Positions 1 to 32,000 of a stretch of 32,000 nt of DNA are shown here, piece after piece. Below the pieces are notes generated by a model, which worked only from the letters and a program-made list of their open reading frames with translations, did no database searches and was not told the origin of the DNA. This stretch comes from Nitratidesulfovibrio vulgaris str. Hildenborough. GTDB taxonomy: Bacteria; Desulfobacterota; Desulfovibrionia; Desulfovibrionales; Desulfovibrionaceae. The translations under genes were made by a program, and so were the position numbers. Within the stretch, counting starts at the first letter, position 1, and each line of letters opens with the position of its first letter. The stretch is from NCBI RefSeq assembly GCF_000195755.1, contig NC_002937.3, positions 2,580,001-2,612,000 of the forward strand. The letters run 5' to 3'.

Positions 1-28
1 CCGCCACTCCATACGGCAAGGAGACAGC

Positions 29-2368
29 ATGGCACGGCACCTCTGCATCCACGGCCACTTCTACCAGCCCCCACGGGAAGACCCGTGGCAGGGAGACGTC
101 CTGCCCGAAGGCAGCGCAGCCCCCGCCCACGACTGGAACGAACGCATCCACCGTGAAAGCTACGCCCCGCTGGCATGGGCGCGCCGCCTCGACGCCAATG
201 GCCGTATCGCAGACATCATGAACTGCTACGAGTGGATGAGCTTCAACGTAGGCCCCACGCTGCTGCGCTGGATGGACAGACACGCCCCCGACACCCTGCG
301 CCGCATGGTCGAGGGCGACAGGCAAAGCCTCGCCCGCTGGGGCCACGGCAACGCGCTGGCGCAGGTGTACCATCATATCATCATGCCGCTGGCCACTGTG
401 CGCGACCGCGAGATGGAGGTGGCATGGGCCGTGGACGACTTCATGCACCGCTTCGGCCGCAAGCCGGAAGGCATGTGGCTGGCCGAAAGCGCCGCCGACC
501 TGCCCTCTCTGGAGACGCTGGCCGATGCGGGCATCGCCTTCACCATCCTCGCACCGCGTCAGGCGCGCGCCGTCGCCATGCTGGACGGCAGGCCCGCCGA
601 TGATGCCGCATGGATGCCCGTGGACGAGCATTCTCTCGACATCCGCGAACCCTACCTCGTGGAACTCCCCTCCGGGCGTTCCATGGCCGTCTTCTTCTAT
701 GACGGTGCCCTGTCGCGGGCCGTGGCCTTCGAAAGACTGCTGCAAGACGGCGAGGGTTTCTGGAGGCGCCTCGTGGGGGCCGCCGGCCCCGGTCTGCTTT
801 CCGTGTGTACCGACGGCGAGACCTACGGACACCATTTCACCTTCGGGGAGATGGCCTTGGCCCACGTTCTGGGACAGGGCTATTCGGGCCGCGACGACCT
901 GCGTCTGACCAACTACGCGGCGCAACTGGAACGCACCCCTCCCAGACGGCGTGTCCTCCTGCATGAACCGTCGTCATGGAGTTGCGCCCACGGCGTCGAG
1001 CGATGGCGTAGCGACTGCGGCTGCACCGACGGCGGGCATCCGGGCTGGAACCAGCGCTGGCGCAAGCCCTTGCGCGAAGGGCTGGATGCCATGAAGCGCG
1101 AGATAGACGCCCATTTCTCCCGGCGCGGCGCGTCGCTCTTCTATGACCCGTGGGCGGCACTCCGCGGGTATGGCAAGGTGCTGGCGACGCAATCAACGGC
1201 GGCAGCGACACCTTCGGCCGACAGCGCACAACCCGCGGCCCCGGGCACGGCGCTCCCTGATGCACTTGAAGACGCCCGCTCCACCTTTGCCGCAAAACAC
1301 CTGCGACCCGACCTCGCCCCCTCGGACATCGATACGGCATGGCGTCTTCTGGCCATGCAGGAAGCGGCCCTTGCCGCCTTCGCCAGTTGTGCATGGTTCT
1401 TCGACGAAATCTCGCGCATCGAACCCGTCAACGCCATGACCTACGCCCTGCGGGCCTCCGACCTCGCCGCCGCCACAGGCACGGGCGACATCCACAGGCA
1501 TCTTCTCGAACACCTGCAACGGGCCGTCTCCAACAAGCCCGAAGAAGGCACGGGGGCGGACATCTTCACCCACCACGCCCTTCCCCGCCGCGAGACGGTA
1601 CCGGGGCTGGTGCTTCAGGCCCTGTGCCTCCTCGAAGCCGCAGACGCCTTGCCCGCCGCGGGCGACACCGCCACATGGACGTGGCCTGGGGCACAGGTCG
1701 CCGTCCGTCTGGAGTCCGCCCCCGGCGACGTGCCGCTGCAAGGCATGGCCGAAGTCCGCCTTGCCCTTGAACCCGGGGGAGAGACGGTGCACTTCGCGTG
1801 GACGCCGCCACACGCCACGGGGGCAACAGGCAGCCTCGTCCGCGTGGTGCGTGCGGATGGAACGCAGGAGGCCATGCGGCTGATGGACCTTGCCCGCAAC
1901 CGGCGCGAGGCGTTGCTGGCGGCACTGACCACAGGGGCGACCCGGCGTGCCGACGAGCTTCTCGGTCCGGTGGCACGCATGATGCTGCCGCTGGTCTCAC
2001 CGTGGGAGGAGGCGCAACGCGACATGGTGCGTTCCGAAGCGTGGGCACCGCTTCTGCCCACGCTGGGGCTTGCCACCATCACAGGTTGCGGGGCATCGCC
2101 GGAGACGTTGCGCCTTGTGGAGGACTACCTTCGCGCCAACCTCGGCGCAGGCGACCGCAGACGGCTGGCAAGACTGGCCGAAGGCATGTTCACGGAACTG
2201 CTCGACGCGCCGGAACCCGACTGGGACAAGATCGAACGACGCATCGTGCGGACACGCGCCCTGCTGCCGGACATGGACTGGTGGTCCGTGCAGAACCGGA
2301 TATGGCAATGGGGGCTCGCCGGTGAAGGGCCGCGCCGCTGCGCTGTCCAACTCGGGTTCAGGGTCTAG
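29..2368 (+). CDS. Glycoside hydrolase family 57 protein (alpha-amylase / glucan-processing type) with a long C-terminal extension
   Basis: 779-aa ORF with SD AAGGAGA at 18-24, 4 nt before the ATG at 29. HGHFYQPPRE, GMWLAESA and CTDGETYGHH resemble the conserved GH57 blocks (HQP block, nucleophile Glu block, DGE..G acid/base block). The C-terminal ~350 aa has no motif I can name. Confidence 0.85.
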   Translation: MARHLCIHGHFYQPPREDPWQGDVLPEGSAAPAHDWNERIHRESYAPLAWARRLDANGRIADIMNCYEWMSFNVGPTLLRWMDRHAPDTLRRMVEGDRQSLARWGHGNALAQVYHHIIMPLATVRDREMEVAWAVDDFMHRFGRKPEGMWLAESAADLPSLETLADAGIAFTILAPRQARAVAMLDGRPADDAAWMPVDEHSLDIREPYLVELPSGRSMAVFFYDGALSRAVAFERLLQDGEGFWRRLVGAAGPGLLSVCTDGETYGHHFTFGEMALAHVLGQGYSGRDDLRLTNYAAQLERTPPRRRVLLHEPSSWSCAHGVERWRSDCGCTDGGHPGWNQRWRKPLREGLDAMKREIDAHFSRRGASLFYDPWAALRGYGKVLATQSTAAATPSADSAQPAAPGTALPDALEDARSTFAAKHLRPDLAPSDIDTAWRLLAMQEAALAAFASCAWFFDEISRIEPVNAMTYALRASDLAAATGTGDIHRHLLEHLQRAVSNKPEEGTGADIFTHHALPRRETVPGLVLQALCLLEAADALPAAGDTATWTWPGAQVAVRLESAPGDVPLQGMAEVRLALEPGGETVHFAWTPPHATGATGSLVRVVRADGTQEAMRLMDLARNRREALLAALTTGATRRADELLGPVARMMLPLVSPWEEAQRDMVRSEAWAPLLPTLGLATITGCGASPETLRLVEDYLRANLGAGDRRRLARLAEGMFTELLDAPEPDWDKIERRIVRTRALLPDMDWWSVQNRIWQWGLAGEGPRRCAVQLGFRV

Positions 2369-2664
2369 CAACACGACCGGAAACGAAGGGAGAAACCGTT
2401 CCCGGCAGGTGACACGACGTACAGCTCCGACGTGCTGCCACGGACGCACTGCTACAGCTTGCTGAGACGTCGGGCGACAACAGTGGTCAGCGCGACCAAG
2501 GGCGCAAATCGCCTCAATGCCGCTGCGTGAACGGATGGCACACCGTCAGAGCCTGTGCGCGAAACGTCCCCTGACCGCATGAGGAGAGGGAACCTTCGCC
2601 TTCGGCGTGGCTGATACGGTCGTGTATGCGAAGAAAGATGCGAACGCGGCCTGACAATGCGTCG

Positions 2665-3147
2665 TCAGACCCGGGCGGAGAGCATGGTGGGCACGTTCAC
2701 ACGGCGGGCGACGTCACCATAGGCACGGGCACCTGCCGCAGGTGACCGTGTGGGGCGAGGCTGCTGAGTCTCATCGGCCGTGGCACTGCCGCCAGCCCCC
2801 GGCACCCCGGCGACCTGCCCGGCCACCAGCCCGGCATCGGGCTGCACCGCAGCATTGGCCGCATAGGCCGAACGGGCACCGAGTGCCCGACCTACTTCGG
2901 CGGCATCAAGTGCATCCCCGAATTCGAAGGCCTGCACGCGGGCAAGCAGTGCCGCGGCCTCCCGCGCGGCGGCGCGAGGGTCGGGTGCGGTTTCCGTCTC
3001 ATACCGGACGGAGAATGGGCCGAGTTTGACCGCCACCTCGCTACGACGTGAGGCCAGAAGCGCCAGCGCAGCCTCCGCCTTGTGCGGCGACTGTCTGTCG
3101 TAGGCTGAAACCGCCTGCTGTTGTATGCGTCCGGCCTCGATACGCAT
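2665..3147 (-). CDS. Hypothetical protein (160 aa from the internal ATG; the ORF is open up to 3201)
   Basis: Coding-like GC3 on the minus strand. The ATG at 3147 is preceded by AGAGGGG with a 6-nt spacer; the upstream ATG at 3201 lacks an SD. No recognisable domain. Ala/Gly/Pro-rich C-terminal half. Confidence 0.45.
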   Translation of the reverse strand: MRIEAGRIQQQAVSAYDRQSPHKAEAALALLASRRSEVAVKLGPFSVRYETETAPDPRAAAREAAALLARVQAFEFGDALDAAEVGRALGARSAYAANAAVQPDAGLVAGQVAGVPGAGGSATADETQQPRPTRSPAAGARAYGDVARRVNVPTMLSARV

Positions 3148-3407
3148 GAAACGCCCCTCTGCGATGGAGGGAGGAGAGTGACAGGGTATCCTCCGCGTCA
3201 ATGCACCTCACCTCGTATCGAATAAAGATAGCCGTGCCGCACGGCGCGTGCAAGTGCCATTTCGCTTGCCAATGCTGCGACCTGCTTTTACGAAGAAGGG
3301 CGGAGCATTGACACACCGGGCGCCATTCTGCACCGCCACACCCGCGCCCGCCCGATACCGCCCCCCACGCTTTTCCACATGCCGCGCCGAGGAGGAAGAC
3401 AACAGAC

Positions 3408-4250
3408 ATGCCCAATATCATTCTCAAGAAGGAACGCCTCATCCCCGGGCAGACCAGCAAACTGGTCATCGACGCCCCGCACATCGCGCGCAAGGCGAAG
3501 CCCGGCAACTTCGTCATCCTGCGCGTGTGCGAAAAGGGCGAACGCATTCCCCTTACCATAGCGGACGCCGACCCGGACGCGGGCACCATCACCATCGTCT
3601 ATCTCGTTCTCGGCAAATCGACAGCCATGCTTGAGACCCTCGGCGAAGGCGATGCCATCCTCGACCTGTGCGGTCCCCTCGGCAAGCCCACCCATATCGA
3701 ACGCTGCGGTACTGTCATCTGCGTGGGCGGGGGCACTGGCATCGCCGCCATGCATCACATCGCCAAGGGACACCATCTGGCGGGCAACCATGTCGTGGCC
3801 ATCATCGGTGCGCGCAACAAGGACCTGCTTCTCTTCCACGACGACCTCTCGGCATTCTGCCCCGAAGTGCTCGTCTCCACGGACGACGGCAGCTTCGGGC
3901 ACAAGGGGCTGGTGACCGACCTGCTGCGCCAGCGCCTCGAAAACGACCCCGGCGTGGCGGAGGTCGTGGCCGTGGGTCCCGTGCCCATGATGGCAGCCGT
4001 GTCCCGCACCACCGAACCCTTCGGCGTGAAGACCACGGTAAGTCTCAACTCCATCATGGTCGACGGCATCGGCATGTGCGGCGCATGTCGCGTGACTGTC
4101 GGCGGCGAGACGCGCTTCGCGTGCGTGGACGGGCCGGAATTCGACGGACACAAGGTGGATTTCGACGAATTACGCAAACGGCTTGGGGCGTTCCGTCCGC
4201 AAGAGAAGGAATCGTTCGACCATTTCTGCAGGTGTACGTGCCATGAATAG
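3408..4250 (+). CDS. FAD/NAD(P)-binding [2Fe-2S] small subunit of an NfnAB / SudAB-type (glutamate-synthase-beta-like) oxidoreductase
   Basis: 280 aa with GAGGAGGAAG upstream of the ATG. Contains the GGGTGIAAM dinucleotide-binding motif and the C-terminal MVDGIGMCGACRV...FACVDGPEF cysteine cluster typical of the PyrK/SudB family. Its stop overlaps the next gene's start by 8 nt. Confidence 0.8.
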   Translation: MPNIILKKERLIPGQTSKLVIDAPHIARKAKPGNFVILRVCEKGERIPLTIADADPDAGTITIVYLVLGKSTAMLETLGEGDAILDLCGPLGKPTHIERCGTVICVGGGTGIAAMHHIAKGHHLAGNHVVAIIGARNKDLLLFHDDLSAFCPEVLVSTDDGSFGHKGLVTDLLRQRLENDPGVAEVVAVGPVPMMAAVSRTTEPFGVKTTVSLNSIMVDGIGMCGACRVTVGGETRFACVDGPEFDGHKVDFDELRKRLGAFRPQEKESFDHFCRCTCHE

Positions 4251-5673
4251 TGACAAGAAGGGCAGAAGCCTGCAACCGCGAGTCCCCATGCCCTGCCAGC
4301 CCGCCCATGAGCGGGTGGGCAACTTCCACGAAGTGGCCCTTGGCTACTCGCGCGAGGACGCCATGCGCGAGGCCTCGCGCTGCCTGCAATGCAAGAAGCC
4401 CAAGTGCGTCAAGGGCTGCCCCGTCGAGGTGCAGATACCGCAATTCATCGCCGCCCTTGCCAAGGGCGATGTCGAGTCGGCCTACCGCACCCTGCGCGAG
4501 ACCAACAGCCTGCCCGCGGTCTGTGGCCGGGTCTGTCCACAGGAGAACCAGTGCGAAGGGGCCTGCATACTCGGGGCCAAGGGACAACCCGTGGCCATCG
4601 GTCGTCTCGAACGCTACGCCGCAGACACCTACATGGCCCTCGACGCCTGCGACCAGCTTACGGGCAGGCCCGAGTGCCCGCTCATCGACCCCGACCTCAA
4701 GGTCGCGTGCATCGGGTCCGGGCCCGCAAGCCTCACCGTGGCGGGCTACCTTTCGTCGCGCGGGTTCAAGGTGACCGTGTACGAGGCCCTGCACGAACTT
4801 GGCGGGGTGCTCGTCTACGGCATCCCCGAATTCAGGCTGCCCAAGTCCGACATCGTGGAGAAGGAGATTGCCGCCCTGCGCCAGCAGGAGGTGGAGTTCG
4901 TCACCAACTGGGTGGGCGGGCGCACCTTCTCCATCGACGACCTCTTCGCCGAAGGCTACAAGGCCGTGTTCATCGGGGTCGGGGCCGGGTTGCCCCGTTT
5001 TCTCGACATCCCCGGAGAGAACCTCGTCGGGGTGTTCTCGGCCAACGAATACCTGACGCGGGTCAACCTCGGGCGTGCCTACGGCTTCCCGGACTATGAC
5101 ACCCCCGTCTACAGGGGGCGCGAGGTCACCGTCTTCGGCGGAGGCAACGTGGCCATGGACGCGGCACGCACTGCCCTGCGCCTCGGCGCGGAGAGCGTTC
5201 GCATCGTCTACCGCCGTACCCGCGACGAGATGCCCGCCCGCCTCGAAGAACTTGAACATGCCGAGGAGGAAGGCGTTCGCCTCGAACTTCTGGCCGCACC
5301 GCTCGGCTTCAAGGGCGACGCGGACGGACGCCTCACCGCCGTGACCCTGCAACGCATGGAACTGGGCGAGCCCGACGCCTCGGGCAGACGCAGCCCCCGC
5401 CCTGTGGAGGGCGCGGTGTACGACCTGCCCACCGACCTTGCCGTCATCGCCGTGGGCACACGCCCCAACCCAATCCTGCTCGAAGCGACCCCCGGACTCA
5501 CGCTCGACCGCCGGGGCTACATCGCGGTGGACGAGGCCACGGGCATGACATCCATCCCCGGCGTGTACGCCGGTGGCGACATCGTGACGGGAGCCGCCAC
5601 GGTCATCCTCGCCATGGGTGCCGGTCGCAGGGCCGCCAAGGACATAGAAGCCCGACTGCGCCCTGCCACATAG
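4243..5673 (+). CDS. NADPH-dependent glutamate synthase beta-chain-like large subunit (NfnB / SudA type)
   Basis: The track ORF starts at 4183, but the ATG at 4243 overlaps the upstream stop (translational coupling) and gives the usual N-terminus. Motifs: CLQCKKPKCVKGCPV and CGRVCPQENQCEGAC Fe-S motifs, GSGPASL and GGGNVAMD nucleotide folds, and C-terminal GDIVTGAATVILAMGAGRRAA. Confidence 0.85.
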   Translation: MNSDKKGRSLQPRVPMPCQPAHERVGNFHEVALGYSREDAMREASRCLQCKKPKCVKGCPVEVQIPQFIAALAKGDVESAYRTLRETNSLPAVCGRVCPQENQCEGACILGAKGQPVAIGRLERYAADTYMALDACDQLTGRPECPLIDPDLKVACIGSGPASLTVAGYLSSRGFKVTVYEALHELGGVLVYGIPEFRLPKSDIVEKEIAALRQQEVEFVTNWVGGRTFSIDDLFAEGYKAVFIGVGAGLPRFLDIPGENLVGVFSANEYLTRVNLGRAYGFPDYDTPVYRGREVTVFGGGNVAMDAARTALRLGAESVRIVYRRTRDEMPARLEELEHAEEEGVRLELLAAPLGFKGDADGRLTAVTLQRMELGEPDASGRRSPRPVEGAVYDLPTDLAVIAVGTRPNPILLEATPGLTLDRRGYIAVDEATGMTSIPGVYAGGDIVTGAATVILAMGAGRRAAKDIEARLRPAT

Positions 5674-5718
5674 ACGGCGCCCTCCCCCTTCACGCGAGCC
5701 CCGCAGCATCGTATACTT

Positions 5719-5764
5719 GTCGCGCCTCACGCCACACCACTGCCAGAGTGGCGTGAGGCGCGGC
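5719..5764 (+). terminator. Strong GC-rich hairpin downstream of the nfnB-like gene (candidate terminator or insulator before pstS)
   Basis: 15 perfect bp (CGCGCCTCACGCCAC at 5721-5735 pairs with GTGGCGTGAGGCGCG at 5748-5762) plus 2 flanking pairs, with a 12-nt loop. It lies 46 nt after the stop at 5673. No U-tract follows, so the mechanism is uncertain. Confidence 0.4.
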
Positions 5765-5914
5765 GACACCAGACATGCCCCTCCACCTTCGCCGAAGCGC
5801 TTTCCACGTCACGAACATGTGCGACCGCCGCAACCGTTCCGTAACATGAGGGCCCTATTTTCCCCTCACGCGCCACGGCGCGCCCCAGTTCTGCAACATA
5901 ACCGGAGGAAGAAC

Positions 5915-6727
5915 ATGTCGATCAAGCGTTTCGCCCTCGTCGCCCTCATGACGCTTGGCCTTGCCGCCAACGCCTTCGCCGCCGACAAGATCGTGGTCAA
6001 GGGTTCGACCACCGTGCTCCCCATCATGCAGAAAGCTGCCGAAGCCTACATGAAGAAGACCCCCGGCGTGGAGATCGAAATCTCCGGTGGGGGTTCCGGC
6101 AACGGTATCAAGGCCCTCATCGACGGCACGCTGGACATCTGCATGTCCTCGCGCAAGATCAAGGACAAGGAAGTGGAAGCCGCCAAGGCCAACGGTCGCG
6201 AAGCCGTCGAGCACATCGTCGCCCTCGACGCCATCCTGCCCATCGTCAACAAGGGCAACCCCGTCGACAACCTGACCATCGACCAGCTTCGCGCCATCTA
6301 CGAAGGCAAGATCACCAACTGGAAGGAAGTGGGCGGCAAGGACGAAGCCATCGTGGTCATCTCCCGCGACACCTCCTCCGGCACCTACGAATCGTGGCAG
6401 CATTTCGTCATGAAGGACGCCAAGGTCTTCCCCGGCGCGCTGTTGCAGGCATCCTCCGGTGCCGTGCTTCAGGCCGTCTCCAAGAACTCCAAGGCCATCT
6501 CCTACGACGGCATCGGCTACGTGAACGACACCGTCAAGGCCACCAAGGTCAACGGCGTCACCGGTTCCGCCGCCACCGCCAAGGATGGTTCGTACGCCAT
6601 GGCCCGCGACCTGCAAATCTACACCCCCGGTCAGCCTCAGGGTGCGGTGAAGAACTTCATCGACTTCATGAAGTCGGCCGAAGGCCAGGCCCTCGTGCAG
6701 GAAGCCGGCTTCATCCCGACCAAGTAG
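5915..6727 (+). CDS. pstS: Phosphate ABC transporter substrate-binding protein PstS family
   Basis: The ATG at 5915 follows GGAGGA (5904-5909). Signal peptide MSIKRFALVALMTLGLAANAFA|AD. KGSTTVLP and GGGSGNG motifs of PBP-like_2 phosphate binders. The track ORF's 66-aa N-terminal extension starts at a TTG and looks non-coding. Confidence 0.85.
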   Translation: MSIKRFALVALMTLGLAANAFAADKIVVKGSTTVLPIMQKAAEAYMKKTPGVEIEISGGGSGNGIKALIDGTLDICMSSRKIKDKEVEAAKANGREAVEHIVALDAILPIVNKGNPVDNLTIDQLRAIYEGKITNWKEVGGKDEAIVVISRDTSSGTYESWQHFVMKDAKVFPGALLQASSGAVLQAVSKNSKAISYDGIGYVNDTVKATKVNGVTGSAATAKDGSYAMARDLQIYTPGQPQGAVKNFIDFMKSAEGQALVQEAGFIPTK

Positions 6728-6806
6728 CATCCCTGCCCCAGCCCATCCCTGCCCCCCGCGCCACTGGCGCGGGGGGCGCACCATCAGACAGGATACCGGT
6801 ACGCAA

Positions 6807-7700
6807 ATGGCCATGTCGCGACGCGCAAAAGACAACATGGTGCACGGCGCCTTCTGGACAGCCGCCGCCCTCTGCATCGTCACGCTGACGCTCATCATGG
6901 TCTTCCTCTTCATGGAAGGCTTTCCCATTTTCCAGCATGTGAGCCTTGCCGACTTCATCTTCGGCAAGCTGTGGTATCCCACATTCGACCCGCCGGAATT
7001 CGGCATCCTGCCCATGATAGTGGGGTCGCTGGTCGTGACCGCGCTTTCGTCGCTCATCGCCATCCCGCTTGGCATCATGACCGCCATCTACCTTGCCGAG
7101 TTGGCCGGCCCCCGGATGCGCGCCTACGTGAAGCCCCTCGTGGAGATGCTTCAGGCACTGCCTTCGGTGGTCATCGGCTTCTTCGGCATGGTCATCGTGG
7201 CCCCGTGGCTACAGGAGACCTTCGACATCGCCACAGGTCTCAACATCGCCAACGCATCCATCATGCTGGCGTTCATGGCCGTGCCCACCATCACCAGCAT
7301 CGCCGAAGACGCCATCTACAGCGTACCCAACGACATGCGCGAGGCCTCTCTCGCCCTCGGGGCCACCCACTGGCAGACCATAGGCCGCGTGGTCGTCCCT
7401 GCGGCACTGCCCGGCATCAGCACGGCGGTCATCCTCGGCATGGCGCGTTCCATCGGAGAGACCATGGTCGTTCTCATGGTGGCGGGCGGCGCAGCCATGC
7501 TGCCCGGTTCCATCTTCGACCCTTCACGGCCCATGCCCGCCTCCATCGCAGCAGAGATGGCCGAAGCCCCCTTCCGTAGCGACCATTACCACGCACTCTT
7601 CGCCACCGGCCTTGTGCTCTTCTTCTTCACTCTCGCCTTCAACGCACTGGCCGCATGGATTGCCGAAAAGAAGAAACAGGTGGGAACGGCAACGCTGTAA
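6807..7700 (+). CDS. pstC: Phosphate ABC transporter permease PstC
   Basis: 297 aa and polytopic. EAA-loop region EDAIYSVPNDMREASLALGATHWQTIGRVVVPAALPGI. Sits directly after pstS. The exact start (6807, 6813 or 6837) is uncertain because the SD is weak. Confidence 0.85.
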   Translation: MAMSRRAKDNMVHGAFWTAAALCIVTLTLIMVFLFMEGFPIFQHVSLADFIFGKLWYPTFDPPEFGILPMIVGSLVVTALSSLIAIPLGIMTAIYLAELAGPRMRAYVKPLVEMLQALPSVVIGFFGMVIVAPWLQETFDIATGLNIANASIMLAFMAVPTITSIAEDAIYSVPNDMREASLALGATHWQTIGRVVVPAALPGISTAVILGMARSIGETMVVLMVAGGAAMLPGSIFDPSRPMPASIAAEMAEAPFRSDHYHALFATGLVLFFFTLAFNALAAWIAEKKKQVGTATL

Positions 7701-7786
7701 CCGGCCGTTGCACCCTGTCGACAAGCATCACAACGCCGGAGCATCCGGCCCATGCGGCACTGCCGCACAAGCACGCAGGAGCGACA

Positions 7787-8716
7787 ATGCCCCGCACTGC
7801 CTTCGCCTCACAGCAGACGGCCACCCTCGGCAACATTGGCCACATGCCTCAGGATTCCGGCTATGTGAAACGCCGCAAGCCTCTGCAACGATTCATGTTC
7901 GGCCTGTTCCATGTCGCCGTGTTCATCAATGCGGCGGCCCTCGCCATCATCTGCGGCTTCGTCCTCTACCACGGTCTGCCCGCCATCAGTTGGGAGTTTC
8001 TCACCGCCTTTCCGCGTGACTCCATGACCAAGGGCGGCATCCTGCCGTGCATCCTCGGCACCATCGCCCTCAGCTACGGTTCAATGCTCATCGCCCTGCC
8101 ATGGGGAGTGGCCACAGCCATCTACCTGCAGGAGTACGCCCGCCCCGGCCCGCTGGTGCACGCCATACGTCTGACCATCAACAACCTGGCAGGGGTGCCT
8201 TCGGTCGTCTTCGGCCTGTTCGGACTCTCGATGTTCGTCACCGCCATGAAGATGGGAGTCAGCCTGCTGGCGGGCATGTTCACGCTGGCGGCACTGGTGC
8301 TGCCGCTCATCATCGGGGCATCCGAAGAGGCACTGCGCTCGGTCTCGCAGACCTACCGCGAAGCGTCACTGGGGCTTGGGGCCACCAAGTGGCAGACCAT
8401 CTCGCTGGTGGTGCTTCCCGCCGCGCTGCCCAGCATCCTCACCGGGGCCATCCTTGCCGTCGGTCGCGCCGCAGGTGAGACGGCAGCCATCATGTTCACG
8501 GCTGCCATGTTCTTCAGCCCCCGCCTGCCCGGTTCGCTGTTCGACAGTGTCATGGCCCTGCCCTACCACATCTATGTGCTGGCGACGGCAGGTACTGAAA
8601 TCGAACTGACGCGCCCCATGCAATTCGGCACCTCGCTGGTGCTCATCGTGCTGGTGCTGGGCATGAACCTCATGGCCATCATCATGCGGGCGCGACTCCA
8701 GCGCAGACTCCGCTGA
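7787..8716 (+). CDS. pstA: Phosphate ABC transporter permease PstA
   Basis: The ATG at 7787 follows AGGAG with a 5-nt spacer. EAA-loop EEALRSVSQTYREASLGLGATKWQTISLVVLPAALPSI. The track ORF start at 7655 overlaps the end of pstC and lacks an SD. Confidence 0.8.
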   Translation: MPRTAFASQQTATLGNIGHMPQDSGYVKRRKPLQRFMFGLFHVAVFINAAALAIICGFVLYHGLPAISWEFLTAFPRDSMTKGGILPCILGTIALSYGSMLIALPWGVATAIYLQEYARPGPLVHAIRLTINNLAGVPSVVFGLFGLSMFVTAMKMGVSLLAGMFTLAALVLPLIIGASEEALRSVSQTYREASLGLGATKWQTISLVVLPAALPSILTGAILAVGRAAGETAAIMFTAAMFFSPRLPGSLFDSVMALPYHIYVLATAGTEIELTRPMQFGTSLVLIVLVLGMNLMAIIMRARLQRRLR

Positions 8717-8831
8717 CGGGCCTCCCGAAGAGAATACCGGCCCCGGAGCACGTAGTACGTCGCACCTGAACCGCACCGGGCACCCTCTCGCCCTGCCCAC
8801 GCGCCATGGGCGGACACGCGACTCCCACGCG

Positions 8832-8879
8832 AATGACCGCAGCCTGAACCCCGTCTAGAGGGTTCAGGCTGCGGTCATT
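8832..8879 (+). terminator. Rho-independent-type terminator after pstA
   Basis: Perfect 20-bp inverted repeat: AATGACCGCAGCCTGAACCC at 8832-8851 pairs with GGGTTCAGGCTGCGGTCATT at 8860-8879. 8-nt loop, T-rich 3' edge (CATTTG). Confidence 0.6.
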
Positions 8880-9037
8880 TGCGGGCACTCCGAACCGTCG
8901 TATGGCCAGAGGGCCGACCTCCCGCCGCAAGGACGGCCCTTCGACTGTGGTGCACCATACCCTCACCAACCGCCTTTCAGACCACGGCAAAGCCGGACGG
9001 CTGAAGCCATGGGAACAGATTCCATTCCATACACGAA

Positions 9038-9075
9038 ACCCCGGAAGGTGATCGTCAGCGACAACCTTCCGGGGT
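9038..9075 (-). terminator. Hairpin downstream of the formate dehydrogenase beta gene (candidate operon terminator)
   Basis: 12-bp stem (9038-9049 pairs with 9064-9075) with a 14-nt loop, about 95 nt past the stop at 9171 on the minus strand. The trailing sequence TTCGTGT is only a weak U-tract. Confidence 0.3.
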
Positions 9076-9170
9076 GTTGCGTATCCAGTCGGCGCGGCCT
9101 GCCGGATGCTGCCCCCCATGCCATCGCCCAGTGCCGCAGCAGGCATACGGCGCGCTAGCAGGACGCGACG

Positions 9171-9884
9171 CTAGGCGAAAGGACGCAGGCGCAACAAGGC
9201 GCGACGGCTGAAGGGCCCGATGCGCGAGGTGTCGGCTTCCGCCACCATGTGCGAATGGTAGTTGGCGGGGGCGAGCTCGCACAGGTACAGGACCCGTACA
9301 AGGTCGGAGTCCGCCAGCAGGGCTGCGGGGCTCCTCTTCTTCACCTCGCCGAGGCGTTTCTGCGCCAGTTCAAGCATGTCGGCCCTGTCACCGAAGTGCA
9401 TGGTCCCCGTGGGGCAGGTCTTCACGCACGCGGGCAGCATGCCGTTCTGCACCCGGTCGATGCACATGTTGCATTTGGTGAGCAGACCCGTTGCCGGGTC
9501 TTGCCGCGGGATGTCGTAGGGGCACGCCGAGCGCACCTCCATGTAGTCCAGTCCCTTGGTCTTCTCGGTGTAGAGCACCGCCCCGGTCTCCGCATCCTGC
9601 ACGATGGCACCCGGAATGAGGGCATCCGCCACCATCTTGCACGGTGGTTCGAGACAGTGGCGGCATTGCTCCGGGAAGAACAGCCATTTCAGTTTGCCAT
9701 CCACCTCGACCTCGTTGAAGCGCACCAGCTTGAAGGTGCTCGGCCCGAGGTCGGGCGGATTCTGGTATGAGCCGGTGTTGCGCGTCTCGATGCTGCCGAA
9801 CTTCTTCCACTGCTTGCAGGCGGCCTGACAGCCCCGACAGGCCGTGCAACGCGTCTGGTCTATGAAGAACGTCTTGCCGTTCAT
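9171..9884 (-). CDS. fdhB: Formate dehydrogenase iron-sulfur (beta) subunit, 4x[4Fe-4S] ferredoxin type, no membrane anchor
   Basis: The ATG at 9884 follows GGGAGG with a 6-nt spacer, giving 237 aa. Cys clusters CTACRGCQAAC, CRHCLEPPC, CPYDIP and CNMCIDRV...CVKTCP. The track ORF's 51-aa N-terminal extension is not supported. Confidence 0.85.
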   Translation of the reverse strand: MNGKTFFIDQTRCTACRGCQAACKQWKKFGSIETRNTGSYQNPPDLGPSTFKLVRFNEVEVDGKLKWLFFPEQCRHCLEPPCKMVADALIPGAIVQDAETGAVLYTEKTKGLDYMEVRSACPYDIPRQDPATGLLTKCNMCIDRVQNGMLPACVKTCPTGTMHFGDRADMLELAQKRLGEVKKRSPAALLADSDLVRVLYLCELAPANYHSHMVAEADTSRIGPFSRRALLRLRPFA

Positions 9885-10063
9885 GTATGCCTCCCTGATG
9901 TGACGCCTCGACACTCTCCGCATTCCCTGCGGGAGGCTGCCGAGGGGGCGCACGCCGGAGACATCGTCTCCGGCGCGACCGCTCCACTTCTTGCCGCGTA
10001 CACCGCCCCCGCAAGGGGTCGGTATCGCGCCATGCATGCATCAAGTCTTCTGATGGCGCGCCA

Positions 10064-13000
10064 CTAGGCCTTGCGCAGGTTGACCATGAAGACCTTGGTC
10101 TCGGGAATGCCAGTGTTGGGGTCGCCCACCGAAGGCGAGAGCAGGTTGGCAGAGTCGCCCTTGCCCACATGCTGCCCCCAGCCGAACTGCCACGGTATGC
10201 CCACCTCGTGCATGACCTCGCCCATGACCTTGAAGGGCTTGAGACGTGGCGTGACGATGGCGACCACCTGCACCTTGCCCCGCAGCGATTCGAGCACCAC
10301 GGCGTCGCCGTTGGCGATGCCGAGTTCCTTGGCCAGTTCGCGGCTTATCTCGCAGAAGCCCTCCGGCTGCATCTCCTTGAGCCACCCGGTGTTGCGGGTC
10401 ATCGTGCCCGACTGCCACTGTTCGGTGACGCGGTAGGTAGTGCAGATGAAGGGGTAGCGCTTGTCGCGCACCGCCTTGGGTTCGTGGCTGAACGCCAGCG
10501 CAGTGGGGTTGACCCGCTGCTTCGAGAAGGGATGGCTTTCGAGAGGACTCTCGAACGGTTCGTAGTGCTCCGGGAAAGGCCCGTCGACCCTGCCGGGGCC
10601 GAACAACTGACCGCGCCCCTCGCGTATCATGATGAAGGGCAACTTCTCTCCGGGCTTCCAGCCGCCGTCAGGCACGTCGCCCACCCACTTCTCGCCGTTC
10701 CATGCGATGACGGCACGCTTGGGGTCGAAGGGCTTGCCGGTCATGTCCACCGCCGCACGGTTGTACAGGATGCGACGGTTGGCGGGCCATGCATACGACC
10801 AGTTGGGGAACAGCCCTATGGCGGCCTGTTCCGGGGTCTGCGTACGGTCTCGGCGCGCCATCATGTTACCGGCGTCGGTATAGCACCCGGTGAATATCCA
10901 ACACCCGGACGTCGTCGAACCGTCGGCCTGCAACATGGCGAAGCCGGGTACCTGCTGCCCCGCCTTGTAGGTCTTGTCGCCTATGGTCACGTCCGTGAGG
11001 AACTTGCCGTTCAGCGTCTTCGCCACCTTGTGGTGATCGTACTTGCCGTCGGTACGGTAGTCGGTGTCCAGCGCCAGCACGGGTTCGGGGAAGGCTCCCT
11101 TCTCCTCGCGGTAGAGTTTGCGTATCTCGTCATAGAGGTCGAGGACGATGTCACCGTCCGAACGGCTGTCGCCCATGGGTTTCGGCCCCGGTTCACGCCA
11201 TTGCAGCCAGCGACCGGAATTGGCGATGGAACCGCCCTTCTCGACGCTCATGCACGCAGGCAGGAAGAACACCTCGGTCTTGACCTTGGCGGGGTCTACC
11301 CCCGGCCCCTTCCAGAAGAGCGAACTTTCGTTCTCGAAGAGGTTGACCACCACCATCCAGTCCAGCGTCTCCATAGCCTTGCGGTTCTTGCCCGCGTTGG
11401 CCCCGCCCGCACAGGGGTTCTGCCCCCACACGAAGGCACCCTTGAAGCCGCCCTTGCTCATGCGCTCGAATATCTGCAACCACGAGTAGTCGGTTATCTT
11501 CCCGTCATCGACCTTGGGGTGCCAGAGGTAGCCGTCCTGATGGCTGGCCGTGGGATACACCGACTTCATGTACGAGGCGAGATACTTGCCGCGGTTCGAC
11601 CACCAGTTGGCGCTCTTCGGGTCCTTGTCCACCGGCGTCGTGCCCTTCACATAGTCGTCGAAGGTGGCCCACGAGGCCTTGGGGGTGGGCAGGTAGCCGG
11701 AGAGGTTGTCGCACAGCAGCGAGATGTCGGTGGTGCCCTGCACGTTGGATTCGCCGCGCAGCGCGTTGACCCCGCCCCCTGCGATGCCGATGTTGCCCAG
11801 CAGCAGCTGTATCATCGAAAGCGCACGGATGTTCTGTACGCCCACGGTGTGCTGGCACTGCCCCATGGCATAGAGGATGGTTCCCGCCCTGTCGGGCTTG
11901 CCCGTCGAGGCGAAGGTACTCCACAGCGTCGCCAGCTGCTCTTCGGAGATGCCCGTCACGTCGGAGACGGTCTTCCTGTCATAGCGGGCGTAGTGGGCCT
12001 TCATGAGTTGAAAGACGCAGCGCGGGTCGTTCAGCGTGGGGTCTTTCAGGGTCATGCCGTTCTCGTCGGCGGCGAAGGCCCATTTCTTGGTGTTGTAGGT
12101 TCCCTTCTCGGCGTCGAAGCCGGTGAAAAGACCATCGGCGAAACCGTAGTCCGCACCGACGATATACGAGGCGTTGGTGTAGTCGACCACGTACTGCCTG
12201 AAGAACAGGTCGTTCTCCATGATGTACCGGATGAGACCGCCGAAGAAGGCGATGTCCGTGCCCGACCTGATGTGGGCGTGGATGTCGGCCTTGGCGGATG
12301 TGCGCGTGAAGCGCGGGTCCACATGGATGAGCGTTGCACCGCGTTCCTGCGCGCGCGTCACCCACTTGAAGGATATGGGATGGTTCTCGGCGGCGTTACT
12401 CCCCATGATGAGAATGACGTCGCTGTTCTTGAGGTCGATCCAGTGATTCGTCATCGCACCGCGTCCGTAGGACTCTGCCAGAGCCCCCACAGTCGAGCTG
12501 TGTCAGATACGTGCGTGACTCTCGATGTACACGAGGCCGAGCGCGCGCATCATGGCTTGCATGAGCCAGCCCTCCTCGTTGTCGACGGCGGCCGAGCCCA
12601 CCGAGGCTATGCCCCGGGTGCGGTTGACGGTCTGCCCCTTGTCATTGGTGAGTTCGAAGGTGGCGTCGCGCGTCTCCTTGATCTTGCGGGCGATGCGCGG
12701 CAGGGCCCAGTCCCACGACTTCTCCTCCCACGCCGCGGCACCGGGTGCACGGTACAGCACCTTGGTGACACGCTTGCTGCGTTCGGTGGTCTGCCAGATG
12801 GACGCACCCTTGGGGCACAGCGTCCCTTCGTTGGTGGGATGGTCGGGGTCGCCCTCGATGTTGATGGAGCGTCCGGTCTGGGTGTCGGTGTAGACCAGCA
12901 ACCCGCATCCCACCGCACAGAAGCAGCAGACAGAGGGTGTGACCTTCGCCTTGGCGATCTTGAGTTCCGCAGCCCGCGCCACCGTGGGCGCGAGGCTCTG

Positions 13001-13075
13001 CCCCAGCCCGGCGAAGGCGAGAGCGCCTGCGGAAGCCGAAGCGAGCTTGATGAACGTTCTGCGAGGCATTCGCAT
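10064..13075 (-). CDS. fdhA: Periplasmic formate dehydrogenase catalytic (alpha) subunit, selenocysteine-containing, Tat-exported
   Basis: Two track ORFs (12503-13168 and 10064-12490) are in the same frame and are joined by the TGA at 12503-12505, read as ..IESHARI-U-HSSTVGALAE.. (the Sec-His active-site context of Mo/W formate dehydrogenases). Twin-arginine signal MRMPRRTFIKLASASAGALAFAG. CCFCAVGCGL...CPKG Fe-S motif. SD GAGGGGAG lies before the ATG at 13075. 1003 codons in total. Confidence 0.9.
12469..12505 (-). other. In-frame UGA (Sec) codon with candidate SECIS structure
   Basis: mRNA reads UGA CACAG-CUCGA-CUGUG (5-bp hairpin at 12488-12502) followed by GGGCUCU-GGC-AGAGUCC (7-bp stem with one G.U pair, 12469-12485). 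The G-containing apical loop sits about 25 nt after the UGA, inside the distance range usual for bacterial SECIS elements. Confidence 0.55.
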
Positions 13076-13091
13076 GATGTGTCTCCCCTCT

Positions 13092-14837
13092 CTACTGATT
13101 GTTGCCCGGAGTGTGACAGTCGCGACAGCCGACGGGACCGGCGGCCTTGCCCTTTTCACGCAGCGCAAGGTGGCATGTCATGCACCCGCGTTCCTTGCCA
13201 TGGAAGGCGTTGCGGAAGTAGCCCACTTCGCCCAGACCCTCGATGGTGTCGGGACGGGGCCTGTCATGGCAGCCCTTGGTGGCGCAGGTCTGCTTGCCCT
13301 CCTGATAGCCCTTGTGGTGACAGGTTCCGCAATCCATCGAACCGTGGGTGTCATGAGGGAAGAGCACGGCGGGCTTGGTGAGTACCGTACCTGCGGGCAG
13401 GGTGATGGGAATGGTCTTGCGGATGACCACGGGATGGTGCGCCGAAGCCTCCATGGGCAATGGCTCACGGTGGCAGACGCTGCAGTTGTTGCCGCCGCCC
13501 ATGACCTTGGCGTGCTGCTGGTACTGGATGGGCGGCATGTTATCGAGGTCGCGGCCGAAGGGATTCTCGGCGGGATATTCGGCGTGTGCCGCACCGTGGC
13601 ATGTCGGACAACGCAGGTTGCCCATGTCGTCGGCGCGGGCCGAGAAGCGGTCCTTCTCCGAAGCCGTCCACTTGTTGAATGCCGATGCCGTGGCCGTGGC
13701 AGGCTTCTGGGCGAAATCATGGCAGCCGGTGCAGTCGGGTTCCATGGCCCACGGCGCACGCGGGTTGATGTCATCGACCGCGGACACGGCGCGGGGCTTG
13801 AGTTCCCTTGCGAGACGTGCCGCACTCTTGCGTCCAGCCTTCTCCTCCCAGCGCAGCAGGGAGAGGGCGTGGTCTTCCATGGCACCATGGCAACGCGTGC
13901 AGTCCAGTGCCTTGGCCTTGTGCAGCCCGCGCATGAAGCGCGTGGCGCCTTGCGGCGAAGAAGGATGGCAGCTTGCACATGTCTCGGCGCCGCCGTCGGT
14001 CATGTAGTTGGCATGCCAGCCGTGCAGGGCCGCCGAAAGGCTGGGGGCCGGGGCCTCGGGTGCCCCGCTGTGGCACGAACGGCACTCCACAGGGGCCTTG
14101 GCAGCCTGCGCGACGAGGTCGGTACCGTTGATGCGGTCATGGACGGTGAGCACGTCATCGGCCGTCGCCGGGGAGATTCCGGCCAGCCCGTCGCGCTTCC
14201 AGGCGCCGCCATGACAGTTGCGACACCCCACCTCCGTGGAGACGGGCAACACGGCGGCGGTACGGGCAAGAAGCCTGCCTTCGTCGTCGTGGGCCTCAAC
14301 GGTGACCGTCGGGTAGGCATTGAACCCGCCGGAAGCGCGATAGGGCATGATGCCGATGCCGTCGGCGGCGAACGTGCTGCCCCCCTGCTCCAGTTTCATC
14401 TCGCCTGCTGCACCGGAGACGGGTGCACCTTCAAGGGTGGCGTGTTCGCGTTCGACACGCCACGTGATGCGTACGCCCTCTGTCACCGGCGCGGGGCCGG
14501 GCCCGCGGCGCACGAGTTGCGCCCGCAATGCCGCCTCGGGGGGCAGCATCGTCCACCGGGGTTCGGCGTCCGTCACCATCTGCATACCCTGCGTACTCCA
14601 CGCCAGCAGTATGTAGTCGGCCCTGTCCGCATCGAAGGGCGGTATCGACGTGACGGGCATATACGGAGACGGGGCCGCTGCCGATGCCGCTGGGGCCTTG
14701 GCCGCAGGCGTCTCGCCCGTCGTCCGTGCCGGGCGCTCCAGCCCGCCCGCGGCGAAGATGCCGAGCAGGGCGACGACGGCGACAAGCCATGCGAAATAGT
14801 AGAAGGCGGTGAGTCTTGGCGACTGCTTGGATGGCAT
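13092..14837 (-). CDS. Membrane-anchored multiheme cytochrome c (11 heme sites) with a C-terminal cytochrome c3-like tetraheme domain
   Basis: 581 aa with SD GAGGAG 7 nt before the ATG. N-terminal hydrophobic helix LTAFYYFAWLVAVVALLGIFAAGG. Ten CxxCH motifs (CRNCH, CRSCH, CASCH, CTRCH, CTGCH, CPTCH, CSVCH, CGTCH, CMTCH, CRDCH) plus one CxxxxCH (CATKGCH). The last four sites sit within about 90 aa, as in class III cytochrome c3. The stop is 16 nt before the fdhA start. Confidence 0.85.
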   Translation of the reverse strand: MPSKQSPRLTAFYYFAWLVAVVALLGIFAAGGLERPARTTGETPAAKAPAASAAAPSPYMPVTSIPPFDADRADYILLAWSTQGMQMVTDAEPRWTMLPPEAALRAQLVRRGPGPAPVTEGVRITWRVEREHATLEGAPVSGAAGEMKLEQGGSTFAADGIGIMPYRASGGFNAYPTVTVEAHDDEGRLLARTAAVLPVSTEVGCRNCHGGAWKRDGLAGISPATADDVLTVHDRINGTDLVAQAAKAPVECRSCHSGAPEAPAPSLSAALHGWHANYMTDGGAETCASCHPSSPQGATRFMRGLHKAKALDCTRCHGAMEDHALSLLRWEEKAGRKSAARLARELKPRAVSAVDDINPRAPWAMEPDCTGCHDFAQKPATATASAFNKWTASEKDRFSARADDMGNLRCPTCHGAAHAEYPAENPFGRDLDNMPPIQYQQHAKVMGGGNNCSVCHREPLPMEASAHHPVVIRKTIPITLPAGTVLTKPAVLFPHDTHGSMDCGTCHHKGYQEGKQTCATKGCHDRPRPDTIEGLGEVGYFRNAFHGKERGCMTCHLALREKGKAAGPVGCRDCHTPGNNQ

Positions 14838-14863
14838 GAATCTACTCCTCTTTCATGCGGGGG

Positions 14864-16156
14864 CTAATGACGCCGTGCGTCGCGCTCGTTGACGAGGTAG
14901 GTGGCGAGGGCCCTCCGTTCTGCGGGGGTTCCCACGAACGGCGGCATGTAGCCCTGTAACGCTCCCTGCCCGGTGATCAACGCCTCGACCCCGGTGAGTG
15001 GCCTGTTCGCGATGCGGGGCAGGATGTCGATCATGGGGGCTCCGAGGCCGTGGCAGTTGGCGCACTGCACCTGCCACAGTTCGCGTCCTGCCTCATGCAT
15101 GTTCGCTTCGGCAACCTGCTTGACGCCAGACCACCGCGCGACCTTCAGCATCCCTTCGAGGTCGGACTTGGCACCGGCTTCGGGCGTGATGCCGTTGGAC
15201 CAGATGACACCGTGGACAATCCACGGGCGTCTGCCCGTCTCGCGCACCCACTCGAAGGTTCCGACCTGACACAGGCCGAGCACCAGCAGCAGCGCAGCCA
15301 CAGGCACGCGCGCCCCGGAGGGAAGCCGCGTGAAGAAGGCCAGCCCGCCCACCATGAGGGCAGCCAGTACCCACGGGAAGGCTTCGAGGAAGGGCCGGAT
15401 GTCGGCGGTTCGCCGCAGCACCATCTCGAGTTGCGGTGCAGGCAGCGCCCCGAGGTACCACCATGCGCCAACGGCCATGAAGGGAATGGGGACGAGTGCC
15501 CACAGCCGCGTCACGCCCGTCATGAGTTCCCGTGCGCGCTCGTCGTCGATGAGCGAGGCCCACACAAGGCCGAACAGCCCCGAGAGCATGGCGCACAGGG
15601 CACTGCGGAAGAGCAGCGAGGGCCAGAAGGTGGGATTGAAGAAGCCGTCCCAGAAGCCCTGCGTCTGCATCCACGCACCGGGTGTGAGCATGAAGGTGAT
15701 GATGCCGTTGATCATGAACAGCGAGAGATACGCGAACAGGCCGTACAAGAGCCCCACATTGCGGTGGTCTTCGAAGCGCATCTTCCCGAAACCGTAGTAG
15801 TAGACGAGTAACGCCACTATCTCGCCGAGGAAGAACACCCATTCGGTGGCCCAGGCATAGACGAAACGATGCACCAGCAGGCTCGTGGCTGCCGGACTGA
15901 TGAGCGAGATGATGACCCAGATGCCCACGCCGGATACACCGCCGAACACCATGCTGAGCAGCAGGAAGAAACGGGTGAACCGTTTCACCCAGAACGTGGC
16001 TTCCGCCGACCCCGCGCGTTCTGCGCGCGTGGCGGCATGGACGAGCAGGAAACCGCCCCCCACTGCGAACTGGGCGACGAACACATGCAGAACGGAGATG
16101 ATGGCCACAAGCAGGCCACCGTTGATCCCCCAGAGTTGCCATACGGGATAGTCCAT
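14864..16156 (-). CDS. Polytopic membrane protein with cytochrome bd subunit I (CydA)-like motifs fused to a C-terminal monoheme cytochrome c domain
   Basis: 430 aa with about 8-9 hydrophobic helices. SVLHVFVAQFAVGGG in helix 1, FWVKRF, ATEWVFFLGE and PGAWMQTQ resemble the CydA blocks MYHFLFVP, KFWGKLF, AIEGLMAFFLE and NGWMQNP (recalled from memory). The C-terminal ~90 aa carry CANCHG and YMPPF (heme c plus candidate Met ligand). The start is 3 nt after the upstream stop. Confidence 0.8.
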   Translation of the reverse strand: MDYPVWQLWGINGGLLVAIISVLHVFVAQFAVGGGFLLVHAATRAERAGSAEATFWVKRFTRFFLLLSMVFGGVSGVGIWVIISLISPAATSLLVHRFVYAWATEWVFFLGEIVALLVYYYGFGKMRFEDHRNVGLLYGLFAYLSLFMINGIITFMLTPGAWMQTQGFWDGFFNPTFWPSLLFRSALCAMLSGLFGLVWASLIDDERARELMTGVTRLWALVPIPFMAVGAWWYLGALPAPQLEMVLRRTADIRPFLEAFPWVLAALMVGGLAFFTRLPSGARVPVAALLLVLGLCQVGTFEWVRETGRRPWIVHGVIWSNGITPEAGAKSDLEGMLKVARWSGVKQVAEANMHEAGRELWQVQCANCHGLGAPMIDILPRIANRPLTGVEALITGQGALQGYMPPFVGTPAERRALATYLVNERDARRH

Positions 16157-16159
16157 GTG

Positions 16160-17224
16160 CTAGGCCCCCTTTCGACTGCTGCGCATGAGGCGGAGCATCC
16201 AGATGATGGCGGCGACACCGCAGACCGCAGACGCGAGAAAAAGCACCAGCGGTGAGGTTTCGACGAAGTTCACGGGTTGGGGTTGCGCCCATGGGGCAAG
16301 ATACCCCTCACGCAATGAGGCGCGCATCACCGCCATGACGGTGACCGTGCCGACGGCTGCCCCCACGGCGAGGGCCACGCTACGCGCGCGGGCCGCCAGC
16401 AGGGCAAGGGCCGTTCCGATCAGACCGAGGATGAAGGCCGCAGTCGCGAGAGTGTCCCCCCCCATGAAGCGCAGCATCAGGTCGCGGGGCAATGCCATGA
16501 GGAACCAGATGCCCAGGGCTATCTGCGCATACGTGGCATGGCTGAACCAGCGCAGCCCCGTCTCGATGCCCTCCGCCGCGTCAGGTGCCCCCCACGAGGC
16601 GCGTCGCACATGGAAGAGCGAAAGCGCCAGACCGCCGATGGCGATGGATCCCACGAGCATGTGCAGCCAGCGCGGTATCAGTGTCGGGTCGCCGAGGTTC
16701 AAAAGCGCGCCGTCACGCCGCTCGAACCATGCCAGCCAGCGTTCCGGCTGGAGCATGAGCGTCATGTTGTTGCTGAAGACGAACGACGTGGCCACCAGAA
16801 GCAGGAGCGCCAGAACGATGACGGCGATGCGCCGCGTGCCCAGTTCGTCGTGATTGATGGCGAAGATGTACAGGCCGTAGTAGGCGAGCATCACCAGACC
16901 GACGATGCCGAGCCACCAGAGCGCCATGATGACGGAACTCGTGTAGAAGAAGTTGCCATAGAGCACCTGCACGAAGAGCAGTGGCGGCACGCCGAGGTTG
17001 ATGGCAAGCGCCAGTGCAGTGGGCAGGCGGGTGGCGAAGTCGCGCACCGGCCCCTGTTCGGACGCAGGTTTGCGCAACGCGTGCACCGCCACGATGACCG
17101 TGCCGCCAAGAACCGTGTTCATGAGCAGCAGATGCAGGACGAAGGTCAGCAGAAGCAGGATTTCGAACCACCACGCCGGGCCGGGCATGGCGTCAGCCAA
17201 CGGGATGAGAGAGGCGGGTTCCAT
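16160..17224 (-). CDS. Polytopic membrane protein, paralog of the N-terminal part of the downstream CydA-like protein
   Basis: 354 aa with about 9 helices. SD GAGGA 6 nt before the ATG at 17224. Helix 1 FVLHLLLMNTVLGGTVIVAVHA aligns with SVLHVFVAQFAVGGGFLLVHA of the next gene. Further shared blocks: N..T.ML.P..W and PT..P. Confidence 0.75.
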   Translation of the reverse strand: MEPASLIPLADAMPGPAWWFEILLLLTFVLHLLLMNTVLGGTVIVAVHALRKPASEQGPVRDFATRLPTALALAINLGVPPLLFVQVLYGNFFYTSSVIMALWWLGIVGLVMLAYYGLYIFAINHDELGTRRIAVIVLALLLLVATSFVFSNNMTLMLQPERWLAWFERRDGALLNLGDPTLIPRWLHMLVGSIAIGGLALSLFHVRRASWGAPDAAEGIETGLRWFSHATYAQIALGIWFLMALPRDLMLRFMGGDTLATAAFILGLIGTALALLAARARSVALAVGAAVGTVTVMAVMRASLREGYLAPWAQPQPVNFVETSPLVLFLASAVCGVAAIIWMLRLMRSSRKGA

Positions 17225-17277
17225 GGTGCGTCCTCGCAGGAAATACGGAAGGGGAAGGCATTAACCGATACTTGTTA

Positions 17278-17306
17278 TTTCTAGCCTAGAATAATCCCCG
17301 TGGCAA
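17278..17306 (-). promoter_or_regulatory. Candidate sigma70-type promoter of the formate dehydrogenase operon
   Basis: On the minus strand: TTGCCA (17306-17301), 17-nt spacer, TAGAAA (17283-17278). This would give a ~45-50 nt leader before the ATG at 17224. It overlaps an AT-rich near-palindrome. Prediction from sequence only. Confidence 0.3.
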
Positions 17307-17618
17307 CGCGAGGTGCGAAAAGAATCAACGGCACACCGCGTGTCCCAGTGGTGGCTTGCAATGCGCGCTCACGTGCAGGCTTCGCGGTGTCTACCGGCGA
17401 GCCTATCACGGCACGGTGCCATCGCCGCCACAGGGGGTACGAGGGAGAATGAAGGAGGAAGGGACGCAGACGGACAGAGTGCCCCCGCACAAGGGAACAC
17501 GGGAAAAACGTCGGGCGAGGGAGGGGCAGACAGCCGACATGTGCGCAGCGGTGCCGTACCCGGGCGACGCAACCCACTGCCGCAGGGGAAGGGGGCAGCC
17601 GCAGACAGGTCGTCGAGG

Positions 17619-18164
17619 CTACCGTGCGAAGCGGTCGTGCGTGATGCGGTAGAGGACGTGCGGTCTCAACGGGTGGTCGTCAGGCAGGCGGGGATGGTCG
17701 AAGGGGGACTCCAGCGTCATACCCAAACGCCGCATCACGCCTTGCGACCGGGTGTTGCTGACGGCGGTGAAGGCCACGACACTGGACAGGCCAAGTTGCC
17801 CGAAGGCGAAGGAGAGACTGGCGCGGGCCGCTTCGGTGGCATAACCGCACCCCCAATAGGGACGTGCCAGCCGCCAACCGACTTCGGTACAGGGAGAGAA
17901 GGGCAGGTCTTCGGGCTGATGCAGCCCCACGAAACCCATGAACGACTTGTCCTGTGTGCGCTCGACGGCCCAGAAGCCCCACCCTTGCCGTTCCATGAGC
18001 AGCACTATCCGGTCTGCCATCGCGTCGCTTTCCTCGCGCAAGAGTGGCGCGGGGAAATACCGCATGACTTCGGGGTCGGCGTTGAGCGCTGCGAAGGGCT
18101 GCCTGTCGGAGTCAAGCCACGGCCGCAGCACAAGCCGCGTCGTATGGAGCGTCACGGGTGTCAT
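17619..18164 (-). CDS. GNAT family N-acetyltransferase (RimJ/RimL-like)
   Basis: 181 aa. TTRLVLRPW...D...ALNADPEVMRYF N-terminus and GWRLARPYWGCGYATEAARASLSFAF acetyl-CoA-binding region, typical of Acetyltransf_3-type GNATs. Weak SD. Confidence 0.85.
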   Translation of the reverse strand: MTPVTLHTTRLVLRPWLDSDRQPFAALNADPEVMRYFPAPLLREESDAMADRIVLLMERQGWGFWAVERTQDKSFMGFVGLHQPEDLPFSPCTEVGWRLARPYWGCGYATEAARASLSFAFGQLGLSSVVAFTAVSNTRSQGVMRRLGMTLESPFDHPRLPDDHPLRPHVLYRITHDRFAR

Positions 18165-18212
18165 CGTGTGTCGGCCTGAGGTCTGCTCATGGGTCGCGCC
18201 CGCACGGGGCGG

Positions 18213-19400
18213 TCAGTCTTCGCTGGAGGTATCGCCAAGGTCGAGCACGTGTCTGCCCAGGACATAGTGCATGAGACGGGGGCGCTGGGCCGATTCCTCC
18301 AGCGCGGCGATGATACGCTGGATGCGACGCGATGAACGCAGCACGCCGTCGATGTACTCGGTGAGCATGAGCGTATCGAGGCGGGTGAGTTTCTCCTGCA
18401 ACCTGTCGGCATGGGCGCGGGCAGGGGCGTCTTCGGGCAGCAGGTCACGCAGGGCCTGCATCTCCGTCGTGGCGTCCTCCCACTCGTCGTGCATGTCGTC
18501 GAGGAGTTCGGCGCAGAGTTCACCGTAGTTGCGCAGGATGGCGAGGGCGTTGTTGCCGTGGTGAGCGACGGCACCTGCCGCCTTTTCCAGCGCGTCACGG
18601 GCCACGGCGAGGCGACGCCCCGTGGTGAGGGCCACGATGCGGGCGCACTTCGCGAGAAAACGTGCGTCGTAGCCGTCGAACCCGCCCTCCTGTTCGGAAT
18701 ACAGGAGCACGAGCCCGAAGGGGGCCTTGTCCTTGCGCTCGCGCAGCACGAAGGCAAGCCGTGAGCGACACCCTGCCTTGTAGGCCATGCAGTCGAACGA
18801 CTCGCCACCACGGTCCATGCCGCGCAGGTCGTTGGAGACGACGTGTCGCGTCCCGTCGCAGACTGCACGCATGACAGGATGCCCGGCAAGCCCCTCCTCG
18901 AGGATGGGCGAGAAGATGGGTACGGCGCCGCCATCGGGCCTGTCGGAGGCCACAACCCGCCAGTCTCCGTCCGCATCGCGCAGGCGGCACACGAAGAGGT
19001 CTGCCCCGAAAAAGCGGACGAGGGTCTGGGCACTCTGCCGCAACGCCTCTTCGGGCGGCACCATCTCCTCAGCGACGCCAAGCAGTTCGTTGGTGACGCG
19101 AATGAGCGGTTCCATATCATGACGCATGGCCGCCACGTCGCCCAGAAGCCCCAGAAGGTCGCGCCAGCCCTGTACGGGGCCCTTGCCCGCATTGGGGCGG
19201 TGCCCGCGCTTCATGGCCGTATGGACGGGAGGCAACAGGGCTATGATGGCCCTGCGAACATCTTCAGGAGCGCTCTCAAGCCAAAGCACGAATGCGTCGT
19301 GGAGCATCGTCCCGTCAGGACGGCATTCCGCACCGGTTCTGGACGAGGTTTTCACTCTGAAGGCTTCGTGTAAGGACAAGCATGCATCGTCAGCAGACAT
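18213..19400 (-). CDS. GAF-domain protein with a histidine-kinase-like H-box (DHp) but no recognisable ATPase domain
   Basis: 395-aa ORF; alternative start ATG at 19307. The central region FGADLFVCRLRDADGDWRVVAS...GHPVMRAVCDG...RSRLAFVLRERKDKAPFGLVLLYSEQEGGFDGYDARFLAKCARIVA follows the GAF pattern. AAGAVAHHGNNALAILRNYGEL (His codon at 18561-18563) resembles the GxAHxxNNxLxxIxGxxEL H-box. Only 116 aa follow, with no N/G1/G2 boxes. Confidence 0.65.
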   Translation of the reverse strand: MSADDACLSLHEAFRVKTSSRTGAECRPDGTMLHDAFVLWLESAPEDVRRAIIALLPPVHTAMKRGHRPNAGKGPVQGWRDLLGLLGDVAAMRHDMEPLIRVTNELLGVAEEMVPPEEALRQSAQTLVRFFGADLFVCRLRDADGDWRVVASDRPDGGAVPIFSPILEEGLAGHPVMRAVCDGTRHVVSNDLRGMDRGGESFDCMAYKAGCRSRLAFVLRERKDKAPFGLVLLYSEQEGGFDGYDARFLAKCARIVALTTGRRLAVARDALEKAAGAVAHHGNNALAILRNYGELCAELLDDMHDEWEDATTEMQALRDLLPEDAPARAHADRLQEKLTRLDTLMLTEYIDGVLRSSRRIQRIIAALEESAQRPRLMHYVLGRHVLDLGDTSSED

Positions 19401-19737
19401 CGGTGAATCCCGGGCGAAAAGCCCATGAAAAAAAGAAAGCGCGACGTTTCAATGTTGGCAAGATGCGACAGAAGGAACCGCTACGTGTCCACCGGCTGTG
19501 AACGGACTCTCGCACTGCTCTTGCGCCACGGCATGATACCGTCATGGCGAGCGCCTCCCGACGGAGGGGTAAAAGCAAGACGATGCGCGGCTTCTGACGA
19601 CATCCTGTGCAGCTTCGCGCCCGCCCCGATGCGGTCGCGCCAGCGATGCACACAGGGCACTGGACCCGTTTCGTCGCGTGCATCACCTGTCACAGAACGC
19701 AGCCATGGTCAAGCCGATGCCACGGCCCGCGTCGGCT

Positions 19738-19797
19738 GCGAACCTGCCGGTTGCGAACCTGCCGGTTGCGAATCTGCCGGTTGCGAATCTGCCTGCA
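19738..19797. repeat. Tandem direct repeat, 4 x 15 bp (GCGAAYCTGCCGGTT)
   Basis: Units at 19738-19752 and 19753-19767 (identical), 19768-19782 (one C>T change) and 19783-19797 (3' end diverges: GCGAATCTGCCTGCA). It lies in the 745-bp gap between divergent genes. Confidence 0.9.
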
Positions 19798-20145
19798 TGG
19801 CACCGACGTGCAGAGGATGTCTTCAGTCCCGCACGCCTTTGTCCGAACCACCTACAAGATAATCCTTTCCGGCACATTGTCACGACAGGAAGTATGCGGA
19901 TACCGGACAGCCCCCGTCCACGGCGCGGCCACCTGATGGAACCGCCCACCGATGACCGCAACGCCTCCTCCGGGTCACAGCGGGTGCAGTCCGTCCCGCC
20001 ACAGCCGTGCACTTCCGGCGTATGGCCCTGTTTCCTGCCGCACCCGTTCCGAATCCGTGCCATGCCTCGCGTACGAAGGTTGCGGCGATACTTCACCATT
20101 GCTATGGTGAATGTCTACCCGCCACTTCGGCAGCAGGAGACGCAC

Positions 20146-20436
20146 ATGGCCGCCCCCGATGATAAGTTCATGGTCGAAGGCGTAGACCTTTCCCGCACCC
20201 GCAACCGCAACGAAATACGGGTGGTCAAGGCCATCCGCACGGTCCTCGGCGAACCGCCCGTCTACACGCCTGACCCCAAAGACATACAGGACATCTACGC
20301 GCTGGCGCTCAATGCCCTGCCCCCGCGTTACGCGCAGCACGGTACCATCGTCCTGCGCGACCCGGTGCGCGACGAACAGATTCTCGAAGCCGTGCGCGAC
20401 GCCTTCATCCGGGTCATGGAACACCCCAAGGCGTGA
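20146..20436 (+). CDS. ComFB-like small protein (96 aa), lacking cysteines
   Basis: The ATG at 20146 follows AGGAGA (20135-20140) with a 5-nt spacer. IQDIYALALNALPPRYAQHG matches the hallmark ALN.LPP.Y block of the late-competence ComFB family. The track ORF extends 468 nt further upstream (GTG at 19678) with no SD and an Arg/Pro-rich translation. Confidence 0.6.
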   Translation: MAAPDDKFMVEGVDLSRTRNRNEIRVVKAIRTVLGEPPVYTPDPKDIQDIYALALNALPPRYAQHGTIVLRDPVRDEQILEAVRDAFIRVMEHPKA

Positions 20437-20812
20437 CAGCCCCCCCCAACGCCCACACAAACGGCACTGTCAGCGACGTGCTCACAGTGAAACGCCGTAC
20501 CCGGACCGTACAGTGACCACGCCATACCTGACGCCACAGGCGTCCTCGCCTGAAGCGGACGCTCCGTGCCCGTTCTTCCCGGGCCGACGGGGCAGGTAAA
20601 GTGACACGGGCGAACGGCTGGCTGTGGCGACGGGCTGACCATGACGACGGGGGCGCCCCGACGACCCGGCAGAGAGGCGAGCGCAACAGGGAACAACCTG
20701 TCGACACTCTAAAGCCAGACAGCGGGCCCGTCGGGTCGACGAGACGTACCAGGCGGAAAGGGCAGACCGTCCCCACCGTGGCGACGGGTGACAACGCTTG
20801 CGGACCAGACTG

Positions 20813-20848
20813 GCCGGGTGTACCGAACAGGCCGGATGTGCCGGACAG
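20813..20848. repeat. Imperfect tandem direct repeat, 2 x 18 bp (GCCGGRTGTRCCGRACAG)
   Basis: 20813-20830 versus 20831-20848, 15 of 18 identical. It lies about 160 nt upstream of the PHP phosphatase start, inside a 570-bp non-coding gap. Confidence 0.7.
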
Positions 20849-21006
20849 GGCCACACCGCAGGCGCCTGCCTGCACATCCCCTGCCCGAGGTCGCATACGG
20901 CAATGCGCAGACACCGCACGACGTCCCTCGCTTCCGACAACCATTCCCGGCGCATGACCACGCCACGACCGACAGGGACGCAGAGACACCGCCCCATGGA
21001 GAGACC

Positions 21007-21831
21007 ATGATCACCATCGACCTGCATACCCACACAAGCCACTCCCACGGTCAGGCGACCGTGCAGGAGATGTTCGAAGCCGGTTGCGCACGCGGCCTGC
21101 TCGTACATGGATTCTCCGAGCATTCGCCTCGACCTTCGGGGTATGACTACCCCAAGGACTACCGCGACAAGCTCACCCGCAGCTTTCCCGACTATGTGGA
21201 ACAGGTGCGCACCCTCGCCGCCACCTACGCCCCCGAACGCACCGTGCTGCTGGGCCTCGAGATGGACTGGCTGCCCGGGCAGGAACCCTTCATCGACGCC
21301 ACCATCCACCGCTACGACTATGACTACGTCATCGGTGGCATCCACTTCCTCGGCACGTGGGGGTTCGACTACACGCCCGACGACTGGCAGGGCTTCAGCC
21401 CCGAACAGACCGCCGACATCTATGTCCGCTATTTCGAGTCGTTGCGTCGCATGGCGGCCTCGGGCATGTTCGACATCGCCGCCCACCCCGACATCATCAA
21501 GATATTCAGTGCCGCGGCGTTCCACGACTGGCTGGCGACCGACAAGGCGAAAGCCGTGGTACGCGACGCCCTTGAGACGATGCATACGGCGGGCATGGCG
21601 ATGGAGATATCCTCTGCGGGATTGCGCAAGCCTTGCAAGGAAATCTACCCCTGCCCCGACATCATGCGCATGGCTGCCGACATCGGTCTGCCCGTGACCT
21701 TCGGGTCTGACGCCCACTGTGTGAACACCATCGGCTGGGGTTTCGACACACTGGCCGACTACGCAAGGGGTTTCGGGTACACCCGTAGTGTCTGGATGCG
21801 ACGGGGCGAACGATTCGAGCGTCCCTTCTGA
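21007..21831 (+). CDS. PHP-domain phosphatase, HisJ/histidinol-phosphatase family
   Basis: 274 aa from the ATG at 21007 (GGAGAG 3 nt upstream, a short spacer). MITIDLHTHTSHSHG metal-binding N-terminus, GFSEHSP, GLEMDW, IGGIHF, AHPD and FGSDAH blocks typical of HisJ-type PHP phosphatases. The track ORF's 73-aa N-terminal extension is not supported. Confidence 0.8.
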   Translation: MITIDLHTHTSHSHGQATVQEMFEAGCARGLLVHGFSEHSPRPSGYDYPKDYRDKLTRSFPDYVEQVRTLAATYAPERTVLLGLEMDWLPGQEPFIDATIHRYDYDYVIGGIHFLGTWGFDYTPDDWQGFSPEQTADIYVRYFESLRRMAASGMFDIAAHPDIIKIFSAAAFHDWLATDKAKAVVRDALETMHTAGMAMEISSAGLRKPCKEIYPCPDIMRMAADIGLPVTFGSDAHCVNTIGWGFDTLADYARGFGYTRSVWMRRGERFERPF

Positions 21832-21836
21832 ACGCC

Positions 21837-23735
21837 ATGAAACAACTGACCGTTCCTCTGGTCGTGGCCCATCGGCTTCGCGTCACTCTCGGTGGACGCA
21901 CGGCCCTCGATGGCGTCGACCTCGTGGTGCACGAAGGCGCACACCTTGCCGTGCTGGGGCCCAACGGGGCGGGCAAGTCCACGTTGCTACGCGCCCTGCG
22001 CGGCCAGATGCAGCCGGACATGCGCCACGGCGGCCGCCTGCTGTGGCGCGCCGTATCCGCCCCTGACGGGGGTGTGCCCGTATCCGGCCAGAGGCGACAC
22101 GCAGGGCAGACGGACCAGACAGGGAAGGCAGGGCACGGCGGGGCACATCCCACGCCCGGACTCTCGTCGCAGACCGACGCTGGCACGTCCGCCTGGGCGG
22201 ATTCCATCCATGGCGTGTCGTGGCAGGACACCATCCCCGCCTCCGGTCACGTCCACGGCATGGATGACGCGCCACTCACGGGCCGCGCCCTCGCCGCCCT
22301 CGTGTCTGCGGCCCAGCAGGAACAGCATGTCAGGCGAGGGTGGAACATCACAGGCGAAGAACTCGTACTCGGTGGCCTCTTCGACACGCCCATGCCCTAC
22401 GAGGAACCGACGCCGGAACAACACGCACGTCTCGCGCCCCTCATGGCACGCCTCGACGCCCACGACCTCATGCACACCGCCGTCCCCTCGCTTTCGCAGG
22501 GGCAGCTGCGGCTGTTGCTGGTCGCCCGCGCCCTGATACGTGCCCCCCGCCTGCTGCTTCTCGACGAAGTCTGCGACGGGCTGGACGCCATGGCACGTGC
22601 ACGGGTGCTCTACGCCCTGACGCAGGCCGCGGATATGGGCACGACACTGGTCGTGGCCGCCCACCGTGCCGTCGACCTGCCAGAATGCGTCGTCGACGGC
22701 ATACGGCTTCACGCCGGACGCATCGTGGCGCGTGGTCCTGCGACGTCGCTGCTTGCATCGGAAGAGACCCACGCAACGCCCCCTCCGGGCATCGACGCTG
22801 GAACCCCGCCTCACCCCGACACCGACACCGAAGAATGCTCCGGGCAATCCGCAGAGACATCACCACGTAAGGTCGGCACTCCGGATACGGCACACCCTGC
22901 CCCCCCCGACCGTCATGCAGGTACACGGCCCGGTGCGCGGCAAGGCGGCGGGCATGACGACCGGTCAGACGTCCTTCCAGATGAAGAGCACGACGGCGGA
23001 CAGGACGACATCCTCGTGCTGGTGTCGAACGCCACCGTCTTCGTGGAACGAACCCCCGTGCTGCACAACGTGGACTGGACCATCCGCCGGGGCGAGCAGT
23101 GGCTGGTGGCCGGGCCCAACGGGGCGGGCAAGTCGACGCTCCTGCGCCTGCTGGCGGGCGAGGAGTTCGCTGCAGCGGGTGGCGATGTCCGCCTCATGCC
23201 CCGGACGTGCGGCGAGGCGGCCCGTGGACTCATGGCCTTGCGCCGTCATGTTTCCATCGTATCCGACAGGTTGCAGGCCACCTACGCCTACGATGTCAGC
23301 GTGGAGGATTGTGTCCTCTCAGGTGTCGAAGGCACCATCGGCCTCTACGAACAGCCTTCTCCCGAAGAACACGACAGGGCCATGTACTGGATGGACATCC
23401 TCGGCATCACGCATCTGGCTGGCAGACACATCCGCAGCCTTTCGACAGGGCAGGCTCGCCGTGTGTTCCTTGCGCGTGCCCTGACTGGGTCTCCGGTGCT
23501 GCTTCTGCTCGATGAACCGTGTTCCGGCCTTGACGACGCAAACCGCCACGCCCTGCTGCAAACCCTTGGCACACTTACCCGCCACGGGGTGCACCTCGTA
23601 CTGGTAACACATCATGAGGCCGACATCATCCCGGAGACGACACACCGGCTGCAACTCGAAGCGGGGCGCGTCGTGCACGCCGGGCCATGGAACCCGCTCA
23701 ACGGCGGAGGCATCGCCGGGGGTGAAAGAGCATGA
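21837..23735 (+). CDS. Soluble ABC-type ATPase with two nucleotide-binding domains (ModF-like architecture) and no transmembrane domain
   Basis: 632 aa. Domain 1: GPNGAGKST, LSQGQLRLLLVARAL, LLLLDE, AAHR. Domain 2: GPNGAGKST, LSTGQARRVFLARAL, LLLLDEP, VTHH. Starts 5 nt after the phosphatase stop. Carries two low-complexity insertions. Confidence 0.85.
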   Translation: MKQLTVPLVVAHRLRVTLGGRTALDGVDLVVHEGAHLAVLGPNGAGKSTLLRALRGQMQPDMRHGGRLLWRAVSAPDGGVPVSGQRRHAGQTDQTGKAGHGGAHPTPGLSSQTDAGTSAWADSIHGVSWQDTIPASGHVHGMDDAPLTGRALAALVSAAQQEQHVRRGWNITGEELVLGGLFDTPMPYEEPTPEQHARLAPLMARLDAHDLMHTAVPSLSQGQLRLLLVARALIRAPRLLLLDEVCDGLDAMARARVLYALTQAADMGTTLVVAAHRAVDLPECVVDGIRLHAGRIVARGPATSLLASEETHATPPPGIDAGTPPHPDTDTEECSGQSAETSPRKVGTPDTAHPAPPDRHAGTRPGARQGGGHDDRSDVLPDEEHDGGQDDILVLVSNATVFVERTPVLHNVDWTIRRGEQWLVAGPNGAGKSTLLRLLAGEEFAAAGGDVRLMPRTCGEAARGLMALRRHVSIVSDRLQATYAYDVSVEDCVLSGVEGTIGLYEQPSPEEHDRAMYWMDILGITHLAGRHIRSLSTGQARRVFLARALTGSPVLLLLDEPCSGLDDANRHALLQTLGTLTRHGVHLVLVTHHEADIIPETTHRLQLEAGRVVHAGPWNPLNGGGIAGGERA

Positions 23736-23824
23736 ACATCGCCACGCGTTGCGGCTTCACCTCGCCACGCCCCGAAAGGCGCGCTGTCACCGGCAAGAGA
23801 CCCCGTCGAAGGAACAGGCCATGA
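23732..23824 (+). CDS. 30-codon bridging ORF with ATGA overlaps at both ends (possible translational relay, probably not a functional protein)
   Basis: The ATG at 23732-23734 overlaps the ABC stop TGA at 23733-23735. Its own TGA at 23822-24 overlaps the ATG at 23821 of the next gene. Translation MNIATRCGFTSPRPERRAVTGKRPRRRNRP is Arg-rich. Confidence 0.25.
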   Translation: MNIATRCGFTSPRPERRAVTGKRPRRRNRP

Positions 23825-24747
23825 ACGCCACGCGACCGCCCTCTGCTATCCATGATGGCGAGACACAGCAGACCGCCGATTGCGCTACGACCGGGGTGGC
23901 GGGACGGATAGGGGCGGCTGGACTGGCGAAGGTGAAGGCGTTGACCGCAACGCTTGAAGCTACAGGGGCGACACCCGATGCCACACTCACGAATCATCGC
24001 CACACCAGCGACATCGACGACACCCCGCACCACCTGATGCGAAGGGGCATGCCCTTCTCCCGCTGCATCCAGATAGCCGGAGTGCACGACGCGGATGAAG
24101 CCTGCCTTCTGGCACGTTGCGGCGTCCATGCCGTGGGGCTGCCCTTGCGACTGCCCGTCAACGCCGAAGACATTGACGAGGCAGCCGCCGCACGGCTAGT
24201 GGCAGGGCTTCCCCCCGTCATCACCCCGGTCGCCATCACCTACATGGACGACGCGGACGAAGCCGACGCCTTCTGCACCATGCTGGGCGTAGGTCACCTG
24301 CAACTGCACGGGGCCATCCGGGTCGATGAAATGGCGCGGCTACGCAGGCTGCGCCCCGACCTCTTCATCATCAAGAGTCTTGTGGTGCGCGAACACGGCG
24401 GGATGGACAACGGCGAGACCCTGATGGGAGATGTTCAGGCGTTCGCCCCCCATGTCGATGCCTTCATCACCGACACCTTCGCCCCGGAGACCGGGGCAAG
24501 CGGGGCCACGGGCAAGACGCACGACTGGGCCGTAAGTGCTGCGCTGGTGCGTCTTTCACCACGCCCAGTCATCCTTGCCGGAGGGTTGCACCCCGGCAAC
24601 GTGCGCGAAGCCGTTCGGCGGGTATGCCCAGCCGGAGTGGACGCGCATACGGGCGTGGAAGGCCCCGACGGGCGCAAGGACGAAGGCCTCGTGAGGCGCT
24701 TCGTGGCCGAGGCGCTGGCAGGCTTCGCCCTCATGGCAACTCCCTGA
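23821..24747 (+). CDS. Phosphoribosylanthranilate isomerase (TrpF)-like protein with an ~80-aa N-terminal extension
   Basis: The ATG at 23821 follows GAAGGAA with a 6-nt spacer. The C-terminal ~225 aa show IQIAGV, GLPLR, LQLHG, GATGKTHDW, ILAGGL.P.NV and GVDAHTGVE...GRKD blocks characteristic of TrpF. Alternative starts at 24037 and 24049 would remove the extension but have a poor SD or poor spacing. Confidence 0.7.
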   Translation: MNATRPPSAIHDGETQQTADCATTGVAGRIGAAGLAKVKALTATLEATGATPDATLTNHRHTSDIDDTPHHLMRRGMPFSRCIQIAGVHDADEACLLARCGVHAVGLPLRLPVNAEDIDEAAAARLVAGLPPVITPVAITYMDDADEADAFCTMLGVGHLQLHGAIRVDEMARLRRLRPDLFIIKSLVVREHGGMDNGETLMGDVQAFAPHVDAFITDTFAPETGASGATGKTHDWAVSAALVRLSPRPVILAGGLHPGNVREAVRRVCPAGVDAHTGVEGPDGRKDEGLVRRFVAEALAGFALMATP

Positions 24748-24826
24748 ACTTGCAAGCGGCCCGCCTTTCGGCTATTGCTTGCAGACGGCTTGAGAATTCC
24801 TGAACAAACAGGGCCAGGAGGCGGTC

Positions 24827-24901
24827 ATGGATTTCGTTTTCTTCTTTGCCGGCATTGCCGCTGTCACCGTCGCGCTGCTGTACCTCAAGTACTCCAGCTA
24901 G
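24827..24901 (+). CDS. Candidate 24-aa hydrophobic micropeptide (MDFVFFFAGIAAVTVALLYLKYSS)
   Basis: Below the ORF-track size cutoff. Canonical AGGAGG at 24816-24821 with a 5-nt spacer before the ATG. One predicted transmembrane helix. TAG stop at 24899-24901, followed 37 nt later by a strong terminator. Confidence 0.4.
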   Translation: MDFVFFFAGIAAVTVALLYLKYSS

Positions 24902-24937
24902 ACGCGACTGCGGTGCGCACGCACCTTTCGGCACTCT

Positions 24938-24973
24938 GAACGGACGGGGCAACCTGTCCGTTCCGTTTTCTTC
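24938..24973 (+). terminator. Rho-independent terminator ending the phosphatase/ABC/TrpF-like/micropeptide unit
   Basis: 11-bp stem (24938-24948 pairs with 24953-24963, one G.U pair) with a GCAA tetraloop, followed by CGTTTTCTTCC. Confidence 0.65.
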
Positions 24974-25256
24974 CGCACCTGCCCTTCATCGACAGCGGCA
25001 TGGCCACCATTCCCTGTGCACCCGGTACACTTTCCCTGTCTCCCCCGCATCCCTGACGCAATGCCCCGCCAACGCACGTTCGCTGCCTCTCCATGCCCTT
25101 TCTGGCACCATTTCCCCGTGCATCCACGCAAAGGTAACAAGCCAGTCCACCCACCGCAGAACCTTGACGCCCCTCCACCCCGGCAGTACAGGAGTTGCGC
25201 CGCATTCGCGGTGTTCGCCCTCTCTCCCCTCCCCTCACCTGCCTTACGGAGAACGC

Positions 25257-26243
25257 ATGTTCCGACTTCTCTCACCGTCACGGTGCCGCCTTGCCATACA
25301 GGCGGGTTTCGCTCTCTTCCTTGTCTGGGTCGCCGTCCGCTTTCACGAACATGTGTCGTGGGTCATGGGTCAGGCGTCGGCCTACACGCCCAAACCCGGT
25401 GCCGTGGAGGGATTTCTGCCCATCGCGGCCTTCATGTCCTTCAAGCGTCTTCTCGTCACCGGCGAGTACGACCCCGTGCATCCCGCAGGGCTGACCATCT
25501 TCATCGCCATCATGCTCATGGCATGGTTGCTGCGCAAAGGCTTCTGCGGCCAACTGTGCCCCGTGGGGCTTGCCTCGTCGCTTCTCGAAAAGGCGGGGCG
25601 ACGGCTTGGAATACGCCGCCAGCCGGGGCCTCGTCTCGCACGGGTTCTCACCCTGCCCAAGTACATCGTGCTGGGCGGCTTCGTGTGGTTCATCGGAGTG
25701 CGCATGGGTGCGGGCGAAATCGAAGCCTTCATGTTCGCCCCGTATAACTTCGTCGCCGATACCAAGATGCTGCACTTCTTCATGTCCCCCTCCACGACGA
25801 CCCTTGTCGTGGTCGCTCTTCTCGCAGCCGGGTCGCTGGTGATGCCCTTTCTCTGGTGCCGCATGCTCTGCCCCTATGGCGCCCTGCTGGGCCTTATGGC
25901 CAAGGTCGGCCCTACCGCAGTCACCCGTGATGCGGCATCGTGCGTCGGGTGCGGCCAATGTGCCCGCGCCTGCCCTGCGGGTCTGCCAGTCAACACCTCG
26001 ACGCGCGTGAACGCCGCCGAATGCATGGGCTGCACCGAGTGCGTGGGGGCGTGTCCAGTCACGGGATGCCTGAACATCCGCACCCTGCGCTGGCGGCTTC
26101 CGTACTGGGCCATCGGAGCGGGCTGTCTCGCCCTGCTGGTGGCGTTGCGCCTTGTGGCCGGGCACTATGGCCTATGGGACGCGAACACCCCGCCGGAGAT
26201 GCTTCGCCGATTCCACATGATGGTCTTCGGCATGGGCGACTAG
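25257..26243 (+). CDS. Membrane-bound polyferredoxin, NapH/MauN-like 4Fe-4S binding protein
   Basis: The ATG at 25257 follows GGAGA with a 4-nt spacer, giving 328 aa. Hydrophobic helices with CGQLCPVG and CRMLCPYG motifs. C-terminal CVGCGQCARACP and CMGCTECVGACP ferredoxin motifs. The track ORF's 137-aa N-terminal extension looks non-coding. Confidence 0.75.
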   Translation: MFRLLSPSRCRLAIQAGFALFLVWVAVRFHEHVSWVMGQASAYTPKPGAVEGFLPIAAFMSFKRLLVTGEYDPVHPAGLTIFIAIMLMAWLLRKGFCGQLCPVGLASSLLEKAGRRLGIRRQPGPRLARVLTLPKYIVLGGFVWFIGVRMGAGEIEAFMFAPYNFVADTKMLHFFMSPSTTTLVVVALLAAGSLVMPFLWCRMLCPYGALLGLMAKVGPTAVTRDAASCVGCGQCARACPAGLPVNTSTRVNAAECMGCTECVGACPVTGCLNIRTLRWRLPYWAIGAGCLALLVALRLVAGHYGLWDANTPPEMLRRFHMMVFGMGD

Positions 26244-26342
26244 CCGTGCGCCCCCCCTCATGAAGCCCCGGCACATGCCGTGGCAATGCACACCAAAGGC
26301 TAGTGCCGCAACGGATTCCAGACAGGAACCTTCGTGTTTCAC

Positions 26343-26370
26343 TTGCCTTTTTGAGCGGCGGCATTAGAGT
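26343..26370 (+). promoter_or_regulatory. Candidate sigma70-type promoter upstream of htpX
   Basis: TTGCCT (26343-26348), 16-nt spacer, TAGAGT (26365-26370), about 60 nt before the GTG start. Sequence-only prediction. It does not match a sigma32 consensus well. Confidence 0.25.
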
Positions 26371-26429
26371 ATCCCTGTCCGGCCCGAACCCAAGGCTCGC
26401 GACCGAACCCCAACAAGGAGACCCCTGCC

Positions 26430-27290
26430 GTGACGAGTCAGATCAAGACCGCCATGCTACTGGCCCTGCTATCCGCCATGATCATCCTCCTCGGAGGGGC
26501 CATGGGCGGCAAGACGGGCATAGTCATCGCCTTCGGCCTCGCCCTTGTCATGAACGTGGGCAGCTACTGGTATTCCGACAAGATCGTCCTTTCCATGTAC
26601 CGTGCGCAAGAGGTGTCGCCCGCAGACGCCCCCATGCTGCACGCCATGGTGGATGAACTGGCGGCCAAGGCGGGCATCCCCAAACCCCGCGTGTGCATCA
26701 TCCCCGAAGAGGCTCCCAACGCCTTCGCCACCGGGCGCGACCCGGCACACGGCGTCGTAGCCGTCACGCAGGGCATCATGCGCATTCTCTCGCCTGAAGA
26801 GCTGAAGGGGGTTCTGGCCCACGAAATAGGCCACATCGCCAACCGCGACATCCTCATCCAGACCGTCGCCAGCGTCATGGCATCCGCCATCGTATCCATC
26901 GCCAACATGATGCAGTGGGCAGCCATCTTCGGCTTCGGGCGCTCCGACGACGAAGAGGGCGGCACCAACCCGCTTGTGGCCATCCTGCTTGCCATCGTCG
27001 CACCCATCGCGGCGTCGCTCATCCAGTTCGCCATCTCGCGTTCGCGCGAATACCTCGCCGACGACGCAGGCGCGCAGTATGCGGGCAACCCGCTCTATCT
27101 CGCCAACGCCCTGCAGAAACTCGACGCATGGAGCAAGCGCATTCCCATGCAGTCCGCCAACATGGCTACCGAGAGCATGTTCATCGTCAGCCCTCTCACC
27201 GGGGGCGGAATAAGCTCGCTCTTCAGCACCCACCCGCCCATCGAGGAACGGGTCTCACGGTTGCAGGCCATGGCGGCAGGACGCCGTTAA
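26430..27290 (+). CDS. htpX: Zinc metalloprotease HtpX (M48 family)
   Basis: GTG start at 26430, 8 nt after AAGGAGA (26415-26421). 286 aa. Two N-terminal helices, HEIGH zinc motif (LAHEIGHIANRD), conserved NAFATG and SREYLADD blocks, C-terminal STHPPIEERV. Confidence 0.9.
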   Translation: MTSQIKTAMLLALLSAMIILLGGAMGGKTGIVIAFGLALVMNVGSYWYSDKIVLSMYRAQEVSPADAPMLHAMVDELAAKAGIPKPRVCIIPEEAPNAFATGRDPAHGVVAVTQGIMRILSPEELKGVLAHEIGHIANRDILIQTVASVMASAIVSIANMMQWAAIFGFGRSDDEEGGTNPLVAILLAIVAPIAASLIQFAISRSREYLADDAGAQYAGNPLYLANALQKLDAWSKRIPMQSANMATESMFIVSPLTGGGISSLFSTHPPIEERVSRLQAMAAGRR

Positions 27291-27325
27291 GCCTGTCTGG
27301 CCGCAGTACGCAAAATGCACCCACC

Positions 27326-27349
27326 GGGCCGCCTCAGGGCGGCCCTTTT
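27326..27349 (+). terminator. Rho-independent terminator after htpX
   Basis: GGGCCGCC (27326-27333), loop TCAG, GGCGGCCC (27338-27345), then TTTT (27346-27349). 36 nt after the stop. Confidence 0.7.
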
Positions 27350-27364
27350 GCCTTCGGAGTCATC

Positions 27365-27898
27365 ATGGACGACGTAAAGACATGCCCTGCACACGATGAA
27401 CGCCACGGTACCGGTGCCGCCACCGATGACACCCTGCATGCCGTAGCCCCCGGAGGCACGGCGGCTGGCGAAGAAGAGATGCCGGTACACCCCGACCTTG
27501 AAGCTTTCATCGAGAGCATTCCGTGGCACCGGCATCTCGGACTGAAAGTACTGGCACTCCACCCCGGTCATGCCCGGCTGGTCATCCCCTTTCAGGCGGG
27601 CTTCACCGGCAACGCCGCCCGCGGGGCATTGCATGGCGGCATCATCGCCTCGCTGGCCGACAGTTGCGGCAACGCCGCGCTATGGACCCACTTCGGCCCT
27701 GACGACCGCATCGCCACCATCAACATCGGGGTCGACTACTTTCGTCCCGCCCCCCTTGCCGACCTCATGGCCGAGGCCGAAGTGCGGCTGCTTGGCAACC
27801 GCATCGGCAATGTGCACGTAAGACTGGCACCGTTGGCCGAGCCCTCACAGACGGTGGCGGAAGGACGCACGGTGTGCTATGTAAAGCGCATGTCGTAG
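27365..27898 (+). CDS. PaaI-family hotdog-fold thioesterase
   Basis: GALHGGIIASLADSCGNAAL and ATINIGVDYFRPA blocks typical of PaaI / 'uncharacterized domain 1' thioesterases. The ATG at 27365 follows GGAG with a 5-nt spacer, but it lies only 16 nt past the htpX terminator. The ATG at 27479 would give a more typical 139-aa protein. Confidence 0.7.
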   Translation: MDDVKTCPAHDERHGTGAATDDTLHAVAPGGTAAGEEEMPVHPDLEAFIESIPWHRHLGLKVLALHPGHARLVIPFQAGFTGNAARGALHGGIIASLADSCGNAALWTHFGPDDRIATINIGVDYFRPAPLADLMAEAEVRLLGNRIGNVHVRLAPLAEPSQTVAEGRTVCYVKRMS

Positions 27899-27927
27899 GC
27901 TCGACCTGCGGCAACAAGGAGCGCAAC

Positions 27928-28380
27928 ATGCACACACGTTTCCTGCACGCCACCATATGCGCGCTGGGTCTTGCAGCCCTGCTGGCAGGCTGCGTCACCG
28001 GAGGTTCCGGTAGCCGCGCGGCTTCGGGCGACTGTCCCGGCATCTATACCATCGGCGATGCCTCATACGACTTCAAGCTGGCCATGGGCGCCAACATCAT
28101 CCGTCCGGGCCGCATCCCCGCCGAAGAGGTTCCCGCCGGACTTCCCGCGACCTTCCTCGAAGACGACGGCAGCTACGGTGGTGCGCCTGTCTATTGCACT
28201 GCCGGAGAGGCCCGCGACGACATCGCCCACCTTCTGAAGGCGGGCAAACTTCCGCCTGATGTTGACTGGCAGGTCTATCAGCTTGAAGGCATCTGGAAGG
28301 ACGACACCTATCCCATCAAGAAGGGTGAATACAGACTGCTGAAGCCCGCCCGCGTCCTCGATAAGGTCGAAGGCAAGTAG
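27928..28380 (+). CDS. Lipoprotein of unknown function (150 aa)
   Basis: The ATG at 27928 follows AAGGAG (27916-27921). Signal peptide with lipobox LLAGC (MHTRFLHATICALGLAALLAG|C). No recognisable domain. Confidence 0.65.
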   Translation: MHTRFLHATICALGLAALLAGCVTGGSGSRAASGDCPGIYTIGDASYDFKLAMGANIIRPGRIPAEEVPAGLPATFLEDDGSYGGAPVYCTAGEARDDIAHLLKAGKLPPDVDWQVYQLEGIWKDDTYPIKKGEYRLLKPARVLDKVEGK

Positions 28381-28565
28381 CACGACACAGTACGCTCTTC
28401 CGCCCTGCCAGCCCTTCCAGCTATCGCGCCGTGTCTGCTCTCGCCGCACTCTCCGCCTGGTTGTCTGGCCAAGGGCTGCCAAGGACGCAAGGGCTGTGCT
28501 CACGCTTGCACGTACGACGGCTGCAAGGGCGTTGAAGCGTGACTGCAGAGACTGGAAAACGACAG

Positions 28566-28587
28566 GAGCCGGGGCATGCCCCGGCTC
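28566..28587. terminator. Palindromic hairpin serving as a likely bidirectional terminator between convergent lipoprotein genes
   Basis: GAGCCGGGG-CATG-CCCCGGCTC, a perfect 22-nt palindrome. TTTCTT follows on the plus strand and CTGTCGTTTTCC follows on the minus strand. 29 nt past the minus-strand stop at 28616. Confidence 0.6.
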
Positions 28588-28615
28588 TTTCTTGCATCAT
28601 GTCAGCCTTGTGGGC

Positions 28616-29350
28616 TTACTTTTCGTCGGTGAAGAGATAGCGCGTATCGGGTTCCATGCGGCCTGCAAGTCCCGTGAACCCTCGCTGGGACACGTCAGCG
28701 GCGACGACCGGCGCAGCCACGTCGGACACCGCCCCCCCGAAAGCGACATCGAAGACGGACTGTGCCCGCTTCGCAAAGGCGACAAGTCGTTCGTCCCCGC
28801 CAAAGGTGGGCAAGCCCCCTGCAAACGACTCCGGCAACGGTTCGCGGTATTCAAGCACGATCTTGACCTTCCGGAATTCTTCAAGCCGTGTGAAACGACG
28901 GGCCAGCCACTTCTTCGGCCCCGTGCCGTTCTTGAGCGCAAACGCTGCAAAGGCATCGTCCGTCACATCCACCACATGGGTGGATGCTTCGAAATCGCGC
29001 CCTCCAAACTGCACCGTCCCCTTGTCCACATCACGGAGTGATGCGGAGAGGTCAAGACTCCACTGCCAGCCTTCCGGCACTTCTCCGATGATGGTGACAG
29101 CCTGTCCTGTCGAGGCTCCGGCTGCGGGTGCATAAAGCCTGTAGTAGAGGCGGGGGGCTTTGAAGCCCAGTTCAGTGTAGAGTTGGGGGGTTGCCACGCC
29201 CGACACCACAGGCGTCATGGCAGGTACCGTTATGGCAAGCGGGGGCTTCGCGCCTGAAACGAGGGCGTCTCCAGATGCGCCACGCTGCAAAGGAGCACAT
29301 GCCGCCACCGACAGCAGCAGCGCACCGAGAATAATCAGAGGACGGAACAT
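28616..29350 (-). CDS. Lipoprotein of unknown function (244 aa)
   Basis: AGGAGG 6 nt before the ATG at 29350. Signal peptide MFRPLIILGALLLSVAA|C with a lipobox. No recognisable domain. Confidence 0.65.
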   Translation of the reverse strand: MFRPLIILGALLLSVAACAPLQRGASGDALVSGAKPPLAITVPAMTPVVSGVATPQLYTELGFKAPRLYYRLYAPAAGASTGQAVTIIGEVPEGWQWSLDLSASLRDVDKGTVQFGGRDFEASTHVVDVTDDAFAAFALKNGTGPKKWLARRFTRLEEFRKVKIVLEYREPLPESFAGGLPTFGGDERLVAFAKRAQSVFDVAFGGAVSDVAAPVVAADVSQRGFTGLAGRMEPDTRYLFTDEK

Positions 29351-29741
29351 GTCGAACCTCCTGAATGGCTGATGTTACGGCGTGATGCCGTTGCCGTATT
29401 CTAGGCATTCCTGCGGAAATGACCAGTGGCTCGAAATGGATTGTGGTTGATGCGAGAGCACGAGGAAACAAGGCGATCTTCTGTAACCCGTACGGCATAA
29501 ACGCAAATGCGCCACCCGAGTCTTCATATGCACGAAAACGGCGGGGCACGATGACGCCTTTTTAACGACGAGCACCCCCCGGCGCCATTCATGCTGTAGA
29601 CCTAGCATGGCTGGTTCGATGACCATCATGTCCCGTAGCCTCGTGTGCGTTTCGCGATCGAAATGCATCAGGCGTGTAACAATGATGAACCCGGCACAAC
29701 GTACGAGCAGCAGATGCTACGTGGAGCAAAAGAAACGAGAA

Positions 29742-29765
29742 AAGGCCACCCGCAAGGGTGGCCTT
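29742..29765 (-). terminator. Rho-independent terminator of ftsZ (end of the division cluster)
   Basis: On the minus strand: AAGGCCACCC-TTGC-GGGTGGCCTT followed by TTCTCGTTTCTTTTGC. About 130 nt past the ftsZ stop. Confidence 0.65.
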
Positions 29766-29896
29766 CCCGTAAACCGGTCCAGGACGGAGAGGCGTCATTC
29801 CGTTGATCCCGGACGCGGGGTCTATCTGTCGCGAATGGTGCACCACCGGGCCGCAAACAGCCCGTCTACCCCCTGTATGGTGCCCCGCAACGGGGA

Positions 29897-31246
29897 CTAG
29901 TCGGCCTGCTTGCGAATGAACGTGGGCAGTTCGAACTCGTCCTCGTCGAAAATGAAATCATCCTCCCCCGGCACGTGCCCTCCATTGGAACGGCTGATGC
30001 CGGAAGGATTGCGGGTCTGTTTGCGCAGGTATGCGGGGATGTTCCTGTCTTCATCAGAGAAGTTGGACAACCCGCGCCCCGGCGCGACCTGCTGTGCCTG
30101 CTGGGGAGCCTGCTGCGGCTGCTGCGGGGCCTGCTGCGGCTGCTGACGCCCGAATTCGGCTACGGGGCCGGACTCGACACGGGCCTGCGGTGCAGGGCGC
30201 TGTGCGGCGGGTGCCGCCTGCTGCTGCGAAGGACGACGGAACTGGGCGATGTTGCCGTTCTGTGCGTTGGGTGTGACGGTGGCCGAACCACAGGCTTCGA
30301 TGCCGGTGGCGATGACGGTGATGCGCATCTCATCGCCAGCCGACTCGTCGAAGACCGTACCGAAGAAGATGCGCGCCTCATCGTGTGCGGCTTCCTGAAT
30401 GATGCCTGCGGCTTCGCTGACTTCGTCGATGGTGAGGTCGGGACCGCAGGTGATGTTCATGAGCACACCACGTGCACCGTCGATGGAGACGTCTTCAAGC
30501 AGCGGGCTGGTGATGGCCTTCATGGCGGCCTCGCGGGCACGCGACTCGCCACGGGCGATGCCTGCGCCCATCATGGCAAGACCCGACTCGCCCATGACGG
30601 CCTTCACGTCGGCGAAGTCGAGGTTGATGAGGCCGGGCACCATGATGAGGTCGGAGATGCCCTTGACGGCGAAGTAGAGCACTTCGTCAGCCTTCTTGAG
30701 CATTTCCACGAAGGTGGCCTTCTTGGGGGCCAGCGAAAGCAGCCTGTCGTTGGGGATGGTGATGAGGCTGTCCACATGCTCGCGGAAGTCGGCAATGCCC
30801 TGTTCCGCGGCTTCAAGGCGCTTGCGGCCTTCGAAGAAGAAGGGCTTGGTCACCACACCCACGGTGAGCGCGCCCATCTCGCGGGCGGCCTGCGCGATGA
30901 CAGGGGCTGCACCGGTACCGGTGCCGCCACCCATGCCTGCGGTGACGAACACCATGTCGGCTTCACCGATGCAATCCTTGATCGCGTTCATGCTCTCGAC
31001 GGCAGCGTCACGACCTATTTGCGGATTGGCACCGGCGCCGAGGCCCTTGGTGAGTTTTTCGCCAAGCTGTATCTTGAGTTCCGCCGAAGAACGGCCAAGG
31101 GCCTGCACGTCGGTGTTCGCGCAGATGAAGGTCACGCCCTTGAGCGTGGAGGTGATCATGTTCTGCACGGCGTTGCCGCCGCCGCCACCTACGCCTATGA
31201 CCTTGATCTTGGCGGAGTTCTCGATGTCGATATCCATGAATTCCAT
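29897..31246 (-). CDS. ftsZ: Cell division GTPase FtsZ
   Basis: 449 aa. [10 protein letters not shown] and [11 protein letters not shown] tubulin signature. Gln/Pro-rich linker and conserved C-terminal peptide [23 protein letters not shown] upstream of the ATG. Confidence 0.97.
30109..30150. repeat. 2 x 21-nt tandem repeat inside the ftsZ linker (encodes PQQPQQA twice)
   Basis: CCTGCTGCGGCTGCTGCGGGG (30109-30129) versus CCTGCTGCGGCTGCTGACGCC (30130-30150). The first 16 nt are identical (17 of 21 positions overall). Flanked by further CTGCTG-type sequence from about 30088. Confidence 0.7.
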
Positions 31247-31295
31247 ACGCCTCTCCTTAAAGCCCCAAAGCGGTTCCTTCTGATAGACCCACGGT

Positions 31296-32000
31296 TTACG
31301 ATATGTCGGAGAACCACTTCCGCATTCTCGACAGCACGCGGTTGAACACGTTGCCGTCGCGGATGCGGAACTTGAGCTCCAGGCCTTCCTTCTCGGCGCC
31401 GTAGCGCAGAAGGCCGACGGCCGTGGCGAACTTCGGGCTGTTCACCACGTCCTTGAGTCCACCCACGTTCCGGGGGTAGCCGATGCGGGTGGGCATGTTG
31501 AAAATCTGCTCGCCGAGTTCCTGACAGCCCTCGATGAGCGCCGTGCCACCGGTGAGCACCACACCCGAGCCGATCTGGTTCTTGAAACCGGATCGCACGA
31601 GTTCCTGATCGACGAGCGAGAGAATCTCCTCCATGCGGGGCTCGCATATCTCGGCGAGCACCTGACGGGAGAGACGACGCGGTTCGCGGCCACCCACACT
31701 GGGCACCTCGATGAGCTCGTCGTTACGCACCATCTCGGCCATGGCGCAGCCATACTTCACCTTGATCTTCTCGGCGGAGATCATGGGCGTGCGCAGACCG
31801 AAGGCGATGTCGTTGGTGAGGTTCTGCCCCCCGAGGGCGAGCACCCCTGTGTGCTTGATGGAATCGTTGGCAAACACGGCGATGTCGGTGGTGCCCCCCC
31901 CGAGGTCGACGAGAGCGACGCCAATCTCCCTCTCCTCCTCGGTGAGCACCGCCTTCGACGAGGCCAGCGCCTCAAGCACGATATCCGATACGTCGAGCCC
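31296..32000 (-). CDS. ftsA: Cell division protein FtsA, C-terminal part (gene continues beyond the window edge)
   Basis: [22 protein letters not shown] and [12 protein letters not shown] actin-fold blocks, with the C-terminal amphipathic tail [10 protein letters not shown]. The reading frame stays open to position 32000. The 'M' at 31979 in the track is an internal GTG. Confidence 0.93.

Follow-up and report, generated by a model that had tools for sequence, protein, structure and literature searches.

The five genes examined here form the catalogued fdh2/FdhM operon (cfdCDEAB, DVU2485–2481) of the model sulfate reducer Desulfovibrio (Nitratidesulfovibrio) vulgaris Hildenborough (DvH), a locus already known and not new, and we find that its two membrane proteins, DVU2484 and DVU2485, are a heterodimer-type pair of the cytochrome-bd superfamily. 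For the operon as a whole we suggest, with evenly divided confidence, a quinone-independent route that would run from formate through FdhAB, a cytochrome c3 domain and a heme wire to a bd-like O2 reductase; its putative role is probably to let the cell oxidize formate in the presence of traces of oxygen. Four points are added to what was known: DVU2485 as OR-C1b, the heptaheme core as an OR-C1 subunit, the co-occurrence of the c3 domain with fdhAB, and the small formate dehydrogenase (FDH)-linked clade. A preliminary description had pictured formate feeding a membrane module through a heme wire; its anatomy and general idea are supported, but the novelty it implied is not, since DVU2481–2485 are known.

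Operon layout and the formate dehydrogenase

Positions refer to the window, i.e. the whole stretch of 32 000 nt that was analysed (Table 1). All five ORFs were found co-directional on the minus strand where previously described, in the order C1b, C1a, multiheme cytochrome (MHC), FdhA and FdhB, with gaps of 3 nt (C1b/C1a), 26 nt (C1a/MHC) and 16 nt (MHC/fdhA). The three accessory proteins are DVU2483, DVU2484 and DVU2485 (100% identity, 0 differences), and the masses listed for DVU2482–2484 match those computed from the window genes (110.8 kDa for FdhA). The flanking pstSCA genes fit the gene order expected for DvH. Two long plus-strand ORFs (10169–13381 and 12939–14867), which overlap the cluster in DNA of 65% G+C, were rejected as antisense artefacts. 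In the literature DVU2481–2485 are treated as one five-gene operon, called fdh2/FdhM, and were removed as a single unit in a deletion; DVU2481–2484 were found together in proteomics.

Table 1. Features of the fdh2/FdhM locus (window coordinates)
Feature	Position	Strand	Description
Promoter-like block	TTGCCA 17306–17301; TAGAAA 17283–17278; within upstream non-coding region 17225..17618	(-)	17-nt spacer; CTAGGCTAG box
DVU2485 (cfdC), OR-C1b	16160..17224	(-)	bd-fold membrane subunit; 354 aa, 8–9 TM helices; 100% identical to AAS96957.1
DVU2484 (cfdD), OR-C1a	14864..16156	(-)	CydA-like subunit; 430 aa, 8 TM helices; 100% identical to AAS96956.1/Q728W8
DVU2484 C-terminal periplasmic mono-heme c domain	15050–15064	(-)	heme motif CANCH, aa 365–369
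DVU2483 (cfdE/'uhc')	13092..14837	(-)	11-heme cytochrome c; 581 aa; 100% identical to AAS96955.1/Q728W9
DVU2483 N-terminal anchor or signal	14727–14819	(-)	single hydrophobic segment, aa 7–37
DVU2483 seven-heme core	about 13413–14660	(-)	about aa 60–475; homologous to part fused to OR-C1a
DVU2483 C-terminal tetraheme cytochrome c3 (class III) domain	13107..13382	(-)	aa 486–577; Pfam, PDB matches
DVU2482 fdhA (fdnG-2/cfdA)	10064..13075	(-)	1003 codons; predicted Tat-exported bis-PGD selenoprotein catalytic subunit
FdhA Tat signal	12971–13075	(-)	aa 1–35; twin-arginine motif RRTFIK
In-frame TGA, Sec codon 191 of FdhA	12503..12505	(-)	context SHARI*HSSTV
Hairpin directly 3' of TGA	12457..12500	(-)	candidate bacterial SECIS; fold -19.2 kcal/mol
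fdhA–fdhB spacer	9885..10063	(-)	179 nt; perfect 10-bp hairpin at 9953–9975
DVU2481 fdhB (cfdB)	9171..9884	(-)	soluble iron-sulfur subunit; Fer4_11 4Fe-4S dicluster domain

Position 17306, the outer limit of the region first described, does not mark the beginning of a gene, since the ATG at 17224 is preceded by a stop codon in the same frame. The promoter-like block upstream of C1b is kept in relatives (alignment of the window with L089, L090 and L086), and from its sequence we can only infer that it may be a promoter; a sigma-70 consensus scan did not call it at 17306–17278.

FdhA matches Pfam Molybdop_Fe4S4, Molybdopterin and Molydop_binding, and its earlier reading as a Tat-exported selenoprotein partnered by a soluble FdhB is borne out by the in-frame TGA, the RRTFIK signal and the FdhB sequence, which has neither a TM helix nor a signal peptide. 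The TGA and the next 60 nt are conserved across four orthologous loci, the position and its context being the same in L001, L013, L033 and L058; in the FdhA of L087 and L088 the Sec position is Cys. The candidate SECIS hairpin has a z-score of only -1.1, and its nucleotides are almost invariant in four orthologues. FdhB matches Pfam Fer4_11 (E 1e-39) and NCBIfam FDH-beta (E 2e-47) and carries three iron–sulfur clusters according to the literature. With a GGGAGG Shine–Dalgarno sequence, it most likely starts at ATG 9884 (237 aa), the database start probably being GTG 9953; orthologues are 237–250 aa long, and in an 86%-identical relative an FdhB of 237 aa follows fdhA after 11 nt. The 179-nt fdhA–fdhB spacer is specific to this lineage (in L089 the gap measures 11 nt, in L001 only 7 nt, 16685–16691).

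Whether the cluster had already been characterized, which was left open initially, can be answered for FdhAB, which has been purified and characterized. The purified DVU2482/2481 enzyme (FDH2) contains W and Sec and is described as insensitive to O2; it acts as a formate oxidase, favours high-potential acceptors and, in air, reduces cytochrome c and forms H2O2; its authors predicted a role in aerobic respiration.

The 11-heme cytochrome and the bd-like pair

The count of 11 heme motifs in DVU2483 (ten CxxCH and one CxxxxCH) and its one N-terminal hydrophobic segment agree with the preliminary description. The seventh motif of the core lies at aa 452–456 and is followed by the c3 domain (Pfam Cytochrom_CIII PF02085, aa 486–575, E 9e-20; PDB cytochrome c3 1w7o, E 2.9e-11), which we propose as a candidate docking and entry point for electrons from FdhB. 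It had been stated that neither an FdnI-type gene nor a small c3 gene accompanies the pair; the cluster indeed has no FdnI-type or stand-alone c3 gene, but a tetraheme c3 is present, fused C-terminally to the 581-aa cytochrome. Domains of c3 type are usually low-potential and are compatible with any downstream acceptor.

DVU2484 is named in a published list (Murali, Gennis and Hemp, bioRxiv 10.1101/2021.01.16.426971) as OR-C1a, a branch of the cytochrome bd superfamily that is fused to heme c and has no quinol site; the lack of this site is what sets the OR-C class apart in that classification. Its residues H24, V77, W80, E105, E112, Y119, Y121, H131, S145 and F183 agree with the published OR-C1a reference row, and the C1a profile matches CydA from G. 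thermodenitrificans (5doq; E 1e-7), where H24, E105 and E112 pair with H21, E101 and E108. All 121 C1a homologues have H24, E112, H131 and S145, and 120 have E105 (D in one). Residues of the O2 site and proton channel are retained, but those of the heme b558/quinol site are not: F183 occupies the position of H186, there is no equivalent of M393 and no Q-loop. Without the b558 ligands, electrons must pass through C1a by another internal path than in CydA. For heme c, M404 is conserved and may serve as an axial ligand. The Pfam Cyt_bd_oxida_I match to C1a is weak, but the AF2 model (pLDDT 86.6) has bd oxidase chains as all 20 of its top 20 Foldseek matches, and on these sequence and model grounds DVU2484 is assigned to the bd superfamily.

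For DVU2485, Pfam and NCBIfam searches gave no match; hhalign aligned it to the C1a profile (probability 86%, E 4.7e-6), and each of the top 12 Foldseek matches of its AF2 model (pLDDT 81.8) is a CydA or CydB chain of cytochrome bd (TMq 0.48–0.62). Profiles and models thus agree with the first impression of two polytopic bd-oxidase-like proteins. DVU2485 has no CxxCH and neither proton-channel glutamate, whereas H31, H188 and M297 are invariant (121/121 homologues); considering its bd fold and its paralogy to OR-C1a, this 354-aa protein is therefore OR-C1b.

In a survey of 80 species-level OR-C1 loci from related genomes, 67 encode C1a and the seven-heme core as one fused protein (about 880 aa with 8 CxxCH), and because of this fusion we regard the core as a subunit of the OR-C1 module. 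FDH is absent from 76 of the 80, and the C-terminal c3 domain (the 11-heme form) occurs only where fdhAB follows. Conservation of the neighbourhood, suggested earlier as a check, was found: at least seven loci have the five genes in this order, in relatives with C1a identities of 86, 71, 59, 50 and 46%, and the FDH-linked C1a sequences form one NJ clade. FDH linkage inside the OR-C1 family is thus a small Desulfovibrionaceae clade. At L087 and L088 a c3-bearing 11-heme cytochrome accompanies Cys-type FdhAB and the bd-like genes are not adjacent, which indicates that this cytochrome can serve an FDH without an OR-C1 encoded alongside.

Possible routes for electrons from formate

In the route that we propose, FdhA would oxidize formate in the periplasm and the iron–sulfur clusters of FdhA/FdhB would pass electrons to the c3 domain, from which they may travel through the seven-heme core to heme c of OR-C1a, and then to b/d-type hemes in the conserved four-helix core with H24 and E105. 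There O2 would be reduced to water, with cytoplasmic protons supplied via the conserved E112/E105/S145/H131 path. The net system would be a quinone-independent formate:O2 oxidoreductase by which O2 is detoxified at the membrane; with protons from formate released outside and those for water drawn from inside, it should be electrogenic. Since a literature search found no report of any OR-C enzyme purified or assayed, we infer O2 reduction from the conserved residues. Counted in favour of the link with O2 are the traits of purified FDH2, the presence of OR-C1a also in microaerophiles and aerobes (e.g. Hydrogenobacter, Thermocrinis and Chitinophaga), and a DvH double mutant that lacks both known membrane oxidases but resembles the wild type at 0.02% O2, for which its authors invoke 'other mechanisms, still unknown'. 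Against it count the FdhM expression, described as weak, the detection of FdhM in anaerobic lactate/sulfate cells, where an O2-specific system is not obviously needed, and the arrangement at L087 and L088.

Desulfovibrio periplasmic dehydrogenases normally feed the menaquinone pool via membrane complexes, and along this established route the bd-like pair could be a quinone-interacting module, the complex then being a formate:menaquinone oxidoreductase with a Qrc-like role and the bd fold working in reverse. Quinol binding is classical for bd-superfamily proteins, and the weak Pfam match leaves the substrate unspecified. We nevertheless consider this quinone-reductase alternative, already raised in the preliminary description, improbable: C1a lacks the quinol-site signature by which OR-C is defined, O2-site and proton-channel residues are kept in 120–121 of 121 homologues, and the preference of FDH2 for high-potential acceptors would be needless for a menaquinone reductase.

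It is doubtful, though well worth considering, that the module reduces another periplasmic or membrane oxidant (such as H2O2, NO or nitrite) or mainly anchors FdhAB at the membrane while the 11-heme cytochrome supplies the common pool of periplasmic cytochromes with electrons. The H2O2 made by FDH2 itself, the MHC–FdhAB clusters without adjacent bd-like genes, the detection in anaerobically grown cells and the wide occurrence of the OR-C1 trio among strict anaerobes would all fit; however, canonical bd oxidases are likewise common in strict anaerobes, the strictly conserved CydA-type H19/E99/E107 set and the heme c entry site argue for a catalytic site and not an anchor, and the heptaheme core, being part of the C1a protein in most lineages, speaks for electron flow into the membrane subunit. 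That fdhAB lies fortuitously beside three functionally unrelated genes seems very improbable, even though most OR-C1 modules (76/80) lack FDH and the cluster itself contains a hairpin-bearing spacer of 179 nt, given the very short junctions, the handling of the genes as one operon in the literature, the order shared by at least seven loci of one clade over 46–86% C1a identity, and the gain of the c3 domain, in the genome survey, exactly where FDH is present.

Comparison with known systems

The sequence does not differ from FdhM/FDH2 (DVU2481–2485, cfdBAEDC), which is the same locus; the FdhM literature calls DVU2484 'cytochrome c' or 'a cytochrome c oxidase' and DVU2485 an unidentified membrane protein, whereas here both are bd-superfamily subunits. 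They share with the OR-C1a/OR-C1b family about 8 TM helices, the equivalents of H19, E99 and E107, the loss of the quinol/b558 site, the C-terminal heme c and the adjacent paralogous 'b' subunit without the glutamates. In most OR-C1 members the heptaheme domain is fused to C1a (8 hemes), whereas here it is encoded by a separate gene, with a c3 domain, followed by fdhAB; 'formate dehydrogenase' is absent from the main text of bioRxiv 10.1101/2021.01.16.426971, which mentions no FDH link, and the supplements use 'formate' just in one table, which lists growth conditions of archaea and has no bearing on the matter.

With canonical CydAB (E. coli bd-I; G. thermodenitrificans 5doq) the pair has in common the fold of both subunits, the active-site His and two channel glutamates, but the catalytic C1a lacks the Q-loop and H186/M393 and would receive electrons via a covalent heme c, not from quinol; as for the second subunit, His31, His188 and Met297 are invariant in OR-C1b, whereas CydB is a subunit without bound heme. 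FdhABC3 of Desulfovibrio (DVU2809–2812) likewise has a periplasmic Sec FdhAB pair whose first acceptor is a tetraheme c3 module dedicated to it. Its c3, however, is a free 16-kDa subunit leading to the soluble cytochrome pool, and that of fdh2 forms the C-terminal domain of an 11-heme protein that is associated with the membrane and whose gene accompanies those of a bd-like module. Finally, E. coli Fdh-N and Fdh-O (FdnGHI/FdoGHI) also join a periplasm-facing Sec FDH to a membrane module, and Fdh-O, like FDH2, is tied to aerobic conditions and high-potential dyes; but FdnH contains a TM helix and its partner FdnI, a cytochrome b with two hemes, reduces menaquinone, whereas in fdh2 FdhB is soluble, FdnI is absent and the membrane partner comes from the bd superfamily.

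Identity of the locus and published work

The locus is DVU2481–2485, the fdh2/FdhM operon of D. vulgaris Hildenborough, since its accessory proteins are identical to, and its computed masses equal to, those on record. In particular, direct comparison of the DVU2483–2485 products with AAS96955.1, AAS96956.1 and AAS96957.1 gave 0 differences, and the 90%-identity clusters of these proteins include AAS96955.1/Q728W9, AAS96956.1/Q728W8 and AAS96957.1 of Nitratidesulfovibrio (Desulfovibrio) vulgaris Hildenborough. For DVU2484, DVU2483 and DVU2482 the tabulated masses are the same as our computed values of 47.7, 61.9 and 110.8 kDa; residue comparison thus identifies the three accessory proteins and mass (110.8 kDa = DVU2482) identifies FdhA. 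The five genes occupy 9171–17224, all on the minus strand. The preliminary description was correct in singling out the cluster as a whole and exact in its junctions of 3, 26 and 16 nt, while its gene start at 17306 has to be moved to 17224, the ATG of the 354-aa ORF. This is an operon already named and partly characterised in a model organism, with its membrane subunit previously classified, and, the cluster having been catalogued, we add no new system.

In a proteomics paper the genes appear under the name ‘FdhM complex’ (CfdB/A/E/D), and four of their products were detected in lactate/sulfate cells. DVU2485–2481 were deleted as one unit, and DVU2482/2481 purified (the enzyme FDH2), by Graham et al. 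The purified enzyme contains W, Sec and four [4Fe-4S] clusters, is insensitive to O2, prefers high-potential acceptors and generates H2O2 from O2; in air it reduces cytochrome c. These authors saw its likely partner in the neighbouring ‘eleven-heme cytochrome c (uhc)’ and predicted a role in aerobic respiration, adding that its biological function ‘remains to be elucidated’; they make no mention of cytochrome bd. The earlier intuition that formate electrons run through a multiheme cytochrome to a membrane module agrees with these published predictions. Separately, Murali, Gennis and Hemp (bioRxiv 10.1101/2021.01.16.426971) described the OR-C family, a branch of the cytochrome bd superfamily, as lacking the quinol site, carrying a heme c in subunit I and having a paralogue, OR-C1b, encoded next to it; their supplementary table places DVU2484 among the OR-C1a proteins, with a single heme c. 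The term ‘formate dehydrogenase’ is absent from the main text of that work, and the only place where ‘formate’ occurs in the supplements is a table of growth conditions for archaea, unrelated to the subject. In our literature search no biochemical work on an OR-C enzyme turned up.

Genes of the fdh2 operon and its downstream flank
Feature	Position	Strand	Basis or remark
354-aa polytopic membrane protein (C1b)	16160–17224	−	ORF
430-aa membrane protein with C-terminal CANCH heme c domain (C1a)	14864–16156	−	ORF
581-aa multiheme cytochrome	13092–14837	−	ORF
FdhA, 1003 codons	10064–13075	−	in-frame TGA at 12503–12505, context HARI*HSSTV
FdhB	end at 9171, probable ATG 9884	−	ORF and start analysis
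pstS-pstC-pstA, phosphate ABC transporter	5717–8716	+	converges on fdhB end
Glutamate-synthase-like NAD(P) oxidoreductase	4183–5673	+	

Formate dehydrogenase genes and operon boundaries

FdhA has Pfam molybdopterin, Fe4S4 and dinucleotide-binding domains and FdhB a Fer4_11 domain, and the Tat motif of FdhA (RRTFIK) places FdhAB in the periplasm. Tat signal, domains and an in-frame UGA codon for the metal ligand, with a hairpin after it, together characterize a periplasmic Sec-containing Mo/W-bisPGD formate dehydrogenase. Four orthologous loci share almost the same sequence over the TGA and the next 60 nt; the energy of the hairpin 3′ of the TGA is not significant by itself (z −1.1 against shuffles). 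The true start of FdhB is probably ATG 9884, which has a strong Shine–Dalgarno sequence and yields 237 aa and 26.4 kDa; the database mass of DVU2481, 29.2 kDa, fits GTG 9953. Since the Shine–Dalgarno-supported ATG lies downstream of this GTG, the annotation probably begins the gene too far upstream. The ATG leaves a 179-nt fdhA–fdhB spacer, 9885–10063 (−), which contains the GTG and a perfect 10-bp hairpin at 9953–9975; so long a spacer is absent from relatives, with gaps of 11 nt (L089) and 7 nt (L001).

The convergent pstS-pstC-pstA genes form the downstream boundary of the operon. We considered this ABC transporter as a tungstate/molybdate importer and rejected the idea, as it is the phosphate system PstSCA. 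A candidate sixth operon gene, the ORF at 8682–9146 (−), matches no family, overlaps the convergent pstA end and was treated as spurious. Antisense ORFs of 1070 aa, 10169–13381 (+), and 642 aa, 12939–14867 (+), face fdhA and the cytochrome gene; they are not genes, such artefacts being typical of coding DNA with 65% G+C. An Rfam scan of the whole window at gathering thresholds returned no match, and hence no Moco/Wco riboswitch or other known RNA, and ARAGORN found no tRNA in the window.

Upstream, the operon is bordered by 394 nt of non-coding DNA, beyond which lies a GNAT acetyltransferase gene. A scan with the sigma-70 consensus found no promoter, and a terminator consensus scan gave three terminator-like matches, fewer than expected by chance. 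A block at 17278–17306 (−), missed by the consensus scan, consists of TTGCCA, a 17-nt spacer and TAGAAA with an embedded CTAGGCTAG box, and is kept in relatives with 99%, 86% and 71% C1a identity; it looks promoter- or operator-like. The terminator-like hairpin at 17313–17296 overlaps the conserved −35-like part of this block and is probably not a terminator. Further upstream, a 395-aa protein, 18213–19400 (−), with only a weak GAF_2 match and the motif ‘AHHGNNALAIL’, shows stronger conservation than the bd-like genes when L089 and L090, the two closest relatives, are compared, and was not found beside the formate dehydrogenase-linked loci L004, L013, L033 and L058 in a search database that did not include L089 and L090. 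Its candidacy as a dedicated regulator was rejected, as it is kept only in the closest relatives and not beside the other linked loci in the database searched.

Membrane subunits and the eleven-heme cytochrome

C1a (DVU2484) keeps the active-site and proton-channel residues of CydA and has lost the quinol site. Its residues H24, V77, W80, E105, E112, Y119, Y121, H131, S145 and F183 reproduce, at the same positions, the published OR-C1a reference row. A profile of 23 homologues matches CydA of G. thermodenitrificans (5doq_A) with E 1e-7, placing H24, E105 and E112 on H21, E101 and E108, the equivalents of E. coli H19, E99 and E107. Of 121 homologues, all have H24, E112, H131, S145, the CxxCH motif and M404, and 120 have E105. 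The quinol/heme b558 site (H186, M393 and the Q-loop) is missing: F183, aligned to the b558 ligand H186, is F, Y, L or S in homologues, and the chain ends after eight TM helices and a cytochrome c domain (CANCH at 365–369; Pfam Cytochrome_CBB3 at 355–421). H315 was considered as a substitute for the heme ligand E445 and rejected, the position varying between N, H and Y among homologues. Since eight TM helices follow a CydA-like N-out start, the heme c domain is placed in the periplasm. A CydA-like core, no quinol site, a C-terminal heme c and about eight TM helices make the protein an OR-C1a. The AlphaFold (AF2) model (pLDDT 86.6) has eight long helices and then a small helical domain, and its top 20 Foldseek matches are all bd oxidase chains. 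Pfam and NCBIfam gave no NrfD match, so that an NrfD/PsrC-type quinone-interacting subunit, considered earlier, is not supported; the best non-bd structure, ACIII ActC (TMq 0.36), ranks after the 20 bd chains.

In Pfam, C1a gave a sub-threshold match to Cyt_bd_oxida_I and the 354-aa C1b (DVU2485) no match; NCBIfam matched neither protein, and a PDB sequence search with the C1b profile returned noise only, so that structures had to be compared. C1b, which ends 3 nt upstream of C1a, is assigned to OR-C1b, a paralogue of C1a with a bd fold and without counterparts of E99/E107, because its profile aligns to that of C1a (hhalign probability 86%, E 4.7e-6) and its model (pLDDT 81.8) matches only CydA/CydB chains in the Foldseek top 12. 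The alignment sets H31 on H24 and replaces E105 and E112 by W103 and L110; the model suggests nine helices, against the published eight. H31, H188, M297, R185 and R301 are kept in all 121 homologues, and H31 aligns to H19. H188 aligns, through F183 of C1a, to the CydA b558 ligand H186. Considering that H31, H188 and M297 are kept and that H188 aligns to H186, C1b probably binds heme.

Motif count confirms the 581-aa DVU2483 as an 11-heme cytochrome (ten CxxCH and one CxxxxCH) with a single N-terminal hydrophobic segment. Residues 486–577 match PF02085 (E 9e-20) and 1w7o (E 2.9e-11), with heme sites CGTCH 503, CATKGCH 518, CMTCH 552 and CRDCH 571; four sites, one of them CxxxxCH, in about 90 residues, together with homology, mark a class III tetraheme c3. 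The statement that no small c3 gene adjoins fdhAB therefore holds for a separate gene and fails for the module, which is fused into the cytochrome.

A scan of species-representative genomes gave 564 C1a relatives, and we analysed the best 80. In 67 of these 80 loci C1a and a heptaheme domain homologous to approximately residues 60–475 of DVU2483 form one protein (~880 aa, 8 CxxCH), which accounts for the ‘8 heme’ OR-C1a proteins in Murali et al. Since the seven-heme core is thus fused to C1a, this Rosetta-stone evidence suggests that it is a subunit of the OR-C1 module. C1a and C1b are paired in 76 of the 80 loci, C1b lying directly upstream in 72, and fdhAB follows in only 4. A separate 11-heme cytochrome gene with a c3 domain occurs in exactly these four loci, the window, L089 and L090, and the c3 domain appears to be an adaptor specific to the formate dehydrogenase. 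In a neighbour-joining tree of the membrane domain the formate dehydrogenase-linked sequences fall in one clade, with two split seven-heme loci that have no formate dehydrogenase; OR-C1 trios outside this linkage showed no conserved neighbour genes. Four Geobacter/Trichlorobacter loci (L073, L074, L077, L082) carry a 585-aa C1a with three CxxCH, then C1b, and no heptaheme domain. Two loci (L087, 7001–12535; L088, 7001–12522) have an 11-heme cytochrome with a c3 domain, FdhA and FdhB and no adjacent bd-like genes; the signal peptide of the cytochrome looks cleavable, and FdhA is of the Cys type (HARICHSSTV, no TGA).

Possible function and comparison with known systems

We suggest that electrons would pass from FdhB to the c3 domain, through the seven hemes to the heme c of C1a and on to b/d hemes, where O2 would be reduced with cytoplasmic protons; charge would be separated because the formate protons would be released outside. 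That the FdhAB–OR-C1 system is an O2 reductase seems to us an evenly balanced proposition. It is supported by the properties of FDH2, by the unexplained robustness of a cox/bd double mutant at 0.02% O2 and by the occurrence of OR-C1a among microaerophiles and aerobes. Against it we count the low expression of the operon, seen under anaerobic growth, and the arrangement at L087 and L088, which implies that the cytochrome can serve a formate dehydrogenase without an adjacent OR-C1. Use of another oxidant, or a role in the cytochrome pool, is an unlikely but serious alternative. The loss of the quinol site in C1a sits poorly with a quinone reductase, an option raised in the preliminary description that we consider improbable. 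Chance adjacency of the two gene sets we hold to be scarcely credible, the c3 domain being found where the formate dehydrogenase is.

Returning to O2 reduction, a fuller proposal, made tentatively and with somewhat less than even confidence, is that DVU2483–2485 and FdhAB form a third membrane O2 reductase of D. vulgaris, a quinone-independent, electrogenic formate:O2 supercomplex built on an OR-C-type bd oxidase and missed by physiological studies. Both membrane subunits would carry hemes, C1b having a b558-like site at His188/Met297 and a second site at His31. If so, the supercomplex would be the first function for the OR-C family, found in >500 genomes in GTDB, would explain why the cox/bd double mutant manages under micro-oxic conditions, and would bear on the oxygen survival of strict anaerobes and on formate use at oxic–anoxic interfaces such as the gut. 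The finding joins the enzymology of the O2-insensitive FDH2 to OR-C phylogenomics, no mutual citation being found in the accessible parts of these sources. Should the two lines indeed belong together, an anaerobe amenable to genetics would give direct access to a first biochemical assignment for the OR-C family, and a third membrane oxygen reductase would be indicated in a model sulfate reducer. Our additions are an explicit connection between the two literatures, the recognition of DVU2485 as an OR-C1b that probably bears heme, evidence from gene fusion placing the DVU2483 core in an oxidase-like module, and the co-occurrence of the c3 domain with formate dehydrogenase linkage.

Finally, the cluster differs from FdnGHI-type membrane formate dehydrogenases, which have an FdnH TM helix and FdnI: FdhB has no hydrophobic segment or TM helix, and so no equivalent of the C-terminal helix of FdnH, and no gene for an FdnI di-heme cytochrome b was found in the cluster or its flanks, as had been anticipated. 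C1b, for its part, differs from the heme-free CydB in keeping H31, H188 and M297.

Follow-up and report, generated by a model that had tools for sequence, protein, structure and literature searches.

A cytochrome bd-type gene pair of the OR-C family, probably fed by cytochrome c, heads the fdh2 formate dehydrogenase operon of Nitratidesulfovibrio vulgaris Hildenborough

Introduction

The fdh2 locus of N. vulgaris (D. vulgaris) Hildenborough raises the question of what two tandem membrane proteins reminiscent of cytochrome bd are doing in front of a formate dehydrogenase. The enzyme encoded there, FDH2, has been characterised as an O2-insensitive W/Sec formate dehydrogenase that prefers high-potential over low-potential acceptors. 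The authors of that study predict that it takes part in aerobic respiration, partnered by a multihaem cytochrome c, and describe both the biological function of FDH2 and its redox partners under aerobic conditions as unknown. The traditional name of the complex is membrane-associated FDH, or FdhM. An earlier note on this DNA took the two membrane proteins for a CydA/CydA'-like pair fed by c-type haems rather than by quinol, which would be an atypical use of the bd scaffold. The present analysis covers the whole stretch around them, a window of 32,000 nucleotides (NC_002937.3, 2580001-2612000), from whose first letter all positions below are counted.

The core of that reading, a bd-type pair fed by c-type haems, is already in the literature. 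The OR-C1a/OR-C1b family was defined by Murali, Gennis and Hemp in 2021 (bioRxiv 10.1101/2021.01.16.426971; ISME J 2021) as part of OR-C, one of the three families of the cytochrome bd superfamily, with cytochrome c as the proposed electron donor. In Table S7 of that work, DVU2484 stands on the OR-C1a sheet as 'cytochrome c family protein [D. vulgaris Hildenborough]', and the neighbouring hypothetical membrane protein of strain DP4, the orthologue of DVU2485, is listed as OR-C1b. The bd-type pair and the loss of its quinol site are thus upheld, whereas the supposed atypical use turns out to be a described family. What is added to this assignment is the genomic setting: the two genes come first in the fdh2 operon of five, ahead of those for an 11-haem cytochrome c and for the periplasmic W/Sec enzyme FDH2.

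Results

All the genes concerned lie on the minus strand. The two adjacent frames singled out before are where they were placed, at 17224..16160 for DVU2485 (OR-C1b; 16160..17224, 354 aa, exact match to AAS96957.1) and at 16156..14864 for DVU2484 (OR-C1a, 'CfdD'; 14864..16156, 430 aa, exact match to Q728W8). They are followed by DVU2483 ('CfdE'; 13092..14837, 581 aa, exact match to Q728W9), DVU2482 (FdhA, the large subunit of FDH2; 10064..13075) and DVU2481 (FdhB, the iron-sulfur subunit; 9171..10037, the bounds being those of an open reading frame that contains the true start codon). Window frames match the proteins DVU2483 to DVU2486 exactly, and the computed masses of 47.7 and 61.9 kDa are those tabulated for CfdD and CfdE. 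This gene order is that of the D. vulgaris fdh2 or FdhM (Cfd) operon, DVU2485-2481, which the published view also describes as five genes.

Only 3 nt separate the stop codon of DVU2485 from the ATG of DVU2484; the intergenic gaps within the operon are 3, 26 and 16 nt, each with ribosome-binding sites, and a GAGGA ribosome-binding site precedes the DVU2485 ATG by 7 nt. The 394-nt intergenic region 5' of DVU2485 (17225..17618, minus strand) presumably contains the operon promoter; no match to the sigma-70 consensus was found in it, and a terminator-like hairpin 3' of the GNAT gene (17313..17296) lies inside it. The search for operon signals returned no convincing terminator, that for Rfam families none across the whole window, and that for a CydX/CydS-like small frame none upstream of DVU2485. 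A 154-aa frame 3' of FdhB (8682..9146, minus strand), with neither a Pfam match nor a counterpart in FDH-linked loci, was excluded from the operon. Peptides of DVU2481-2484 have been detected by mass spectrometry (7 PSM for DVU2484), and high levels of DVU2482-84 occur in lactate/sulfate cultures kept strictly anaerobic, so their expression is independent of oxygen.

DVU2484 is a member of the superfamily of cytochrome bd subunit I. As a single sequence it just misses the gathering cut-off of PF01654 (E 2.3e-5, 23.6 bits against 26.2), and single-sequence phmmer against the PDB returns cytochrome c domains only. PF01654 is matched by 26 of 29 relatives of DVU2484 (E <= 0.01; best E 3e-13), and the family profile retrieves Geobacillus CydA from the PDB (5doq_A, E 9.8e-7; 93.7 % in hhalign), which bears out the expected HMM similarity to bd subunit I. 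The AF2 model (pLDDT 85.9) has CydA chains as its top 10 Foldseek matches and CydB chains as the next 10, all with probability 1.00, the best being the CydA chain 9r2g_A (E 1.3e-8). Below the bd subunits, the lists for both the DVU2484 and the DVU2485 models fall sharply to unrelated folds (E > 0.1). The bd core of DVU2484 spans residues 1-310 (15227..16156, minus strand), and both the model and hydropathy analysis give eight long helices.

The residues expected at an oxygen-reducing site are conserved in this core, as counted over 81 OR-C1a sequences from 80 species. H24, E105 and E112 align with H21, E101 and E108 of the Geobacillus protein, taking the places of E. coli H19, E99 and E107, and each of them is found in 81/81 sequences, as are S145 and E306. 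The stretch ATEWVFFLGE (residues 103-112; E105 to E112 at 15821..15844, minus strand) is the block of the CydA proton-channel glutamates E99/E107, as its likeness had suggested; FWVKRF (55-60) and AWMQ (161-164), which had been likened to hallmarks of subunit I beside it, are not conserved as such, and neither is VHA. Six residues lie between the two glutamates, the same as in the qOR2-4 subfamilies, and their numbers are those of the OR-C1a row in Table S6 of Murali et al. At the end of helix 8, the motif E302-W-V-R-E306-T-G-R-R-P311 (15224..15253, minus strand) is the counterpart of '(W)xxAEVGRQPW' in CydA, with E302, R305, E306, R309 and P311 conserved in 81/81. E306 (RETGRRPW) aligns with the glutamate of AEVGRQPW (E. 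coli E445, a ligand of haem b595) in a second stretch of the profile alignment that is non-significant alone, and Table S6 (bioRxiv 10.1101/2021.01.16.426971) scores this equivalent as absent from OR-C1a.

The quinol site is lost. None of the 81 OR-C1a sequences has a histidine at the position of the b558 ligand H186; in DVU2484 it is F183 or R184 that aligns with Geobacillus H186, within the LLFRS (181-185) that an eye alignment had already set there. The M393 counterpart is missing as well according to the same Table S6 (bioRxiv 10.1101/2021.01.16.426971), and therefore subunit I of OR-C would carry no haem b558. There is likewise no Q-loop in DVU2484, in line with the earlier note, which saw no long one: in the model and in the hydropathy profile the loop between helices 6 and 7 has about 20 residues, and the protein runs for about 310 residues before its haem c domain.

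This C-terminal domain is a class-I cytochrome c (residues ~345-430, 14867..15124, minus strand) matched by PF13442 at residues 355-421 with E 5e-9, so that a monohaem domain is indeed fused to the bd core. Its CANCH attachment motif (365-369; C365, C368 and H369 at 15050..15064, minus strand) and M404 are conserved in 81/81 sequences, and M404, in YMPPF, is likely the distal ligand. A periplasmic location of the CxxCH domain, on which the earlier reading depended, is what we infer from three kinds of evidence: DVU2484 has eight helices on the CydA fold, whose N-terminus is periplasmic; the C-terminus of OR-C1a runs on into a heptahaem domain in 66/73 related species, and where this multihaem domain is split off it bears its own N-terminal hydrophobic export anchor; and c-type cytochromes mature in the periplasm. 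The positive-inside signal is mildly informative, being clear for the first five loops only.

DVU2485, which bears no haem c, is a bd-type paralogue of DVU2484, as profile comparison and predicted fold show. The helix-1 motifs that first suggested it are present, VLHLLLMNTVLGG..VHA in DVU2485 (residues 29-49) and VLHVFVAQFAVGG..VHA in DVU2484 (residues 22-41), and so is the PT..P block (DPTLIP and NPTFWP); the N..T.ML.P..W block (NNMTLMLQPERW and NGIITFMLTPGAW) matches with a one-residue gap and is inexact for the 430-aa protein. Pairwise BLASTP of the two proteins is non-significant (best E 0.26; helix-1 match E 1.5), so the eye alignment alone is within chance and the paralogy was established through profiles and fold instead. 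The two families align in hhalign with a probability of 89.6 % and E 1.9e-6 over 220 collinear columns, a span that includes the helix-1 histidine and the ML.P..W and PT..P blocks. The AF2 model of DVU2485 (pLDDT 86, pTM 0.87) has bd subunits as all of its top 17 Foldseek matches, with probability 1.00. No Pfam family, bd families included, matches the DVU2485 family (28 relatives), and neither single-sequence phmmer nor the family profile finds anything in the PDB. Nine helices are counted from the model and hydropathy, as against the eight reported for OR-C1b by Murali et al.

In OR-C1b, H31 (codon 17134..17132, minus strand), H188 (codon 16663..16661, minus strand), M297 and R301 are conserved in 73/73 sequences. 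H188 falls on CydA H186 in an hhalign comparison with a single Geobacillus CydA fragment that is weak (4.6 %) and collinear, and was used for register only. With the register of H186 taken from this weak alignment, OR-C1b has invariant histidines at both the H19 and the H186 positions. OR-C1b may thus bind its own haem or haems through H31 and H188, the latter a b558-type histidine, perhaps with M297 as a ligand, rather than being a haem-free analogue of CydB, and the membrane module would then hold four or five haems. The invariant pair could also signal an additional or different redox function, for example a quinone site.

DVU2483 is a membrane-anchored 11-haem cytochrome c, with 10 CxxCH motifs and one CxxxxCH, a single N-terminal hydrophobic segment (residues 8-37), a conserved heptahaem core and, at its C-terminus, a tetrahaem cytochrome c3 domain (residues 486-577, 13107..13382, minus strand; PF02085) that matches solved cytochromes c3 with E 3e-11. 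The frame at 10064..13075 is DVU2482 by its operon position beside the exactly matched DVU2483-2485 and by its predicted mass (110.8 kDa tabulated; 110.3 kDa computed here with the start set two codons short). It has a Tat signal (MRMPRRTFIKL...), an in-frame TGA selenocysteine codon (12505..12503, minus strand; read-through SHARI*HSSTVGA) and, in its two halves, the Pfam domains Molybdop_Fe4S4, Molybdopterin and Molydop_binding. In the search for a SECIS element, the hairpin 3' of the selenocysteine TGA was statistically indistinguishable from shuffled sequence. FdhB matches PF13247 (Fer4_11, E 1e-39), and copies 76-78 % identical occupy the same position in two relative loci (L001 and L028).

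OR-C1b, OR-C1a and a multihaem domain are syntenic in 73/80 species, and in 66 of them the last two are fused into 8-haem proteins. DVU2484 represents the minority split form, found at 7/73 species loci, in which OR-C1a is monohaem and a gene of its own encodes the multihaem domain. The additional cytochrome c3 domain is limited to the four loci that also carry FdhAB, all from a few Desulfovibrionaceae, and because this linkage is restricted to 4/80 loci, formate is not the general donor of the OR-C family. A trihaem variant occurs in Geobacter and Trichlorobacter (L068, L069, L072, L077). Apart from the triplet and the four FdhAB linkages, any other neighbouring gene cluster is shared by 9 of the 80 loci at most. 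The species set scanned gave at least 559 OR-C matches, and many aerobes and microaerophiles also have OR-C, among them Chitinophaga, Myroides, Lysinibacillus, Hydrogenobacter and Thiomonas; Murali et al. (bioRxiv 10.1101/2021.01.16.426971) report 532 OR-C sequences in 24,706 GTDB genomes.

Discussion

The pair agrees with OR-C as described by Murali et al. in every defining feature. DVU2484 shares the eight-helix CydA-like subunit, the missing quinol site, the C-terminal CxxCH and the adjacent CydA paralogue, as well as the same residues under the same numbers (H24, E105, E112, S145, H131, Y119, Y121, V77, W80 and F183), and no family-level difference appears, the split form of the minority being a difference within the family. 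In the text and supplements available, alignment files aside, the fdh2 operon context, the alignment of E306 with E445 and the invariant H188 of OR-C1b are absent, and neither the FDH2 study nor Murali et al. connects FDH2 with the bd-like genes of its own operon. Searches of the literature found no biochemical data on any OR-C enzyme, and O2 reduction by this family is an extrapolation from residue conservation.

In comparison with CydAB (E. coli bd-I, 6rko; G. thermodenitrificans, 5doq), the fold is common (TM-score 0.55-0.61, Foldseek E 1e-6 to 1e-8), and so are the helix-1 histidine ligand, the two proton-channel glutamates, the ExGRxPW motif that closes helix 8 and the pseudo-symmetric architecture of two subunits. 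OR-C1a differs in lacking the Q-loop, H186 and M393, in having 8 helices instead of the 9 of CydA, and in its added cytochrome c domain, with cytochrome c as the proposed donor instead of quinol; its partner is a histidine-bearing CydA paralogue, whereas CydB is haem-free, and a small frame like CydX/CydS is not seen near DVU2485. In CydAA' (qOR4a/qOR4b of Caldivirga maquilingensis) the second subunit is likewise the product of a CydA duplication and retains the His19 equivalent, as OR-C1b does, but qOR4a has the quinol site, the b558 ligands and a demonstrated quinol:O2 activity, and OR-C lacks the quinol site. The OR-N proteins of Nitrospira, Nitrospinota and Ca. Manganitrophus, as presented by Murali et al., resemble OR-C in their bd-type core without a quinol site, their presumed feeding by c-type cytochromes and their frequent a/b paralogue pairs; they differ in having 10-14 helices, no fused haem c domain, a histidine kept at the H186 position and other operon contexts. 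A class-I cytochrome c domain (PF13442, CcoP-type) tethered as electron entry is also known from CcoP of cbb3 and subunit II of caa3, by analogy only, since haem-copper oxidases are an unrelated catalytic superfamily with a haem-copper site. On the donor side, FdhABC3 of D. vulgaris (DVU2809-2812) likewise joins a periplasmic Sec-containing FdhAB to a dedicated tetrahaem cytochrome c3 module, but its c3, a small soluble subunit, supplies the c3 pool of the periplasm, whereas the c3 domain of DVU2483 forms the C-terminal end of a membrane-anchored cytochrome with 11 haems that is encoded beside a bd-type membrane module.

We regard it as probable, with some margin for doubt, that DVU2485 and DVU2484 are the OR-C1b and OR-C1a subunits of a quinol-independent member of the bd superfamily that is fed by cytochrome c and reduces O2. 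By analogy with CydA/CydB and CydA/CydA', the two would most likely form a membrane heterodimer. OR-C1a would keep the four-helix oxygen-reduction core, with His24 as a ligand, Glu105 and Glu112 as a proton channel from the cytoplasm and Glu306 as a further ligand; haem b558 and the Q-loop would have been lost, and the periplasmic monohaem domain after helix 8 would serve as electron entry. Electrons from formate would pass through the W-pterin and FeS centres of FdhAB to the cytochrome c3 domain and then the heptahaem core of DVU2483, and from there through haem c of DVU2484 to a di-haem active site, where O2 would be reduced to H2O. Substrate protons would be taken from the cytoplasm and the quinone pool bypassed; with protons drawn from that side, the chain would remove O2 and build a proton-motive force. 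The make-up of the operon suggests such a quinone-independent formate-to-O2 chain. The analysis shows which genes these are, where they stand in the superfamily, their fold, the conserved ligands, the missing quinol site, and how the operon is built and kept in synteny; we infer the heterodimer, the electron path, oxygen as acceptor and the conservation of energy. In favour of O2 as acceptor speak the O2 insensitivity of FDH2 and the many aerobes with OR-C; the reading is weakened by the abundance of DVU2482-84 in the absence of oxygen, by the score of the E445 position in Table S6, by the invariant histidines of OR-C1b and by the restriction of FdhAB to 4/80 loci. The stronger proposal, that a 'strict anaerobe' has in DVU2485-2481 a self-contained formate:oxygen oxidoreductase that needs no quinone, with the O2-insensitive FDH2 hard-wired through the 11-haem cytochrome to a bd-type OR-C oxidase and with energy conserved by a redox loop that would release protons on the periplasmic side and take them up from the cytoplasm, is advanced tentatively, the odds being somewhat against it.

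Several other roles have to be set against O2 reduction fed by cytochrome c. Several complexes of sulfate reducers pair a quinone reductase with a multihaem cytochrome c as its electron source, and DVU2485/2484 might similarly be the quinone-reducing anchor of FdhM, like Qrc or FdnI, in a formate:menaquinone oxidoreductase with no terminal oxidase. The traditional name of the complex and its anaerobic expression agree with this, and the invariant H19- and H186-like histidines of OR-C1b, with M297, could hold b haems near a quinone pocket. The idea is nevertheless unlikely: OR-C1a lacks the Q-loop and both b558 ligands, the fully conserved (100 %) proton-channel glutamates and the histidine and putative glutamate ligands of the O2 site would be needless in a quinone reductase facing the periplasm, the family is common in aerobes, and FDH2 favours high-potential acceptors. 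Slightly less probable is a periplasm-fed reductase of another oxidant (H2O2, NO, peroxynitrite or nitrite) with the di-haem site serving detoxification. Oxidative-stress defence is plausible in an anaerobic host, the formate oxidase activity of FDH2 yields reactive oxygen species, and canonical bd oxidases are credited with catalase, peroxidase and related side activities. However, the search for residues pointing to a different substrate found no such pattern, the features kept are those that serve O2 reduction in the qOR enzymes, and the family is widely distributed in aerobes.

The flow of electrons could also be reversed, with quinol or another membrane donor oxidised at OR-C1b and electrons leaving by way of haem c and the multihaem cytochrome for periplasmic or other outside acceptors: to the c3 pool, to FDH2 acting as a CO2 reductase or, in Geobacter-type variants, to extracellular acceptors. 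Metal-dependent formate dehydrogenases are reversible, the His186-like residue of OR-C1b lies beside a highly conserved periplasmic loop (NNMTLMLxPExW...DPTLxPRYLH), and the trihaem variant of Geobacter and Trichlorobacter would fit; but there is no Q-loop, the cytoplasmic proton channel and high-spin haem ligands of OR-C1a would be left without a role, and FDH2 is biased to high-potential acceptors, which makes this direction improbable. As for the bd resemblance being fortuitous, generic hydrophobic helices joined to an unrelated membrane-anchored cytochrome c, it could appeal to the non-significant BLASTP between the two proteins, to DVU2484 falling under the Pfam threshold and to OR-C1b having no sequence match in Pfam or the PDB. 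It is effectively refuted by the profile comparisons (E 1.9e-6 and E 9.8e-7), by PF01654, by Foldseek lists in which all top PDB matches of both models are bd subunits with probability 1.00, and by catalytic residues that align and are invariant; we give it hardly any weight.

As a bd-type oxidase fed by cytochrome c, the first two genes of the fdh2 operon would join the role of OR-C to the purpose of the O2-insensitive FDH2. D. vulgaris Hildenborough is genetically tractable, and both a strain with the fdh2 operon deleted and a platform for the purification of FDH2 exist. If the proposed chain is true, it would account for the way in which traces of O2 could serve a sulfate reducer to burn formate, bypassing menaquinone.

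Genomic organization

The two membrane proteins encoded at 14864-17224 occupy the head of a tight row of five minus-strand genes, which the literature describes as the fdh2 operon (DVU2485-2481). The first ORF (17224..16160, 354 aa) and the second (16156..14864, 430 aa) are separated by only 3 nt, with a ribosome-binding site lying within the 3′ end of the former. A 581-aa multihaem cytochrome c (14837..13092) begins 26 nt further 3′, and is followed after 16 nt by FdhA, the formate dehydrogenase large subunit with a Tat signal (13075..10064), and finally by the iron-sulfur subunit FdhB (10037..9171). Exact-sequence look-ups returned AAS96957.1, Q728W8 and Q728W9 of N. vulgaris Hildenborough for the 354-, 430- and 581-aa proteins, and Q728W6 for the upstream GNAT protein. 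A published proteomics table of the "FdhM" complex assigns Q728W8 to DVU_2484 (CfdD, 47.7 kDa) and Q728W9 to DVU_2483 (CfdE, 61.9 kDa), masses identical to those computed here, and the two membrane proteins are therefore DVU2485 and DVU2484. In FdhA, an in-frame TGA (12505..12503, minus strand; SHARI-TGA-HSSTVGA) links ORFs of 221 and 808 aa into a single selenocysteine protein of about 1003 residues; the hairpin 3′ of this TGA was no different from shuffled controls (z -0.24), and an Rfam search matched no family.

A 154-aa minus-strand ORF directly 3′ of FdhB (8682-9146) has neither a Pfam match nor a counterpart in related FDH-linked loci, and is perhaps not a genuine gene. An ABC uptake system divergent from the operon's end (5717-8716, plus strand; a PBP_like_2 binding protein and two BPD_transp_1 permeases) looks Pst-like (phosphate), a tungstate/molybdate oxyanion transporter serving the FDH being a possible alternative. 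A 15-nt tandem repeat (19733-19793; 4.1 copies, consensus CGGTTGCGAACCTGC, 95% matches) sits between a GAF-domain gene and a ComFB-domain ORF. The neighbours FtsZ (29897-31246, minus strand) and a GH57/DUF3536 glycoside hydrolase-like protein (29-2368, plus strand) are ordinary housekeeping genes, and the context is thus consistent with a chromosomal, non-mobile one.

Relationship to the cytochrome bd superfamily

The pair had been read by eye, in an earlier note, as CydA-like paralogues. The sequence blocks quoted there were all found in the two ORFs, bar one small exception; N..T.ML.P..W, said to be common to both, is present in DVU2485, and in DVU2484 only if a one-residue gap is allowed. 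Direct BLASTP between the two proteins gave a best E of 0.26, and E 1.5 for the helix-1 segment, so that the helix-1 likeness seen by eye is, taken alone, within chance. Relatives were collected at E ≤ 1e-3 (3867 for DVU2484, 564 for DVU2485), and diverse subsets of each set were aligned (A1, A2) for a profile-profile comparison, which joined the two families with a probability of 89.6% (E 1.9e-6) over 220 collinear columns that take in the helix-1 His, the ML.P..W loop and the PT..P block. The best 20 PDB matches of the AlphaFold model of DVU2484 (pLDDT 85.9, pTM 0.84) are all cytochrome bd subunits, with CydA chains in the lead (9r2g_A, E 1.3e-8; 5doq_A; 6rko_A) and CydB next, beyond which scores drop to unrelated folds (E > 0.1). 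For DVU2485 (pLDDT 86.1, pTM 0.87), the best 17 are likewise all bd subunits (query-normalised TM-score 0.53-0.66). Profiles and predicted folds together argue that the two proteins are distant paralogues sharing the bd fold.

Similarity of DVU2484 to CydA is clear at the family level. The single sequence, at 23.6 bits (E 2.3e-5), falls just short of the 26.2 bits that Pfam requires for PF01654, but 26 of 29 relatives match it (best E 3e-13), and the family profile reaches Geobacillus CydA with E 9.8e-7 (hhalign 93.7%). In these alignments, H24 falls on H21 of Geobacillus, which is H19 in E. coli; E105 and E112 fall on E101 and E108 (E99 and E107 in E. coli), and H131 and S145 on H128 and S142. 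Conservation was scored over 81 aligned sequences, the DVU2484 protein plus orthologues from 80 species-representative genomes, where H24, E105, E112, S145, R184, E302, R305, E306, R309 and P311 are invariant, as are C365, C368, H369 and M404 of the haem c domain. F183/R184, within the LLFRS stretch singled out by eye, sit where the b558 ligand H186 would be, and none of the 81 sequences has a His at either position. The absence of a long Q-loop, noted by eye, is borne out by the model, which shows eight long helices, the sixth and seventh joined by about 20 residues, and the CANCH monohaem domain corresponds to the last 75 residues, a class-I cytochrome c (PF13442, E 5e-9) with a conserved methionine in YMPPF.

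These features are those of a published family. [quoted passage not shown] The OR-C1a row of their Table S6 (F183, H24, E105, E112, S145, H131, Y119, Y121, V77, W80) follows DVU2484's own numbering, and in Table S7 the entry [quoted passage not shown] stands under OR-C1a with a single haem c, and the hypothetical protein beside the DP4 orthologue under OR-C1b. The idea of a CydA/CydA′-like pair fed by c-haems rather than quinol is therefore correct and already in print; the family is known, DVU2484 itself is a listed member, and the classification was still being cited in 2026. One difference concerns E445, which Table S6 scores as absent in OR-C1a. Past helix 8, the invariant motif RExxR[RK]P[WYF], here RE306TGRRPW (E306 codon 15239-15241), pairs with AEVGRQPW of CydA, which carries E. 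coli E445; this stretch is not significant alone, and the alignment would imply, contrary to that score, an E445-like Glu.

In the partner OR-C1b, H31, H188, M297, R301, R185 and W163 are conserved in 73 of 73 sequences. When OR-C1b is aligned, weakly but collinearly, to CydA of Geobacillus, H31 (17132-17134, minus strand) falls on H21, the H19-like position, and H188 (16661-16663, minus strand) on the b558 ligand H186, with the same +8 spacing from the conserved (N/D)P to His in both proteins; thus, the b558-type His lost by OR-C1a would be kept in its partner. Nine helices were counted here, against eight reported.

Topology and synteny

The N-terminus of CydA is periplasmic, and with eight helices the C-terminus of OR-C1a would therefore be periplasmic too. 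Lys plus Arg counts in loops 1-5 (0, 4, 0, 3, 0) obey the positive-inside rule, later loops being ambiguous. Comparative anatomy offers an independent argument, since the heptahaem domain, exported when standing alone (DVU2483 has its own N-terminal hydrophobic anchor, residues 8-37), is contiguous with this C-terminus when fused. Neither a lack of HMM similarity to subunit I nor a cytoplasmic CxxCH domain, either of which would have spoken against the earlier note, was found.

Among the 80 related loci, OR-C1b, OR-C1a and the multihaem domain follow in the same order in 73. In 66 of these, OR-C1a and the heptahaem domain form a single ORF of roughly 880 aa that contains 8 CxxCH motifs (e.g. 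locus L003, 2787-5444), the split form with a monohaem OR-C1a and a separate anchored cytochrome being a minority (7/73) that includes the present clade. Four Geobacter/Trichlorobacter loci (L068, L069, L072, L077) show the reversed order, OR-C1a then OR-C1b, with no multihaem gene and a trihaem OR-C1a of about 585 aa with three cytochrome c domains, and in L035 and L059 the available sequence stops directly past OR-C1a. Beyond these genes, the flanks share no family present in more than 9 of the 80 loci. In just four loci, all from Desulfovibrionaceae (L001, L009, L028, L053), FdhAB lies 3′ of the triplet, and exactly these four carry an extra C-terminal tetrahaem domain on the multihaem protein, absent in the other 76. 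In DVU2483, this domain (residues 486-577; 13107-13382) is similar to cytochromes c3 of solved structure (E 3e-11). Its co-occurrence with adjacent FdhAB suggests an adaptor taking electrons from the dehydrogenase, a role played in FdhABC3 by a c3 that is a separate subunit, whereas here it is a C-terminal domain.

Discussion

The operon encodes a bd-type membrane pair without a quinol site, bearing a periplasmic haem c, in which the His and Glu of the predicted O2 site and the residues of the predicted cytoplasmic proton channel are invariant. The pair shares operon and synteny with a multihaem cytochrome; in this clade it does so with a periplasmic FDH as well. Its assignment to OR-C is close to certain. 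A pathway may be proposed in which the iron-sulfur clusters of FdhAB would hand electrons from formate to DVU2483, first to its c3 domain and then to its heptahaem core, from where they would pass to the haem c of DVU2484, standing in for haem b558, and to the di-haem site, where O2 would be reduced with protons drawn from the cytoplasm. Since formate oxidation releases protons outside, such a chain would be electrogenic while bypassing menaquinone.

We lean towards this mechanism as a whole, with some reserve, and O2 is the probable acceptor of the pair. OR-C is found in many aerobes and microaerophiles, and FDH2 (DVU2482-81), a tungsten/selenocysteine enzyme that is insensitive to O2 and has formate oxidase activity, prefers high-potential acceptors; the authors of the FDH2 paper expect it to act in aerobic respiration, its natural partner being a multihaem cytochrome c, and state that its biological function "remains to be elucidated". 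Against the mechanism, DVU2481-2484 peptides were seen in anaerobic lactate/sulfate cultures, so that these operon proteins are expressed anaerobically, and the searched literature yielded no OR-C enzyme that had been purified or assayed. OR-C1b appears not to be simply a CydB substitute, since H31, H188 and M297 would not be expected to be invariant in a haem-free CydB-like partner. These residues could point to a further haem or to a function tied to quinone, and explanations other than the formate-to-O2 route thus stay in play.

The FDH2 paper makes no mention of cytochrome bd, nor do the available parts of the bd-superfamily paper mention formate, and the operon link between the OR-C pair and the O2-insensitive FDH2 was not found stated in the literature available. 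It is this link that constitutes the residual interest of the locus: in a tractable organism, it opens both OR-C function and the role of FDH2 to direct test.
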